Below are positions 1 through 64,000 of a DNA stretch of 64,000 nt, in pieces. Made by a program: the position numbers and the translations under genes. Below the pieces are notes generated by a model that had not been told where the DNA came from, ran no database searches, and saw only the letters and a program-made list of their open reading frames with translations. Every line of letters starts with the position of its first letter. Position 1 is the first letter of the stretch. Source of the stretch: Candidatus Latescibacterota bacterium (lineage in GTDB: Bacteria > Latescibacterota > UBA2968 > UBA8231); NCBI GenBank assembly GCA_965217585.1, contig OZ244561.1, positions 736,001-800,000 of the forward strand. The letters are read 5' to 3'.

Positions 1-2
1 AT

Positions 3-431
3 ACCAAGACCGGTGCCGTGCTCGACCGCACCTTCCGCTCGGGCGACAAGGTCGAGGCAGTCCGGCTCGAAAAGCGCCAGATGCAATACCTGTATTCCGA
101 CCAAGGGCTGTACTACTTCATGGACTTGGACACCTACGATCAGATCCCGGTGTCCGCAGAGATCGTCGGCGCGGCAAGCAACCTCCTCAAAGAAAGCGAG
201 AACGCTTTCCTCCTCATAGCGGGCGAGGAGGTCGTCGCCGTTGACCTACCCAACTTCGTATCCCTGGCCGTCACCCACACCGAACCGGGTATCAAGGGCG
301 ACACCGCCACTGGCGCGGTCAAGCCAGCTACCCTAGAGACCGGCTACGTGGTGCAAGTGCCGCTCTTTGTCAATAAGGGCGACCGGCTCAAGGTCGATAC
401 CCGCACTGGCGAATACGTAGAGCGCGTTTGA
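3..431 (+). CDS. efp: Elongation factor P (5' truncated by window edge)
   Basis: EF-P C-terminal motifs TEPGIKGDTA, KPATLETG, VPLFV..GD.LKVDTRTGEYVER; frame is open back to the window start. Confidence 0.97.
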   Translation, partial: TKTGAVLDRTFRSGDKVEAVRLEKRQMQYLYSDQGLYYFMDLDTYDQIPVSAEIVGAASNLLKESENAFLLIAGEEVVAVDLPNFVSLAVTHTEPGIKGDTATGAVKPATLETGYVVQVPLFVNKGDRLKVDTRTGEYVERV

Positions 432-449
432 GAAAGGACGACATCTCCT

Positions 450-896
450 GTGAACGAAGGCAAGCTGCGCAAACTGCTAGAGCTTTTCCACGATAGCGAC
501 ATAGAAGAGTTAGAGATCCAAACCAGCTTCTGGCACGGCACGCGCATCCGCCTGACCCGCAGCCCTGCGCCCGCACCAGTGGCACCCGCCGCGCCCATGC
601 CCATCGCACCCACCGCGCCCACTGAGCCAGTACCCACCGAAAAGACCGATGACGGCCTGCACGAGGTCCTCTCACCCATGGTCGGCACGTTTTACCGGGC
701 TACCTCGCCCGAGGCCGACCCCTTTGTGGGCGAGGGCCAGCGCGTCGAAAGCGGCCAGACCCTCTGCATTATCGAAGCCATGAAGATCATGAACGAGATT
801 CCAGCGGATATCCAAGGCGAAGTAGTCGAAATCCTCGTCGGCGACGCCCAGCCCGTTGAGTACAATCAAGCCCTGTTCAAAATTCGCCCCAGCTAA
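450..896 (+). CDS. accB: Acetyl-CoA carboxylase biotin carboxyl carrier protein
   Basis: Pro/Ala-rich linker, SPMVGTFY, biotinylation motif [10 protein letters not shown]; directly upstream of accC. Confidence 0.97.
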
Positions 897-903
897 GACG
901 GCT

Positions 904-2238
904 GTGTTCGAGAAAGTCCTCATCGCCGACCGCGGCGAAATCGCGTTGCGCGTCATTCGCGCCTGCCAAGAGATGGGCATTGCGACAGTGGCCGTCCACT
1001 CCCAAGCCGACACCCACTCCCTGCACGTGTCCTTTGCCGACGAGGACGTCTGCATCGGGCCGGCGGCCGGCAAGGACAGCTACCGCAACATTGTCAATAT
1101 CATCAGCGCCGCCGAACTGACCAACGCCGACGCGATCCACCCCGGCTACGGCCCCTTGGCCGAAAACGCCGATTTCTCCGAGATCTGCGCCGATTGCGGG
1201 ATCCAGTTCATCGGCCCGCCGACCACGGCTATCCGCAAGATGGGCGATAAGGCCGTCGCCCGTCACACTATGCAGGAGGCCGGCGTGCCCGTAGTGCCGG
1301 GCAGCGAGGGCGCACTCCAGTCGCTGGACGACACCCGTCAATGGGCGAAAAAGATCGGCTTCCCGCTGCGTCTCAAGGCCGCCGCTGGCGGTGGCGGGCG
1401 CGGTATGAGGGTCGTCCGCAGCATGGATGAATTAGAGGAAGCCTATCAGATGGCGCGCCGCGAAGCACGCACCGCCTTTACCAGCGACGCCGTGTACATG
1501 GAGCGCTCCATCGAAGAGGCGCGCCACATCGAAATCCAAGTCCTCGGCGACCAGCACGGGCACCTCGTCCATCTCGGCGAGCGCGAATGTTCCATCCAGC
1601 GTCGGCACCAGAAGCTCTTGGAAGAAAGCCCCTCGCCAGTAGTTGACGCCGACTTGCGCCAGCGGCTCGGCGAGTCCACCCTCGCCGGCGCAGCGGCCGT
1701 CGGCTACTACAGCGCGGGCACCATTGAGTTCCTCGTCGATTCAGACCACAACTTCTACTTCATGGAGATGAATACCCGCATCCAAGTCGAACATCCCGTC
1801 ACCGAGATGGTCACTGGCATCGACTTAGTCGGGGAACAGATCCGCATCGCGGCCGGCGAATCCCTGAATTTTGGCCAAGAGGACATCCAGCTCAAAGGGC
1901 ACGCCATTGAGTGCCGGATCAACGCCGAGGATCCCGCGCGCAACTTCATTCCCTCTTCGGGCATCATCGAGGCCCTCCACCTGCCGGGCGGACCCGGCGT
2001 CCGCATCGATAGCCACATCTACCAAGGCTACGAGATTCCTCCTTATTACGACTCCCTGCTGGCCAAAATCATCGCCTACGGCCCCGACCGCCAAGGTGCC
2101 ATGGCGCGGATGCGTCGAGTCTTAGGGGAATGCACAATAGAAGGCGTGGCCACCACCCTGCCCTTTCACCAAACCCTACTCAACGAACCCGACTTTATCG
2201 CTGGGCAGTTTGACACCAACTACGTAGCCAACGCGTAG
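904..2238 (+). CDS. accC: Biotin carboxylase
   Basis: [47 protein letters not shown]; GTG at 904 is in frame with the 856 ORF and avoids overlap with accB. Confidence 0.96.
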
Positions 2239-2269
2239 CGGTCGTCTTAAACAAGCACGAGAGGCGATT

Positions 2270-2662
2270 ATGAGCCAGACCCAGATCCCCGAGCACTTGA
2301 TCTACTCGGAAAGCCACGAATGGCTTCTACTAGAAAGCGACATTGCCACCATCGGCGTTACAGATTTCGCCCAAACCGAGTTGGGAGACATAGTATTCGC
2401 CGAGTTGCCCGAGGTGGGTGAACACCTCGAAAGGGACGAAACCTTTGGCACGCTTGAGGCGGTTAAGACCGTCGCCGACCTCATCGCCCCGGCTTCCGGC
2501 GAGGTGCTAGAAGTCAACGACAGCCTCGCGGAAGGGGCCGAACAGATCAACCAAGACCCTTATGGCGGCGGTTGGCTGCTCAAGATCCGCATCGACGACG
2601 CTGCGGACTTGGAGCACTTGCTCAGCGCCCAAGAGTACGCCGACCTGCTCGCCAACCACTGA
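2270..2662 (+). CDS. gcvH: Glycine cleavage system H protein
   Basis: HEW, IGVTDFAQTELGDIVF, lipoyl motif EAVKTV, NQDPYGGGWL. Confidence 0.96.
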   Translation: MSQTQIPEHLIYSESHEWLLLESDIATIGVTDFAQTELGDIVFAELPEVGEHLERDETFGTLEAVKTVADLIAPASGEVLEVNDSLAEGAEQINQDPYGGGWLLKIRIDDAADLEHLLSAQEYADLLANH

Positions 2663-2817
2663 CATCGCGCTTGCACTTGTTTATTGTAAATACGCTTTTT
2701 ATAAGGAATACAAATTGTATCGTGGGAGGGTGAAGCTGTAAAATAAATCCAATCCCGAGGGTTGGAACATGCCAAAAGTAGCTTAAATTTAATTAGCTCT
2801 ACACCGCGGATAGACCC

Positions 2818-3321
2818 TTGCTGGAAAGAACCGTACTCGTCCTCAATCAAAACTACGAGCCCCTGAGCGTGTGCAGCGTGCGCCGGGCCTTGTTGCTGAT
2901 TTTGCGTGGGAAGGCCGAAGCCGTCGAGAAGATGGGTGAGGTGATCCATTCGATCTCCCAAGAGTATCCGGTGCCCAGCGTCGTCCGCCTCGGGCGCTAC
3001 ATCCGCGCCCCGCGCCGACGGGTCGTGCTTTCCAAGCGCAATATCCTCAAGCGCGACAACCACCAGTGCCAGTACTGCGGCAGCAAAGACGGCAAGCTGA
3101 CGGTCGATCACATCGTGCCGCGCACCAAAGGGGGCCAAGGGACTTGGGAAAACCTCGTCTGTGCCTGCGCCTTGTGCAATAACAAGAAAGGCGAACACCG
3201 GCCCGAGCAGGTCGGCCTCGCGTTGCGCACCAAACCCAAGCGCCCCAACAACGTGAGCTTCATCCGCAACTTCGTCGGCATCGACGATCAGCGCTGGAAA
3301 CCGTATCTTTTTATCGACTAA
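2818..3321 (+). CDS. HNH endonuclease family protein (McrA-like)
   Basis: VLVLNQNYEPL N-terminus, RDNHQCQYCG, TVDHIVPR..GG..TWENLVCACALCNNKK. Confidence 0.92.
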   Translation: MLERTVLVLNQNYEPLSVCSVRRALLLILRGKAEAVEKMGEVIHSISQEYPVPSVVRLGRYIRAPRRRVVLSKRNILKRDNHQCQYCGSKDGKLTVDHIVPRTKGGQGTWENLVCACALCNNKKGEHRPEQVGLALRTKPKRPNNVSFIRNFVGIDDQRWKPYLFID

Positions 3322-3334
3322 GGCAGGCGCTCTC

Positions 3335-4120
3335 ATGGAACGCGACTTGATCGAACAAGAAGAAGAATCGGCTCTCTACGAAGTCAAACTCGACGTCTTT
3401 GAAGGTCCGATGGACCTGTTGCTCTATCTGATACGCAAAGACGAGTTGGACATCTACGACATTCCCATCGCCCACATCACCACCCAGTACTTGGGCTTTT
3501 TGCAACACATCCACCAACTCGACATCGAACAGGCCAGCGACTTCATCCTCATGGCGGCCACCCTACTGCGGATCAAGTCGCAGATGATGCTGCCCCGCGA
3601 GGAACTCGGTCTCGACGACGAGGGCGAGGAAGACCCCAAGGCCGAGTTGGTCCGCCGCCTGCTAGAGTACCAGCAATTTAAGGACATCGCCGACTGGCTG
3701 GGCGTGCGCAAAAACGAGCGGCGCGACGTGTACCTGCGCCGCCAAGGGCCTGACGACGGCGTCGGGGAGTCGGCCCAGCTACGGCCCGTATCGCTCTTCG
3801 ACCTGTTGGCCGTGTACAAGCACGTGCTCGACACGGTGCCCGAAAACCTAGTACACCAAATCGTCGAAGAAGAGGTCTCGGTCGCCGAGTGCATCGACTA
3901 TCTGTTGGCGGTGCTCGCGCGCAATTCGCGCATCAGCTTCATGGACCTGCTCCAAGGCCGCGACCGCCAAGCCCTAATCGCCACCTTCGTCGGGATCCTA
4001 GAACTGCTCAAATCGCAGCGCGTCCGCGTGCAACAGGCGCGGCCCTTCGACGAGATCTGGATCGAACAATCACCACTCCAACCGACCGCAGCGGGGGCCA
4101 TTCAGACCCGTGAGCCATGA
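3335..4120 (+). CDS. scpA: Segregation and condensation protein A
   Basis: FEGPMDLLLYLI..DELDIYDIPI, LVRRLLEY, TFVGILEL; adjacent to scpB. Confidence 0.95.
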   Translation: MERDLIEQEEESALYEVKLDVFEGPMDLLLYLIRKDELDIYDIPIAHITTQYLGFLQHIHQLDIEQASDFILMAATLLRIKSQMMLPREELGLDDEGEEDPKAELVRRLLEYQQFKDIADWLGVRKNERRDVYLRRQGPDDGVGESAQLRPVSLFDLLAVYKHVLDTVPENLVHQIVEEEVSVAECIDYLLAVLARNSRISFMDLLQGRDRQALIATFVGILELLKSQRVRVQQARPFDEIWIEQSPLQPTAAGAIQTREP

Positions 4121-4766
4121 ACCCACAGCGGCCTCGCGCGACGTCGATCCTGCGAAGGCTCGGGCGATCATTGAGGCCATCCTGCTGACGGCGACCGAGC
4201 CAGTGACCCCGGGCCGCCTCGTCCACCTGCTCGCCGGGTACAACGGCCGCGATATCCGCGAGGCCATCGACGCGCTCAACGCCCAGTACGAAGCGGCCGG
4301 GCACGGGATCGAAGTCGTCGAACTAGCGGGTGGCTATCAGCTCGCCTCGCGCCAAGAATGCGGACCTTGGCTGCGCAAGTACCACAGGACCTCGCGCCAA
4401 GTGCGCCTCTCTGCGGCGGGCCTCGAAGTCCTCGCCATCGTCGCCTTCAAGCAGCCGGTCACCCGCGTCGAGATCGACAACATCCGCGGCGTTAGCTCGG
4501 CCAGCGTGTTGCAAACGCTGATGGAACTCAACATGGTCCGTCTCGCCGGTCGCTCCGACGGCATTGGCAAACCCATGCTCTTTGGCACGACCCGAGAATT
4601 TTTGGTCCACTTTGGGCTGCGGGGACTAGGCGAGCTACCTAAGCCCAAGGAATTAGAAGAGCTAATCGCCGAGGGCCAGCAGCCAGCCGCAGCCCGACAA
4701 CTCGCCACTGAGCTGGACGAGTTGCAAAAGCAGGCGGAGGAAGGGAGCGAAGATGAACGCTCCTGA
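4110..4766 (+). CDS. scpB: Segregation and condensation protein B
   Basis: LSAAGLEVLAIVAFKQPVTRVEIDNIRGV, GKPMLFGTT..FL..FGL. Confidence 0.95.
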   Translation: MSHEPTAASRDVDPAKARAIIEAILLTATEPVTPGRLVHLLAGYNGRDIREAIDALNAQYEAAGHGIEVVELAGGYQLASRQECGPWLRKYHRTSRQVRLSAAGLEVLAIVAFKQPVTRVEIDNIRGVSSASVLQTLMELNMVRLAGRSDGIGKPMLFGTTREFLVHFGLRGLGELPKPKELEELIAEGQQPAAARQLATELDELQKQAEEGSEDERS

Positions 4767-5502
4767 GCCGCAAATGCGCCTCAATCGCTTCTTGGCCCGC
4801 TGCGGTGTAGCCTCGCGCCGCCACAGCGATGCGCTGATACAAAGCGGCGCGGTGCGCATCAACGGCGAGGTCGTCGCCGAGCCGGGGCGCGTGGTCGCAG
4901 TGAGTGCCGACCGAGTCGAGTGCCGCGGCCGCGTCGTCGCCCTGCCCGGCCAGTATGAATACGTGCTTTTGCACAAACCGGCCGGGTATCTAGTCACCCG
5001 CAGCGACCCACGCGACCGGCCCACGATCTTCGACCTCTTGCCCGACCTTCACCCAGGCACCGTGCCCGTGGGTCGTCTCGACCTCGACACCACCGGGCTT
5101 TTGCTACTGACCGACGACGGTGACCTCGGCTATCGGCTGCTGCACCCGCGCTTTGTCGTCGACAAGCGCTACGAGGCCATCGTCAGCGGCGATCCACACG
5201 AGGACCGGCTCGACCGGCTGCGCGAGGGCATCGCGCTCGACGACGGCCCCACAGCACCGGCTCAGGTCCAAGTCGAGGAGCGCTGGAGCAGCGGTTGGGT
5301 CAAACAGGCGCGGCTGAGCCTTTGCATTCACGAGGGGCGCAAGCGCCAAGTCCGCCGCATGCTCCGCGCTGTCGGCTACCCGGTGCGGCAATTGACGCGG
5401 GTCGAATTTGCCGGGCTGACCCTCGCCCCGCTCGCCGCAGGCCAACACCGCCGTCTCAGCCCCGGGGAAGTCCGCCGCCTCAAAGCCGAGGTCGGTCTGT
5501 GA
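4753..5502 (+). CDS. rluB: rRNA pseudouridine synthase (RluB/RsuA family)
   Basis: S4 domain RLNRFLARCGVASRR, catalytic GRLDLDTTGLLLLTDDG, EGRKRQVRRM; typical scpAB-rluB-cmk-rpsA order. Confidence 0.88.
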   Translation: MNAPEPQMRLNRFLARCGVASRRHSDALIQSGAVRINGEVVAEPGRVVAVSADRVECRGRVVALPGQYEYVLLHKPAGYLVTRSDPRDRPTIFDLLPDLHPGTVPVGRLDLDTTGLLLLTDDGDLGYRLLHPRFVVDKRYEAIVSGDPHEDRLDRLREGIALDDGPTAPAQVQVEERWSSGWVKQARLSLCIHEGRKRQVRRMLRAVGYPVRQLTRVEFAGLTLAPLAAGQHRRLSPGEVRRLKAEVGL

Positions 5503-6170
5503 AGCGACGCGGGCTGGTCATCGCCATCGATGGCACCGTCGGTACCGGCAAGACGACCACCGCACAGCGGGTGGCCGAGCGGCTGGGCTATCGCCACCTC
5601 GACACCGGGGCCATGTATCGAGCCGTGGCTTTAGCAGCGACCCGCCGTGGGGTGGAACCCGAGGATGAGGACGCGCTGGAGGCCCTATTGGCCACTTCGA
5701 CCATAGATTTGGACTCTTGCCGGGGGCACGTGCTGCTCGACGGACAGGACATCAGCGAAGCGATTCGCCGGCCCGAGATCACCCGCCGGGCAGGTGCGTA
5801 TGCAGACGTGCCCTTGGTGCGCCACTCCCTAGTCGCCCAGCAGCAGCGATTGGGCCAGTGGGGCGGCGTAGTCGCCGAGGGGCGCGACATAGCCGCGGTG
5901 GTCTTTCCCGACGCCGAGCTAAAAATCGCCTTGGTGGCCGACCTCGATGAGCGCACCCGGCGGCGGCATCGGGAATTGACCGCCAAAGGAGTGTGCATCA
6001 CATTGGAGCAAGTCCGGTCCGACATCCAAACTCGAGATCGGGAAGACGCCGAGCGCGACTACGGAGGTACGAGCGCAGCGGCCGAGATCGTCGAGATTGA
6101 CACGACTCGAATGACTTTTGAAGACCAAGTTGACTGCGTCGTCGCATTGGCTCGCCAACGCGGCGCCTAA
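5499..6170 (+). CDS. cmk: Cytidylate kinase
   Basis: IAIDGTVGTGKTT P-loop, LDTGAMYRAVA, VAEGRDI..VVFPDAELK; GTG start at 5499 overlaps the rluB stop. Confidence 0.93.
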   Translation: MKRRGLVIAIDGTVGTGKTTTAQRVAERLGYRHLDTGAMYRAVALAATRRGVEPEDEDALEALLATSTIDLDSCRGHVLLDGQDISEAIRRPEITRRAGAYADVPLVRHSLVAQQQRLGQWGGVVAEGRDIAAVVFPDAELKIALVADLDERTRRRHRELTAKGVCITLEQVRSDIQTRDREDAERDYGGTSAAAEIVEIDTTRMTFEDQVDCVVALARQRGA

Positions 6171-6251
6171 CGCTGGCGCGGAAAGGCCGCGCCGGTATCA
6201 CACTACGCGAAGTGCTCGCTTCGCTTTAACCTTTTTGAGGATCTGCACAAC

Positions 6252-8075
6252 ATGACTGAAGAAACCACAGTAACAGAAGAGCCGCAGGAAGCAACAGAAG
6301 CACAACAAGAAGCTCCTGTGTACGGCAACGTCAGCGTCGAAGAGCTGGAGAAGCCCGAGTACGATCAGGCCCAATTCGACGAATTCATGGCCCTCTACGA
6401 GGAGAGCATCTCCGGCATCAAAGAGGGTCAGATCGTCAAGGGCACGGTCGTCTCAATCGGCCCCAGTGAGGTGATGGTCGATATCGGCTTCAAGTCCGAA
6501 GGCGCGGTGCCGATCAAGGAATTTTCCGACCCCGAGTCCATTGAGAACGGCCAAGAAATCGAGGTCTTCTTAGAAGACGTCGAAGACGAAGAGGGCCAAG
6601 TCGTGCTCTCCAAGCAGAAGGCCGACTTCATGCGGGTCTGGGATTCGATCAAGGATGCTCACGACACCGGCAACACCGTCGAGGGCCGGCTGATGCGGCG
6701 CATCAAGGGCGGCATCGTCGTCAATCTCTTTGGCGTCGAGGCCTTTCTGCCCGGCTCGCAGATCGACATCCGTCAAGTCAAGAACTTCGACCAGTTCATC
6801 GGCCACGAGTTTCCCTTTAAGATCATCAAGCTCAACAAGGCGCGGCGGAACATCGTCGTCTCGCGCCGCGCCGTGCTAGAGGAAGAGCGTGCGCGGATGC
6901 GCGAGGAGATCGTCAAGGTGTTGGAGGAAGGCCAGATCCGCGAGGGCATCGTCAAGAACATCACCGACTTCGGTGCCTTCATCGACTTGGGCGGCGTCGA
7001 TGGCCTCCTCCACATCACCGACATGTCGTGGGGGCGCGTCAACCACCCCTCGGAGTTGGTCTCTATCGGCGACCGCATCAAGGTCAAGGTGCTCAGCTAC
7101 GACCGCAAGCGCGAACGCATCTCCTTGGGGCTTAAGCAGCTAACCCCCCATCCGTGGGAGAACATCGAGAAAAAGTACCCGATTGAGAGCCAAATTCGCG
7201 GCAAGGTGGTCTCCATCACCGACTACGGTGCCTTCGTCGAGCTGGAGGAAGGCATCGAGGGCCTAGTCCACATCTCTGAGATGTCCTGGACCCAGCACGT
7301 GCGCCATCCTTCCAAGCTGGTTGAAATCGGCGACATCGTCGAGGTGAAGGTGCTCAAGATCGACAGCGAGAACCAGAAGATCTCGCTCGGCATGAAGCAA
7401 ACCGAGGACGATCCGTGGGATACCCTCGACGCCAAGTATCCCCCCGGCACCAAGATCGAGGGCACGGTATGCAGCCTGACCAACTTCGGGGCCTTCATCG
7501 AGATCGAGGACAACATCGACGGGCTAGTCCATATTTCGGATATGTCTTGGACTAAGCGCATCCGCCAAGCCAGCGAAATGTTCAAAAAGGGCGACGTGAT
7601 TCCCGTAGTCGTCTCCGAAATCGACATCAAGCGCCGCCGCATCTCGCTCAGCCACAAGGATGCCTTTGAAAACCCCTGGTCTCGCTTCGCCGATCAGTAC
7701 GCGGTGGGCGTCGAGGCCCAGGGCGCGATCTCGCGGATCCTCGAGCGCGGCGTCGTCGTTTCGCTCGTCGACGAAGTTGACGGGTTCGTGCCACTGTCGC
7801 ATTTGGCCATCGACGAGTTGCAAAACCCGCGCCAGAGCTTTGCCGAAGGGCAGGAACTCCCGCTAGAGGTCATCGAGTTCGACAAGAACCAGAAAAAGAT
7901 CGTCCTCAGCGTGCGCGAGTACTTCAAGGACAAGGACCAAGCCGAGTACGAAGCCTACTTAGCCGACCATCCCGTCCAAGAGGTCGCCGCCGAGGTCGCC
8001 GCCGAGGTCGCCGCCGACAAGGACGACGAGATGGAGAGCTGGGGAGACGCCCACTACGAGCAAGACGAGTCGTAA
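6252..8075 (+). CDS. rpsA: 30S ribosomal protein S1
   Basis: Six S1 repeats (e.g. ITDFGAFIDLGGVDGLLHITDMSW), downstream of cmk. Confidence 0.98.
   Translation: MTEETTVTEEPQEATEAQQEAPVYGNVSVEELEKPEYDQAQFDEFMALYEESISGIKEGQIVKGTVVSIGPSEVMVDIGFKSEGAVPIKEFSDPESIENGQEIEVFLEDVEDEEGQVVLSKQKADFMRVWDSIKDAHDTGNTVEGRLMRRIKGGIVVNLFGVEAFLPGSQIDIRQVKNFDQFIGHEFPFKIIKLNKARRNIVVSRRAVLEEERARMREEIVKVLEEGQIREGIVKNITDFGAFIDLGGVDGLLHITDMSWGRVNHPSELVSIGDRIKVKVLSYDRKRERISLGLKQLTPHPWENIEKKYPIESQIRGKVVSITDYGAFVELEEGIEGLVHISEMSWTQHVRHPSKLVEIGDIVEVKVLKIDSENQKISLGMKQTEDDPWDTLDAKYPPGTKIEGTVCSLTNFGAFIEIEDNIDGLVHISDMSWTKRIRQASEMFKKGDVIPVVVSEIDIKRRRISLSHKDAFENPWSRFADQYAVGVEAQGAISRILERGVVVSLVDEVDGFVPLSHLAIDELQNPRQSFAEGQELPLEVIEFDKNQKKIVLSVREYFKDKDQAEYEAYLADHPVQEVAAEVAAEVAADKDDEMESWGDAHYEQDES
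7980..8015 (+). repeat. 12-bp tandem repeat x3 (GAGGTCGCCGCC, EVAA) in the rpsA tail
   Basis: Three perfect copies read directly. Confidence 0.9.
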
Positions 8076-8095
8076 GCTCCGCAGCAACAACCAAG

Positions 8096-8135
8096 CGCGG
8101 TGGGACGAACGATCGTTCCACCGCGTTTTTATTTC
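8096..8135 (+). terminator. Rho-independent terminator after rpsA
   Basis: 13-bp stem CGCGGTGGGACGA/TCGTTCCACCGCG (one G-U), 4-nt loop, then TTTTTATTT. Confidence 0.85.
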
Positions 8136-8167
8136 TGCCAACCCCAACCCACTAACCGGCCCCCACC

Positions 8168-10789
8168 ATGCCACCGAGAACCAAGCTCACTCCGGCGATG
8201 GAGCAGTACATGCACTTTAAGCGTCAGCACCCCGACGCGATTCTCTTCTTCCGCATGGGCGACTTCTACGAGATGTTCTGCGACGACGCCAAAGAGGCCG
8301 CGCGCCTGCTGGGCCTCACCCTGACCTCGCGCCCGGCCGGCAAATCCGGCGACTTGCCCCTCGCCGGCGTGCCCCATCACGCCATGGAAGGCTATCTGGC
8401 CAAACTCATCCAGCTCGGGCGCAAGGTCGCCATTTGCGAGCAGATCGAAGATCCCAAAAAGGCCAAGGGCGTGGTCAAGCGCGACGTAGTCGAGGTCGTC
8501 TCCCCAGGCACCGCGCTCTCCGACGCCATGCTCGACCAACAGCGCAACAACTTCCTCGTCGGCCTCTGCGCGCACTCCGGCCGCGTCGGCCTCGCCAGCG
8601 TCGATTTGTCAACCGGAGACTTCGCGCTCGACGAGATTCCCGCCAGCGACCTCGCCGACGAGCTGGAGAGCTTAGGCCCAGCCGAGCTGCTCATCGCCGA
8701 AGGGGCCGACGAACAATGGGTCGCCACCCTGCAAAACGCCCTGCCACAAGTGGCGCTCAGCCGCCTCGCGGACTGGCACTTCGCCGCCGACACCGCGTAC
8801 GAAACCCTCACCAGCCAGCTTCGCGTCCAGACGCTGAAGGGCTTTGGCTGCGAGGACATGGAGGCCGCCATCCGCGCCGGCGGGGCAACAGTGGCCTATT
8901 TGCGCGACAACCAGCGCGGTGCGGTCGAGCACATCAACCGCCTCCAGCGCAAGCACCGCGAGCACTTTGCCCTCATCGACGCCACGGCCCAGCGCAACCT
9001 AGAGCTTCTCGCCAATCGCCAAGATGGGGGCCGCGCCAACACCTTACTCGAAATCCTCGACCGCACCCGCACCCCCATGGGTGCGCGTCTGCTGCGCCAG
9101 TGGGTGACCCAGCCGCTCAAGTCCCCACCCTTAATCATCGACCGTCTAGAGGCCGTTGACGAGCTTCTACGCCAACGCGAAATCCGCCGCACCCTCGGCC
9201 AATGCCTAGAGCAAGTCGGCGACCTAGAGCGGCTGATTGCGCGGATTTGCTGTCTGCGGGCCAATGCCCGCGACATGGTGGGCCTCGCCCGCTCGCTCGA
9301 CACCGCGCCCGCCATTGGCACCGCGCTATCCCCGGCACAGAGCGCGCTCCTGCAAGAGCTGTGCTCCAAAGGGCTGCCCGACGTCAGCGAGCTGGTCTCC
9401 GAAATCCTCGGTTCCCTAGTCGATGCGCCCCCGGCGACCCTGACCGACGGCGGCCTAATCCGCGACGGCTATAACCCGGATGTTGATGATCTGCGGCGAA
9501 TCGCCCGCGGCGGCAAGGAATACATCGCCCGCTTGCAGGCCACCGAGCGCGAGCGCACCGGCATTGCCTCGCTCAAGATCGGCTACAACCAAGTCTTTGG
9601 TTACTACATTGAGATCAGCAAGGCCAACCTCGACAAAGCTCCCGCCGAGTATCATCGCAAACAGACCTTGGCCAACGCCGAGCGCTTCATCACGCCTGAG
9701 CTAAAGGAATACGAGGAAAAGGTCCTAGGGGCCGAGGACCGCCTCAAAGAGCTGGAAAACGAGCTATTCTTGGCCCTGCGCGACCGCGCCGCCCGCTGGA
9801 CGCCCCAAGTCCAGCAGATCGCCCGCGCCATCGCGCGCATCGACGTGCTGTATTCCCTCGCCGAAGTCGCCGAGAGCGAATCCTACACCCGGCCCCAAGT
9901 CGATGATGGCCAGCTAATCGAAATCCGCGACGGCCGCCACCCGGTCGTCGAGCGTCAACTCCACACGGGCCGCTTCGTGCCCAACGATGTGCGCCTCGAC
10001 ACCAACGGGGCGCAGATCATGCTCATCACCGGCCCGAATATGGCCGGCAAGAGCACCATCATCCGCCAAGTGGGTCTCATCGCGCTGATGGCGCAGATGG
10101 GCAGCTTCGTCCCCGCGCGGCAAGCTACCATCGGCGTCGTCGATCGCATCTTCACCCGCGTGGGCGCGTCCGACAACCTCGCCGGTGGCGAGAGCACCTT
10201 CATGGTAGAGATGCACGAGGCAGCCAATATCCTCAACAACGCCACCAGCCGCAGCTTGCTCCTCATAGACGAACTTGGCCGCGGCACTAGCACCTTCGAC
10301 GGCCTGAGCATTGCCTGGGCTATTGTCGAGTATTTGCACCAGCACCGCGAGGTCCACCCGCGCACCCTTTTTGCCACGCATTACCACGAGATGACCGAAC
10401 TCGAAAGCCACCTAGAGCGCGTCGTCAACTTCAACGTGCAGGTGCGCGAAGAAGGCGACCGCGTGGTGTTCCTCCACCGCCTAGCCCCAGGGTCTGCCGA
10501 CCAAAGCTACGGCATCAACGTCGCGCAGATGGCCGGGATGCCGGACCAAGTCGTCGCGCGCGCCCAAGAAATCCTCGCCCGTCTCGAAAAGGACCAGATC
10601 GACACCACGGACATCCACCGCCCGGACGCGCCTCCGTCGGCCCCTAAACCCCAGCTCAATCTCTTCCCCGCGCCTGCGGACGCGCCGTGGGTGGCGGAGT
10701 TGCGGGACATGGACCTCAGCCAGATTACGCCGCTTCAGGCGTTGCTCAAGCTGAATGAGTGGAAAGAGAATATTAAAAATGGGGAATGA
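8168..10789 (+). CDS. mutS: DNA mismatch repair protein MutS
   Basis: TPAMEQY, FRMGDFYEMF, TGPNMAGKST, STFMVEM, DELGRGTSTFDG, FATHYHE, SYGINVA. Confidence 0.98.
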   Translation: MPPRTKLTPAMEQYMHFKRQHPDAILFFRMGDFYEMFCDDAKEAARLLGLTLTSRPAGKSGDLPLAGVPHHAMEGYLAKLIQLGRKVAICEQIEDPKKAKGVVKRDVVEVVSPGTALSDAMLDQQRNNFLVGLCAHSGRVGLASVDLSTGDFALDEIPASDLADELESLGPAELLIAEGADEQWVATLQNALPQVALSRLADWHFAADTAYETLTSQLRVQTLKGFGCEDMEAAIRAGGATVAYLRDNQRGAVEHINRLQRKHREHFALIDATAQRNLELLANRQDGGRANTLLEILDRTRTPMGARLLRQWVTQPLKSPPLIIDRLEAVDELLRQREIRRTLGQCLEQVGDLERLIARICCLRANARDMVGLARSLDTAPAIGTALSPAQSALLQELCSKGLPDVSELVSEILGSLVDAPPATLTDGGLIRDGYNPDVDDLRRIARGGKEYIARLQATERERTGIASLKIGYNQVFGYYIEISKANLDKAPAEYHRKQTLANAERFITPELKEYEEKVLGAEDRLKELENELFLALRDRAARWTPQVQQIARAIARIDVLYSLAEVAESESYTRPQVDDGQLIEIRDGRHPVVERQLHTGRFVPNDVRLDTNGAQIMLITGPNMAGKSTIIRQVGLIALMAQMGSFVPARQATIGVVDRIFTRVGASDNLAGGESTFMVEMHEAANILNNATSRSLLLIDELGRGTSTFDGLSIAWAIVEYLHQHREVHPRTLFATHYHEMTELESHLERVVNFNVQVREEGDRVVFLHRLAPGSADQSYGINVAQMAGMPDQVVARAQEILARLEKDQIDTTDIHRPDAPPSAPKPQLNLFPAPADAPWVAELRDMDLSQITPLQALLKLNEWKENIKNGE

Positions 10790-10891
10790 GGCAGATTCAC
10801 CGGGAGATTGAGCGAGAGTATGTGGTTGTGCAGGAGGGGGTCAAGGAACGAAGAGCTTGGGATTTGAATGAACCATAGAGGAGGCAGCACA

Positions 10892-11182
10892 ATGATTCGA
10901 CCGACCGAAGTACACCCACGAGCTGGCTACCACATTTGGCTTCGATATTCAGATGGCGTCACCGGTGAGATAGACCTGTCACATCTTGCCGGAAAGGGCG
11001 TGTTCAAGATTTGGGACGAGCCGGGATATTTCGCGAAGGTGCATATAACTTCCCACAGAGCCATAGCTTGGGACGATGACATCGACCTTTGCGCCGATGC
11101 TCTATACATGGAACTCACAGGTAAATCTGTTGAGGAAGTGATGCCCGGTGTGAAACAGATAATACAGAGCCGCGATGCCTGA
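10892..11182 (+). CDS. DUF2442 family protein (putative antitoxin)
   Basis: IWLRYSDGVTGEIDLS..., IAW.DDIDLCADALY; RBS GAGGAGG before ATG 10892. Confidence 0.8.
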   Translation: MIRPTEVHPRAGYHIWLRYSDGVTGEIDLSHLAGKGVFKIWDEPGYFAKVHITSHRAIAWDDDIDLCADALYMELTGKSVEEVMPGVKQIIQSRDA

Positions 11183-11435
11183 ACTCTGTAGATTTTATGG
11201 CATCAGCATTCGCATTAACTTTCGCGACCACAATCCACCTCATTTTCACGCGCTGTACGGTGAACATGAAGCTGTCATAGACATAAACAGCATCAGCGTG
11301 GTGGAGGGGCAGCTTCCCGCCCGTGCCCGCCGTCTTGTGGTGGAATGGGCATCCCTTCACCAAGACGAACTGATGGCAGCTTGGATGCGTGCGCAGCGTT
11401 CAGAGCCGCCCGGCAGGATCGCACCGTTGGAGTGA
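11175..11435 (+). CDS. DUF4160 family protein (putative toxin)
   Basis: MPELCRFYGISI..NFRDHNPPHFHALYG...LVVEWA..HQDELM..W...PGRIAPL signature. Confidence 0.88.
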   Translation: MPELCRFYGISIRINFRDHNPPHFHALYGEHEAVIDINSISVVEGQLPARARRLVVEWASLHQDELMAAWMRAQRSEPPGRIAPLE

Positions 11436-11511
11436 CGCTATGGTGCTGCGACATGAACCAAGGACAGGAAATCGAACGCGGGCATGCAGGTATGGGTTTA
11501 GTCGAGGATGA

Positions 11512-11589
11512 ATGGTAAGCGAGTGGCGCGAGGTTCCAGTATCCGAAGTCGCGAAACTCACCATCCGCAACTTCAAGCGCTTTGAATAG
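11512..11589 (+). pseudogene. 25-codon chimeric gene remnant
   Basis: Translates MVSEWREVPVSEVAKLTIRNFKRFE*; halves resemble an HsdS-type N-terminus and an ABC/AAA ATPase N-terminus (KLTIRNFKRF). Confidence 0.4.
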
Positions 11590-11610
11590 CTCGCCGGAAG
11601 GGAAAACGCG

Positions 11611-12612
11611 ATGATCCGGTTTATCAAGAAATGGTTCTCACGCAGCACGAACCCGTCATCAAAAGCTGAAAGTGCACCAGCGGACGAGGCGGCGACCGCC
11701 GAGCAAGCGACAGACGCTGACACATCCACGCCCAGCGAACCAACTGCCCCTGCCACAGACGAAGTCGAAATCCAGCGCCGCTTCAACGAATTCGAGCGCC
11801 GTTTCAACGAACGCCAGCGGGAGCTTCTGGATTACCGGGCGAAGTCCATTAGCTGGTGGCTTGCTCTCATAACTATACTCCTTACGTCTTTCGGCGTTAT
11901 TGGAGCCATCATTGGTTACATAGGCTTCAGCAGCCTTAAAGAAATCGAAGCGACGGCTAAAGAGCATGAGGAAGCCGCTAAGAGCTATGTAGAAGAGATT
12001 AAGAAGCACCGAGACAAAGCCGAAGAGATTGTTCTCGCCATGGACGCTCAGACTGTTGCCGATGATCCTACTAAGGCGAGGCAGTTCATTGAGGATGTCC
12101 GCGAAAATCCCAAAGCATCCTCGACAGACAAGGCGATCGCTAAGGCCGTTTCTCTCCAAGACCAAGGAAAGAAAGAAGAAGCCCTCAAGATATGGCGAGG
12201 CATCGCCGATACTTTTGAAGAAGTCGATAGAGAGCTCGCCGCCGGAGCTTGGTTTTCCGTCGGTTATCTACTTGAGCTGGGAAAGCCCGAAGATGCGATT
12301 GCCGCATACGACCAAGCGCTCCGCTTAGAGCCAGATAAAGTCGCAGCCTACAACAATCGCGGCCTTGTAAAGAACTTACTAGGCCGACACGAAGCCGCCA
12401 TCGCCGATTATGACGAGGCAATCCGTTTGAAACCAGACTATGAAAAAGCCTATCTAAACCGAGGCATGGTGAAGATCTCACTGAGCCGAATAGACGAGGC
12501 GCGGCAGGATTTCGAGAAAGCACTCGACTTAGCGCGCAAGGCCGGCAATGACAGCCTCGTCGCCTCGGTAGAGCAGAGGTTGCAAGGCCTCAACAACCGA
12601 GAAGGCGAATGA
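11611..12612 (+). CDS. Membrane-anchored tetratricopeptide repeat protein
   Basis: Hydrophobic segment WWLALITILLTSFGVIGAIIGYIGF, coiled coil, C-terminal TPRs (AYNNRG...AAIADYDEAIRLKPD..KAYLNRG). Confidence 0.85.
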   Translation: MIRFIKKWFSRSTNPSSKAESAPADEAATAEQATDADTSTPSEPTAPATDEVEIQRRFNEFERRFNERQRELLDYRAKSISWWLALITILLTSFGVIGAIIGYIGFSSLKEIEATAKEHEEAAKSYVEEIKKHRDKAEEIVLAMDAQTVADDPTKARQFIEDVRENPKASSTDKAIAKAVSLQDQGKKEEALKIWRGIADTFEEVDRELAAGAWFSVGYLLELGKPEDAIAAYDQALRLEPDKVAAYNNRGLVKNLLGRHEAAIADYDEAIRLKPDYEKAYLNRGMVKISLSRIDEARQDFEKALDLARKAGNDSLVASVEQRLQGLNNREGE

Positions 12613-12625
12613 CTTTTTTCGAGAG

Positions 12626-12850
12626 TCAGCCCCTAGGCGGAAATGGGTCGTTGCCGTAAGAGTTGCGTTCCCGTATGCGGCCATCCCTACCGTGGATGAA
12701 CATTTCGCTACCCTGGTTCTGGGCGATCTCTTGCGCGGCGTCAATAGCCTCGCGCTGAGTGCGGTGAACCGAGCTGGCGCGCTGGCTCCTATCACCCCGA
12801 ACGGCCCATTCACCGTCGTGCGGAACAACGTGCTGATTGCGTTTCGCCAT
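12626..12850 (-). CDS. DUF2188 family protein
   Basis: NQHVVPH.GEWAVR.....RAS..H.TQREAI..A.EIA.NQ.SE..IHGRDGRIRERNSYGNDPFPPRG. Confidence 0.9.
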   Translation of the reverse strand: MAKRNQHVVPHDGEWAVRGDRSQRASSVHRTQREAIDAAQEIAQNQGSEMFIHGRDGRIRERNSYGNDPFPPRG

Positions 12851-12913
12851 ATTACAGTAACCTCCTAATCAGATATTCTTTGCAGACCATCCCTGCAAGG
12901 CTTGATTGATTAT

Positions 12914-12949
12914 GTTTACACTTATAGTATATATTTTAAAAGTGTAAAC
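12914..12949. promoter_or_regulatory. Inverted-repeat operator between divergent DUF2188 and XRE-ImmA genes
   Basis: GTTTACACTT-N16-AAGTGTAAAC perfect 10-bp arms in an AT-rich spacer. Confidence 0.65.
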
Positions 12950-12967
12950 TTCAACATCAGGAGCCAC

Positions 12968-14104
12968 ATGTTCGGAGATCGCCTAAAACTTGCCAGAAAA
13001 AAGTCCGGTTATTCGCTGCGCGGGCTGTCGGATGCACTGGACGGCCACGTCACCGCCCAAGCCATCGGGAAATACGAGCGGGGCGAGATGATGCCGAGTT
13101 CCGACGTCCTAATCCGGTTATCTAAGACTCTTGGCGTGTCCCTTGAATACCTGCTGAGCGAAGAGGTCGAAGAGCTTGAGGCGGTGGAATTTCGGAAGCT
13201 TTCCGGCACGTCGGCTGGCGAAAGAGCGCGGGTGTCGGCTGAAGTGATCGACTGTTTGCAGCGCTATCTGACGATTGAGGAAATCCTAGGCCTAGATAGC
13301 GGGGTATGGAGTGCGCCGCAATCCGGGAATCGTTGCCTCAATCAAGAAGATGACGGCGAAATCGTCGCCGAGGACATTCGTAGAGAATGGAAACTCGGTA
13401 TCGATCCCATCCCGAATATGACCGCCCTGCTTGAGGATTGGGGAATCAAGGTCTTGGTGATCGAATTGCCGGAGCGCGTGTCGGGCTTAACCTGCCTAGT
13501 TCGCAGACAACACCAGAAAGAGAAAGTCCCGGTGATTGTCGTAAACCGAAAAGCCACGCTTGAGAGGCGGCGGTTCACGCTTGCCCACGAGTTGGCACAC
13601 CGGCTAATCGACAAAAACTCTCCAGTGGACCACGAAAAAGCATCGAACGTCTTTGCGGGAGCCTTTCTCATTCCGCGAGATCATCTCGTCAGAGAGATTG
13701 GAGAAGCCCGCAAGGCTATCGGCTACCAAGAACTGATCCAACTCAAGCGGATGTACCGGGTTGGCGCGGCAACGCTGCTCGTGCGCTTCAAGCAGGTAGA
13801 CGTGATCAATGAATCGACGCTCGCCTATGCGTTCCAGACCTTTGCACGCGGATGGCGCTCCAACGAGCCAGAACCGCTGGAGGAGAACGGCGAAGAAGGA
13901 CAGCACGAGGTGCCGCGACGGTTTGAGCGGCTTTGTTATTGGGCGCTGGCCGAGGGCCTCATTTCACCAAGCAAGGCCGGAGAGTTGCTTCAGCAGCCTC
14001 GCCACAAGATCGAGCAGGGATTGAGGGGGCCGGTTGAGGCTGATGCGGCTTCTGACGTTACGCACCCGTCATTCTCGCGCAAGCGGGTTTCACCGCGCCT
14101 TTAG
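12968..14104 (+). CDS. XRE helix-turn-helix fused to ImmA/IrrE (DUF955) metallopeptidase
   Basis: N-terminal HTH (RLKLARKKSGYSLRGL...IGKYERG), RRRFTLAHELAH HExxH motif, EKASNVFAGAFLIP; ATG 12968 follows AGGAG. Confidence 0.92.
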   Translation: MFGDRLKLARKKSGYSLRGLSDALDGHVTAQAIGKYERGEMMPSSDVLIRLSKTLGVSLEYLLSEEVEELEAVEFRKLSGTSAGERARVSAEVIDCLQRYLTIEEILGLDSGVWSAPQSGNRCLNQEDDGEIVAEDIRREWKLGIDPIPNMTALLEDWGIKVLVIELPERVSGLTCLVRRQHQKEKVPVIVVNRKATLERRRFTLAHELAHRLIDKNSPVDHEKASNVFAGAFLIPRDHLVREIGEARKAIGYQELIQLKRMYRVGAATLLVRFKQVDVINESTLAYAFQTFARGWRSNEPEPLEENGEEGQHEVPRRFERLCYWALAEGLISPSKAGELLQQPRHKIEQGLRGPVEADAASDVTHPSFSRKRVSPRL

Positions 14105-14165
14105 GTGACATCCAGTGGGGATCGTCTGCTCCCAAGGGCCAACCCTCCGAATGTTCAGACGGCTT

Positions 14166-15032
14166 CTAAGATATTTCAATGCGTTGGACGACCTCGCGAA
14201 AGAAATCCTGCGACCAAACATCGATGGTTCGCGGGTCGCGCACAAACCGCATCACATCGTCCTGGGCGCGCCCAACATCGAGTTGGTCAACCGCTTGGCG
14301 CAAGAGTTCCATGAGGCGGCCCCGCGTCAAAGGCATCTCGTCCCGATAATCGCCCGACTGCCTCATGCGCTCCTCTAGATGGCTCAGACGCACCTGTGGA
14401 TGACGGCCGACGTACCAGACTAGATCGTACCAGTCCCGCCCCTTGACACGAGTCTGCCACCTCCGGCACAGGATGGCGTGTAGCTTACCAGCGAACAGAT
14501 CGGGCAGGCTATAAACGCGCACCGCAAACGGAATAGGTTGCAGCAGATAGCGGCTCTCGGTCTCAAAGCCGCCGGGTGGGTCGGTGTCCACTTCGAGTTT
14601 GATCCGCAGAGCCGATCCGGGATGCAGGCCGGGGAACCGTTCGGCGTCTGCTTCGATGACGAGCAACTGTTTGAGCGTATGGGCCTTGAGAAAGGCCGAC
14701 TCAATAGCCGTCTGCCGGGTCGGCTCTCTTTGCTCAAACTCGACGCTAAAGCCAAAACTGCCGATCTCGCGCAAGAGGGACTCGCCATATTGCCCAAGCG
14801 AAAATCCCGGGTCGGGTGCCAGCAACGAGAAGTCAATGTCCTCGGAATAGCGATCTAGGCCGTAGAGTACGCGCAGGGCCGTGCCTCCGTAGAAGGCGGC
14901 ATGCTCGAAAAACTTGCTGCGCCAGAGGCCGAGCAACGCCAGTTCCTGTAGTATTTCCCGCAGCGCATTGACGTAATCGTCGCGCGTTTCAGGTGCGTAT
15001 CGGTCGAGCATGGGACGAATGGCCTCATGCAT
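14166..15032 (-). CDS. AbiEii/AbiGii-family nucleotidyltransferase toxin
   Basis: FYGGTALRVLYGLDRYSEDIDFS, KLEVD, AGKLHA, KGRDWYDL. Confidence 0.92.
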   Translation of the reverse strand: MHEAIRPMLDRYAPETRDDYVNALREILQELALLGLWRSKFFEHAAFYGGTALRVLYGLDRYSEDIDFSLLAPDPGFSLGQYGESLLREIGSFGFSVEFEQREPTRQTAIESAFLKAHTLKQLLVIEADAERFPGLHPGSALRIKLEVDTDPPGGFETESRYLLQPIPFAVRVYSLPDLFAGKLHAILCRRWQTRVKGRDWYDLVWYVGRHPQVRLSHLEERMRQSGDYRDEMPLTRGRLMELLRQAVDQLDVGRAQDDVMRFVRDPRTIDVWSQDFFREVVQRIEIS

Positions 15033-15690
15033 GGCTTCGCTCCTTCAGCGTCTGTAGGTAGCGCATGAGCCAATAGAGCTTCCGCGAATCGTAGGCTCTC
15101 GCGATCACCTCGAGGCGGTCGTGGTCGAAGACGGCCAATCGGGCGAGATCCAGCCGCAGGTCGTCCAGCAAATACGAACCGTAGGTCGCCAAGCGAGTCC
15201 CGTCGAAGCGCTTGTCGGCCCATACCTTATCCGCCAGTGCCTTTTCTGGGGAAGCGATCAGGAAGGACAGATCGCCGTGCTCTGCTAGAAGGCCCCCAAC
15301 GGCGTAGCGGCTCTGACTCAGGCGACGGTAGGAGAACATTCCGTAGGGCGTAGTGAAGGTGCGCGACCGCCCCAATGTCACCGAGGTGACTGTCTCGACG
15401 CGTTCCGGTATGAGTCCGTGGTAGCTCAGTGCGTAGTCTAGGCTTATGTAGGAAGGCCCATAGATCAGATTGGCCAGCAGTTCCCGGCTGATGGGTGCTC
15501 GTCGGAGGGACTCGCCAAAGGCGTACAAGCCCTTCCTAATGCGCACGATTTCTCCACTAGCTAACAATCTGCGGATTTTGTCGCGGGGCTTGCTAAACTG
15601 GGACAAACAGGCGACCAGCTGCTGGTAATCGAAGACATCTCGAGCGATCTGCTGTCGCAATGGGGTCGTTTCAAGCATTTTGTACCGCAA
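15025..15690 (-). CDS. AbiEi-like antitoxin/transcriptional regulator
   Basis: IVRIRKGLY, PSYISLDYALSYHGLIPE, IASPEKALAD; overlaps the abiEii start; alternative ATG at 15678. Confidence 0.88.
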   Translation of the reverse strand: MRYKMLETTPLRQQIARDVFDYQQLVACLSQFSKPRDKIRRLLASGEIVRIRKGLYAFGESLRRAPISRELLANLIYGPSYISLDYALSYHGLIPERVETVTSVTLGRSRTFTTPYGMFSYRRLSQSRYAVGGLLAEHGDLSFLIASPEKALADKVWADKRFDGTRLATYGSYLLDDLRLDLARLAVFDHDRLEVIARAYDSRKLYWLMRYLQTLKERSHA

Positions 15691-15702
15691 TAATATACAT
15701 CA

Positions 15703-15752
15703 ATGTCCACAATTAGTGGACATAGTATGCTAAAAATGTGAGGTTCTGTCCA
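15703..15752 (-). promoter_or_regulatory. AbiE promoter with palindromic operator
   Basis: Minus-strand TGGACA-N17-CATACT followed by ATGTCCAC-N5-GTGGACAT palindrome (15703-15723). Confidence 0.7.
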
Positions 15753-15911
15753 ATTTTCTCCGCGCTGCCAGAGGGCACCGTCGAGTCGCTGCTGCCAGCA
15801 TCCCTACCATCTAACCTGCACATCGAGTATTTTTACGTTGAGTAATTGTCCTATACGTTCCCACGCCATAGACCTGCTCTGCCGTCTGCACGAGCCGAGC
15901 TCAGCTAATTC

Positions 15912-16655
15912 ATGTCCGATAACCAAACACCCGACGACCTAATTTGGGGCCGCCACCCCGTACTCGAAGCCCTCCGCGCCGAGCGCCCTCTGCGCCGCCT
16001 GCTCGTCGCCAAGGGTGCGCACGGCCCGGTCATCGACGAAATTTTCGCCCGCGCACGGCAGGCTCACATCCCCTATGATCTGCGCGACAAGGCCCAACTC
16101 GACCGCCTCGCCGGCCCCCACCACCAAAGCGTCGTCGCCTACGCGGCAGCCGCAACGTACGCGGACTTCGAGCACGTGCTCGCCCACCTGCCGACTCCAG
16201 CCCTGCTCCTCTTTCTCGACCAAGTGCAGGATCCCCACAACCTCGGTGCCATCATCCGCAGCGCCCACGCGCTCGGTGCGCAAGGCGTAGTCGTGCCCGC
16301 CCGCGAAGCTGCCGGCCTCTCGCCAGCCGCGCTCAAGGCCGCCGCCGGTGCGGCCCAGCACCTGCCCGTCTGCCGAGTTGACAACTTGCAAAAGGCCCTG
16401 CAAAAGGCCGCGGATTGTGGGCTTTTCATCGCCGGACTCGACGCCCAAGGCGAGCAGCCCTTGACGGCCGCGGACCTTGCCCAGCCCTGCGCCCTAGTCA
16501 TCGGCAGCGAGGGCAAGGGGCTGCGACGCATGGTGCAGAAGCGCTGCGACGCACTCCTGCACATCCCCATGCAGCGCGAGGCCATCGGCTCGCTCAACGC
16601 CTCTGTGGCCGCCGGCATCGCCCTGTACGAAGTACTGCGCCAGCGCCAGCCATGA
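15912..16655 (+). CDS. rlmB: 23S rRNA (Gm2251) methyltransferase
   Basis: GRHPVLEAL, LDQVQDPHNLGAIIRSA, VIGSEGKGLR, SLNASVAAGIALYE (SPOUT). Confidence 0.95.
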   Translation: MSDNQTPDDLIWGRHPVLEALRAERPLRRLLVAKGAHGPVIDEIFARARQAHIPYDLRDKAQLDRLAGPHHQSVVAYAAAATYADFEHVLAHLPTPALLLFLDQVQDPHNLGAIIRSAHALGAQGVVVPAREAAGLSPAALKAAAGAAQHLPVCRVDNLQKALQKAADCGLFIAGLDAQGEQPLTAADLAQPCALVIGSEGKGLRRMVQKRCDALLHIPMQREAIGSLNASVAAGIALYEVLRQRQP

Positions 16656-19096
16656 TCGGCCTGCTGGTCCTCTGCCTGGCCCTCACCCATCCGCGCAGCA
16701 GCGAGGCGTCCCAGACCCAACTGCAACAGGCCCAAGCCCTGCTGACCCAAGCCAAGGGCCAGAACAAAGACCAAGGCTTTGCATACCAAGCCACCTATAT
16801 GAACTACTACGAGGTCGGCGACTCGCTCCTGTTGCAGGGGCAGGCCCGCATCTCGCACAAGGGCGCTGAGTTGGAGGCCGCCGAGATCGTCTTCCGCCGC
16901 GCCCTCGACCAAGTCGAAGCGCGAGCAACCCTCGATTCGCTTGGGCAGGTCATCGGCCGCCCGGTGTTGCGCCAAGGCGACCAAACGCTGCGCGGCGAGC
17001 GCATCCTCTACGACCTCTCCACCGAGCAAGGAACCATCCTCGAAGGCAAGATCCACCGCGACAAGGGATTTTACTCCGGACGCTTGATCCAGACCCGCAG
17101 CGGCACCGAGTTCCACGTCCACCAAGGCTCGTACACCACGTGCGAGGCCGATCACCCGCACTTCGACTTCTACAGCCCGCGGATCAAGGTCTTAGCCGGC
17201 GACATGGCCGTGGCGCGCCCCGTGTATTTCCGCATCAAGGAGCGGCGGCTGTTGTGGATTCCCTTCTATGTATTTTCGCTGCGCGAAGACCGCCAGTCTG
17301 GGCTTTTGACGCCGAGTTTTGGCAACCGCTCCCTTAGATATGGGGCGCGCCAAAGCGAGTGGGAGCTGCGCAACTTGGGCTACTACCTCGCGCCCAACGA
17401 CTATTGGGATCTGTCCCTTGCGGCCGACCTGCGGCAGCGCTCAGGCTGGCTAGGGCGCGCCCGCTTCAACTACACGGCGCGCTACCGATTCAGAGGGAAC
17501 GTCAGCACCCAGCTCGAAAATCGCCAAGATGGCCGCACAGCCTCGCGCAATTGGCGACTAGAATTCAGACACAGCCAAGAGCTAGGGCGCGACGCCAGCC
17601 TGCGGGCCAACGGCACCTTCCAGAGCAACAACAGCTTCGCCCAAGACAACAGCGCCAGCCTCCAAGACCGCCTCAACCGCACCCTGCGCTCCAATCTCAG
17701 CTACACTCGGCGCTGGCGCGGCTCGGGCAATAGCTTGGGCCTAAAAGCGAGCCAGACCAAAAACCTCGACACCGAGACGTTCTCCACCATTCTGCCCGAA
17801 CTCAGCCTGCGCAAGAGCCGCAAGCCGATTTGGGGCCAAGCGCCAAAGGGCTCAAGCCGTCAAAGCCGCCAAAACCTCCCCTGGTACAGTCGCATTTACT
17901 ACGACGGCAACGCCAGTCTGCGCAACACTCGGCGCGGCAGCCGCACGGACACGACCAGCAAAACTAGGGCCCAAGTGGTCTGGCGCGTCAGCGCGCAGTA
18001 CCGCCCCTTCTCTTGGCTCAATCTCAGCCCAGCACTCAACCAAGACTGGCGCGACCAAAATCTGCGCGAGAGCACAACCCGCAGCCGACGCAGCGACCGC
18101 TTCTCGACCCGCGCGGCCCTGAGCCAGACCTTCTACGGCCTTTTCAACCCATCCATCGGCCCGCTCCAAGCCCTGCGCCACGTGCTCAAACCCAGCGTCT
18201 CGTTCAACTATCAAGCCTCCCGCACCGACACCGGCGGCGTCTTGGGCTTTGGCGGCGACGGCAGCCAACTCCAACACCAACGGACATTGAACTTGCGCCT
18301 CGACAACACTTTCTGGGCCAAAGTCCTGCGCGACGAGGAGGAGCACAAAGTGCGCTTAGTCCAGCTCAATTTCGCGACGGCCTATAAATTTGAGCAAAAG
18401 GAAAACCAGCTAGACGACTTGCGGACTACTCTAAGCGTCGAGGCAGGTCGCTACCTAAATTCGCGGCTGACCTTGCGCCACGAATTCTACGACGAGCAAA
18501 ACCGACTGCACCTGTTGGCACCGCGCCGCGAGCAGCTTGAAGTGCGGACCTCGGTTAGCTGGTCGCGGCAGTCGAGGAAGGCGCGCTCGGACGCCGACCG
18601 GACCGATGGTTTCGGAACCTCCAACCGCTACGAACAGAGCAGCTTTGACTCCGCCAGCCGCTACGGACAAAGCAGCTTTGGCACTGCCAGCCGCTACGGC
18701 CGGGAATCCTTCGGCTTTGAAAGCGGCCTCATGCGCGACATCGACAACCGTCGCCGCGGCAGCCGCTTCCAGCTCAGCCACTACATCTCACACCGCCGCG
18801 CCACGACTACTAGTACCATCCGCTCTTGGGTACAGGCCTCGGCCGGCTTTAGCTTGTGGTCGAGCTGGTATTGCAATTATTCGCTCAACTACAACCTGCG
18901 CGCCCCGGGGACGCGGCTGTTGGCCAGCGAGCGCATCACTTCCGAACTGTTGTCCCTACAAAAGGAGTTCCACGACTGGACCGCGACCCTCAACGTGCAA
19001 CCGAGCACCTTCCACAAAAACCGGGCGTTCTTTTTTAAGGTGCAGTTGAAGGACATTCCGCAACTCAAACTCGAGCGCGGCCAGCGGCGCTTCTAG
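16652..19096 (+). CDS. lptD: LPS-assembly protein LptD-like outer-membrane protein
   Basis: Signal peptide, OstA-like jellyroll (GSYTTC..DHPHF), RQSGLLTPSFG, LRNLGYY, beta-barrel-like C-terminus; ATG 16652 overlaps the rlmB stop. Confidence 0.85.
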   Translation: MIGLLVLCLALTHPRSSEASQTQLQQAQALLTQAKGQNKDQGFAYQATYMNYYEVGDSLLLQGQARISHKGAELEAAEIVFRRALDQVEARATLDSLGQVIGRPVLRQGDQTLRGERILYDLSTEQGTILEGKIHRDKGFYSGRLIQTRSGTEFHVHQGSYTTCEADHPHFDFYSPRIKVLAGDMAVARPVYFRIKERRLLWIPFYVFSLREDRQSGLLTPSFGNRSLRYGARQSEWELRNLGYYLAPNDYWDLSLAADLRQRSGWLGRARFNYTARYRFRGNVSTQLENRQDGRTASRNWRLEFRHSQELGRDASLRANGTFQSNNSFAQDNSASLQDRLNRTLRSNLSYTRRWRGSGNSLGLKASQTKNLDTETFSTILPELSLRKSRKPIWGQAPKGSSRQSRQNLPWYSRIYYDGNASLRNTRRGSRTDTTSKTRAQVVWRVSAQYRPFSWLNLSPALNQDWRDQNLRESTTRSRRSDRFSTRAALSQTFYGLFNPSIGPLQALRHVLKPSVSFNYQASRTDTGGVLGFGGDGSQLQHQRTLNLRLDNTFWAKVLRDEEEHKVRLVQLNFATAYKFEQKENQLDDLRTTLSVEAGRYLNSRLTLRHEFYDEQNRLHLLAPRREQLEVRTSVSWSRQSRKARSDADRTDGFGTSNRYEQSSFDSASRYGQSSFGTASRYGRESFGFESGLMRDIDNRRRGSRFQLSHYISHRRATTTSTIRSWVQASAGFSLWSSWYCNYSLNYNLRAPGTRLLASERITSELLSLQKEFHDWTATLNVQPSTFHKNRAFFFKVQLKDIPQLKLERGQRRF
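18621..18715 (+). repeat. Imperfect 33-bp tandem repeat x3 inside lptD (SRYGQSSF-type)
   Basis: CCAACCGCTACGAACAGAGCAGCTTTG.., CCAGCCGCTACGGACAAAGCAGCTTTG.., CCAGCCGCTACGGCCGGGAATCCTTCG. Confidence 0.8.
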
Positions 19097-19101
19097 GGTG
19101 G

Positions 19102-19129
19102 TTGACAGTAGTACGGCGGGGGGTACATT
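19102..19129 (+). promoter_or_regulatory. Putative sigma70 promoter for the dtd-maf-rodZ-priA operon
   Basis: TTGACA-N16-TACATT just after the lptD stop. Confidence 0.45.
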
Positions 19130-19205
19130 TAACTTCTATGACCGATTTCCCTAGCGAGTTTTCCCAGATGCTGACGGCGTCCCCGCTGATCTTGCACTTC
19201 CTCCC

Positions 19206-19649
19206 GTGAAAGTCCTCGTCCAGCGCGTCAGCCACGCTAGCGTCCACGTCGATGGCCAGCTCCGCGGCCAAATCGGCCAGGGCCTGGTCCTGCTCGTCGG
19301 CTTCGGCCCTAGCGACGAGGACCAAGCGCTGCGCTTCTGCGCTGAAAAGTGCGCTCACCTGCGCATCTTCGCCGACGACCAAGGCAAGATGAATCGCTCG
19401 GTGCTCGATGTCGGCGGCGGCGTGCTCGCCATCTCGCAGTTTACCCTGTACGGCGACTGCCGCAAAGGCCGCCGCCCCAGCTTCGTCCAAGCCGCCCCAC
19501 CCGCTGTCGCCCAGCGCCTCTACGAGCGCTTCCTCGACCTTCTCGCCGCACAAGGCTTGCCGCCTCAACAAGGCGTCTTCGGTGCCTACATGCAGGTCGA
19601 AATCCACAACGACGGCCCGGTCACCTTGATGGTGGAGTCGCCAGCGTGA
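19206..19649 (+). CDS. dtd: D-aminoacyl-tRNA deacylase
   Basis: QRVSHASV, LRIF.DDQGKMNRS, SQFTLYGD.RKGRRPSF, NDGPVT. Confidence 0.97.
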   Translation: MKVLVQRVSHASVHVDGQLRGQIGQGLVLLVGFGPSDEDQALRFCAEKCAHLRIFADDQGKMNRSVLDVGGGVLAISQFTLYGDCRKGRRPSFVQAAPPAVAQRLYERFLDLLAAQGLPPQQGVFGAYMQVEIHNDGPVTLMVESPA

Positions 19650-20233
19650 AGTCGCTCATCCTCGGCTCGGCCTCACCCCGGCGCGCCGCGCTGTTGCGCC
19701 AACTCACCCTGCCCTTTACAGTAGTCCCCAGTCCGCTGGCAGAGCCTGTGCCCACAACGTCCATCCCGGCCGACTACGCACTCGAATCGGCCGTGGCCAA
19801 AGCCCGCGCTGTGGCCAGCTCAGTCGCCGCAGACACCATCATCATCGCGGCGGACACCATCGTCTGTATCAACGGCGCGATATTGGGCAAGCCCGCCGAC
19901 GCGGCCGATGCGGCCTCCATGCTCGGTCGCCTCTCGGGCAAGGTCCATCAAGTCTATACCGGACTAGCCATCCAAAGCGGCGATCAGCTCTTGCAGGAAG
20001 CCGTTTGCACCCAAGTGGAGATGCGGCCCTTGACCGCCGCCGACATCGCCGCTTACGTCGCCAGCGGCGAACCCCTCGACAAAGCCGGTGGCTATGGCAT
20101 ACAGGGGCTAGGAGCGCGCTTTATTGAACGCATCGCAGGTTGTTATTATAATGTAGTTGGTCTGCCCCTAGCTCGTCTTTGCGTCCTCTTGAGCGCGGTG
20201 GGGTGCGACCTAAACGATCAGGCGACAAAATGA
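19646..20233 (+). CDS. maf: Maf-family nucleotide pyrophosphatase
   Basis: LILGSASPRR, AADTIV, ILGKP, EPLDKAGGYGIQG, YYNVVGLP; GTG 19646. Confidence 0.93.
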   Translation: MKSLILGSASPRRAALLRQLTLPFTVVPSPLAEPVPTTSIPADYALESAVAKARAVASSVAADTIIIAADTIVCINGAILGKPADAADAASMLGRLSGKVHQVYTGLAIQSGDQLLQEAVCTQVEMRPLTAADIAAYVASGEPLDKAGGYGIQGLGARFIERIAGCYYNVVGLPLARLCVLLSAVGCDLNDQATK

Positions 20234-21111
20234 GCGAAGAAAAACAACCAACCATCGCAGAAGAATTGTCGGCCGCACGCCAAGCGCGCGGCCTCGACTT
20301 CGAAGAAGTCCAGCGACAGACCGGCATTAGTTTGTCCGTCTTACAGGGTATAGAAGCCGGCCAGTTCGATGTGGTCGAGCCGGTATTTGCCCGCCTAGCA
20401 CTGAAAGCATATGCCGAATTACTCGGTCTCGATCCCGAGCCGTTGCTGACCCGCTTCGACCAACAGCACGGCCAGGCCTTCCAACCTCGCCACCGACCTA
20501 CGGTCTTGCTATCGCAGCCTGTTCGGCGTCGCTCGCGGAAGCCGCTGATCGTCATCGGCTTGGTAATAGGTGCCTGCTGCGCCCTCGCTGTGGCGTTCTA
20601 CCTTTTCGGTGGTAGGGCTGCGCCATCACAGACCCCGGCCCAATCCTCCGCCCCACCACAAGCGACCGCCGTCCCGCCGCAAGCGGTCGTCGCCCAGCCC
20701 GAATCCCAGCCGACAACCGCTCCAAACGACCCGCTTGTCGCCCAGTCATCCACCGCAGACACCTCCGCGACTGTGGCGGCCGCACAAACCACCGAATCCG
20801 CCCCCGTCGTCCTCGAACTAGAAGCCCGCGACTCTACTTGGGTGCAGATCCGCTGGGATGACTCAGCAGAAAATTTTGAGCGCATCGTTCCACCTGGCGA
20901 GCGCCACCGCTTTGAGGCCCGCGACCACTTTGTCGTACTCTCGACCCGTCCCCACGGTCTGCGCTATTGGTTGGACGGCCAACTACTCGGCAACGGCCAA
21001 CTCGGCGACCCCACCAACGTGCTGCGCTTCCGCGCCACGGCCGACGGCATCGAATTACTAGGATCGAACTTACAGTCCCTAGCAGAAGAGGCTCCCGACG
21101 CCCAACCATGA
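20230..21111 (+). CDS. rodZ: RodZ-like HTH / DUF4115 membrane protein
   Basis: N-terminal HTH (LSAARQARG...IEAG.F...LKAYAELLGLD), single TM, Pro/Ala linker, LEARDSTWVQI C-domain. Confidence 0.78.
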   Translation: MSEEKQPTIAEELSAARQARGLDFEEVQRQTGISLSVLQGIEAGQFDVVEPVFARLALKAYAELLGLDPEPLLTRFDQQHGQAFQPRHRPTVLLSQPVRRRSRKPLIVIGLVIGACCALAVAFYLFGGRAAPSQTPAQSSAPPQATAVPPQAVVAQPESQPTTAPNDPLVAQSSTADTSATVAAAQTTESAPVVLELEARDSTWVQIRWDDSAENFERIVPPGERHRFEARDHFVVLSTRPHGLRYWLDGQLLGNGQLGDPTNVLRFRATADGIELLGSNLQSLAEEAPDAQP

Positions 21112-23558
21112 TCCAAGGCTACGTAGAGGTCGCCCTGCCGCCACCCGTAGCGCGCGAGTTGACCTATGGCGTACCTGCTGAACTCGCTGCTGAAGCGCGG
21201 CCGGGGGCCTTGGTGTTGGTGCCGGTGGTCCAGCGCCGGCTCACCGGCATCGTCTTGGGGCCAGCTACAATCGGCGACCTCCCTCCGAGCAAGATCCGCC
21301 CTATTGAGCAAATTCTCGACACCTCGCTCCTCAGCCCGGAGATCGTCGCGCTTTGTCGCTGGATGGCTTCCTACTACATGGCCCCCCTCGGCAGTGCGCT
21401 GATGGCCGCCCTGCCCCCAGGCGTCAAACTCAGCTCCAACCGCGTCGTGCAATTGCGCGAGGTGCCCGCTGGCCACCACACGGGCATGGAGGCGCGGATC
21501 CTCGGCGAGTTGCAGCGCAGCGGCTCCCTCAAGGTCAGCACCCTCAAGCGCCGCCTCGGCAGCCGGGGCTTGGAAAAGGGGGTGCGCGCCCTGCGCCGCA
21601 GCGGGCGCATTGAAATCGCACCCGTGCTCGAAGACCGACGGCCCCACGCCTTGAGCCAACGCCGCTTCCTCCTGAGCGACGAAACGGCCGCGCACGCAGC
21701 CGTCGCCGACATCGAAAAGCGCGCCCCGCGCCAAGCGGCCTGTCTGCGCTACTTGCTAGACCACCCCACGGCTGCGCGCAGCGAACTGAGCGCAGCCGGC
21801 TTTTCCTCGGCCGTACTCAAGGGGCTCGAAGGCCGTGGCTTGATTGAGTCAACTACCGAGGAAGTCGTCCGCGATCCCCTCGCCCACATCGCCAGTGGTC
21901 CCCCTCCGGACCTCGTCCCTACGGCCGACCAGCAACAGGCCCTCGACGCCCTATCGGCCGCGCTCGATGCCCGAGAATTCTATCCGGCCCTGCTGCATGG
22001 AGTCACCGGCTCGGGCAAGACCCTCGTGTACATCCAACTCGTGGCGCAAGCGTTGTCCACGGGGCGCGGCGCGATCATCTTGGTGCCAGAAATCGCCCTC
22101 GCTTGGCAGATGGTGCGGCGCTTCAAGGAGCACTTCGGCGAGGCAGTCGCCGTCCTCCACAGCCAGCTCTCGGCCGGAGAGCGCTACGACACGTGGCGTC
22201 GCGTGCGCCGCCGCGAGCAGCGCATACTCATCGGCGCTCGCTCGGCCATTCTCGCACCAGTGGACGATTTGGGGCTGATTGTCGTGGACGAAGAGCACGA
22301 CACCTCGTACAAGCAAGAAGACCTAGACAGCAGCCACCCCCTCACCTACAATGCTCGCGACCTCGCCTTAGTCCGCGGGCAGCACTGCAAAGCCGTCGTC
22401 GTCCTCGGCTCGGCCACGCCCAGCCTAGAGTCGCACTGGAATGCCGTCATGGGCAAATACCACCTCCACACCCTGCCCCGCCGCATCGACGACCGCCCCT
22501 TGCCGCAAGTGACGGTCGTCGATATGAAACAGGAGCCTTTTCAACGGCAGCAGCGGGCCATCTTCTCGCACGACTTGCGGCGCAAGATGCAGGACCGCCT
22601 CGACCGCGGCGAGAAAATCATCCTATTGCAAAACCGCCGTGGCTTTGCGCCCTTCATTAGTTGCACCGCCTGTGGCGAGCCGATCCAGTGCAACAGTTGC
22701 CGAGTCTCGCTGACCTATCACCGGCGGCCCACTGCCTCCGAGACCCGCTGTCATTACTGCGACTTCGCGGCCCCACCACCGCGGGTCTGCCCTTCCTGCG
22801 GCAGCCCGGAGCTGCGCTTCGAGGGGGTGGGCACCCAACGGGTCGAAAGCGCCCTCTTGGCCCAATTCTCCGGCATCCGCGTCATCCGCATGGACGTGGA
22901 CACCACCGCTTGGAAAGGCGCGCACGACTCCCTCGTCGAGCGCTTCCGCCGCGGCGAGGCCGACGTGCTGCTCGGCACCCAAATGGTCGCCAAGGGCCTC
23001 GACCTGCCCGAAGTCACGCTAGTCGGCGTGATCTCCGCCGACACCGGCATGCACCTACCCGACTTCCGCGCGGCCGAAAGGAGCTTCCAGCTCCTGACCC
23101 AAGTCGCCGGCCGCTCGGGTCGCGGTCGCACGGCCGGCGAGGTAGTCATCCAGACGCTGCTGCCCGAAGACGCAGCCCTGTGCGCGGCTGCAAACCAAAA
23201 CTACGCGGACTTTGCCCACAGCGAGTTGGATCAGCGGCGGCAGGCCGGGTTTCCCCCTTTTGGCCGCCTAATCGTCTTCCGCTGGCGCGGCCCCTGCGAG
23301 CAAGCCGTTGAAACCGGGGCACAACAGGGCGTGGACGCTCTGCGACAGGACCTCGACGCAGACGCGCTCGTGCTCGGCCCAGCGCCAGCCCCATTGGCGC
23401 GGCTGCGCGGTCACTACCGCTGGCAAGCCCTCTTGCGCGGCTCCTCAGCGCGCCACTTGCGCACAACGGCCCTCAGCGCCCTGCCAGCCATGCGCGAGGC
23501 CGCCAAAAACCACGCCTTGCACTTTTCCATCAATATCGACCCTCTAACAATGATGTAG
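21108..23558 (+). CDS. priA: Primosomal protein N'
   Basis: LHGVTGSGKT, VPEIAL, DEEHD, GSATPSLES, Zn ribbon CxxC x4, GTQMVAKGLD, QVAGRSGR. Confidence 0.97.
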   Translation: MIQGYVEVALPPPVARELTYGVPAELAAEARPGALVLVPVVQRRLTGIVLGPATIGDLPPSKIRPIEQILDTSLLSPEIVALCRWMASYYMAPLGSALMAALPPGVKLSSNRVVQLREVPAGHHTGMEARILGELQRSGSLKVSTLKRRLGSRGLEKGVRALRRSGRIEIAPVLEDRRPHALSQRRFLLSDETAAHAAVADIEKRAPRQAACLRYLLDHPTAARSELSAAGFSSAVLKGLEGRGLIESTTEEVVRDPLAHIASGPPPDLVPTADQQQALDALSAALDAREFYPALLHGVTGSGKTLVYIQLVAQALSTGRGAIILVPEIALAWQMVRRFKEHFGEAVAVLHSQLSAGERYDTWRRVRRREQRILIGARSAILAPVDDLGLIVVDEEHDTSYKQEDLDSSHPLTYNARDLALVRGQHCKAVVVLGSATPSLESHWNAVMGKYHLHTLPRRIDDRPLPQVTVVDMKQEPFQRQQRAIFSHDLRRKMQDRLDRGEKIILLQNRRGFAPFISCTACGEPIQCNSCRVSLTYHRRPTASETRCHYCDFAAPPPRVCPSCGSPELRFEGVGTQRVESALLAQFSGIRVIRMDVDTTAWKGAHDSLVERFRRGEADVLLGTQMVAKGLDLPEVTLVGVISADTGMHLPDFRAAERSFQLLTQVAGRSGRGRTAGEVVIQTLLPEDAALCAAANQNYADFAHSELDQRRQAGFPPFGRLIVFRWRGPCEQAVETGAQQGVDALRQDLDADALVLGPAPAPLARLRGHYRWQALLRGSSARHLRTTALSALPAMREAAKNHALHFSINIDPLTMM

Positions 23559-23567
23559 GCCGTCCCC

Positions 23568-25772
23568 ATGCTCTTGCTCCGCCTCGCTCCACTGCTGCTC
23601 TTGGCTTTGCCCGCCCGCGCCCAACTATCCGGCACCCAATGGGAAGCCTATACCAGTATGCGCCAAATCAACCGGGTCCTCGTCCACCAAAATGAGGTCT
23701 GGGCCGGTACCAGCGGCGGCGTCCTGCGCTACGACCAGCAGACCCAATCCTATACGCGCTTCACCCGCCGCGACGGCCTGCCGGGCAACCTCATCTTGAG
23801 CCTATCCGTAGATGCCAACGGCCACCTGTGGTTCGGTACGAACTCGCAGGGCTTGAGCCGCTATCGGCCCGAGGACGATCGCTTCGACCCGCCCTTCCTC
23901 GACTTCCAAAACCTCCGCATCAACGCCCTCAAGCCTCATGGGGACATCCTCTACGTCGGCAGCGAGCGCGGCGTCAGCGCGTTTGTCATCAGCAAGGAGG
24001 AGGTCAAGGAAACCTATCGCCGCTTGGGGGATCTGCCCAAAGACACCGAGGTGACCAGCATTGAGGTGTTTGCTGGACGCCTGTGGGCCGGGACCGGTAA
24101 TGATCTAGTATGGGCGGATTTGGACCAACCCAATCTCCAAGATCCCAGCAGTTGGGAAGCCGAGCTAATAGGGGGCGCGGTGCGCGACATGCTAGTCTAT
24201 CGAGACACGCTCTTCGTCTCGGCCACAAACGGCGTCTGGCGAGTACATCCCGCGCTTGACCGCCCCGCGATCGAATACTCTACGACCACTAGTGTTGCCC
24301 TCGGCCTCTTCGAGGGGAGCATCGTCAGCGCGACGGCCGAGGGCCTCTTGTTCCAGCGCCAAGGCAACCGTTGGCAGCCGCTTGGTGCATCGGACATTAG
24401 CAGCACCGCCGACCTGTCCGATACCGACGGTCCTCTGTGGGTGGCCAGCGCGAGCGGCCTGCGCGTCCTCGGCACCGACCCCCCACCGCCGCCCCGCGAG
24501 CCTAGAGCTAACTTCTTCTTCGACATGACCCAGACCGCCGACGGCCACCTATGGGTCGCCTCCGTGCCCAAGGACAATCTGCCCGCTTTTGGCCTGTACG
24601 AGTTCGACGGCGAGGGCTGGACCACCCATAACAAAAGGACCGACCTGTCGTCCGCGACCGTCTCGGCCGTGGAGACCGACGGCGAGGGCCTGCTGTGGGT
24701 TGGCCATTGGGGCCGGGGCATTGACGTGCGCGATCCCAACGGCCAGTGGCAGCGCCTCACCGCCAACAACTCGGCCCTCGAAGGCATCGACGGCAGTGCT
24801 TTTGTCGCCATCAGCGACATCGACCGCGACGCCAACGGCTTGGTATGGATCGCCAACGTCCGCAATGGGTTAGTCGTCATGGATGGGTGGCCGCCCCAAC
24901 AAGCCGCGCTCAACAGCCAGTTGGACTTCGGCATGGCCCCGGGCCGAGACATGACCAAAATCGCCATTGGTCCCGACGGCCTGAAGTGGATTGGGACGGC
25001 GCTCGACGGCTTCTGCCTCTTCGACGATGGCGGCACCCCTTTTGCGACCGACGATGAGATTGGCCTAGTCTTCGACACGACCGCATACCCGCACCTGACC
25101 AGCAACGCCGTCATCGATATCCACGTCGATCGCTCGGGGCAGGTGTGGATCGCCACCAACAACGGCCTCAATGCAGTGCGCGGCGAGTATTCGCGCACCG
25201 GCGCGCATTTTGATGTCACAAGCTGGAAGGTGTTCAACGCCGACAACGGCCTGCCGTCCAGCGCGACCACATCGCTGGCCGAAGACGACTGGGGGCGCAT
25301 TTGGGTCGGCACCGAAGGCGGCCTGGCCCGCATCAACACCGAGGGCCAAGTCGAGTTCGCGCTCGACACCAGCGACGGCCTCGTCAACAACCACGTCAAC
25401 TCGCTGTATTTCGATCGGGAAAACGGCGCACTGTGGATTGGCACGCTCGGCGGGATGAGCCGCCTGCAAATCGGCACTGCGGGGACGACCGCTGGGCCCC
25501 AGGCGTACGCGTATCCCAATCCCTTCCGCATCGGCGTGCGCGGCGGCGCCCTGACCTTTGCCGACCTGCCGCTAGGGTCCAGCGTGCGCATTTTCACGGC
25601 CGCTGGCGAACTCGTCCGCCAGCTCGACGGCGCGGCCGGTCAAGGCGCGGTCACTTGGCATGGCCAGAGCGCGGCGGGCTTTCTCGTGGGATCGGGTATT
25701 TACTACTTTGTCGCGCAGACAGAAACCGGCGACACCGTGCGCGGCAAATTCGCCGTGATCAACAACCGCTGA
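23568..25772 (+). CDS. Secreted beta-propeller (two-component regulator propeller / PorZ-like) protein with C-terminal sorting-like domain
   Basis: Signal peptide, repeated 'GLP.N.I...D..G.LW.GT..GL' blades, C-terminal YAYPNPF...IFTAAGELVR...W.G....SGIYYF. Confidence 0.8.
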   Translation: MLLLRLAPLLLLALPARAQLSGTQWEAYTSMRQINRVLVHQNEVWAGTSGGVLRYDQQTQSYTRFTRRDGLPGNLILSLSVDANGHLWFGTNSQGLSRYRPEDDRFDPPFLDFQNLRINALKPHGDILYVGSERGVSAFVISKEEVKETYRRLGDLPKDTEVTSIEVFAGRLWAGTGNDLVWADLDQPNLQDPSSWEAELIGGAVRDMLVYRDTLFVSATNGVWRVHPALDRPAIEYSTTTSVALGLFEGSIVSATAEGLLFQRQGNRWQPLGASDISSTADLSDTDGPLWVASASGLRVLGTDPPPPPREPRANFFFDMTQTADGHLWVASVPKDNLPAFGLYEFDGEGWTTHNKRTDLSSATVSAVETDGEGLLWVGHWGRGIDVRDPNGQWQRLTANNSALEGIDGSAFVAISDIDRDANGLVWIANVRNGLVVMDGWPPQQAALNSQLDFGMAPGRDMTKIAIGPDGLKWIGTALDGFCLFDDGGTPFATDDEIGLVFDTTAYPHLTSNAVIDIHVDRSGQVWIATNNGLNAVRGEYSRTGAHFDVTSWKVFNADNGLPSSATTSLAEDDWGRIWVGTEGGLARINTEGQVEFALDTSDGLVNNHVNSLYFDRENGALWIGTLGGMSRLQIGTAGTTAGPQAYAYPNPFRIGVRGGALTFADLPLGSSVRIFTAAGELVRQLDGAAGQGAVTWHGQSAAGFLVGSGIYYFVAQTETGDTVRGKFAVINNR

Positions 25773-25773
25773 C

Positions 25774-26427
25774 ATGCGCGGCCTCTACACTGCACTCGCC
25801 ATCGCGCTCCTCGCGGTGGACGGCCCAGCCCAGCCCCTATTTACCATTGCGCGGCTGCAATACGGCGGCGGCGGCGACTGGTACAGCGACCCCTCTTCCC
25901 TGCCCAACTTGCTCCGCTTCTTAAGAGAGCATACCCAAATCGACGCGGCCGAAGCCGAGACGCGCGTGCAAATCATGGACGAGGAGTTGTTTTCCTATCC
26001 GTACATCTACATGACCGGGCACGGCAATGTGGCTTTTTCCGCTGAGGAAGCAGCGCGGCTTAGGCACTACTTGGAAAGCGGTGGCTTTCTCCACGCCGAC
26101 GACAACTACGGCATGGACGAGAGCTTCCGCCGCGCCATGCGCCAAGTCTTCCCCAATGCCGAGTGGGTGGAACTGCCGCCCGAGCATCCCCTATTCCACT
26201 GCCACTTCGAGTTGCCAGCGGGCCTGCCCAAGGTCCACGAGCACGACGGCAAACGGCCGCAAGCCCTCGCGCTGTTCACGGGCGAACGCCTAGCTGTGCT
26301 ATACACGTATGAGGCGGATTTAGGCGACGGCTGGGAGGACCCCGGCGTCCACAGCGACCCAGAGAGCAAGCGACTCGACGCCCTCAAAATGGGTGCCAAT
26401 ATCGCGGTCTGGGCGCTGAGCCACTAG
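25774..26427 (+). CDS. DUF4159 domain protein
   Basis: YGGGGDWY.DPSSLPNLL, YPYIYMTGHG, LRHYLESGGFLHADDNYG, DLGDGWED. Confidence 0.88.
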   Translation: MRGLYTALAIALLAVDGPAQPLFTIARLQYGGGGDWYSDPSSLPNLLRFLREHTQIDAAEAETRVQIMDEELFSYPYIYMTGHGNVAFSAEEAARLRHYLESGGFLHADDNYGMDESFRRAMRQVFPNAEWVELPPEHPLFHCHFELPAGLPKVHEHDGKRPQALALFTGERLAVLYTYEADLGDGWEDPGVHSDPESKRLDALKMGANIAVWALSH

Positions 26428-26813
26428 ACGTGCAGTAAGCGATACCCCCACAACGCCAGTACGAGGACCAGCACGCCCCCAGCGAGGCCCTTGCGGAGGG
26501 ACGAGGGCAGCACGAGCCAAGCGCGACCAAATCGACTCGGAGAGCACGCGAGGCCGAGGGCCAATGGGATGAGGAAAAACGCGAAGGGATGGTAGTGCCA
26601 AGCGCCGGCGAGGTTGCCTTGTGCAAGAGCTATGCAGGCGCGCCCCATGCCGCAGCCTGGGCAGGGCAGATGGGTGAGGAAACGGAAGGGGCACAGGGTC
26701 GGCCAAGCCTTGCCGAGCACGGGGCTAAACCACGCCAAGAATGCCGCGACGAGCGCCAGCCCGACGAGGAAAATTCGCGCGAGGTGAACTGGGCTAACTG
26801 TCGGCGCTTTCAC
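26424..26813 (-). CDS. DUF2752 membrane protein
   Basis: CPFRFLTHLPCPGCGMGRA...AWHYHP signature. Confidence 0.88.
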   Translation of the reverse strand: MKAPTVSPVHLARIFLVGLALVAAFLAWFSPVLGKAWPTLCPFRFLTHLPCPGCGMGRACIALAQGNLAGAWHYHPFAFFLIPLALGLACSPSRFGRAWLVLPSSLRKGLAGGVLVLVLALWGYRLLHV

Positions 26814-27177
26814 CGTAGAACTTGTTGATCTCCCACTGCTGGATGGCCGTGGCGGCCAAGCCGAAAGAAAAAATAGAAACCAGGACGCAGATCAACGCCA
26901 AGTCTCTGTTTGCGCGTAGATTATTGTTCTCCTGAATCTCGTTGATGCCCTGCGCCATCTTGTACTCGTAATAAATCTCAAATATGCTGCACGTCAGGAT
27001 GTAGAGTACGAGCCAAAGCCAGAAGTTGTACTCCTCCCGCCCCAGCCACGCATTGAGCGTTTCCATCTGTTTGTATTGCCAATAGAAATAGTAAATCCCA
27101 CACGTCAGAATGCTGACGACGATTCCCAAGACAATGCTTCTCACTCCGTCGTATTCTGGATATGGGTAGCTCTGCAT
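26794..27177 (-). CDS. DUF4234 membrane protein
   Basis: RSIVLGIVVSILTCGIY..YWQY repeated twice; TM helices. Confidence 0.82.
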   Translation of the reverse strand: MQSYPYPEYDGVRSIVLGIVVSILTCGIYYFYWQYKQMETLNAWLGREEYNFWLWLVLYILTCSIFEIYYEYKMAQGINEIQENNNLRANRDLALICVLVSIFSFGLAATAIQQWEINKFYGESADS

Positions 27178-27363
27178 AATTGGACCTCCAGCTAGTATGT
27201 AGGCACGCGGGAATATAGCCTCTGGTTTCGGCCTCCATCAAGCGCTTGTTTGAGGCCGGGGCTGTCACCCTCGTCCTCTTTTTAGTCGACCAGATCGCAC
27301 TGAGAACTTGACGAAATGGGGAGGATTATGCCCCTTGCCAGATCAGTGGCATAGGGCGCTTGC

Positions 27364-27490
27364 GGGCGATGGAAGTAGATCCTCTCTAGCGGAGACGGAT
27401 CGCCTCTGTGGTTCGATGCATGGACCAGGAGAGGGCCACATCGAAATACCTAGTGCGTTCCTCCCGGTGGACAAAGTACTTCCATCACCT
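27364..27490 (-). ncRNA. Candidate structured RNA or structured DNA element (multi-way junction)
   Basis: 13-bp closing stem GGTGATGGAAGTA/TACTTCCATCGCC (G-U on the minus strand) enclosing internal hairpins GATCC-TCTC/GAGA-GGATC and TTCGATG/CATCGAA; no family recognised. Confidence 0.4.
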
Positions 27491-27660
27491 ATTTTTCATG
27501 TAAAGCCTATGGTCTACAATAAGTTATACTACAGAAAAGTCCATTAAGGCTTAGCTTTTGGGCACTATTGTATATAATACCCAAATTTAGCTTGATTCTG
27601 CGATACAGGGATATTACTTTGCCACTCCCCTTTGAGAACCGGAACTTGGACCCTATAACC

Positions 27661-28416
27661 ATGGCCAAATTCTCGCCGAATTCGCTTACGTTTGAGATTG
27701 ACGGTCCGCGGATTACGGCCCAGCGTTTTAGAAAAGGCTTTAATGCGTTCTTGCAGATGGCCGATGAGGTAGCCGATAGCGTGGCCGGGAAGCCTCACGC
27801 TGTAGAGTGGCTTCTTTCTGTTGAGCCGGGTAGCGTACGCGTACACATCGCTCCAGAAGCAATTAAGATATCGCCTGAAAAGATCCCTGTGGCCATTGAT
27901 GCGATTCAAACTGGGCTTGCGGCCCTTGAGGTGGGGGATGATATCTGGCCTAAGCATTTCTCGGAAAAAGCATTGGAGGCTGCCAAGACGATGGGCGAGG
28001 TACTGTCTAGGTCCGACGGGGAGTTAAGTACAGTACAGGTCCGATACAATGGACAGGCTACTAAAATGTCGTCTCGATCTGTTGCGTCTGTCGACCAGTT
28101 ACTGCAAGGACAGTACGTTGATCACGGTACGGTCGAAGGACGGATTCAAGTACTCAGCAGACGGGGCAAAACGCGCTTTTCTATTGATGATGATATATCG
28201 GGTCGCAATATCAACTGCTATTTTTCTGGTGAATTATGGGACGATGTACTTCAGTCTTTTAATCCTAAGACAGCGCGGCGCGTGTCGGTTTCAGGGCTTA
28301 TTCAATATCGGCGCAATGGTATGCCGATCAATATCACTGTTGAAGAATTTAGAGTACTTCGTCCAAAAGACGAGCTGCCATCCTGGAATGATGTGCTGGG
28401 TATTCTCGCTGAGTAA
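27661..28416 (+). CDS. Hypothetical protein, partner of the downstream PIN gene
   Basis: Long ORF in a lower-GC islet, ATG 27661, 6 bp before the PIN gene; family not recognised. Confidence 0.7.
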   Translation: MAKFSPNSLTFEIDGPRITAQRFRKGFNAFLQMADEVADSVAGKPHAVEWLLSVEPGSVRVHIAPEAIKISPEKIPVAIDAIQTGLAALEVGDDIWPKHFSEKALEAAKTMGEVLSRSDGELSTVQVRYNGQATKMSSRSVASVDQLLQGQYVDHGTVEGRIQVLSRRGKTRFSIDDDISGRNINCYFSGELWDDVLQSFNPKTARRVSVSGLIQYRRNGMPINITVEEFRVLRPKDELPSWNDVLGILAE

Positions 28417-28422
28417 ATCTAT

Positions 28423-28884
28423 ATGCGGAACGTCTATTGCGATGCCAACATATTTATTGGATGGTTCAATAATGAAGAAGATAAAGTAGAAGCCTGTCGT
28501 GGATTAGTTGATGTCTCTGAGAGAGGGGAAGTGCGAATAATCACTTCGGCATTGACATTGACGGAGGTTATCAAGATCAAAGGTCAGCAACCATTGCCTC
28601 AGAGCAAGGAAGAGACTATCAAGGATTTTTTTGAACAAGAGTTCATCGGCATCGTCAATGTGGATCGACGAACGGCCGAATTTGCTCGCGATCTTATATG
28701 GCGCTATCCTCACCTTAATCCCAAGGACTCTCTCCACGCGGCAACAGCCTTGATTACCGAAGACGTTGATGTGTTGTATACTTTTGACGAGGATCTTTTG
28801 CGGTTGAACGGCCAATTGGGAGAGTCTCCTCTGCGGATTTCTACTCCAGATATACCAGATCAGCTTTCTATCCCGTTCGCATAA
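28423..28884 (+). CDS. PIN domain (VapC-like) ribonuclease
   Basis: VYCDANIFI, TSALTLTEV, KDSLHAATA, YTFDEDL acidic PIN residues. Confidence 0.88.
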   Translation: MRNVYCDANIFIGWFNNEEDKVEACRGLVDVSERGEVRIITSALTLTEVIKIKGQQPLPQSKEETIKDFFEQEFIGIVNVDRRTAEFARDLIWRYPHLNPKDSLHAATALITEDVDVLYTFDEDLLRLNGQLGESPLRISTPDIPDQLSIPFA

Positions 28885-28895
28885 CTCACTTTGAC

Positions 28896-30506
28896 CTAGT
28901 ACCTAGTGTCCCCCTCCGCAACGCTCATATACGTATCAATCGGTAAGTCCGTCATCTTCTGCAGCACTCCACTCGGCCAATAAATGTGCAGCGAATCCGC
29001 CCGGCCCGCCGCGCCCAAACCAAAATGCACGCGGCGGTCGCCGCTGCCCAAGAAGCTCTCGCCGCAGAGCACGTCCCGCCGCTGCTTTTGGCCGCCGCTC
29101 CACAATACGACCTTCGCGCCGATGGCCTCGCGGTTTTTTCCCGCGCCCACAAGGCGCAAGCCGAGCCAGTGGTGATCAGCGGCCGTCTGGTTGTGCAGCA
29201 GGGAGGGCCGGCCGTTGAGATTGGTGACGAACAGATCCACGCGGCCATCGTCGTCAAAGTCTCCGGCCACTGCGCCGCGGCTGACCGCCCGATTCTCCCC
29301 CAGCTCGACGACGCGGAAATGGCCGGCGTCATTGGCAAACAAGTGATTCGCCTGCGCGTAGGTCGCGCCGCTGCCTGGGCGTTCGATCTGCGGATACACG
29401 TGTCCGTTGGCCACGAACAAGTCTTGGTCGGCGTCGTTGTCGTAATCGATAAAGACCGCGCCAAACCCCACATAGGGCAGGCTGATGCGGCCTAGGCCCG
29501 CGGCAAAGCTCACGTCCGCAAAGATGCCGGCACCGGTGTTGCGATAGAGCGTGTTGTAGTCGTCCTCGAAGTTGGTGACCAGCAAATCGCCGTCGCCGTC
29601 GTTATCGTAATCGCCCCAAGCCGCGCCCATGCCGGCCTGCGCCAAACCCGTTTCCCCCAGCGCGGCATTGGCCTGTAGCCCCACTTCGGCAAAGGTGCCA
29701 GCCCCATCGTTGCGGTAGAGGAAATTGGGCGTCGAGTCGTTGGCGACATACAGATCCAAATCCCCGTCGTCGTCGCTGTCGATGAAGAGCACGGCAAACC
29801 CATAGCCCGGGTCGTGCTGACCGAGGCCGCTGGCCGCCGTCACATCGGCAAAGGTGCCAGCGCCATCGTTGCGGTAGAGCGCGTCCGGCAACGCGGGCAA
29901 GCCCAGCGGACCGACAAATACGTCCCGGCCCTTCCACTGCGTGCCCAAGGGTCGCACCGCGGCCGAATCAAAATCCGCGTAATTGGCCACGTACAAATCC
30001 AAGTCGCCGTCCAAGTCCGCGTCGCCCATGGCCGCGCCGGTACTCCACACCGGCAGCGCCAGCCCGGCGCGGGCCGTGACATCGGCGAATTGCTCTAACC
30101 CGTCGTTGCGATAGAGGATGTTTTCTTGCAGGCAGGTGATGTACAGGTCGGCATCGCCGTCGGCATCGTAGTCCGCACTCAGCGCGCCCATGCCCCAGCC
30201 GCGACCCAAGGCCCCGGCCGCGGCCGCTCGATCGACAAAGCTCCGGCCACGGTCGTTGCGGTAGAGGGCATTGCCACCGCCTTCTCCATTGACCCAGTAG
30301 ATGTCCAAATCGCCGTCGCCATCCGCGTCAAGGAGCGCGGCCCCGCCGCCTTTGGCTTCGACGATATAGCGCTTTTCCGCGCCGCCGCCGACGTGGGACC
30401 GTTCTATGCCCCAATCGCTGGCCTTGTCGATAAAGGGAGGACCGTCAGCAGGCGCACAGGCCATCATGCACAGCGGCAACAGACCACCCCACTTCAATCG
30501 CGCCAC
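28896..30506 (-). CDS. CRTAC1-family protein (FG-GAP repeats plus ASPIC/UnbV domain), probable lipoprotein
   Basis: Repeated DxDxDGDxDLY motifs, NRLYRN-type motifs, C-terminal NREAIGAKV...RVHFGLG...IYWPSG. Confidence 0.92.
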   Translation of the reverse strand: MARLKWGGLLPLCMMACAPADGPPFIDKASDWGIERSHVGGGAEKRYIVEAKGGGAALLDADGDGDLDIYWVNGEGGGNALYRNDRGRSFVDRAAAAGALGRGWGMGALSADYDADGDADLYITCLQENILYRNDGLEQFADVTARAGLALPVWSTGAAMGDADLDGDLDLYVANYADFDSAAVRPLGTQWKGRDVFVGPLGLPALPDALYRNDGAGTFADVTAASGLGQHDPGYGFAVLFIDSDDDGDLDLYVANDSTPNFLYRNDGAGTFAEVGLQANAALGETGLAQAGMGAAWGDYDNDGDGDLLVTNFEDDYNTLYRNTGAGIFADVSFAAGLGRISLPYVGFGAVFIDYDNDADQDLFVANGHVYPQIERPGSGATYAQANHLFANDAGHFRVVELGENRAVSRGAVAGDFDDDGRVDLFVTNLNGRPSLLHNQTAADHHWLGLRLVGAGKNREAIGAKVVLWSGGQKQRRDVLCGESFLGSGDRRVHFGLGAAGRADSLHIYWPSGVLQKMTDLPIDTYMSVAEGDTRY

Positions 30507-30512
30507 AATCCT

Positions 30513-33500
30513 TCAAGACCCAGTAACCGGCGCGACCTTGGCGGGTTCTTCCTCGATCAACCGCTCCCAAAGCCCCTGCACTCCCACCAGCAGACGCATA
30601 CCCACCGGGACGCCCAGCAAAATGATGAAGGTGGCAAAGAGGATGCCAAAGCCCAGGCTGACGGCCATTGGAATCAAAAACTGTGCCTGAAGGCTTTTTT
30701 CGAGGATCATCGGCAAGAGCCCAAAGAAGGTCGTCAGGGAGGTCAGCAGGATGGGGCGGAAGCGCGCGGCCCCGGCCGAGACTAGGGCTTCCTCGTGCGA
30801 CGAGCCCTCGCGCCGCATCTGGTTGTAGAAGGTCAGCAGCACCAGCGAATCGTTGACCACCACGCCCGAGAGCGCGACGATCCCAAAGAGGCTCAAAAGC
30901 GCCAAGTCCAAGCCCATGATAAGATGCCCCCAAACCGCGCCAATGATGCCGAAGGGAATCGCGCTCATGACGACGAGGGGCTGAGTGTACGATTTGAATG
31001 GCACGGCCAGCAGCACGTAGATGGCGGCAAGAGCGATGATAAAATTGAGGCGCAGGCTCTGTAGCGAATCATCCCGCTCCTTCTGCTCGCCGCCGAAGCT
31101 GTAACGCAGACCGGGATAGTCCTGGACCAGCATGGGCAGGAAAAACGATTCGAGATCGCGGTTGATTTCGTCGGCGTTGGCGACTTGGTCATCTACGGAG
31201 CCACTCACCCGCACGACGCGCTGACCATCGGTGCGCTGGATGGAAGCATAGGCGTGGCCGATGGTGACGGTGGCCACCTCGGCAAAGGGCACCTCGGCAC
31301 CCGCAGGCGTGCGCACGCGCATCGAGCGCACATCGCCTATGTTCCGGCGCTCGTCTTTGGGGTAGCGCACCATCACCCGCACGTCGTCCGAGCCGCGCTG
31401 GAAGCGCAGCGCTTGGTCGCCGTAGAAGCCCTGGCGCACTTGGCGAGCCAGATCGGCGAGCGTGAGGCCGAGGGTGCGGGCTTGGGGCTTGAGCTGGAGT
31501 TTCATCTCCAGCTTGCCCTCCTCAAAGCTGTCTTGGATATCGCCGGTGCCGGCGTACTCGGCGATTTTGCCCTTGAGGCGATCGACGGCCAACAAGAGCT
31601 GATCGAAGTTGGCCGAGGCTAGCTCGACTTCGATGGGATTGCCGGCGGAAAACAGCGAGGAAGAATAAATGATGGATTCGGGGCCGGGCACTTCGCCGAC
31701 CCGTTGGCGCAGCCGCGACTCGATCTCAGCGCTGTCGAGCTCGCGCTCCTCGGAAGGTTGTAGCTCGATGGTAACTTCGGCGAGATGCCCTTGGCCGCTG
31801 GCACCCGGGGTAGCCGAAAAGGAGGAACGCCGGGCCATAGGTTGGTCGCCGATATAGGTAAAGACATTGCGGTAGATTGAATCCCCGCCCTCGCGCTCGG
31901 CGTCGATCTGATCGCGCAAGACGAGGGCCTTTTCTTCGATGTGTCGCACGACTTTGGCGGTCTGGGTCGCCGTGGTGCCCTGGGGCATGTTGATTGATAT
32001 CGTCACCCAATCGGAGCCGATCTCGGGCATGAACACGAACTTGATATGGCCACCGGTGACCAGCCCGGCGGTACACAGCATCAGTGATAAAGCTAAGGCG
32101 GTAGTGGAGATCGGATGAGCCAGGGCCAAGCGCAGCGTGGGTTGATAGGCGTGGCGGATCACGTACTTGAGGCCGCGGTCAAAGACGACGACGACCCGGG
32201 CGTGCCAATCGAGCGGGCGCATGAAAATCCGGCGGAAGAGGCGGCTGAGTGGCCCGTGTCCCTCAGAAGACAGGTGCGCTGGCAGAATGAATAGGCTCTC
32301 GATCAGCGACAGCAGCAGCACGGAGATGACGATCACGGGGATGACCGACATGAACTTACCCATCATGCCCTCGACGAAAAACAGCGGCATAAAGGCCGCA
32401 ATCGAGGTCATAATCGAGAACACGACCGGCGTACCGACTTCGAGCGCCCCGTCAATGGCGGCGCGACCAAAGGGTTTCCCCTGCACGCGATGGGAAAAGA
32501 TGTTTTCGCCGACGATAATCGCGTCGTCAACCACAATGCCCAAGGCCACGATAAAGGCAAATAGCGACAGCATGTTGATCGAGGCGTCGAAAGGCTCCAT
32601 CAGCACGAAGGCCCCCAAAAAGCTGATGGGAATGCCCATCATCACCCAGAAGGCCAAGCGGAGGTCGAGGAAGAAGCTCAGACAGATAAAGACCAGCACC
32701 AGACCAAGGCGGGCGTTGCGGACCAGCAAATCTATGCGGCTGCGCAGGATGCGCGCGTCGTCGCGCGCATAGCCGATGTGGATCCCCGCCGGCAGGGTCG
32801 GGCGTTTGTCCTCGATGTACTGGTGGACATAGGCGGAGATGTCGAGGGCGTTCTGGTCGCCAATGCGAAAGACCTGCACCACGGCCGCTGGCTGGCCGTT
32901 GAAGCGCGAGATGAGATCGGTATCCTCAAAGCCATCGACGACGGTGGCCACGTCTTTGAGCTTGAGGGCGGTGCCGTCGGGGCGGGTGAGGACGACGACC
33001 TCTTCGTATTCGCGGCCGGCGCGCATCAGCCCCTGCGTGCGGAGCAAGATCGCGCCGTCCTCGCTCTCGACGCTGCCGGCGGGCAGGTCGATGCTAGTGC
33101 GGCGGACGGCATCGGCGACCTGCGCGAAGGTCAGACCGTAGCGGCGCAGGGCCTCTTCGGAGACTTCGACGGCAATCTCATCGACGCGCACGCCCTTGAG
33201 CTCGACCTGCGAAATGACGCCGCTGCTGCGCAGGTCGTCGCGCACTAGTTCGGCGGCTACTTTGAGGGCCTTCTCCTCCACATCGCCGTAGAGCACCACA
33301 TCGATGGCTTGATTGCGGCGAGTCAGCTCCTTGATGACCGGCTCTTCGATCTCGGCCGGGAAGGTGTCGATGCGGTCGATCTCGTTTTTGATGTCGTCGA
33401 GGAGTTTGTCCATATCGGCACCGCGCTCTAGCTCGATGCTGACTGCGCCCATGCCTTCAGAAGCTGTGGAGCGCACGCGGCGCACCCCCTCTAGGCCGCG

Positions 33501-33716
33501 CACCCGCTCCTCGATGCGCTTGCAGACGGCGTCTTCGACCTCGGCCGGGGTCGCGCCCAGATAGGGCACTTGGATTTGCACTTGGTCGAGCGACATCTCG
33601 GGGAAAGTCTCTTTCTTGGTCTGCATCATGGCAAACAGGCCGCTCAATATGATGAAACCCATCAGCAAATTGGCGGCGACGTGATTTTTCGCCATCCAAG
33701 ATACGGGTGCTTTCAC
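30513..33716 (-). CDS. RND efflux transporter permease (AcrB/AcrD/AcrF family)
   Basis: 1067 aa, GIVVDDAIIVGEN, SGVVVNDS, RFRPILLTSLTT. Confidence 0.96.
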   Translation of the reverse strand: MKAPVSWMAKNHVAANLLMGFIILSGLFAMMQTKKETFPEMSLDQVQIQVPYLGATPAEVEDAVCKRIEERVRGLEGVRRVRSTASEGMGAVSIELERGADMDKLLDDIKNEIDRIDTFPAEIEEPVIKELTRRNQAIDVVLYGDVEEKALKVAAELVRDDLRSSGVISQVELKGVRVDEIAVEVSEEALRRYGLTFAQVADAVRRTSIDLPAGSVESEDGAILLRTQGLMRAGREYEEVVVLTRPDGTALKLKDVATVVDGFEDTDLISRFNGQPAAVVQVFRIGDQNALDISAYVHQYIEDKRPTLPAGIHIGYARDDARILRSRIDLLVRNARLGLVLVFICLSFFLDLRLAFWVMMGIPISFLGAFVLMEPFDASINMLSLFAFIVALGIVVDDAIIVGENIFSHRVQGKPFGRAAIDGALEVGTPVVFSIMTSIAAFMPLFFVEGMMGKFMSVIPVIVISVLLLSLIESLFILPAHLSSEGHGPLSRLFRRIFMRPLDWHARVVVVFDRGLKYVIRHAYQPTLRLALAHPISTTALALSLMLCTAGLVTGGHIKFVFMPEIGSDWVTISINMPQGTTATQTAKVVRHIEEKALVLRDQIDAEREGGDSIYRNVFTYIGDQPMARRSSFSATPGASGQGHLAEVTIELQPSEERELDSAEIESRLRQRVGEVPGPESIIYSSSLFSAGNPIEVELASANFDQLLLAVDRLKGKIAEYAGTGDIQDSFEEGKLEMKLQLKPQARTLGLTLADLARQVRQGFYGDQALRFQRGSDDVRVMVRYPKDERRNIGDVRSMRVRTPAGAEVPFAEVATVTIGHAYASIQRTDGQRVVRVSGSVDDQVANADEINRDLESFFLPMLVQDYPGLRYSFGGEQKERDDSLQSLRLNFIIALAAIYVLLAVPFKSYTQPLVVMSAIPFGIIGAVWGHLIMGLDLALLSLFGIVALSGVVVNDSLVLLTFYNQMRREGSSHEEALVSAGAARFRPILLTSLTTFFGLLPMILEKSLQAQFLIPMAVSLGFGILFATFIILLGVPVGMRLLVGVQGLWERLIEEEPAKVAPVTGS

Positions 33717-34963
33717 TGTTGACCTCCTAAGCTCCCGTCCGCGAGGCGCACCTGCATACCGTCAGTAACACCGCTGAGCTGAGAGACGATAATCCGCTCT
33801 TCGGGGGTCATGTCGATATAGGCGAGTACCTCATCCTGGAGTGCGCGCACCACTTGCACTGGGCGGATGCTAAGGATGCCGTCACGGCCCACCGTCCACA
33901 CGCGATCGCCTTGGCGCAGCGCGACGCGGGGCAGGACGCGGACGCCATCGACGGTGCGGCCAGCGATGGCCACATCGACAAACATCCCCACCGTCAGCGG
34001 CGGGATCCCGGCGGCAATGCCGCCGTAGGGCGCTTCGACCTCGACGACTAAGCGGACCATGCGGCTTTGCGGGTCGAGCTCGCCCTCGGTGCGAACTAAG
34101 CGCCCGCTCCACTGATGCTGGCGGCCGGCAAAGGTCCCGCTGACCTCGGCGCTGGCCCCCTCTCGACTAAAAGCAAAGGCGCGGGGGCCGCCCTCGGCGT
34201 TGCGATCGGCAACGGACCCGGTGCCCGGTGCGCTGGCCGCCGCAATGTCGATGGGCATCGGCAGGGTGAACCACCCGAGGTCTTCGTCGGGAACCGGGAC
34301 GACGATCTCGGCCTTTTCAATGCTGTATATCTGGGCGATGGCTTGGCCGACGTTGAGGTGCTGGCCGACATCGACGCGAGCGGTGCGCACCCGGCCGGCA
34401 AACGGGGCGTACACTTTGGTGCGGTCGAGGCGCAGCTGCGCTTCGGCGAGGCGCGCTTCAGCTCCTTGGAGGCTGGCCTCGGCAGCGCGTAGCTGGGGTT
34501 TGCGCAGCACCAAGTCGGTGGGAGCTTGGTCTTCGGCGTGGAGCTTTTCCCACTCCTCCTCGGCGATGGCGGCTTCCTCCCGGGCCAAGTCGAGTTGGTA
34601 GCGCGCCTGCGCCACTTGGACGGCGGCCTGTTGGACGGTGAGTTCGTAGTCGCGTGGATCAATCCGAAAGAGCAGCGCGCCTTTGGCAAAGGTCCCTCCG
34701 GGTTCGAAGTCTGAGTCCTTCCACACCACAATACCCGAGACCTGCGGCACGAGGTCGATCTGGGCGTCGGGGCGCACCGTGCCCTGCCCCTCAACTACGA
34801 CCTGGACCTGTTGGAGCGGGGCGGCGATGGCTTCGACGAGCGGGCCGGCATAGGAGCGGGCGACGCGCTGCGGCGGCTCGCGCATCGAGGCCAGCAGTTG
34901 GAAGGCCCCAAAGCCGAGGGCGAGGATGAGGACCGGCAAGACTATTTTGAAGACGCGCATCAT
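33713..34963 (-). CDS. RND membrane fusion (periplasmic adaptor) protein
   Basis: N-terminal TM, PQVSG lipoyl half-motif, helical hairpin, RTKVYAPFAGRV. Confidence 0.93.
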   Translation of the reverse strand: MMRVFKIVLPVLILALGFGAFQLLASMREPPQRVARSYAGPLVEAIAAPLQQVQVVVEGQGTVRPDAQIDLVPQVSGIVVWKDSDFEPGGTFAKGALLFRIDPRDYELTVQQAAVQVAQARYQLDLAREEAAIAEEEWEKLHAEDQAPTDLVLRKPQLRAAEASLQGAEARLAEAQLRLDRTKVYAPFAGRVRTARVDVGQHLNVGQAIAQIYSIEKAEIVVPVPDEDLGWFTLPMPIDIAAASAPGTGSVADRNAEGGPRAFAFSREGASAEVSGTFAGRQHQWSGRLVRTEGELDPQSRMVRLVVEVEAPYGGIAAGIPPLTVGMFVDVAIAGRTVDGVRVLPRVALRQGDRVWTVGRDGILSIRPVQVVRALQDEVLAYIDMTPEERIIVSQLSGVTDGMQVRLADGSLGGQQ

Positions 34964-36378
34964 TGCTGAATCTCCGCGTGCTGAGAGGCGAGGGTAAAGC
35001 CGCCACCAAGAGCTAGGTGTAAGTCGATGCGTGTATCGAGGCGCTGGCGACGGACGGCGAGTAGGCGGCTCTCGGCGTCAAAGGCCCGGCGCTGAGACTC
35101 TAGCAGGGCGATGAGATCGGCAAGCCCTCTGGCGTAGCGATCTTCGGCTAAGGCGCGCGCTGCTACGGCTTCTGCCGCGGCCGTGGCTAATGCTCGTTCT
35201 TGGTCGGCGAGGAAGCCTTCGGCGTTCAGCGCCCCCTCCACCTCGCCGTATGCTCTAAGTGCGCTCTGGGCGTAGGCAAAGAGCGCTTGCTCGGCCGCGG
35301 AAGCGGCCTGATCAACGCCAGCGCGCAGGCGCCCACCTTGCAGCAGGGGCTGCGCGATATTGCCCACGAGATTCCAGACCGAAAAATCGCCGTCGAGCAA
35401 GTCGCTCAACGCGCTCGACGAGCGGCCCGTAGAGGCCGTGAGGCTAATGCGGGGCAACAGGGCGCGCCGGGCTTGGGCCAGCCGGCGGTCGGCCGCGGCG
35501 AGGCGGCGCTCAGCGGCCACGAGGTCGGGCCGTCGGCTCACGAGCTGGGCGGGCAGGCCGGCTGGAACCGGGCCGCCGACAGCGGGCAGCTCGCCCCCGA
35601 CCTCAATCCGGGCGCTGGGATAGCGGCCCAAGATCAATTCGAGCTGGCGCAGCGCGGCATCCCTTTGCTGGCGGCGTTGGGCGAGGGTTGCTTCGGCCGC
35701 GGCCAAGCTCGACCGGCCCAAGCGCACGTCGAGCGACGAGCGCAAGCCGCGGCGATAGCGATCCTCTATCTGTTCGGTGGAGAGCCGGTAGTTTGCAACG
35801 GTCGCGCGCGCCAGCTCAACTTGGTGACCCGCCTCGACCGCAGCGAAATAGACCCGCGCCGTCTGCGCTGCCAGCGACAGGCGCGCCGCGCGGAAATCAG
35901 CGGCTGCGGCACCGGCGTCGGCCAGCCCGGCTTGGGCACCGGCGCGCAAGCGACCCCAGAGGTCGGCTTCCCAACTCGCCGTCAGATCGACGCCAAAGGA
36001 CGTGCTCTTAGAGGTCAAGACCTGATCCGGGTCTCGCCCGGGGATGGGCAGGCCGACGAAATTCTGTTTGCGCCGCGAGCCATTGGCATTGCCGCCGAGT
36101 TGGGGCCAGAGCGGCGCGCCAGCCACCCGAGCCTGGGCTTGGGCTTGGGCAAGACGCGCACCAGCGATCTTGAGGTCGTAGTTGTGCGCCAAGGCCAACG
36201 CCACGAGACTGTCGAGGCGCGCGGCTCCCATATCGCGCCACCAGTGGTCGGCGACTGGATCCTCTGACACTCCAGCCGTCCATTGGTCCGGCTGGGCCAA
36301 ATCGAGGGCCGGATATTCGACTTTAGGGGCGGAAGCACAGGCGAGCAGAAACAGCACCGGGAGGCACAACGGCCTCAT
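34960..36378 (-). CDS. Outer-membrane efflux lipoprotein (NodT/OprM/TolC family)
   Basis: Lipobox LLAC, WEADLWGRLR, LVSRRPDLVAAE, LHLALGGG; ATG at 36378. Confidence 0.93.
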   Translation of the reverse strand: MRPLCLPVLFLLACASAPKVEYPALDLAQPDQWTAGVSEDPVADHWWRDMGAARLDSLVALALAHNYDLKIAGARLAQAQAQARVAGAPLWPQLGGNANGSRRKQNFVGLPIPGRDPDQVLTSKSTSFGVDLTASWEADLWGRLRAGAQAGLADAGAAAADFRAARLSLAAQTARVYFAAVEAGHQVELARATVANYRLSTEQIEDRYRRGLRSSLDVRLGRSSLAAAEATLAQRRQQRDAALRQLELILGRYPSARIEVGGELPAVGGPVPAGLPAQLVSRRPDLVAAERRLAAADRRLAQARRALLPRISLTASTGRSSSALSDLLDGDFSVWNLVGNIAQPLLQGGRLRAGVDQAASAAEQALFAYAQSALRAYGEVEGALNAEGFLADQERALATAAAEAVAARALAEDRYARGLADLIALLESQRRAFDAESRLLAVRRQRLDTRIDLHLALGGGFTLASQHAEIQQ

Positions 36379-37241
36379 GGCAATTTTCCAGGGGAAGCAG
36401 CAAAGTCCGCGTACAGGGCTTCTAACTGTGCGGGGCCGGGATCTTGGTCTAAGACGAAGAAAGCGTAGTGCAGTTCCAAGCACTCGCCGGCTGTCAGCTC
36501 TAAATCGCCTTCCATCAGTAGACCCGTGCCCAGCAAGTTGGCGCGGGTAAACCAAGTGACCGGGTGGCGCGGGTTGGCCGGGTGATCCATGAGCGCGACA
36601 AAGCCGCCGCTTTCCCCGCGCGCCCCGACCCAACGGGCGCGCTGCCCCATGATGTCCGCGTGCCCGCGGCGTCCCTCGCTGCAATAGTGGTCAGCCTCGG
36701 CAAAGGGAGGCCCCATGCGCAGTACCAATCCCGAGTAGCGCGCCGCCCGCGAGGCTCCCATCACCAACCGGTCACCGGCTGGCTCGATGCGCGTGGATAT
36801 CCGCAAGCAGTAGCCGCCCTCAGTGCTATAAAAGCCAAAAGAGCGCGACTCCCGCGCCATGAGTTGGTCGCGGCCGTCGAGCCAAGAAAGCGACTCAGTC
36901 ACACAGGCCGCGTCCAAGGCCGTGAAGCGATCGTGCCGCTGCACGCCGTGGCTGTCGTCGACGTGTTCGTATTTCTTTGTTTCCGGCAAATACCAACGCC
37001 CGCCCCACAAGTTCGCGTCGTTGACGTGGACCCAGCCGAAGAACAGCCCGGTGTGCCAAGCGTGGTCGGGCGGGCGGTACTCGGTCACGAGTTGACCAGA
37101 AAGCGTGTACAGCGGCGCGAAGCAGGGCTTGGGGGATTCGCTGCGGGGCAGCTCCTCGGTGGCGCGGTACAGGGCGAGCAGCCGGTTGGCCGCGTGGATT
37201 TCAACGCCGAGGGCGTTTTCTCGCAAATCAAAAGCACTCAT
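36375..37241 (-). CDS. DUF6807 / 'PmoA-family' sugar-binding-like protein
   Basis: KPCFAPLYT.SG..VT...PPDHAWHTGLFFG, YSGLVLRM, MDHPANPRHPV.W. Confidence 0.75.
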   Translation of the reverse strand: MSAFDLRENALGVEIHAANRLLALYRATEELPRSESPKPCFAPLYTLSGQLVTEYRPPDHAWHTGLFFGWVHVNDANLWGGRWYLPETKKYEHVDDSHGVQRHDRFTALDAACVTESLSWLDGRDQLMARESRSFGFYSTEGGYCLRISTRIEPAGDRLVMGASRAARYSGLVLRMGPPFAEADHYCSEGRRGHADIMGQRARWVGARGESGGFVALMDHPANPRHPVTWFTRANLLGTGLLMEGDLELTAGECLELHYAFFVLDQDPGPAQLEALYADFAASPGKLP

Positions 37242-37243
37242 AG

Positions 37244-38179
37244 TTATTTCTCCAATTCTCGTTTGAACCATGCAATCGTCCGGCCCAGGCCTTCGTCCGA
37301 CCCCACGCGGGGCGTCCAGTCGAGCAGGGAGCGGGCCTTGTCAATGTCGGGCAGACGCACCCGGGGGTCGTCCTGCGGCAGCTCGCGGAAGGCAATGCGG
37401 CTCTTGGACTCAGTCATGGCAATGATTTTGTGGGCTAGGTCCAGCATGGTGATTTCACTGGGATTGCCGAGGTTGACCGGAGTGGTCACGTCGGACAGCA
37501 TGAGCTTGTAGAGGCCGGCGATCAAATCGCTGTAATGGCAGATGCTGCGCGTTTGCTGGCCGTCGCCATAGACGGTCAGATCGCGGCCCTTGAGGGCTTG
37601 GATGATGAAGTTGGGCACGGCCCGACCGTCGTCTTGGCGCATGCGTTCGCCATACGTATTGAATATGCGCGCAATGCGCACGTCCGTGCCGTGCATGCGG
37701 TGGTACGCCATGGTCATGGCCTCGGCAAAGCGCTTGGCCTCGTCGTACACGCCGCGGATGCCAATGGGGTTGACGTTGCCGAGGTACTCCTCGGACTGGG
37801 GATGCACCAAGGGGTCGCCATAGACTTCCGACGTGGAGGCCAGCAGGAACTTGGCCTGCTTGGCCACGGCCAGCCCCAAGGTCTTGTGCGTCCCCAATGC
37901 GCCGACCTTGAGGATGTTGATGCCCAACCGCTCGAAGTCGGCCGGGCTAGCTGGGCTGGCGAGGTGCAGGATGAAGTCGAGCGGACCGTCTACGTGGATG
38001 TAGTTGGTGACATCGTATTGGATAAACTGGAATCGCGGATGGCCGAGCAGATGGGCGATGTTCTCGGGCCGGCCCGTGAGGAAGTTGTCCATGCAGATGA
38101 TTTCGCAGTCTTTTTCCAGCAGCAGGTCGCTGAGGTGCGACCCCAAGAAACCCGCGCCGCCGGTGATCAGCACGCGCAT
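37244..38179 (-). CDS. UDP-glucuronate decarboxylase / NAD-dependent epimerase
   Basis: [51 protein letters not shown]. Confidence 0.93.
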
Positions 38180-38378
38180 TATGTAGGCTCCTTTCGCTAC
38201 TGGTGGTCCGGCAATTCGCCGCTCGCTTTACTCCTAAGTTAAGCAACATAAAAATGTATTGCCGTCTTGAGGAATTTTCAACCTCGACCCGGGAATGCTG
38301 GCCTTAGAAAGCTGGAAGACCAGTGCATTTTGAACTATATTTATGATTTATTATGAACCATAAATGTGAGGTAAAGAT

Positions 38379-38618
38379 ATGGAATCTCTGACTATCCACA
38401 TGGACGATGCCTTGGCCCAACTCATACGCAAGAAAGCCACCGCCGAGGGAAAAAGCCTAAACAAGACTATAAACGGTGTGCTGAAGGAGGCCTTGGGGCT
38501 ACAGCCGACCGATCACCGAGCGGACTTTTTGGATCAGTGCGGCGTGTGGAGCACCGAGGAACGGACTGCATTCGACGCCTTGACTCGCCGCCAAGTAGAT
38601 CCTGAGGACTGGCAGTGA
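38379..38618 (+). CDS. Antitoxin (ribbon-helix-helix, FitA/VapB-like)
   Basis: LTIHMDDAL...IRKKA..EGKSLN, acidic tail; stop overlaps the PIN toxin start (GTGA). Confidence 0.85.
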   Translation: MESLTIHMDDALAQLIRKKATAEGKSLNKTINGVLKEALGLQPTDHRADFLDQCGVWSTEERTAFDALTRRQVDPEDWQ

Positions 38619-39004
38619 AGGCCCTGTTGGATACCAATGCGTTAAGTGCCCTGTGGAGCGGCGACGAACGCGTACTCGAGGCCTTGGGTGAGGCAGAGGG
38701 CGTATTTATGTCCATCATCGTGCTCGGCGAATTATTCGCCGGTTTTCGCGGGGGGACGCGGCTGAAAGAGAATCGCGCCCGTTTGGCTGGGTTTTTAGCC
38801 AAACCCACCGTGCGCACGCTCGAATTGTCCACCGAGACGGCCGAGGTTTATGGTCAGATCAAGGATGTACTGAAAAGAGCCGGTACGCCTGTACCTATTA
38901 ACGATGTCTGGCTATCGGCTCAAGCCATTGAAACCGGCTCGGTCCTAATCACTTTTGACAACCACTTTAGCAACGTGCCAGGGGTCCGCCTGTGGGACCC
39001 CTAA
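38615..39004 (+). CDS. vapC: VapC PIN toxin
   Basis: LLDTNAL, IVLGELFAGF, PINDVWLSA, ITFDNHF. Confidence 0.92.
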   Translation: MKALLDTNALSALWSGDERVLEALGEAEGVFMSIIVLGELFAGFRGGTRLKENRARLAGFLAKPTVRTLELSTETAEVYGQIKDVLKRAGTPVPINDVWLSAQAIETGSVLITFDNHFSNVPGVRLWDP

Positions 39005-39047
39005 CCTCTCAGCGTTCTTCCAAGTTGAGCCTCGGTCACGCCTAACC

Positions 39048-39809
39048 CTAAGAAGTCTCCAGCCCCATGTTCTGGTGCTGGCTTTGCAGGGACTCTTGGT
39101 ATCTCCGCCGACCTGCCTCATCCACCTTGCAACTGATGCCTTCGAAGACCATGGCAAAAGCGCGGCGGTGGCGCTGCGACGAGCGATTGGGGTCGGCCCG
39201 GTGGATGACTTCGCCGTGGTGGACTACCGCGTCGCCGGGCTGCAAATGCACCGCGATTTCGTTGGCTTGGTCTTGGGGGCCGTAACCGGCAATGCCCTGC
39301 GAAAAACCCAGCACCGAGGTGCGGTTGTGCGGTCGGATGCCCTTGCGGTGCGAGCCGGGGCTGTAGCGCAGGCAGCCGTTCTCCTCGTCAACCGGGTCGA
39401 GGGCCAGCCAAATGGAGGCGACGTTGGGCGGCGTGAGGTTGAAGTAGAAATTGTCCTGATGCGGCGGCGTAGGGTGTTCGGTCTGCGGCGGCTTGTTGAA
39501 CCACTCGGGCTGGCTCACCTCTGCGGCTTCGCCGATGAGGGTTTGGGATAGGGCCTTCCAGCGCGGCTGGTCGCGGTACTCGGAGAAGAAGGCGTCGTAG
39601 TTGCCCATGCGCTGTAGTTGTTTCAGGGTTTCGGGCCGGTCCTTGTCTTGGTAGAAAGCGGCCTGATCGGGCAGGGTTGGCACCACTTCGCGGATGTAGC
39701 GGGCGACTTGGGCCGTTAGGTCTTTGAGTTCGTCGGGGGGCAGGAAGTTGCGCACGAGGACGAAGCCGTCGCGGTCGTAATCAACTTTATAGGAAGTGTA
39801 GTCGGACAT
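39048..39809 (-). CDS. Phytanoyl-CoA dioxygenase (PhyH) family Fe/2OG oxygenase
   Basis: YDRDGF, KPP..HPTPPHQD, WLALDPVDEENGCL...PGSH, PGDAVVHH..VIHRA..N.S...RRA. Confidence 0.93.
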   Translation of the reverse strand: MSDYTSYKVDYDRDGFVLVRNFLPPDELKDLTAQVARYIREVVPTLPDQAAFYQDKDRPETLKQLQRMGNYDAFFSEYRDQPRWKALSQTLIGEAAEVSQPEWFNKPPQTEHPTPPHQDNFYFNLTPPNVASIWLALDPVDEENGCLRYSPGSHRKGIRPHNRTSVLGFSQGIAGYGPQDQANEIAVHLQPGDAVVHHGEVIHRADPNRSSQRHRRAFAMVFEGISCKVDEAGRRRYQESLQSQHQNMGLETS

Positions 39810-39818
39810 GGTGGCGCT

Positions 39819-39843
39819 CCCTTCGGCTTTGCTCAGGGCAAGC
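39819..39843. repeat. Single REP-like short element CCCTTCGGCTTTGCTCAGGGCAAGC
   Basis: Resembles the dispersed CCCTTCGAC-N-GCTCAGGGC extragenic palindrome type; only one copy in this window. Confidence 0.35.
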
Positions 39844-39953
39844 TCTCAGTTTTTCGGTCGCTTTGCGAAATGAACTCGTATTCGACCGTATCATTTTAAC
39901 TAACTTCATCGCTGAATGACAGTTAATGCGATCTATCCCCGACTTTTTTCATA

Positions 39954-40018
39954 TCAACTAAAATTTTAGTTGACAAGCCGAATGCCGTCGAGTATGTTCA
40001 ACTAAATTCTTAGTTGAA
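39954..40018 (+). promoter_or_regulatory. blaI promoter with two palindromic operators
   Basis: TCAACTAAAATTTTAGTTGA (39954-39973, perfect palindrome) overlaps -35 TTGACA (39970-39975); 17-bp spacer; -10 TATGTT (39993-39998) overlaps TTCAACTAA-ATTC-TTAGTTGAA (39997-40018). Confidence 0.9.
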
Positions 40019-40028
40019 AGGGCTTGCC

Positions 40029-40436
40029 ATGGCGACCAGAGACAAACCCGACAAAAAGCTGACCCCACTCGAAACGCTCATTATGAATGTCCTGTGGGAC
40101 GAGTCTCCCGCAGCCGTCAAGCAGGTGCAGGAGCGGCTAACGGCCGTCAAGCCGATGGCCTACAATACCGTGCTGACCATAATGCGTATCCTGCGCGAAA
40201 AGGGCTTTGTGGTCTCGGAACGAGAAGGTCGGTCCGACCTCTATCGCCCGGTGGTCACGCGCGAGGATATGGGGCGGCGCTCGCTGGGCGAAGTCATCGA
40301 CTCGTTCTTTTCCGGCTCGGCCGAAGCGCTGGTCAGCCAACTGCTGGACGGCCAGTCGCTCACTGACGAAGAGTTGACGGCGATCCGGGCGGAGTTAGAT
40401 CGAACCCTCGAGAACAGAAAAGGAGGCCAGCGATGA
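40029..40436 (+). CDS. BlaI/MecI/CopY family transcriptional repressor
   Basis: LTPLE..IMNVLW, AYNTVLTIMRILREKG.V, FFSGSAEALVSQLL; stop overlaps the M56 gene start (ATGA). Confidence 0.95.
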   Translation: MATRDKPDKKLTPLETLIMNVLWDESPAAVKQVQERLTAVKPMAYNTVLTIMRILREKGFVVSEREGRSDLYRPVVTREDMGRRSLGEVIDSFFSGSAEALVSQLLDGQSLTDEELTAIRAELDRTLENRKGGQR

Positions 40437-42736
40437 ATGCGGCTTTGAACGGGCTGGGTAGCCAGCTATTCGGCTGGTTTGGTCAGCTAAGTATCGAGCT
40501 AGCGGCGCTGGCGGTCTTAGTCCTAGTAGCTAGTCGCCTGTTGCCGATCAAGTCGCCGGCCTTGCGCCACCTGCTGTGGGCGATCGTGCTGCTTAAGCCG
40601 CTCGTCTCCATCGCGGTCAGCTCGCCCTATACGCTATTCACACCGTTCGTGTCACTCTTGGAACCCAGTCAGGACACCCTCGCATTCTCGCCTGTCGAGC
40701 ACCCAACGGTGCAAGTAGCGGCTTCTCCGACAATTGCCACAAGTAGTGTGCATCTTACTACAGCCGGTTGGGGAGCGATACTGTGGATAGTAGGCGCGGC
40801 GCTGCTCATCGGGCGAATTCTGATCGGCTACGGCATCGTCTGGTGCTTGCGGCAGCAGGCTCAGATACAGCACGACGGGCCGCTTTTCGACGCCCTGCAG
40901 CAAGCGCGTCGGACGCTCGACTGCTATCCCAAGGTCGAGGTGGCGATCTCCCCTTCTATTGGCTCGCCGATGGCGCTGGGCATCCTGAGACCGATCATTG
41001 TTTTCCCCACCGATCTCGTGGAGAAACTCAGCGCCGATAAACTCGCCTTGATCCTCATGCACGAGCTAGCACACGTGCGCCGCTGGGACAACCTCACGCG
41101 GCTGCTGCACCGACTAATCGCCGCGGTATTGTTCTTCCATCCCGCCGTGTGGCTGTGTGGTCGCATGTTGCGGCGGGAAGCCGAACAGGCCTGCGACGAT
41201 CTCGTCGTATGTGCCACCGGCCACTCAGAAGCCTATGCGCGCGGCCTTGCCCACGTCGCCGAACGGGCGGTTCACTTAAACCCTTTAATAAGGAGAATCC
41301 CCACGATGAACGCCTTCGCAGCAGAATCGGATTTGGCGCTGAGAATCCGCAGGACGCTTGGCGGCGGTGCTCGTCGGATGGGCATGCGGGCGCGTGTGTT
41401 GACGGCGGTACTGCTATGCCCTCTGGCCGCCGTGACGCTGCCCTCTGTGTCTAAAATCTCGGCTGAGTCGAGTCAGGATGAGCGTCTCTTTATCGTCGCG
41501 GATCAAAACGGCAACATGAAGCTGAACGACAAACCAGTGACGTTTGCGACGCTTAAAGAGGAATTGCAAGCGAAGAGACGGGATGAGCGTCTCTCTATCG
41601 TCGCGGATCAAAACGGCAACATGAAGCTGAACGACAAACCAGTGACGTTTGCGACGCTTAAAGAAGAACTGCAGGCGCAGAGACGACTGCTGGACAATAC
41701 TACGATGATTGTCATCCAAAGCGACGGGCACACCCCGCACGGGCAGATCGTCCAGATCATGTATGTCGCCCGCCAAGTAGGGCTCGTCGATATGGTCGTT
41801 TGTGACACTACTCCGGAAGTGGCCAATGTCGCGACCGCGTTGAGTCGGAATGACGATAACCTTACCACAGAAAATCCCTTTATCGTCGTGGACCAGCACG
41901 GTAATATAAAACTGAACGACAAGTCAGTGACGTTTGCGGAGCTTAAAGAGAGATTGCGGACGAAGAGACGACTATTGGACAATACTACGATGATTATCAT
42001 CCAAGGAGACGAGCGTGCTCCGCACGGGATGATCGCCGGGATCATGGATATCGCCCGCCAAGTAGGGCTCGTCGATCAGGTAGTGGCCACGAAACCGCAA
42101 CCGGAAGTGACCAAAGTAGCGGTTGAGCCAAGTCGGAATAACAGAATCTGGCTGAAGGCGATGGCCACTAATCCAGATAGATGGTCCGACGAACTCAAAA
42201 CCCAGCTTCTCGCGCTCAAACCCAACAGAACCATCAAGGAAATCGCCTATGCGGTCCGTCAGAGCGTGGATAAAATCCGGCAAGAGGCGATGGCCACTGA
42301 TCCAGATGAATGGTCTGACGAACTCAAAACCCAGCTCCTCGCACTCAAAACCCTATTTTTCGGGCTTGAACCTGACAGTACCATCGAGGAAATCGCCGAG
42401 AAGGTCCGCCAGAGAAGGCTTTGGCGGCAGGCGGAAGAGACCGATTCAGACGAGTGGTCTGACGAACTCAAAACCCAGCTTCTCGCACTCAAACCCGGCA
42501 CCATCTCATATGAAATAGCCACCGCTGCATCGGATGAATTATTTATTTCTAACGTAGCCGGAGAGCTCGTTCGAACCTTTTTTTTAGATCATCAGAGTCC
42601 CGGCAAATATAGCATCGTCTGGGACGGGCGGGACGATGCCGGCCGCGAGCGCAGCAACGGCGTGTACCACTATTCGTTGAAATCCGACAGAGAGGCGAAC
42701 AAGCGGAGAAGGTATAGGACGATATTGGTTAGATAA
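40433..42736 (+). CDS. M56 family metallopeptidase (BlaR1-like), copy A, with ExbD-like domains, WSDELK repeats and FlgD/T9SS-like C-terminal domain
   Basis: RHLLW, SPMALGILRP.I..P, HELAHVRRWD, FFHPAVW, EQACDD; C-terminal IIIQGDERAPHG..MDIARQVG (ExbD-like) and YSIVWDGRDDAG...GVY. Confidence 0.9.
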   Translation: MNAALNGLGSQLFGWFGQLSIELAALAVLVLVASRLLPIKSPALRHLLWAIVLLKPLVSIAVSSPYTLFTPFVSLLEPSQDTLAFSPVEHPTVQVAASPTIATSSVHLTTAGWGAILWIVGAALLIGRILIGYGIVWCLRQQAQIQHDGPLFDALQQARRTLDCYPKVEVAISPSIGSPMALGILRPIIVFPTDLVEKLSADKLALILMHELAHVRRWDNLTRLLHRLIAAVLFFHPAVWLCGRMLRREAEQACDDLVVCATGHSEAYARGLAHVAERAVHLNPLIRRIPTMNAFAAESDLALRIRRTLGGGARRMGMRARVLTAVLLCPLAAVTLPSVSKISAESSQDERLFIVADQNGNMKLNDKPVTFATLKEELQAKRRDERLSIVADQNGNMKLNDKPVTFATLKEELQAQRRLLDNTTMIVIQSDGHTPHGQIVQIMYVARQVGLVDMVVCDTTPEVANVATALSRNDDNLTTENPFIVVDQHGNIKLNDKSVTFAELKERLRTKRRLLDNTTMIIIQGDERAPHGMIAGIMDIARQVGLVDQVVATKPQPEVTKVAVEPSRNNRIWLKAMATNPDRWSDELKTQLLALKPNRTIKEIAYAVRQSVDKIRQEAMATDPDEWSDELKTQLLALKTLFFGLEPDSTIEEIAEKVRQRRLWRQAEETDSDEWSDELKTQLLALKPGTISYEIATAASDELFISNVAGELVRTFFLDHQSPGKYSIVWDGRDDAGRERSNGVYHYSLKSDREANKRRRYRTILVR
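41476..41685 (+). repeat. 105-bp near-perfect tandem duplication (35 aa, first half of the ExbD-like domain)
   Basis: GGATGAGCGTCTC..ATCGTCGCGGATCAAAACGGCAACATGAAGCTG at 41476 and 41581. Confidence 0.92.
42156..42496 (+). repeat. Three 'D.WSDELKTQLLALK' repeats in M56 copy A
   Basis: TGGTC[CT]GACGAACTCAAAACCCAGCT occurs three times; two related copies in copy B (about 46245-46440). Confidence 0.88.
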
Positions 42737-42929
42737 CCATCAAACGCGCACCCACAAGATGGTCAAGCCCCAATAGGAGTGTCCGTCTCTGTTTCACACC
42801 TGCTTGGTACCGATTCGCTCGGCCAATTCGGCTTGAATGCGCCACCGGCCGCTCAGAAGCCTATGCGCGCGGCCTTGCTCACGTCGCCGAACGGGCGGCT
42901 CACTTAAACCCCTTAGGAGAATCCCCACG

Positions 42930-43481
42930 ATGAACGCCTTTACAGAAGCAGAATCGAATTTGACGCTGAGAACCCGCAGGACGCTTGGCGGCAGTGCGCG
43001 CCGGATGGGCATGCGGGCACGCGTGTTAGCGGTCGTACTGCTATGTCCCTTGGCCGCCGTGACGCTGCCCTCTTGTGGCGCTACCTCGGAAGAGTCCAAC
43101 GTCTCGGCTGAGCCGAGTCGGGATGAGCATCGCGTTGTCGTCGAGGATCAAGATTCCAATACAAGTGGCGATACAGCCACACAAACAGAAAAACTGGACT
43201 TCAGCATGGAAAGTGCGCCACAAGATTCACTGGTGAAAATTGTGTACTGGATTCCAGAAACGGTTTATTCAGACTCTATCTTTGTAGAACTCGAATTTTT
43301 AAATAATGAGGGTATGATAGTGGCGAAGCCTGTCAATAAAATACACAATCCCGGCTCATATACTGTGTCCTTGTCTAAACGAGGACTTCCCGACGGAGGA
43401 TACTTTGCGAGACTAAGAACAAATCAATCAGAGCAAGATGTGATGCGCATGTTGAATCTGATTTGGGCCAATAGAAAGTGA
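42930..43481 (+). CDS. Orphan M56-derived C-terminal module: signal/lipobox segment plus distinct Ig-like sorting-type domain
   Basis: 42839 to about 43130 is a near copy of the end of the M56 domain; AGGAGA RBS before ATG 42930; VLLCPLAAVTLPSCG then an unrelated lower-GC domain (PGSYTVSL...LPDGGYFARL). Confidence 0.72.
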   Translation: MNAFTEAESNLTLRTRRTLGGSARRMGMRARVLAVVLLCPLAAVTLPSCGATSEESNVSAEPSRDEHRVVVEDQDSNTSGDTATQTEKLDFSMESAPQDSLVKIVYWIPETVYSDSIFVELEFLNNEGMIVAKPVNKIHNPGSYTVSLSKRGLPDGGYFARLRTNQSEQDVMRMLNLIWANRK

Positions 43482-44776
43482 GGTTCGAGATGTATTTCGA
43501 CAAGTGCAGACTGATAGCGAGCCTGGTGATGTGCCTGGTCGTATGTTCTCTGTGTTCTGCACAACAATCAACCCATTCAGAAGAAGAGATGAAGCGGTTT
43601 GACCAATTTAGGACTGGGTACCGCTCTCCCGAGACCACAGAGCAATATTGGGAAGGCATTTTGGGACTTGAGCAATTGCTTGCAGATTATCCCAATACCT
43701 TTCTGAAAGGCGACATCTCCATTACACTGTTGGATTATTATCAACAGGTCACTGATGATCCACACCTGTTGATTGAGCTGGCTGAAAAAATGCTTGCATT
43801 GCGGATGTACTCCAACGCTGTTTATAAAACTGCTGCTCGGGTACTTGTGGACAAGCAGGTTCGGTCTGATAAAACACTTCTATATGCACAGAACGCATTA
43901 AAAGGAGCATTGCAGAACCAAGAAAAATGGAGACTTAACGGCAAAGGAGAACTACACTATCGCGATCTATTGGCGCGTGCTTACCAACTAGTTGGGCAAC
44001 ACGATCAATCTGTCGCGGAAATGAAGACCGTGATTCGCGGATGGCAAACTCGAAAGGATTTAGGCGGCCTGGAACTGGAATATCGGCAGGCAGCCGTAGA
44101 TCGAGCAAAGGCCAATTTGCTGCGGATTTACATTGATCAAAAAGCCTGGAGCCAGGCTTACGAACTGGCATCAGAATTATTGCTAACTTCGGTCGTGCGT
44201 CGAGATGTTGCGGAATTGTGGAGCCAAGCTTACGTGGGGAAATTTGGCTCAGGCGTAGGGATGAGCAAAGCCTATGCTTCCTCAAAGGCCGAGTGGGATA
44301 AGAAAATTATCCAACGCGTTGAAAATGAGCGGATCTCACGACCTGCACCGACCCTTGCGGTGCAAAAGCTGGACGGTGAGCAGATCACTTCAGCCGATTT
44401 GCAGGGCAGGGCTTTGGTGGTGACGTTTTGGGCGGGGTGGTGTAGCCCGTGCATTGAAGAGTTGCCCTATCTGCAAAAACTCAAGAAGCAATTTCACGAG
44501 CAAAATGTTGAATTTTTAGCGGTGAATATTGACGAGGATAGTTCAATACGCAGAGATATGGTGGCGAGCTTTCGCTACCAGAGCGCCCCAAGTTTAACAT
44601 TTGTATTGGGTGATTTGGAAATGCGCAAGGCGTTTGGTTCTAACGAGATCCCCTATACGTGTATTATTGATCAGGACGGACAAATTCGCTATGAACGCAA
44701 GGGATTAGGCACTGATTTTAGCGTGGCAATGGCGCATCAGTTGCAGTGGGTGTTGGCAGAAAATCAGAATCCTTAG
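43478..44776 (+). CDS. TPR-like / TlpA-ResA thioredoxin-like disulfide reductase
   Basis: Signal peptide, helical repeats, APTLAVQKLDG...FWAGWCSPCIEELP...IPYTCIIDQDG. Confidence 0.88.
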   Translation: MRFEMYFDKCRLIASLVMCLVVCSLCSAQQSTHSEEEMKRFDQFRTGYRSPETTEQYWEGILGLEQLLADYPNTFLKGDISITLLDYYQQVTDDPHLLIELAEKMLALRMYSNAVYKTAARVLVDKQVRSDKTLLYAQNALKGALQNQEKWRLNGKGELHYRDLLARAYQLVGQHDQSVAEMKTVIRGWQTRKDLGGLELEYRQAAVDRAKANLLRIYIDQKAWSQAYELASELLLTSVVRRDVAELWSQAYVGKFGSGVGMSKAYASSKAEWDKKIIQRVENERISRPAPTLAVQKLDGEQITSADLQGRALVVTFWAGWCSPCIEELPYLQKLKKQFHEQNVEFLAVNIDEDSSIRRDMVASFRYQSAPSLTFVLGDLEMRKAFGSNEIPYTCIIDQDGQIRYERKGLGTDFSVAMAHQLQWVLAENQNP

Positions 44777-44795
44777 AAGACTCTGAAAGAGAATG

Positions 44796-44825
44796 CATCA
44801 CCATTGTCAATTGCTTGAAACAAAA
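44796..44825 (+). repeat. 30-bp direct repeat, copy 1
   Basis: CATCACCATTGTCAATTGCTTGAAACAAAA; 28/30 identical to 50327-50356. Confidence 0.9.
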
Positions 44826-44838
44826 AAGGGAGCCAGCG

Positions 44839-46695
44839 ATGAATGCAGCTTTGAACGGGTTAGGTAGCCAGCTATTCGGCTGGTTTGGTCAGTTAAGTAT
44901 CGAACTAGCGGCGCTGGCGGTCTTAGTTCTAGCCGCCAGTCTCCTGTTGCCGATCAAGTCGCCGGCCTTGCGCCACCTGTTGTGGGCGGTCGTGCTAATC
45001 AAGCCGCTCGTCGCCATTGCGGTCAGTTCGCCCTATACGCTATTCACGCCGTTGGTGTCACTCGTGGAACCCGGTTGGAATGCCCCATCCTTGCCCGTCA
45101 ATCATTCAACGGTGCACGTAGCGGCTTCTCCGGCAATTGCCACAAGTAGTGTGCAACTTACTACAGCCGGCTGGGGAGCGATACTGTGGATAGTAGGTGC
45201 AGCGCTGCTCATCGGGCGGATGCTGATCGGCTACGGCATCGTCTGGTGCTTGCGGCAGCAGGCGCAAGTGCAGCGCGACGGTCCGCTTTGCGACGCCCTG
45301 CGGCAAGCGCGTCGGACGCTCGACTGCTATCCCAGAGTAGAGGTGGCGATCTCCCCTTCTATCAGTTCGCCGATGGCGCTGGGCATCCTGAGACCGATCA
45401 TTGTCTTGCCCGCCGATCTCGTGGAGAAACTCAGCGCCGATAAACTCGCCTTGATCCTCATGCACGAACTGGCACACGTGCGCCGCTGGGATAATCTCAC
45501 GAGGTTTCTGCACCGACTAGTCTCCGCCGTATTATTCTTCCATCCCGCCGTGTGGCTGTGCGGTCGCATGTTGCGGCGGGAAGCCGAACAGGCCTGCGAC
45601 GATCTCGTCGTATGTGCCACCGGCCGCTCAGAAGCCTATGCGCGCGGCCTGGCTCACGTCGCCGAACGGGCGGTTCACTTAAACCCTTTAATACGGAGAA
45701 TCCCCACGATGAACGCCTTTGCAGCAGAACCGGATTTGGCGCTGAGAATCCGCAGGACGCTTGGCGGCGGTGCGCGCCGGATGGGCATGCGGGCGCGCGT
45801 GTTGGCAGCGGTACTGCTATGCCCCCTAGCCGCCGTGACGCTGCCCTCTTGTGGCATTACTTCGAAAGTGTCCAAAGTCGCGGCTGAGTCGAGTAAGAAG
45901 AATATCTTTATCGTCGTGGATCAAGACGGCAACATGAAGCTGAACGACAAATCAGTGACGTTTGCAACTCTCAAAGAGGAATTGCAAGCGAAGAGACAAC
46001 AGCTAGACGACACCACAATGATTATCATCCAAGGAGACGAGCGCGCCACGCACAGTCAGATCGTCCAGATCATGGATATCGCCCGCCAAGTAGGGCTTGT
46101 CGATCAGGTCATCGCCACGGAACCGCAAACCAGCGGAGGCCAAAGTCGGGATGAATCGAGTCGGGATAACAAGGTCAAAGTCGCGGCTGAGCAGAGTCGG
46201 GATAAACATCGCGCTAGCGTCGTGGAACCAAACAGTATCTTGCGGCAGGCGATGGAGACCGAGCCGGACGAATGGTCCGACAAGTTGAAAGCCAAACTTC
46301 TCGCGCTCAGACCCGGCAGAACCATCGAAGAAATTGCCGAGGAAATCCGCAAGAGCAAGCTTTGGCGAAAGGCGGTGGAGACCGAGCCAGACGAGTGGTC
46401 CGACGAACTGAAAACCCAGCTTCTCGCGCTCAAACCCGACAGCACCACCTTCAATAGCAGCACGACTACCCTCCCGTATGAAATAGCCACCGCCGCATCG
46501 GCTGAATTAGCTATTTTTGATGTATTCGGACAGCACGTTCGAACCTTTGTTTTGGGCCATCAGAGTCCCGGCAAATATCGCATGATCTGGGACGAGCGGG
46601 ACGATGCCGGCCGCAAGCTTAGCAGCGGTGTGTACTTCTATAGGTTGCAAACCGACGCAGAGACGACGCTTCGCAGTAAGATATTGGTTAGATAA
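44839..46695 (+). CDS. M56 family metallopeptidase (BlaR1-like), copy B, with one ExbD-like domain, two WSDELK repeats and FlgD/T9SS-like C-terminal domain
   Basis: First ~1 kb highly similar to 40433-41450; HELAHVRRWD; ends IFDVFGQHVRT...WDERDDAG..LSSGVYFYRL; ATG 44839 after GGGAG. Confidence 0.9.
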   Translation: MNAALNGLGSQLFGWFGQLSIELAALAVLVLAASLLLPIKSPALRHLLWAVVLIKPLVAIAVSSPYTLFTPLVSLVEPGWNAPSLPVNHSTVHVAASPAIATSSVQLTTAGWGAILWIVGAALLIGRMLIGYGIVWCLRQQAQVQRDGPLCDALRQARRTLDCYPRVEVAISPSISSPMALGILRPIIVLPADLVEKLSADKLALILMHELAHVRRWDNLTRFLHRLVSAVLFFHPAVWLCGRMLRREAEQACDDLVVCATGRSEAYARGLAHVAERAVHLNPLIRRIPTMNAFAAEPDLALRIRRTLGGGARRMGMRARVLAAVLLCPLAAVTLPSCGITSKVSKVAAESSKKNIFIVVDQDGNMKLNDKSVTFATLKEELQAKRQQLDDTTMIIIQGDERATHSQIVQIMDIARQVGLVDQVIATEPQTSGGQSRDESSRDNKVKVAAEQSRDKHRASVVEPNSILRQAMETEPDEWSDKLKAKLLALRPGRTIEEIAEEIRKSKLWRKAVETEPDEWSDELKTQLLALKPDSTTFNSSTTTLPYEIATAASAELAIFDVFGQHVRTFVLGHQSPGKYRMIWDERDDAGRKLSSGVYFYRLQTDAETTLRSKILVR

Positions 46696-49012
46696 CCAAT
46701 TGTGCCGATTAGAAATAAACCTAAATCGGGGCTGCACTACAACTTAGATTACTGTCGTGTACTAAGGGGATTGGTATGCTGCGAAGTCACTTGAAGTTGG
46801 CGCTGCGAAGCCTATTTCGATACAAAATACACTCGTCTATCAGTGTGTTGGGACTCGCGATCGGTTTTGCCTGCTTCATTATCGTGTTTGTCTTTATTGC
46901 GCATGAGATGAGCTACGATGACTTCCACGAAAATGCGGAGCGTCTGTATCGGGTTAGAGAGGATACAATCGAAAAACGGACGGGTACCCGACATAGTTAT
47001 GCTACGATCAAGCACTCCATGGCTTCTTTATTAAAAAGTGATTTTCCAGAAATCGAAGATATTGTACGCGTTCGTCGCTACAGAGAGAGCAGGTCCGTTC
47101 ACTATCAAGACAAACACTTATTGGAGGATCAAGTTTATTATACCGACCCGATGTTTTTTGATTTTTTCTCCTTTCCCCTGAAGGAAGGCGATGCACGAAC
47201 GGCACTGGAGGCTCCTTATTCCATTGTGTTGACGGAACAGACTGCCTCGAAATACTTCGGGAGCGACAACCCTGTGGGTAAAACCTTGCGCATCGGAATA
47301 GGTTATGGGGGTACAGGCGAATACCTTGTTACTGGCGTGGTCCAGGATCTCCCGTCTAATACACACTTCAAATTTGATTTTGTCGCGTCGATAAAGGAAT
47401 TCAAGCTCCGTAGGGACATTAATGATTCCTGGTACCACACCTACATTCGGCTGGCCGAAAACGCCTCACCGGAGGCTTTGGAGAACAAATTTCCCGAGTT
47501 TTTGGAACGACACAAATACAACTTAGAAGAATGGGGAACGCAACTTTTTCTCCAATCTTTACAAGACATCCACCTCCATTCCCATTTCAAGTGGGAACTG
47601 AGTCCCAACCGAGATGTCCGGTACCTGTATCTTTTGATGGGCATTGCGCTGGTCATTTTGCTTATTGTGTGCATCAATTATGTCAATCTCTCAACCTTTC
47701 GGTTTACCCAACGAGCTAAAGAAGTAGGGCTGCGAAAAGCACTGGGCAGTGTGCAGTCACAATTGGTTCAGCAGTTCTTGGGTGAAACACTTCTTTTGAC
47801 GTTCTTTGCGTTTCTGGTCAGTCTTACTCTGGTAATGTGTTCATGGCCTTATTTAAGTAGATTTCTTGGGCCGGATGTAGAGATAGCTGCTTTTCGCCTT
47901 GCGATAGACTATGGTCTCTGGCTCTTTGCTTCTATCGTGTGCATTGGTCTGATTGCTGGTTTGTATCCCGCCTTTTTTCTAGCCAAGTTCAACCCCGCGG
48001 CCACCTTGGGGGGACACACCCAAAGTGGAGCCACGGCCGGTTTCCTGAGAAAAACGCTGGTCATTTTCCAATTCGCGCTCTCCATCGTTCTCATTATCAC
48101 CACGCTCGCATTGCGCAATCAATTGGAATTCGTGAGAAGTCAGGACTTGGGGTTTGATCGGGAACAGGTGGCCGTAATTCCCGCGAAGATCTTCCAGCCA
48201 ACGCGCATTGCAGAGTATTTGCAGGATCCGAGAATTTTGAACATATCAGGTACTTTCGGATCACCCGGTGTCTTGGATACGAAGGGCAGGTTTATTCCGG
48301 AGGGACGGGATGCCGTAAGTATAAATACTATTGATGTCGATTATACCTATCTGGAAACCATGGGCTTGGAGCTCATCGCCGGGCGCGATTTTTCAAAAGA
48401 CTTCGCCTCTGATGAGCATGAAGCCTTCATCATTAACGAATCGGCTGCAAAATTCTTGGGGTGGAAAAACCCGGTCGCTAAACGCTTAGAACGCACTTCC
48501 ATGCCACAGCGTCGATCCGCTTCGAGCAAGGTCATCGGCGTAGTCAAGGATTTCCACTACCAGTCTTTGCACCATCCTATCGAACCGCTGATAATTGGTA
48601 TGCGGTGGAATATGCAGAACGTGCTTGCTATCAAACATCTTACGGTCAGAATCCACCCGGGAGACATATCGGGTGCCTTGGCGTTTCTCGAAGCCAAGAC
48701 GCGCGAGTTCGTGCCCAACGAGCCCTTTCAATACTATTTTCTCGACGACGTTTTCGCTCAATTCTACCGAGAAGAAGAGAAGATCTTCCGTCTGATCGGC
48801 TTTTTCAGCACCCTGTCTATTGTGATCATTTGCTTGGGTGTGTTGGGGCTGGCCTCTTTTTCGGTTGAGCAGCGCATGAAGGAGATCGGCATTCGCAAAG
48901 TGCTGGGGGCCTCTTCCCCGGGTCTTGTGTATTTGCTGATGAAACCCGTTCTGGTCTGGCTAGTCGTAGCCAATCTGCTTGCTTGGCCTGTCGCTTATAT
49001 AGCCGTCCTAAA

Positions 49013-49599
49013 TCATTTAAGTGCCAAATTATATTGGCTTAACTTAGGGAATTGGAAGTATTTTTTCTGTCGAATGCCCTTGACAAATAGGTCTTTAATC
49101 TGTTCAAAACAGGTGGTCCATACCGCATGGGTACGGACAAAAGTCTTGCCTTTTAACCAGATGTCTTCGACCGGGTTTTCTTGCGGTGTATAGGGCGCTA
49201 ATCGCGTACAGCATATCTTCCATTCATCAGGCGGTAGATCGGCCTGCATCGTTTGTAGAAAATCGCGCATGGCCTGTTGGTGATGATAGGACACCCCATC
49301 CCAAAAGATCAATAACTTTTGTCCGGGACGCTGTTGTTGTAGGTAGCGTATAAAATCGACCGTATAGTGTGCATTGGCCTTGGGATATGGTTGCATGAGA
49401 AAGGTGCCCTTGACTATATCCAACGCCCCATAATAGGTTTGTCGTTGCCGTCCATTTTCAATGGCCACCTCCAGCCGTTGGTCTCGACGCCCCCAGCCAT
49501 AGCCGCAGGCATCGCCCCAGTGTAGATGCGATTCATCGATGAAAAAGGCACTGACTTGACCCGCTTGGAGTTCGGCCTTATGCTCGGTTAGTTTTTTTT
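49013..49599 (-). CDS. IS630 transposase, DDE part (orfB, reached by -1 frameshift)
   Basis: FFIDESHLHWGD, IFWDGVSYH, LAPYTPQENPVEDIW. Confidence 0.9.
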
Positions 49600-50046
49600 A
49601 ATCGCTTCGCGTTTAGAAAGCCCCTGTTGGGGATCGGTCTTGGGGTGCCGAGCTTGGGCCTTTTTCCAGCTATAGCCCGCCTGAGCAAGCAGATCGTAAT
49701 AGCTTTGCGATGAGCGAAACACGACCCCAAACTGCGTTTGGATATAGGAGGCTAATGAGGCGACCGAAGGGTGCGACTGGGTCGCTAACCAAGCGTTGAT
49801 TTGGGCGCGCTGATCCGCCGACAAATACGGCTGTGAGCCTTTATAGCCTAAGCGAAAACAAGCGACCCCTTCGGCCAGATAGCGCTGCTTCCACGTACTG
49901 ATGAAGCTCGACTGCACACCGAGAATCGCTTGAATCGCACCTTGTTTAAGCCCCAAAAGCGTCATCTGAACCGCTAACGCCCGTTTCAGTTCGCGGGCGT
50001 CGGGATTGCTCGCGATAAACGCCGATAAAGACGAATCCGAAACCAT
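49588..50046 (-). CDS. IS630 transposase, HTH part (orfA)
   Basis: RELKRALAV, YKGSQPYL, YIQTQFGVVFRSSQSYYDLL..AGYSWKK; ends at the A8 slippery run (IKKN*). Confidence 0.9.
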   Translation of the reverse strand: MVSDSSLSAFIASNPDARELKRALAVQMTLLGLKQGAIQAILGVQSSFISTWKQRYLAEGVACFRLGYKGSQPYLSADQRAQINAWLATQSHPSVASLASYIQTQFGVVFRSSQSYYDLLAQAGYSWKKAQARHPKTDPQQGLSKREAIKKN

Positions 50047-50326
50047 AGAAAACACTCCTAAAAAAGAACAAGCATGAGAAAACATAGAAGCAAGATAAGA
50101 AAAAACCAAAACCTCTCAAGTCATTTAGGACTGCTATATGACCAATCAAGCCTGGCTGCAGCATTTTGCGTATCGAACTGATTCCGCTGGGTGGGCGTTT
50201 TTGCTGGGTAGTCTGACTCAGGCCCTGACCGTTATAATCACCATCGTTTTGCAAACCAGCAAAGCGGTGCAGATAAACCCGATTCAGACACTCAAGAGCG
50301 AATAGTGGTTTATGTCGTTGTCTTTC

Positions 50327-50356
50327 CATCGCCATTGTCAATTGCTTAAAACAAAA
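50327..50356 (+). repeat. 30-bp direct repeat, copy 2 (overlaps the stop of the ATPase fragment)
   Basis: CATCGCCATTGTCAATTGCTTAAAACAAAA. Confidence 0.9.
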
Positions 50357-50744
50357 CCCCAATATCCCGCCATCCCAAGACGATGCCGTGGGCGCGTTCT
50401 TGGCGGCCTTCTCCGCCGTAGATCAGATGGTAGTCCTGCCCCACCGGCAAGGCCGTTGCCAACTTCTTATAGTAGCGCAAACCCTTAAACTGGTCCGTTC
50501 CCAGCGTCGTTCCCGCCTTGATCTCGACCACCTGCCGTCGGCCACTCCGTTCGTAAAGCAAGTCCAACTCGTTGCCAATATTGTCGCGCCAGAAGTAGAG
50601 ATCTGGACGACGGCCCGCGTTGACGTGCTGTTTGATTATCTCGGCAATGACCCAATTTTCAAAAATCGCCCCGCGTAAATAGTGGGTGGCGAGCTGGTCG
50701 GTCGCCTCCAGCCCCAAAAGCGAGCAAAGCAGGCCCGTGTCGTA
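50346..50744 (-). pseudogene. 5'-truncated AAA ATPase / DUF4143 gene
   Basis: YDTGLLCSLLG...GAIFENWVIAE...LYFWRD..GNELDL...VEIKAG; the ATPase N-terminal part is missing. Confidence 0.85.
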
Positions 50745-50749
50745 GGAGT

Positions 50750-50784
50750 TTTACAAAATAGGATCTGGAATCCTATTTTGTAAA
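50750..50784. terminator. Perfect 15-bp AT-rich hairpin at the sulfatase / truncated ATPase junction
   Basis: TTTACAAAATAGGAT-CTGGA-ATCCTATTTTGTAAA. Confidence 0.55.
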
Positions 50785-50799
50785 GAAATTTGGGCTACT

Positions 50800-52290
50800 C
50801 TATTCCGATTCCTCCAGCGCCCCGTCATAAGGCCCGGCCAGTGCCTCGCCTTGGGCTTTGATTTCTTCCAAGCGGCGCGACAGACTGCGCACGATATCCG
50901 GGTGCTGACCGTACAGATTCTGCCGCTCGGCGATGTCGTCTTTGAGGTTGAACAATTCCCCGGGAAAATTGTGGTCGCTATAGCCCCGCTCCGCCTTAAA
51001 CCAATCCGGCTCGCGGTTGTCGTCGCCGGAAGGAGCGTCGATAAAGACCCAGTCGTCTTGGCGCAGGGCAAAGCGGCCCGCACAACTGTGATGCACGGCT
51101 GAGCGGCGCACCGGCGCGTCTATCTGCCCCTGCAACAAGGGAAAGATGCTAATGCTGTCCTCGGCCGCTCCCAAGGGCAACTGAACCCCGGTCAACTGGG
51201 CACAAGTGGCCATAAAATCGCCCAACAGAGCGAGCTGGTCGCAGACCGATCCGGCCGGCGTAACGCCGGGCCAGCGGGCGACAAAGGGCACGCGGTGGCC
51301 GCCTTCCCAAGTGTCGCGCTTGGCACCGCGCAAATGGGCCATGCTGTAGTGGCCGAATTGGCGCACGTGATCGTAGCAACCGCCGGCCGCGGCTGGGCTG
51401 CACTCGGGGCCGTTGTCGCTGGTGAAGATGAGCAGCGTGTCGTCGGTCAGCCCCTGCTCGTCGAGCGCGGCCATGATTTCCCCGACCACCCAATCGACTT
51501 CGCAGACAAAATCGCCGTACAGACCCGCCCCACTGCGGCCGATGAAGTCCTGGTTGGGTACAATCGGCGTATGCGGTGAGGTCAGCGGCAAGTAGAGGAA
51601 AAAGGGATCGGAGCCAGCTTCGGCGATGTAGGCGCGGGCGCGGCGGACGAATTCGGGGACCATGTCCTCCAGTTTCCAGCCCGGCTTCATGGCTCCGGGC
51701 AGACCGAACATCTCCTCGGGCTTTTGCTCGGTCGGAGCCGCAGCCAGCCGGTCCTGCTCAAACCAAGTGTAGGGCGGGAAATTCGGCACATCGACGCCAA
51801 AGTAGTAGTCAAAGCCACACGCTAGGGGACCGCCGCCTATGGGTTGGCTGTAGTCGATATTGCGCTCTAGGGCTTGGCGCTGGTCGCGGTCGAGGCGGCC
51901 GATGGGAGCGTCTCCGCAGGCTGGTTTGCCGTCCTTGGTCGCCCATTCCCAGCCGAGGTGCCACTTGCCGATGCAGGCGGTGCGGTAGCCCTGCTGGCGC
52001 AGTAGCTTGGCCGCGGTGGGGCGGTCGGCTTCTATCAAGGGCGGATCCCAAGGCCACAGGACGCTGCTTTTGAGCGGAGTGCGCCAGCAATAGCGGCCGG
52101 TAAGCAGGGCGTAGCGGCTGGGCGAGCACACGCTGGAGGAGGCGTGAGCGTCGGTAAAGCGCATCCCTTGGGCGGCGAGGCGGTCGAGGTGAGGCGTGGG
52201 AATTTTGCAGCCGGGGTTGTTACATCCCATATCGCCGTATCCCATGTCGTCGGCGAGGATGTAGATGATATTGGGTTTTTGCCGGGGCAT
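50800..52290 (-). CDS. Arylsulfatase (Cys-type, formylglycine-dependent)
   Basis: PNIIYILADDMGYGD, CSPSRYALLTGRY, GKWHLG, FTSDNG, EGGHRVP. Confidence 0.95.
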   Translation of the reverse strand: MPRQKPNIIYILADDMGYGDMGCNNPGCKIPTPHLDRLAAQGMRFTDAHASSSVCSPSRYALLTGRYCWRTPLKSSVLWPWDPPLIEADRPTAAKLLRQQGYRTACIGKWHLGWEWATKDGKPACGDAPIGRLDRDQRQALERNIDYSQPIGGGPLACGFDYYFGVDVPNFPPYTWFEQDRLAAAPTEQKPEEMFGLPGAMKPGWKLEDMVPEFVRRARAYIAEAGSDPFFLYLPLTSPHTPIVPNQDFIGRSGAGLYGDFVCEVDWVVGEIMAALDEQGLTDDTLLIFTSDNGPECSPAAAGGCYDHVRQFGHYSMAHLRGAKRDTWEGGHRVPFVARWPGVTPAGSVCDQLALLGDFMATCAQLTGVQLPLGAAEDSISIFPLLQGQIDAPVRRSAVHHSCAGRFALRQDDWVFIDAPSGDDNREPDWFKAERGYSDHNFPGELFNLKDDIAERQNLYGQHPDIVRSLSRRLEEIKAQGEALAGPYDGALEESE

Positions 52291-52305
52291 GGCCGGTCCT
52301 TTCTT

Positions 52306-53424
52306 TCAGATGGAAATCGTTACTGATAAGCTAAATACCCGATCGACGGCACCGTTCGGTCCTGGAGCGCCGACCCAGCCGTTGGCGAGGCGGTCGTAGG
52401 CCACGATCAGCCCATCGTCTCCCCAGGGCATCAGCGCGGTGTAAGACGTACTCATGGCGGGGTCCTCTCCGGCCTGCGCGTTGCAGAAGGCGTCCGAAAA
52501 GCCCGCATTCGGCTCGACCAGTTGGTTGTGATGCACCCCCAGATTTACCCGCTCCCATTCTTCGCCCTGCCCATCGGCACAGAGCCAGAGGAACAGGCCC
52601 GGGCGGCCACCAGTCAGCACTATCGCTCCATTGCCCAATCGGGCTAGCCGTGGCTGCACCGAGGCCATCCCTTCCATGCGAACCGATGGCGACCACGTCC
52701 GGCCCTCATCCGCGCTGATGCTCTTGTGGAAGTCCCACCTACCGCCGACGCGATAGACGCACAGCAAATCGCCATTGTCCAGCCGCAGGGTGTTGGATTC
52801 GTTGGGGCCTTCGGGCGCGCCGGGCGCGGCATCCGGGCCGGCGACAATGCTGCGGTACGTCCACGCAAAGCCACCGTCGTCGCTGACTACGGCGAACGTG
52901 TTATAGCCTTCTTCCCCGTCGAATTTTCCGTACATCGTCGTCAACAGACTCCCATCCTTTAGGCGCAGGATGTTGCCGTTGTGCTGGAGCCGCAGCTCAT
53001 CCCCGTGGTAATCGGCGAGCGGGCGCGGAAAATCAAAGACCCGCACGTCCCGGGGTTCGACCGCAAGCGCACCATCAACCATCGTCAGGACGTTGCCCGG
53101 CGCGAAGCAATTTTGCCGGTCTCCCGGCGCTTGCGGCCATTGCTCGTAGGGCATCATCAACGTGCTCGACGAATCTCGGACGGAGGTGTGGCCGTACGAG
53201 TCGATGCGCTGATCCGGGTGCCAGCTACCACCGGCATCGTGGCTCACGAAAAGATCGGCTGGCCATTTCCCCTGCGCGACGTCAGCGGAGCGGATGCAGG
53301 CACAAACCAGCGCGTCGTCACCGACTCGGTGCAAGGACGGAAACCAAAAATGACCGGTGCCCTGGCCCACTTCGACCGGAGCACCTGCCCGGACGAGACC
53401 ATTTTGAAGCGGATAATCGATCAT
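52306..53424 (-). CDS. Sialidase / BNR (Asp-box) family protein
   Basis: Asp-boxes SHDAGGSW, SDDGGFAW, SADEGRTW; PNES..LRLDNGDLLCVYR; STSYT. Confidence 0.8.
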   Translation of the reverse strand: MIDYPLQNGLVRAGAPVEVGQGTGHFWFPSLHRVGDDALVCACIRSADVAQGKWPADLFVSHDAGGSWHPDQRIDSYGHTSVRDSSSTLMMPYEQWPQAPGDRQNCFAPGNVLTMVDGALAVEPRDVRVFDFPRPLADYHGDELRLQHNGNILRLKDGSLLTTMYGKFDGEEGYNTFAVVSDDGGFAWTYRSIVAGPDAAPGAPEGPNESNTLRLDNGDLLCVYRVGGRWDFHKSISADEGRTWSPSVRMEGMASVQPRLARLGNGAIVLTGGRPGLFLWLCADGQGEEWERVNLGVHHNQLVEPNAGFSDAFCNAQAGEDPAMSTSYTALMPWGDDGLIVAYDRLANGWVGAPGPNGAVDRVFSLSVTISI

Positions 53425-53491
53425 AGCAGTTCCCTTTCTTCAATCCACCTTAGCGAACTACCTAGCCCGTCGTTCGATGAAAAGCATTCGC

Positions 53492-54247
53492 TCACTGTCC
53501 ATCGGCTACTGGCTCCGGTGGCACTGGTGCAATTTCGTGAACTACGGAGAAGGTGAAAGACGCGCTCGCCACTTCTTTGGGCCGGTCAAAAGCGTCCACC
53601 CGCAAGACCATGCCGTCGATCACAACGGTAATCGCTTGGACATCCTCGTGCAATGGGGCAAACGCCACCTTGCCGGTGTACTCTTCTCCTTTAAACACGA
53701 ACGTGTGCCGCCTGAACAAATCCTGCCGCACCAGTCCCAAGCGTTCCTGGTAGTAATAATCTTCATTGCCGCCCTTGCCGCGCCGCTCCATGTAGTAGCG
53801 CTCAAAACTGTTGTCCGCGTCGCGTTTGAGCACGGCCCAGTATGTGTATTCGCCGCCCCGGTCGGTACGCAATACCATCTTCGCCGGATCGACCATCACC
53901 TTGGGATAGCTCTGGTTGACCACCGTCATTTGGAAAATCGTAAAACGCGGCGGCGGATAGCCCCGGTCCAAGTCTCGGTCCTGCCCATAGGTAAAGGGAT
54001 TCAGATTAGGTTCGCGAAAAGTAAAGCGGGCGTATTCCTGATTTAAGCTTTGGTCGTCGAGATAGCGCAGCTTGAGGCGAAAGCCCTCCTGCTCGAAGAC
54101 CGTGGTACTGTCCTCCGGGTCGAAATAGTAAGCGGCCTCCTGCAAAAGAGCTTCCTCGGGAACCACGCCGATCTTGTAGCGCAGGTCGGGTGGGAAACGA
54201 ATGCAGCCAGCCGCCAAAAGCACCAAAAGGCCCACTCCCCACCGCAT
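53492..54247 (-). CDS. Hypothetical lipoprotein
   Basis: MRWGVGLLVLLAAGC lipobox; start coupled to the TPR gene stop. Confidence 0.8.
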   Translation of the reverse strand: MRWGVGLLVLLAAGCIRFPPDLRYKIGVVPEEALLQEAAYYFDPEDSTTVFEQEGFRLKLRYLDDQSLNQEYARFTFREPNLNPFTYGQDRDLDRGYPPPRFTIFQMTVVNQSYPKVMVDPAKMVLRTDRGGEYTYWAVLKRDADNSFERYYMERRGKGGNEDYYYQERLGLVRQDLFRRHTFVFKGEEYTGKVAFAPLHEDVQAITVVIDGMVLRVDAFDRPKEVASASFTFSVVHEIAPVPPEPVADGQ

Positions 54248-57200
54248 CACTCCACCACCTCCTCGCCGAAATACGTGCGTCCGATCTCGGCGCGGTTGCT
54301 GCGGGCAAACTCTAAGGCACGCCATTCTTTTTCTCTTCCTTCGAGAACTGTAACGGCCCGCTCGTAGGCTTTGGCCGCTTGACGCCAGTCGCCCAACTGA
54401 TGGTGGGAAACGCCGATATTGCAGCGTGCCGCGGCCTCGCTGGGGGTGTTGGGATAGCGCTCGATAACCTCCTGTAGCACGGCGATGGCCTGGGCAAATT
54501 CGCCGCGGTCGTAGAGCACCATGCCTTCGGTATAAAGCGAATCGGCCTCGATGTCGGCCAGATAGATCAGCACTCGGCGCGCCTGCAGGGCCTCCTCAGT
54601 TTCGGGGAAGCGCTCCATCACTTGGGTGTAGAGTTGGGTAGCCTTGGCGAACTTGCGGCCGTTGTAGTAATAATCGCCTAGGTGCAAAAGCCCTATATGA
54701 GCGCGTTCGTGCCCTGAGTAGTCGCGCGCCAAGCGCAGGAAAGATTCTTGCATGTCCTCAATGCGTTCCATCTCCAGATGGCACCAAGCTGCCCCGTACA
54801 GGGCTTCGGGCGCGTCCTTGCTGGCCGGCCAGTCGCCAACGACCCGCTCGTAGTATTCAAGGGCGTGCTCGTACTCCTTATCCCCGTAGTGCAGTTCCCC
54901 GATCAGCAACGCCGCCTCTGGTGCCTGCGGCTGATCGGGATACGCCGCGATCAATTCCTCAAAATGCGCCCGCGCTGCGGCCTGTTTGCCTTGGGCTTGG
55001 AGGCTATGTCCCAAGTAGAATAAGGCGGCGGCCCGCACCGGACGGCGCGGTTTTTGTTCCAAAGTAGTGCGGAAGGCCGTCGCCGCAGCCTCGTAGTCGC
55101 GCTGTCCCAAGGCCACGCTGCCCAGCTCAAAGTGGAGTTCGGCCGCCAGTTCCGGAGTCGACTCTAGCGCGAGCGCCTCTTCCAACACAGCCTGAGCTGC
55201 GGCCAGACTGTCCTGAGCCGACAGGGCCTTGCCCAGCAGGAGCCGCGCTGGCAAACCATAGACGCGATCCCGGTGTGCTAGCAGGGGGCGGAGTTGGGCT
55301 ATGGCTTGCCCGGCATTCCCCTGATCGAGGTAGAACTGCCCCAGCCCCAACAAGCCTTCGGCGCGGGTGGCTTCGTTTTCCAGCATGGAGCGATAGACCG
55401 GTTCCACCCGCGCGGTGTCCTCCAAGGCTTGGGCGCACAACCCCAAGGCCCGCAGCAGGATGCGCCGCTGCGCGTCGTCTAGGGCACCCTCCTCTAGGGC
55501 GGCGATCCACTCGGCCCATGCCTCTTCGTAGCGCTCTGTTTTGTACAGGCTCCACCCCAGACCAAAGCGCGCCGATGCCCGCATGGCATCCCCCAGATGC
55601 GGCAGGGCCTCGACCAACAGCGGCAACGCGCGGTCGTGTTCTCCGCGCCCCTGATACAGCAACCCCAATTGCGCTTTGAACTGGGCTTGCAAATCGGCGT
55701 CGGCCGCCGGGGCCAACTGCTGGGCAATCAGCTTTATGGCCTTATCGTTGTGCCCGTCCTGAACGTAAATCTGCGCCAACTCCATTTGCGCGTACCCGTA
55801 CTGGGGCTGCCCCCGGTCGATGGACTCCAGCATTGTACGCGCCTCCGCGACGCGCCCGGCCCGCCGGTGGCGATGCCCCAACTCCAGCGCGGCAAAGGCC
55901 CGCACTTCCTCCTCCTCGCATTGTTCCAAAATTTGTTCGTAAAGCGCATCGCGGTGCTCGTCGCGCAGCCGGGCAATCTGCAACAAGGCGCGGCAACCCA
56001 ACTCGGGATCAGCTTCCCCTGCCACTAGCCGCTCGAACTTTTCTAGTGCTGCGTCGGGGTCGTCCAACGCCTGATAGAGGTACCCCTGCCAAAACAGGGC
56101 CTCGGGCACCAAGTAGCTCTCCGCCTGTTCAAGCACTTGACCGTACTGGGCGAGAGCCTCTTTGAACAAAACCCGAGCACTATCCGGGGCCACATGCTCC
56201 TCGCCGAGGAAACGCAGGCATTCGGCTACGCGGAACACGGCTTCGTCCGTGGATACGCCGGCCTCGTCGGCAAACTCCCCGTGCGCCGTCAGGTAGAGCC
56301 GGTGCGACGCTAGCGCCTCCTGGTAGTGCCCTTCGTCAAAGAGCAGACTCATCAAGCCGGCCTGCATGCGGGCGCGGAACCCCGGCCGCTCGGCCTTTTC
56401 CGCAGCATAGCGATAGACCGCCAGACTGGCGTCCGCCCCTTGTGTCTCCTGGGCCAGCAGCGCCTGCCGCACCCAAGCCATTTCGGCGAGGTGGGGCTCT
56501 TGGGAGAAATCCCCACTGACCTTTTTGTACGCGGTGAGGGCCTCCTCGGGACGGCCTAGGGCCTTGAGCATATCGCCCCGCTTGATCCAGGCTTTGGCCG
56601 CCATGGAGCGGCGGCTCTGCCCTTCGCGCAAACCGGCCAGAGCCACGGCGGTCTTCTCCTCGTAGTTCATGCCCGCGGGATCGTAGGAGTCCGCCAGCAA
56701 CTCAAAAACGGCGAGGGCCTCCTCGTAGCGCGCCAGTTCTTCCAAAGCCAAGCCGGTCTGCAAGCGCGCCCGGTCGGCCCGAATCCCCTCGGGCTCTCCC
56801 TGCGTATAGGCGCGAAAGGCCGCCACCGCCTGCTCGTATTCCTTTAGACGAAAGAAGGCCCAGCCGAGGGTGTAGCGCGTGCGGCTGGCGTAGCGGCTGT
56901 GCGGAAACAATTCGAGCAGCATCTGTCCAGCCGCCGCGGCGTCGGCGTAATCCTCGGTTGCAAACAGGCAGTCCACCACCATGTACGCAGCCGTCTGGCG
57001 CAATTCAAACGCCTCCTCGTCGCGCAGGGCGACAAAACGTCCAGCCGCCTCTCGCAGCGCCGCGGTAGCCAGCCCGGTTAGGGAATCGGCCTCCACTGCG
57101 TTGGCCAGGGCCGCTTCCTTGTGCCACAACTGCGCCTGCTTGCGCGCCAAATTGGCCAGTTGGTAGCGCGCTGCCGCCTGCACTCCCACTCGGCGTTCAT

Positions 57201-57408
57201 CGACCGCCACGCGCACATCCGAGGCGCGCAGCAGCGCCCCGTCCGGCACGGCCAACACGCTTTCATAGATCTGCCGCGCCCCGGCGAAATCGCCGGTGGC
57301 CAACAGCCGCTGCGCCTGGGCAAAGCGCTTGCTCAGATCCTCTGGATTGGTCACTAGCTGACTGCTGGCCACCAAGCCGGCGAGCACGAGGGGAAGCCAT
57401 AGGGCCAT
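54247..57408 (-). CDS. Large exported tetratricopeptide repeat protein
   Basis: Signal peptide and many TPRs ('..ELIAAYP..P.APEA.L..G', 'VIERYPNTP..AAARCNIG'). Confidence 0.9.
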   Translation of the reverse strand: MALWLPLVLAGLVASSQLVTNPEDLSKRFAQAQRLLATGDFAGARQIYESVLAVPDGALLRASDVRVAVDERRVGVQAAARYQLANLARKQAQLWHKEAALANAVEADSLTGLATAALREAAGRFVALRDEEAFELRQTAAYMVVDCLFATEDYADAAAAGQMLLELFPHSRYASRTRYTLGWAFFRLKEYEQAVAAFRAYTQGEPEGIRADRARLQTGLALEELARYEEALAVFELLADSYDPAGMNYEEKTAVALAGLREGQSRRSMAAKAWIKRGDMLKALGRPEEALTAYKKVSGDFSQEPHLAEMAWVRQALLAQETQGADASLAVYRYAAEKAERPGFRARMQAGLMSLLFDEGHYQEALASHRLYLTAHGEFADEAGVSTDEAVFRVAECLRFLGEEHVAPDSARVLFKEALAQYGQVLEQAESYLVPEALFWQGYLYQALDDPDAALEKFERLVAGEADPELGCRALLQIARLRDEHRDALYEQILEQCEEEEVRAFAALELGHRHRRAGRVAEARTMLESIDRGQPQYGYAQMELAQIYVQDGHNDKAIKLIAQQLAPAADADLQAQFKAQLGLLYQGRGEHDRALPLLVEALPHLGDAMRASARFGLGWSLYKTERYEEAWAEWIAALEEGALDDAQRRILLRALGLCAQALEDTARVEPVYRSMLENEATRAEGLLGLGQFYLDQGNAGQAIAQLRPLLAHRDRVYGLPARLLLGKALSAQDSLAAAQAVLEEALALESTPELAAELHFELGSVALGQRDYEAAATAFRTTLEQKPRRPVRAAALFYLGHSLQAQGKQAAARAHFEELIAAYPDQPQAPEAALLIGELHYGDKEYEHALEYYERVVGDWPASKDAPEALYGAAWCHLEMERIEDMQESFLRLARDYSGHERAHIGLLHLGDYYYNGRKFAKATQLYTQVMERFPETEEALQARRVLIYLADIEADSLYTEGMVLYDRGEFAQAIAVLQEVIERYPNTPSEAAARCNIGVSHHQLGDWRQAAKAYERAVTVLEGREKEWRALEFARSNRAEIGRTYFGEEVVE

Positions 57409-60023
57409 TAGCGATCGTACCCTGCGATAAGGACAATGAAAAAGCGCGACACTCCGCCATCGCGCGTGCGCGCCACTGCGGGATCGAGGTATTCTTCGTG
57501 GCGTAGTTCAATACCCGTGTTGGAAACAATGGTATAGCCGGTGTACTTGCCCTTGACCGTGAACATTAAAACAGAGCTGGTCGAGTTCAGTTGACGCGCT
57601 TCGTCAACGCGGTCGAGGATGCGGAAGGCCAGCGGTGCCCACAACGCCCGGGCGAAGGGGATGCCCAGCCCCTGCTGCCCGAACTGCACGAGGGTGTTTT
57701 CCGTTAGTCTCAGATCGAAGCGCAGGATGGGCGCAATCTGGTTCCACGACTCTAGGGCACGCCGCCGACCACTGTGGATGGCGTGTTTGTATAAATGCTT
57801 GAGCATAGCTTGGAAGCGCAGCCGGCCACGTTCGTATGTGTAGTCCGCCTTATTGACCAAGGTGAAGGTCTGTAAGTGCGTCTCGGCGCTCAGTTGTCGG
57901 TTTAAGATCCACTGCGCGTTGTTTTCGACATTGAGCTTGGCCAAACGCTGGAACTTGGTGCCGACAAAGGAGGTGTGGACCCACGAGTTGGCCATATTCA
58001 AAGGGTCGGGCGTCGGCGGCTGATTGGGGTTGTTGTCCTCGCCAGCGCGAAAGATAAAGACCGAGTCCGGCACCGTGTCCTCGACTCGCTTGCTGTCGTG
58101 GTTGAGCTGCACGCGGCCCCAGCGCGGCACGTCGAAATGGTAGGCAACGCGCCCGTAGCGCGACACGGCCTGCCCCGGCCCAACGATCTCTTGCTGGCGG
58201 TAGTAGCCCACCCCGCCCGATAGCCCTTGCCAAGCGGGCAGGGAGACAAAGCCATGCAGGCCCTCGCGGTCGCGGTCGTAGGGATAGTCGGGCTTGTTGT
58301 CGTTTTCGCGCTCGTCGATAACGCCGTTGTTGTTCAGGTCAATGCCATAGACAAATTCCTGCGGATCGGAAAAGTAGAGCAAAAACGGCTCCTCAAAATC
58401 CGGCACCCCGTTGGCGTTTTTGTCGTCGTCGGGGATGTTGTCGTTGTCCTCGTCGAGCCCGGGAAAAACGCCGGACTCGATCTCGGGGCCATTGGGATAG
58501 TCGCGCAAATTGTCGTCGGCGTAGCGGTCGTCGTCGTCGTTGTCATCGACCAAGGGAAACTCGGACAGCATTTGCTGGTCCTTGCTCTCACCGGCTTGGT
58601 CCGTGTAGAGCCGCACCCCGCCGCGCCGACTGTCGTACCCGCCGCCATAGCGCGGCCCCATGCGGAAGACTTCCCCACCCACTTCCCACAGACCGATGTC
58701 CTTGAGCGCGTTGACGTACCAGGCCGCGTCCTGCTCGGTGCCGTGCCGACCGCGCAGCACGGGGAAACTGCGGTAGAGCAGGTTGCGCTCGTATTCGGCG
58801 CGGACTTTTAGGCCGACAAAGGTGCCTGTGAGATCAAAGCCAAAAATCGTCTGGCCGGTAGAAAGGCCGTAGTCAAATGCCACCTCGCGCCGATTGGAAA
58901 AATCCCCGACCTCTTTAGCGGCCCGCGCCTGGGTCTGGAAGGGGGTGTTGCGCGGCGTGAACTGATCGCGCAGCGCGTCGAAGAACAGATGCTCCTGCGC
59001 CACTTCGATGCGGTAGTCGTTGGCCACGGCCGCCCGGATCGCCGCCCTTTGCGGCGCAAAATCCTCCGGCAGCACAAAGATGTATTCCACGGTCTCCGCG
59101 CCGCGCACCTCCCGGAAACCATCGCCGCGGCGGCCGCCCAACACTTGCGGTTGCAGAGCTGGGTCAAAGTGGGGATTGTCGGGATCGCTGCTAACGACCG
59201 CAACCCCTTCCGGCCCCTCTCCTTCCAGTTCGATGAAGATGTCGTACACCACGGCCCCGGCCGCATCGGTTTGGGGCGAGTCGTCGCGGACGCGCACGGT
59301 AATCTGGGTCGGCGGCTGCATCTCGGGATAGGGAATGCTGCCGCGCAAAAAGCCGCCCTTGCTGCCCTGGGCTATATTGACTTGGTGCTGGTTGACAAAG
59401 GTGGCACCAAAGCGGAGCACATCGCCCACTCGGGTCTGCCAGTGCCCGGCGAAGTTGTACACTGGGTTTTGCTCTTTCAGCGAGAGAAAATCGGTGAGGC
59501 TACCGCGCCCTTGTTCCACCGGCGAGGAAAAGCTACTGAGCGTGGGAAAGAGCGACGAGTCAAAGCCGCGCGCGGTGAGCAAGGTGATCTTATTGGCCGG
59601 AAAGATCACATCCCAGCGCAGGCCATTAAAGCCGGCCTGCCGGAAGGTCATGGGGGTGAGTTCCGTGCGCACCTCGTCGCCCACGGTCAAGGCCCAATTC
59701 CACGGCCCGTACGCGTCGTGGGCAATGACTAGGTTGTTGAGCGAGCGATAGAGCGTGCCTTTGGTGATCTCGCTCAGGCCGGGCCGTTGCTCGTCCAATT
59801 GGTAGAGCATGAACCCCTCGGCGAGAAAATTGCCCAAGAAATCGTAGCGCGGCTCCAGGCGAATTTCGCGGCGATAGGGCCGGTAGAGATCTTCGCCGTA
59901 ATTGGCGTACTGGCTCAGGGGCGGGCGGCGCAGGAAATTGCGCGAAGGCTCGGCGTCGGGCAGGTCGGCCCACAGGGGGTGCCCAACCAAGGCGATCAGA
60001 AGAATCCAGCGACGGCCGCTCAT
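57408..60023 (-). CDS. Hypothetical exported / outer-membrane protein with Asp-rich Ca-binding-like (TSP3-like) insert
   Basis: Signal peptide from MSGRR, DDNDDDDRYAD..DEDNDNIPDDDKNANGVPD..DLNNNGVID, amphipathic strands, C-terminal FFIVLIAGY. Confidence 0.75.
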   Translation of the reverse strand: MSGRRWILLIALVGHPLWADLPDAEPSRNFLRRPPLSQYANYGEDLYRPYRREIRLEPRYDFLGNFLAEGFMLYQLDEQRPGLSEITKGTLYRSLNNLVIAHDAYGPWNWALTVGDEVRTELTPMTFRQAGFNGLRWDVIFPANKITLLTARGFDSSLFPTLSSFSSPVEQGRGSLTDFLSLKEQNPVYNFAGHWQTRVGDVLRFGATFVNQHQVNIAQGSKGGFLRGSIPYPEMQPPTQITVRVRDDSPQTDAAGAVVYDIFIELEGEGPEGVAVVSSDPDNPHFDPALQPQVLGGRRGDGFREVRGAETVEYIFVLPEDFAPQRAAIRAAVANDYRIEVAQEHLFFDALRDQFTPRNTPFQTQARAAKEVGDFSNRREVAFDYGLSTGQTIFGFDLTGTFVGLKVRAEYERNLLYRSFPVLRGRHGTEQDAAWYVNALKDIGLWEVGGEVFRMGPRYGGGYDSRRGGVRLYTDQAGESKDQQMLSEFPLVDDNDDDDRYADDNLRDYPNGPEIESGVFPGLDEDNDNIPDDDKNANGVPDFEEPFLLYFSDPQEFVYGIDLNNNGVIDERENDNKPDYPYDRDREGLHGFVSLPAWQGLSGGVGYYRQQEIVGPGQAVSRYGRVAYHFDVPRWGRVQLNHDSKRVEDTVPDSVFIFRAGEDNNPNQPPTPDPLNMANSWVHTSFVGTKFQRLAKLNVENNAQWILNRQLSAETHLQTFTLVNKADYTYERGRLRFQAMLKHLYKHAIHSGRRRALESWNQIAPILRFDLRLTENTLVQFGQQGLGIPFARALWAPLAFRILDRVDEARQLNSTSSVLMFTVKGKYTGYTIVSNTGIELRHEEYLDPAVARTRDGGVSRFFIVLIAGYDR

Positions 60024-61678
60024 TAGAACACCACCCCCACTGCGCCGGTCCATACATCGTCTATATCAGCATCGATCTCAACGCGCAACAAGTACAGCCC
60101 CGGCGCAACTAGCCGCCCCCCGTCGTTGCGGCCGTCCCATTGCAGCCGCTTGCGCCCGGCAGTGGCTGGCCGGTCGGCCCACAGGGTGCGCACTCGCCGG
60201 CCCGACAGGTCGTACAGGACCACAGTCATGGCCTGCGGATGTTGCACCTTGGCCAAGTCGATTTGAATGTGCACCGGACCAGAGCCGGCGTTAAAGGGGT
60301 TGGGCCGCACCGCAACGGCAGCGGCGGACAGGGGGCGGGACGCAAACCCCCGTCCCACGAGGGTCCAAGCATCTTCGGCGGCGGGCCGGGCGTTTTGGAA
60401 ATTGGTGCTGTCGCCGAGGGCAATACTAGCGCGCACCGCGAGGGTGGGGCGCAAAAGCGCCGAGGAAAAATCCACTTCCAGCCGGCCCGCTCGCCGGACG
60501 CGATGCTCCGTAGCCAACATCAGCCGAATTTCCCGGTCGTCCCACTCCGTCCAGTACCCGTCTTCCGGCAGCGCCACGCCGTCAAAGCGCACCTGCTGCA
60601 CATCGCCTGGCAGGCCAATGCGCACCCGGTCGAAGCCGAGGTCTTGGGCCTCTATATCCACGTCGAGGATGTAGGTGAACAGGGTATCGGCACCCAAGAC
60701 CGGCCGCCGCGGCTCAATGGCTCCCGTGACCTCCCTGGCAAAGAGCTGTTCGACAAAGGACACTTTCACTTGCTCCAAGACCGGGGTGGTGAGCGGATGG
60801 CGCGTTTCCATGATTGCCCGGTATTGCAAAAATTGCGCCGGCTCGGGTTCGCTGAGTCCAACGCCCTCCCCAGCCTCTGCGAGATTCCACGCCGGCACCC
60901 GGTGCCACGGCTCCCAAGTCTCGCCGTCGGCCGAGGTGCGGAACTGCAAGCGCAAGAGTGTGCCCGGCGACGCCTGCCCGGCAAAGTGCGCCCGGCCAAA
61001 GTTGACCGGCTGCCCGGCGTCGAACACCTCCGACTCAAACGACCCTTCCCCCATAAATCCCTCGCCGAACACTTCGATCTCGCCCACGGTGACCCAATTG
61101 GGCGGATCCTCGCGCGTTATGCGCAGCCGCACAAAGCGCCCCAGCACCGGCAGGGGCCTGCCGTCCGCAGCGGTCTCGATCCAAGTGGAATCAGCCGAGG
61201 TATCGACGATGGGGTCGGGATTTTCCGCCCACTGCGCCACGATGACCCAATCGTCCGGGGTGGCTTCCTGCGCCACTTCGAGGCGGTAGCCTTTCAAAAA
61301 GAACAGCGGGCGCTGTTCAATGGTTTTGCCAGAGAAGATGCGCACTCGGCTCACGCCCCGGTCGCCGCCCAAATCGAGCCGAATCCACTCCCCTAGGACT
61401 TCGGCCGTATTGTTGAAGCGCCACTCCGTGTCGGTATTGCCGTCCGTAACGCTGCGGCGGCCACTCAGAGTGTTCGGGCCGGAGAGGGCCGTCGCACCCA
61501 AGGCTAGGTTCGCACCGCGAAAGGAGGCCAGCGTCAACCGGCCCAAGCTGTCGATCTCCGTGCCCAACAAGAGGCCGGCTGAGAAATCGTCGGCTCCCGC
61601 CTGCACCCACTCGCCGGCCATTGCCGGAGCGCAACAGAGCACGACCGAGCCGAGCCAATGACCCATCGCCCTAATCAT
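60023..61678 (-). CDS. Exported discoidin (F5/8 type C)-like protein with C-terminal FlgD-Ig/sorting domain
   Basis: VTDGNTDTEW, EWIRLDLG, RFVRLRI..EIEVFG; tail PNPF...LYDLSGRRVRTL...WDGRNDGG.LVAPGLYL. Confidence 0.82.
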   Translation of the reverse strand: MIRAMGHWLGSVVLCCAPAMAGEWVQAGADDFSAGLLLGTEIDSLGRLTLASFRGANLALGATALSGPNTLSGRRSVTDGNTDTEWRFNNTAEVLGEWIRLDLGGDRGVSRVRIFSGKTIEQRPLFFLKGYRLEVAQEATPDDWVIVAQWAENPDPIVDTSADSTWIETAADGRPLPVLGRFVRLRITREDPPNWVTVGEIEVFGEGFMGEGSFESEVFDAGQPVNFGRAHFAGQASPGTLLRLQFRTSADGETWEPWHRVPAWNLAEAGEGVGLSEPEPAQFLQYRAIMETRHPLTTPVLEQVKVSFVEQLFAREVTGAIEPRRPVLGADTLFTYILDVDIEAQDLGFDRVRIGLPGDVQQVRFDGVALPEDGYWTEWDDREIRLMLATEHRVRRAGRLEVDFSSALLRPTLAVRASIALGDSTNFQNARPAAEDAWTLVGRGFASRPLSAAAVAVRPNPFNAGSGPVHIQIDLAKVQHPQAMTVVLYDLSGRRVRTLWADRPATAGRKRLQWDGRNDGGRLVAPGLYLLRVEIDADIDDVWTGAVGVVF

Positions 61679-61964
61679 CTATCCAAGCCTCCAAACCCCA
61701 GCTTTCTAACGTGGTCTGTATGGAAGGAGCGAGTTGCTGGAAGCGCAACGTCGGTCCCAATTGCCCCAAACGGATCACCTCTCGCTCGAGCAATGGATTG
61801 AGGCTTCGCACTTCGTTAGCCACGATGCAGACCTCCGTTACCCCTTCCTCGACATGCGATTGCAGGCACTCATACAAGATGTCGAACTCCAGCTTACTGA
61901 TATACCCCATGAGTTCGATGGTCAACGTCCCGCCACAGCGGTTCAATGTGTTAATGCGTATCAC
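61671..61964 (-). CDS. Small STAS-like domain protein
   Basis: 97 aa, TLTIELMGYI...EVRSL...SIQTTLESWGL pattern; overlaps the downstream gene. Confidence 0.55.
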   Translation of the reverse strand: MIRINTLNRCGGTLTIELMGYISKLEFDILYECLQSHVEEGVTEVCIVANEVRSLNPLLEREVIRLGQLGPTLRFQQLAPSIQTTLESWGLEAWIDD

Positions 61965-61981
61965 GCTGACGCCCTCCCATC

Positions 61982-63313
61982 TCAGTCCACATCGACTAAT
62001 TGCCGTGCCAATGAGCCTTCCCGCGTCAAGGCGTACACCAAGATGTTGATGCCAAGGTCATAGACCGGCAGCTCATCAGCACCCGTGTCAAAACGACCGA
62101 TAAGGTTGGCGGCCCGATCCGACTCGCGGATCCGTTCAGCCTCGCCAGCCCATAGGTCTGTGTAGTTTTTTTGTGAGTAAAACCCCACTATGTGGCCATT
62201 AACTTCAATGCCCTCTAGGTAATCGGGCGACAATTTGGCGCGAATCCTAGTGTTCCAATACCAGAAGCTGATGTCCCAGAAACCTCGCGGCAGGGTGCCC
62301 ACGTCGTAGAAGCAATGGTAGAGCGGGTGCTCGGGCGGCAAGCGCACAAAAGACCAATCCTTGTGTTCGGTGTAGTCAACTTGCTGAAAGGCTTGGCGAA
62401 TAAAATCGCGCAACGCCGGCAGGTCGTGCTGATGGCCGCCAGCGATGAGGAGAGGCTGGGAGACAATCTCCGCATAGAGGAATCCGCCCGACGTTAGATA
62501 GCGTCCCAGATTTTTAGCTTCGGCCTGGGTGAAGGCGACTTCTTCCTTAATCGTCAGCAGCAGAAACGGCACCTGCATCAGCCGCGGATCGTCCAAGGCG
62601 ATGCCGTCGAGCACTTGGGTGCGCACGCCGGTGCGCACGCTCATTTTGTCGGCTAGCCCCTGCAGGATGCGCCGCTCGGCAATGCTCCGCGACCACCCAC
62701 CGCTGCGCACCAAACCCGAACTGGCTTCGGCGCGCTCAAGGGCTTCGCTGTGGACGCCCGATAGGTAGAGAAAGCCCTTGAGATTGCGCCGATCGCGCGG
62801 ATCGACGACCACTAACGCCCGATGGCGACCCGTGTCGAGGGCATCCACATCGAGCAGTTCCATGTTCAGGTCGATCTCCTCGGCTTCCTGGTGGACCCCC
62901 TTTACGACGCCCGTGCGCATCTGAGGACCGATGCGTTGCGTTGGCAGGAGAGAAGCCGTAACCGTCGGCAGGATGGGCGGCGGTGTCTCGGTGACCGTCA
63001 GGGGTATAGGCATGCCCTGACGCAGGTTGTGGCGGGTAGTCAGGGGAGCGGGACGGACCGCGACCACCGGGGTCGGCCGTACCGTCGGACGGCGCACGAG
63101 GGGTCTTTGTATCTGCGGGGGTACGGGTCGCCGCAACAACCGGCGGTCGGGCGGTGGCCTTTTGTCGAATTTCAGCAATATGGGTCGCCGGTGATCCAGT
63201 GGCTCGTCGGCTATCCAGAGAAAGAGCAAGGACACGTGGAGGACCGCAGAGAGCCCGATGAATGCGGCGACGCGGCGACCAGAGGGAGATCGATATGGTC
63301 GGTAGAAGGGCAT
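61982..63313 (-). CDS. DUF4159 protein with N-terminal TM and Pro/Arg-rich stalk
   Basis: GLSAVLHVSLL TM, Pro-rich region, LDDPRL..VPFL, EAKNLGRYL.SGGFL, LPPEHPLYHCFYD, LGINILVYALT; ATG 63313. Confidence 0.8.
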   Translation of the reverse strand: MPFYRPYRSPSGRRVAAFIGLSAVLHVSLLFLWIADEPLDHRRPILLKFDKRPPPDRRLLRRPVPPQIQRPLVRRPTVRPTPVVAVRPAPLTTRHNLRQGMPIPLTVTETPPPILPTVTASLLPTQRIGPQMRTGVVKGVHQEAEEIDLNMELLDVDALDTGRHRALVVVDPRDRRNLKGFLYLSGVHSEALERAEASSGLVRSGGWSRSIAERRILQGLADKMSVRTGVRTQVLDGIALDDPRLMQVPFLLLTIKEEVAFTQAEAKNLGRYLTSGGFLYAEIVSQPLLIAGGHQHDLPALRDFIRQAFQQVDYTEHKDWSFVRLPPEHPLYHCFYDVGTLPRGFWDISFWYWNTRIRAKLSPDYLEGIEVNGHIVGFYSQKNYTDLWAGEAERIRESDRAANLIGRFDTGADELPVYDLGINILVYALTREGSLARQLVDVD

Positions 63314-63335
63314 CGTCGGTTTGGATTTTTCTCGT

Positions 63336-64000
63336 CTAATCGTCCGGTTTTGTCTGGTTGGACAAGATGTATATGCCACTGCCCCCACCACGAACGGCAT
63401 TCTCCAGCACTACCAAATCTAGATCACCGTCTCCATCCACATCGCCTTCCACAATCGTCCCGCCCAACCCTTGCAACGGATAGCGGCCTTCCCGGAGTGG
63501 CATTCCGTTCTTTCTTCCCATACTGACGACGAGTGCCGGCTGGCGGAAATCGCGATCTACAAACATCGCGTCCAAGAGACCATCTTCATTTAGGTCGGAA
63601 AATACCGCATCCTGTTGCACGAAACCCCTTTCATACCATGCAACCTTGTCCAAGACGCCGTCTCCTCGATTGATTAAAAGATCTAGCCCGGTGAGCATAG
63701 GACTCATATTCATAGAGGCGACGGCCCTTCCCGCAACCATATCTGTATCTCCATCCCGATCAAGATCGCCCGCGTAGCATATCAAATCCGCCGCCGCATC
63801 CACTCTGAGATACTCTTGAATGGTTTCCCCATGTTCACCCAAATAGGTCGCCATATAGTCATGCGGGGTGCCAACATCGGGGCCTTTCCAAAGTAATCCA
63901 GTCTTTCGGCCGCCCGGAACATGGTAGATCAGACGCATGGGGAACCAAGCAAACTCGCCCAATTCGGGTGCCAGAGCCATTTGTTCGTCGAACTGTCCCT
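63336..64000 (-). CDS. FG-GAP/VCBS repeat protein (5' end beyond the window)
   Basis: GDLDRDGDTDM, DLNEDGLLD, GDVDGDGDLDLV repeats. Confidence 0.85.
   Translation of the reverse strand, partial: GQFDEQMALAPELGEFAWFPMRLIYHVPGGRKTGLLWKGPDVGTPHDYMATYLGEHGETIQEYLRVDAAADLICYAGDLDRDGDTDMVAGRAVASMNMSPMLTGLDLLINRGDGVLDKVAWYERGFVQQDAVFSDLNEDGLLDAMFVDRDFRQPALVVSMGRKNGMPLREGRYPLQGLGGTIVEGDVDGDGDLDLVVLENAVRGGGSGIYILSNQTKPDD

Follow-up and report, generated by a model that had tools for sequence, protein, structure and literature searches.

A probable BlaI/BlaR1-type proteolytic switch with a duplicated, ExbD-like sensor gene in an uncultured Latescibacterota bacterium

Introduction

BlaI/BlaR1-type switches pair a winged-helix repressor with a membrane protease of the M56 family, and in BlaR1 the periplasmic part is a penicillin-binding domain. 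BlaR1 is described as a domain-swapped dimer (PMC9834060). The periplasmic domain of ExbD belongs to a different context, the Ton system. There, one TonB D-box is captured by an ExbD homodimer through beta-strand recruitment (PMC10907165). Here we describe a locus in which these two themes meet, located at 39954..50356 of a 64-kb window (the whole stretch of DNA that was analysed) from contig OZ244561.1 (GCA_965217585.1) of an uncultured Candidatus Latescibacterota bacterium. Its genes lie on one strand in the order blaI, M56-A, a headless M56 remnant, a thioredoxin-fold gene and M56-B, and the gaps between them are short or overlapping. The locus is a repressor and membrane-protease operon in which duplication and reshuffling have altered the sensor gene; as a whole it is probably a chromosomal, self-regulated BlaI/BlaR1-type proteolytic switch with a tandemly duplicated sensor gene. 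For comparison we fetched 22 related loci, 15 of which are syntenic and come from Latescibacterota genomes.

Repressor and operators

The repressor gene (40014..40436, forward strand) encodes 140 aa from a TTG start, followed by an alternative ATG at 40029. Its product is a BlaI/MecI/CopY-family winged-helix protein whose PF03965 match (E 2.7e-30) spans profile positions 1-114 of 115; its PDB relatives are 2g9w and MecI (1sd6/1okr), and in contrast to CopY its sequence has no Cys-rich tail. Exactly two 14-bp palindromes of the form ACTAA-N4-TTAGT occur in the 64 kb, where 0.29 would be expected and at least two were found in 4 of 100 shuffles. Operator 1 (39957..39970) overlaps the -35 hexamer and operator 2 (40001..40014) lies just 3' of the -10 hexamer and touches the blaI start; between them sits a promoter-like site, TTGACA-17-TATGTT (39970..39998, forward strand), a consensus match only, whose 10 of 12 matching positions make it the best in 39800-50400. 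The operator pair, spaced 44-45 bp, recurs as exactly two sites in 15 of the 22 related loci (one site in L016), and operators in these loci always precede the first gene of the operon, even where an orphan-thioredoxin pair comes first. One predicted promoter between two conserved palindromes appears to serve a single-repressor locus, and the profile match and the conserved palindromes bear out the one repressor with two operators of an earlier note on this DNA.

Two sensor-proteases with an ExbD-like sensing end

M56-A (40433..42736, forward strand, 767 aa) and M56-B (44839..46695, forward strand, 618 aa, true ATG at 44839) match Peptidase_M56 with E 4e-35 and 2e-37, respectively, and both keep their membrane helices and the gluzincin motifs HELAH and EQACD (residues 210-214 and 251-255 in M56-A). 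The blaR1_generic model covers the protease part only (E 7e-24 and 1e-24 in the two proteins), and the BlaR1 structure 8exp matches M56 residues 169-265. The last membrane helix of M56-A (318-340) ends in LPSV, with no Cys, and that of M56-B in LPSC. Beyond it, M56-A carries two ExbD modules as well as a partial copy of 35 aa, along with three WSDELK repeats and a FlgD_ig tail of Ig-like type; M56-B has a single ExbD module, WSDELK twice and likewise an Ig-like FlgD_ig tail (ExbD matches, E 3e-18 and 5e-11; FlgD_ig matches, E 3e-11 and 6e-9). WSDELK is a novel helical repeat of ~41-48 residues without an earlier name, and the tail end is Ig-like, of the FlgD/T9SS-CTD type. Profile searches found no penicillin-binding domain in either protein; the periplasmic ectodomain of ExbD modules, WSDELK repeats and Ig-like tail stands in place of that BlaR1 domain.

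The repeat shared by the two genes begins 20 nt before each ATG (40413, 44819). The head DNA is 90% identical in ungapped blocks and 91.3% over ~1.15 kb, and the sequences diverge downstream. The earlier note's description of the sensors therefore holds in its main points: two full M56 peptidases with a near-identical N-terminal part of about 1 kb, 2.5 ExbD-like domains, three repeats and a FlgD-like tail in A, one such domain, two repeats and a differing tail in B (which still matches FlgD_ig), no penicillin-binding domain, and several sensors for one repressor, here two intact M56 sensors for one blaI. Among A-type and B-type copies, dN/dS is 0.14-0.28 in the heads and 0.30-0.71 in the tails (median 0.51 for B-type tails), by which both sensors are under selection.

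What is new here is how closely the ExbD-like module follows the lineage's own protein, with 81-87% identity to the periplasmic domain of true ExbD. Related MAGs encode true ExbD proteins (P0446, with 192 member sequences, P0471 and P0472; 135 aa), and module 2 of M56-A shares 62/77 residues, the M56-B module 67/77, with P0446. A model of the C-terminal part of M56-B (m4141bbd1000b; middling confidence, with pLDDT 64, and 60-77 in the ExbD part) has as its top Foldseek matches structures of the ExbD periplasmic domain bound to the TonB D-box (8vgd/8p9r; for 8vgd_B, E 2e-5, TMt 0.83, rmsd 1.9 A), and it also matches the FlgD structure 3osv. Because the module is this similar to the cell's own ExbD, the comparison suggests that the sensors read the Ton system, a link that draws on sequence identity and fold. 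The 45 window ORFs scanned include no tonB, exbB or exbD gene, which speaks against this link.

By analogy with the family, a BlaI dimer would sit on the two operators, and a periplasmic signal would activate the M56 protease, which would cut BlaI and derepress the operon. Given the identity to ExbD, that signal would concern the Ton system, and the paired ExbD-like modules of a presumably dimeric sensor might capture the TonB D-box or pair with the motor ExbD. The Asn/Phe cleavage site of MecI aligns with Gln109/Leu110 in the window BlaI, whereas the P1' Phe is described as almost invariant in BlaI (PMC9834060), so that cleavage at the MecI-equivalent site is uncertain here.

Origin and diversification of the array

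The third, headless module of the earlier note is confirmed (42832..43481, forward strand). It is what remains of a third M56 gene, retaining RRIPTMNAF at the junction, the last membrane helix, here with LPSC, and then a linker and an Ig-like tail. From about position 42832 its DNA is homologous to the 3' part of M56, minus 4 nt that the full copies retain; the likely start is an ATG at 42930 (183 aa) with GGAGAA just before it. The tail is homologous to that of M56-B (hhalign probability 98%, E 1.3e-13), and the model (pLDDT 56 overall) has a beta-sandwich at residues 90-177. This orphan lies at the same position in five other genomes (L001-L004 and L012). Among the six copies compared, five have an intact reading frame, the L012 copy has an in-frame stop, and dN/dS is 0.5-1.0, which points to weak constraint.

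The locus occupies a fixed chromosomal site in the 15 Latescibacterota genomes, with one M56 gene in 10 and two in 5. A blaI remnant lies between the M56 copies in all five two-copy loci (for L002 and L003, residues 1-37/42; for L004, L006 and L008, residues 109-140), from which it follows that blaI-M56 units were duplicated in tandem, through unequal crossing-over, and that deletions came later. In the window just the last 20 nt of blaI are left before M56-B, and one B-type protein, P0082, has a whole BlaI in front. The heads are kept alike by gene conversion: A/B identity (91.3%) exceeds that of orthologue pairs (88.7-90.6%), tracts are patchy, dS is 0.222 between the paralogues but 0.283-0.304 (A) and 0.231-0.313 (B) between orthologues, and the head tree has the shape of a star in which 12 of the 20 inner branches are unresolved.

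The tails change through gain, loss and reordering of modules. Across loci they hold 0-3 ExbD modules and 0-4 repeats, with the Ig tail present or absent and more than one module order: L012 has no ExbD module, and L013 and L020 start with the repeats, end with ExbD and show no match to FlgD_ig. Among the 120 homologues listed, 105 combine M56, ExbD and FlgD_ig, eight are without ExbD, six without FlgD_ig and one without M56. Minimal loci (L007, L009, L010, L011) consist of blaI and one M56 gene alone, with no output gene. Tandem duplication and deletion, gene conversion of the heads and tail variation across the 22 related loci thus support the earlier proposal of diversification by recombination between conserved blocks. 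Fixed architecture in relatives had been named as the finding that would speak against it; because the closest relatives, L002 and L003, share the A-orphan-thioredoxin-B order, the architecture is fixed at shallow depth and variable across species only.

Thioredoxin-fold gene and permease insertion

The thioredoxin-fold gene (43478..44776, forward strand) encodes an exported, TlpA/ResA-like protein of 432 aa with a WCSPC motif (Redoxin E 1.3e-20; ResA subfamily E 1.3e-22, under that subfamily's cut-off), in which an N-terminal signal-like helix is followed by a helical N-terminal part of ~270 aa. Of the 'TPR-thioredoxin' previously proposed, the thioredoxin/Redoxin fold stands (E ~1e-20) and the TPR part does not, its best match (E 1.3) being non-significant. 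The gene is a conserved operon member, found at 82-88% amino-acid identity in 6/15 syntenic loci, and is missing from 9/15; in four of the six it lies upstream of blaI, not after a sensor. Its median dN/dS is 0.31 (window plus the five syntenic loci also carrying the orphan).

Downstream of M56-B, a lineage-specific insertion of ~3.65 kb (46704..50356, forward strand) replaces a ~100-nt spacer conserved in relatives. It contains a duplicated MacB/FtsX-type (ADOP-like) ABC permease gene (5' part 46776..48999, forward strand, ~741 codons; MacB_PCD E 1e-33, FtsX E 1e-16; TIGR03434 E 2.6e-83, below that model's cut-off), interrupted at ~residue 741 by an IS630-type element (49000..50136, reverse strand) of 1137 bp, flanked by TA on both sides and bounded by terminal inverted repeats, whose transposase lies in two frames (HTH part 49588-50109, DDE part 49013-49468). 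The permease 3' end follows (50137..50306, forward strand), with the last 57 codons at 50132-50302, where residues 740-796 of the intact 796-aa homologue P0121, 99% identical to this permease, match at 94.7%. No second copy of the IS element was found in the window or the related loci. A 30-nt direct repeat has one copy at 44796..44825, at the place of the relatives' 99-nt blaI 5' remnant, and the other, 28/30 identical, at the insertion's right-hand end (50327..50356), both on the forward strand; none of the 22 related loci contains its 16-nt core. The permease likewise has no match in any of the 22, and together with the IS element it is most plausibly a later insertion outside the system. 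Contigs of matching length (9,971, 23,426 and 39,260 nt) hint that an M56 gene and the permease co-occur in other assemblies; if this is real, the presence of the permease may not be as accidental as a later insertion implies.

The lower G+C of the cargo genes is as the earlier note had it (0.48-0.50 in the headless module, thioredoxin gene and permease versus 0.60 for the window). Both cargo genes of that note are present, but the thioredoxin gene follows the headless module and not M56-A directly. The claim that each sensor is linked to its own cargo is not borne out: the thioredoxin gene is conserved and often found before blaI, and the permease is found in none of the 22 loci.

Alternative explanations

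Heads that are 91% identical can mislead assemblers, and a collapse or chimera might in principle have made the apparent duplication. Window positions 39000-46171 are, however, collinear with the independent assembly L002 (87.4% over 7276 columns) and, in two blocks of 90.9% and 85.5%, with L003, so the same order holds over 7.2 kb and the duplicated region is not an assembly artefact; A and B moreover diverge at ~9% of sites, their tails are distinct, and the probability left to an assembly error is negligible. A role for the M56-ExbD proteins as components of a Ton/Tol-type motor, and not as regulators, is what the source annotations of P0016, P0037, P0078 and P0099 ('biopolymer transporter ExbD'), the ExbD fold and the high identity to true ExbD would favour. 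The Asp of the true ExbD membrane helix is essential, and P0446 has one (MIDVV), whereas in the M56 proteins the membrane helix that precedes the ExbD module lacks it. The 45 window ORFs scanned include no MotA/ExbB-family gene, M56-ExbD genes invariably come together with blaI and operators, and the protease motifs are conserved (HELAH in 119/120 homologues among the matches listed); a motor role is very improbable.

Two further readings were weighed. The earlier note likened the locus to polymorphic-toxin loci; in such a model, as in those or CDI loci, orphan C-termini would be stored and swapped onto a constant head at the conserved junction, with cargo for each sensor. The junction RRIPTMNAF and last membrane helix do recur, with very high identity in the DNA, in the orphan as well as in A and B, [IV][PS]TMNAF occurs in 115/120 homologues among the matches listed, and tails differ strongly between genomes; the window B tail is closer to L012 (83%, alignment A2) than to its positional orthologues in L002/L003 (64-66%), and a headless 476-aa form starting at MNAF (P0107) exists elsewhere. 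Yet there is a single, weakly constrained orphan, in the same place in L001-L004 and L012 and broken in the last, no toxin, immunity-like domain or recombinase gene belongs to the locus, the A-orphan-thioredoxin-B order is stable in the window, L002 and L003 at 85-91% DNA identity, and the distribution of the thioredoxin gene and permease speaks against cargo for each sensor. The likeness to polymorphic-toxin loci does not hold, and we regard cassette swapping of this kind as improbable. Neutral birth and death has somewhat more in its favour and is still unlikely. In this reading a single M56 sensor matters, and unequal crossing-over has left behind a second copy and an orphan that are on their way out, with no division of labour. 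The single M56 gene in 10/15 syntenic loci, the orphan's dN/dS of 0.5-1.0 and its stop codon in L012, the disrupted or truncated M56 copies in L008 and L004 and the median of 0.51 for B-type tails all fit it. It is opposed by the intact catalytic motifs of both window copies, the head dN/dS of 0.14-0.28 in A-type and B-type copies alike, the A+B pair kept in the window, L002, L003 and L006, and the systematic differences between A and B in ExbD module number and in the residues that follow the last helix (LPSV or LPSC).

Conclusion

The favoured reading remains the self-regulated proteolytic switch with a duplicated sensor gene. An exported TlpA/ResA-like thiol-disulfide oxidoreductase would be the operon's sole conserved non-regulatory product, and the true regulon may be made up of genes at other sites in the genome, as the minimal loci have no output gene. 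With its sensor duplicated and reshuffled and its sensing end closely copying the cell's own ExbD, the locus is an unstudied variant of a known switch rather than a new type of system.

Locus organization and repressor

The locus is a BlaI/M56 switch with a duplicated, recombining sensor and an ExbD-mimic ectodomain, and not a new class of system. It lies in ordinary chromosome, the window also encoding EF-P, AccBC, ScpAB, Cmk, S1, MutS, LptD and PriA, and is bounded by a divergent PhyH-family gene on the left (39048-39809, minus strand) and by a DUF4143 remnant and a sulfatase gene on the right (50346-52290, minus strand). Between these flanks, all on the plus strand, are blaI (40014-40436), the BlaR1-type sensor-protease gene M56-A (40433-42736), a headless M56 module whose 214-aa ORF matches no family (the orphan, 42837-43481), a thioredoxin-fold gene (43478-44776), the second sensor-protease gene M56-B (ATG at 44839, end at 46695) and a MacB/FtsX-type permease gene (from 46776). 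Elsewhere in the window are an RND efflux operon (30513-36684, minus strand; outer-membrane factor, HlyD-type adaptor and AcrB-type pump), about 3 kb upstream and on the opposite strand, an HTH and M78 (IrrE-like) peptidase gene adjoining an AbiEii/AbiEi toxin-antitoxin pair (12902-15690), and PIN-domain genes at 28423-28884 and 38615-39004.

BlaI is a full-length winged-helix Penicillinase_R protein (PF03965, E 2.7e-30, 105 bits against a cut-off of 22.6, positions 1-114 of 115), with 2g9w and MecI as its relatives in the PDB. The palindrome ACTAA-N4-TTAGT occurs at 39957-39970 and 40001-40014 and nowhere else in the window (0.29 expected; 4 of 100 shuffles reach two), and the best sigma-70-like site of the region sits between the two copies, in agreement with the one repressor and two operators of the earlier note. 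A CopY/TcrY copper repressor, a type defined by a Cys-rich C-terminal metal motif, was considered and rejected, as TIGR02698 gives 48.6 bits against a cut-off of 121.95 and the C-terminal 60 residues contain no Cys. One scan of species-representative genomes with M56-A yielded 22 related loci (handles beginning with L); exactly two operators are present in 15 of the 22 and one in L016, always ahead of the first gene, which indicates a single controlled promoter per locus. In a phmmer alignment, Gln109-Leu110 of BlaI aligns with the Asn|Phe cleavage site of MecI, a position located in the repressor's C-terminal dimerisation helix according to PMC9834060; with Gln|Leu in place of Asn|Phe, the cut site is uncertain.

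Sensor proteases and their modular ectodomains

M56-A (767 aa) and M56-B (618 aa) both match Peptidase_M56 (PF05569; E 4e-35 and 2e-37, 121.8 and 129.8 bits, respectively, against a cut-off of 31), carry the catalytic motifs HELAH (at 210 and 209) and EQACD (at 251 and 250), and have hydrophobic helices at about 19-37, 44-65, 108-132 and 318-340. The repeat shared by the two genes starts 20 nt upstream of their start codons, within the end of blaI, and is 91.3% identical over about 1.15 kb, so that the near-identical N-terminal part of about 1 kb noted from the sequence is upheld. The same is true of the lack of a penicillin-binding domain: the BlaR1 models NF000326, NF033108 and NF033109 reach 84-86 bits against a cut-off of 400 and match the protease part only (positions 108-298 of 585), and the Pfam scan found no transpeptidase or beta-lactamase family in the M56 proteins. 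By profile offset, the junction RRIPTMNAF, with its Phe, would fall at the BlaR1 autocleavage loop (Ser283/Phe284; PMC9834060). The last helix is followed by LPSC in M56-B and the orphan and by LPSV in M56-A, the two variants numbering 42 and 49, respectively, among the 120 homologues listed. Judged against the lipobox consensus, LPSC and the Arg-rich stretch before it look like a lipoprotein signal peptide, so that release and lipidation of the ectodomain may not be the same in A and B.

The ectodomains, of 290-440 residues, are assembled from the same kinds of module in different numbers. In M56-A, two complete ExbD modules and a partial copy of 35 residues are combined with three WSDELK repeats (helical, about 41-48 residues each) and a FlgD_ig tail, and in M56-B, one ExbD module with two WSDELK repeats and a FlgD_ig tail, in agreement with the earlier note. 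ExbD (PF02472, cut-off 25.4) scores 66.7 and 43.3 bits, and FlgD_ig exceeds its cut-off in both proteins. A model of the B ectodomain (12-row alignment, pLDDT 64) has an alpha/beta domain at 25-96, helical repeats modelled with confidence at 134-199 (pLDDT 73-91) and a beta-sandwich at 213-287. With Foldseek, the alpha/beta part matches ExbD periplasmic domains, including those in TonB D-box complexes (8vgd_B, E 2e-5, TMt 0.83), and the beta-sandwich matches FlgD and, more weakly, type IX secretion (T9SS) C-terminal domains (RgpB CTD 7pq4, E 8.5e-3; 8glk_D, E 1.9e-2). The T9SS type A sorting domain model TIGR04183 gives 22.1 bits against a cut-off of 23 for M56-B and does not list M56-A. A FlgD_ig-type tail also ends a PorZ-like beta-propeller protein (23568-25772, plus strand) and an F5/8 type C domain protein (60023-61678, minus strand), and because it recurs on these two other secreted-type proteins, it looks like the lineage's general C-terminal secretion-type domain.

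The likeness to ExbD is close. The true 135-aa ExbD of related MAGs is identical to the B module at 67 of 77 positions and to the second A module at 62 of 77, and the ExbD-like modules are 81-87% identical to it down to the C-terminal ATEPQ. A Ton motor subunit was considered and rejected: the membrane helix of the true ExbD P0446 bears an Asp, whereas the M56 helix at 318-340 has none, and no exbB was found, with no MotA_ExbB family member among the 45 window ORFs scanned. The ExbD/TolR equivalog models TIGR02801-4 score 25-41 bits against cut-offs of 123-216. The more distant blaI-M56 loci do without the ExbD module, which implies that it was captured in this clade, or is kept matched to ExbD.

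Pfam at E up to 5 returned no family for the WSDELK repeats or the orphan and no significant TPR, and the WSDELK repeat region on its own drew nothing usable from the Atlas. With whole M56-B, the Atlas returned clusters of M56+ExbD (82% of 72) and M56+CHU_C (52% of 54) architecture, commonest in Bacteroidota and, at scores of 0.78-0.79, to be taken as leads only. A profile search with the B ectodomain against 1.84 billion representatives gave 115,640 matches at E <= 0.001 and only 41 at E <= 1e-30; as the Ig-like tail, present in large multi-repeat proteins, accounted for most of the matches, the search shows little beyond the rarity of the full domain combination. A stand-alone 282-aa lipoprotein in L017 (9869-10717), from an unrelated MAG, has LPSC after its signal helix and four to five WSDELK-type repeats, matches no Pfam family and adjoins an ABC sugar-permease gene.

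The orphan module and the accompanying genes

The third, headless module is confirmed: starting near 42832, the orphan DNA can be aligned to the end of the M56 domain on its 3′ side, a 4-nt deletion apart. It retains the RRIPTMNAF junction, the last membrane helix and a short ectodomain, whose end is homologous to the Ig-like tail of M56-B (hhalign 98%, E 1.3e-13). Its model is a beta-sandwich of modest confidence, for which Foldseek found generic Ig/FN3 matches only, none at E <= 0.001. A GGAGAA-ATG at the orphan's MNAF codon provides a plausible start at 42930; GGAGAA also precedes the orphan in L002 and L003, where the full-length copies have GTAGAA, and it stands at the MNAF codon in 15 of 20 full-length copies overall. 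The ORF is intact in five of six copies (the window and five loci) and has an in-frame stop in L012; in L004 it begins with the first ~14 blaI codons fused in frame to the membrane helix. Its dN/dS is 0.5-1.0, compared with 0.31 for the adjacent thioredoxin gene, a range that leaves out 5 of 15 pairs, those with L012, which the in-frame stop makes unreliable. The orphan is either a remnant in slow decay or a small lipoprotein that evolves fast; it does not belong to a large store of cassettes.

A signal-like helix and a WCSPC motif are present in the thioredoxin-fold protein, which matches Redoxin, ResA and TlpA models. Read earlier as a TPR-thioredoxin cargo of the first sensor, it keeps the thioredoxin fold, while the TPR part (best E 1.3) finds no support in Pfam and the gene follows the orphan, not M56-A. 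The permease gene does lie after M56-B as noted, and is split at about residue 741, its last 57 codons lying beyond a 1137-bp IS630-type element (49000-50136) that has TA on both sides, terminal inverted repeats and a two-frame transposase; no second copy of the element was found in the window or the 22 loci. The ADOP model TIGR03434 matches the IS-split gene at positions 2-760 of 803 with 280.5 bits against a cut-off of 622.3. There are close intact homologues elsewhere (P0121, 99%, 796 aa). A 30-nt direct repeat (44796-44825 and 50327-50356, 28/30 identical) brackets M56-B and the permease; its 16-nt core is absent from the 22 related loci. The window has ~3.65 kb (46704-50356) where relatives conserve a spacer of ~100 nt.

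Fifteen of the 22 loci share at least one flank (PhyH and/or sulfatase) with the window and thereby mark one chromosomal site. Of these 15, 6 have the thioredoxin gene, at 82-88% identity and always within the controlled operon; all 22 are without a permease match. The proposal that each sensor has its own cargo is therefore not supported, since the conserved gene follows the orphan and the other is absent from all 22 loci. An M56 homologue and a permease homologue seem to occur together on each of three short contigs (matched by identical size), and the M56-permease pairing may thus recur in other genomes.

Evolution of the array

Ten syntenic loci have one M56 gene (L007, L009, L010 and L011 consist of blaI and one M56 only) and five have two (L002, L003, L004, L006, L008). 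In every one of these five, a fragment of blaI lies between the two genes: L002 and L003 retain its first 37-42 codons, and L004, L006 and L008 its last 32. In the window the last 20 nt of blaI alone are kept before M56-B. These remnants indicate that the array was built of blaI-M56 units from which the extra repressor copies were deleted. Two unusual homologues are P0082, a single 750-aa ORF in which a whole BlaI is joined to a B-type M56 protein, and P0107, a 476-aa A-type ectodomain that starts from the MNAF codon without a protease head; either could be a gene-calling or frameshift artefact. The order A-orphan-thioredoxin-B is common to the window, L002 (collinear over 7276 columns, 87.4%) and L003, and is therefore stable among the closest species. 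An assembly artefact is ruled out by the same collinearity. The arrangement differs elsewhere: in L001, L004 and L012 the operators are followed first by the orphan and thioredoxin genes and then by blaI, and in L014 the thioredoxin gene, with no orphan match, is upstream of blaI.

The A-B duplication is older than the split of the window, L002, L003 and L006. Because the tree of 23 M56 heads is star-like (5/20 branches starred) and does not separate A from B orthologues, pairwise identity and dS were used in its place. The two heads of the window are about as similar to each other (91.3%, dS 0.222) as to their orthologues (88.7-90.6%; dS 0.283-0.304 for A and 0.231-0.313 for B), and identity is patchy along the gene, the L003 copies being 94-95% identical over the first 250 nt. 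We read this likeness of the heads as probable gene conversion. Heads have dN/dS of 0.14-0.28, with purifying selection in both, and tails 0.30-0.71, relaxed yet below 1.

Tail architecture varies across the family. The ExbD module is missing from L012; A-type tails have two to two-and-a-half; L013 and L020 have the repeats first and the ExbD module last, with no FlgD_ig match; and the distant L016 and L018 have WSDELK repeats only. Among the 120 homologues listed, 105 combine M56, ExbD and FlgD_ig, 8 lack ExbD, 6 lack FlgD_ig and 1 lacks M56, with 0-3 ExbD modules and 0-4 repeats per protein (crude regular-expression counts, to be read as a range only). The homologues are labelled as Latescibacterota or Gemmatimonadota MAGs. 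The B tail of the window is closest to L012 (83%, vs 64-66% to its positional orthologues), which fits a recombinational swap. In L016 (6605-8461), a blaI-linked M56 protein carries three WSDELK repeats and then a TonB_C match that stays below the cut-off (E 0.0036; 18.2 bits, cut-off 24.6), a hint that the family may swap between Ton-system domains.

The same chromosomal site gathers other insertions in relatives. Transposase-like ORFs lie within the first M56 gene of L008 (8860-10000), and two-gene cassettes (128 aa + 104-125 aa) lie between PhyH and blaI in L004 (5981-7558), L006 (8717-9410) and L013 (8715-9408). On the right side, the DUF4143 gene of the window is a 123-aa C-terminal remnant (50346-50717, minus strand), compared with a 388-aa gene in L003 (16158-17324), a locus in which ~2.4 kb of extra DNA precedes the sulfatase gene; a deletion has therefore also occurred on this side.

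Comparison with known systems

The closest characterized relatives are BlaI-BlaR1 and MecI-MecR1 of Staphylococcus aureus and Bacillus licheniformis, which likewise have a winged-helix repressor adjoining and co-transcribed with an M56 protease bearing HEXXH and EXXXD motifs, and a promoter flanked by two dyads. In contrast to these, the locus here has neither a class-D beta-lactamase-like sensor domain nor a target gene coding for a beta-lactamase or PBP2a, its BlaI has Gln/Leu instead of Asn/Phe at the aligned site, and its sensor gene is duplicated. Atypical BlaIR systems, namely PvmSR of Pseudomonas aeruginosa and BlaI/BlaR of Mycobacterium tuberculosis and M. abscessus, are described in a preprint as unable to sense beta-lactams, with the signal unknown (10.64898/2026.08.03.742534); they also pair an M56 protease with a BlaI-family regulator, but have no ectodomain, whereas that here is large and modular. 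The M56-TonB_C fusions of Bacteroides (TonB1 BT0813 and TonB10 BT3898), functionally uncharacterised according to PMC10350073, similarly join an M56 head to a periplasmic domain borrowed from the Ton system, although here ExbD is borrowed, WSDELK repeats and an Ig-like tail are added, and the genes form a tandem array with a common blaI. The ExbD of the ExbB-ExbD-TonB motor has the same periplasmic fold at 81-87% identity, yet the module here stands behind a protease in 0-3 copies, with a helix devoid of Asp and no exbB neighbour seen. Searches of the non-subscription literature turned up no study of M56-ExbD fusions or of this locus; 'peptidase M56' with 'ExbD' returned Bacteroides work only, and 'Latescibacteria' with 'BlaR1' gave no record.

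The earlier note had likened the locus to polymorphic toxin loci. Polymorphic toxin and CDI loci do resemble it in having a truncated module whose junction is common to full-length genes upstream, but here there is one orphan, positionally conserved, weakly constrained and followed by a conserved thioredoxin-fold gene. No toxin or immunity family was found at the locus in Pfam or NCBIfam, and with no toxin domain, no immunity gene and no orphan array, the analogy is not supported. What survives of the proposed one-repressor, many-sensor locus is a duplicated, recombining sensor, without the toxin-locus organization or a cargo for each sensor. Cell-surface signalling may be a functional analogue: there a TonB-dependent transducer, an anti-sigma factor and an ECF sigma factor couple regulated proteolysis to the Ton system (PMC7593790). 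The Ton link is putative here, and the locus differs in relying on putative repressor cleavage by M56, with no sigma or anti-sigma factor.

Proposed mechanism and significance

By homology, BlaI would repress from the two operators, and the M56 protease would relieve repression by cutting BlaI, as direct cleavage by a dimeric, autocleaving BlaR1 has been shown for S. aureus (PMC9834060). An ExbD homodimer captures one TonB D-box (PMC10907165); together with the dimeric architecture of BlaR1, this leads us to propose that paired ExbD-like modules could bind the TonB D-box or the motor ExbD, the switch thus reading the Ton system. A fuller version, which taken as a whole we regard as improbable, would make M56 proteases with ExbD-mimic ectodomains an undescribed checkpoint that acts across the envelope on the Ton system. 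In the sensor dimer, the paired modules would capture the D-box of free TonB or pair with the motor ExbD, and BlaI cleavage would then report the load on the Ton machinery. The paralogues would tune this read-out by their number of ExbD modules (one in B, two-and-a-half in A) and by their anchor (a lipoprotein-like LPSC in B, an uncleavable LPSV in A), and the conserved GGAGAA-ATG at the autocleavage loop would give separate sensor halves (the orphan, P0107-type proteins) acting in trans on shared heads.

BlaI/BlaR1-type switches are widespread beyond beta-lactam resistance, and the signals they sense, like those of the Bacteroides M56-TonB_C fusions, are largely unknown (PMC10350073; PvmSR preprint 10.64898/2026.08.03.742534). 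The 15 syntenic loci offer a natural series from a unit of one repressor and one sensor to a multi-sensor array, with duplication, loss of extra repressors, head gene conversion and tail module shuffling as its steps. The organism is uncultured, and the interest of the locus rests mainly on the testable ExbD-mimic clue. That the sensing end so nearly duplicates (81-87%) the periplasmic domain of the cell's own ExbD gives an unusually direct clue to the signal, and as the known partner of ExbD is the TonB D-box, the question of the signal becomes a binding experiment with purified domains.
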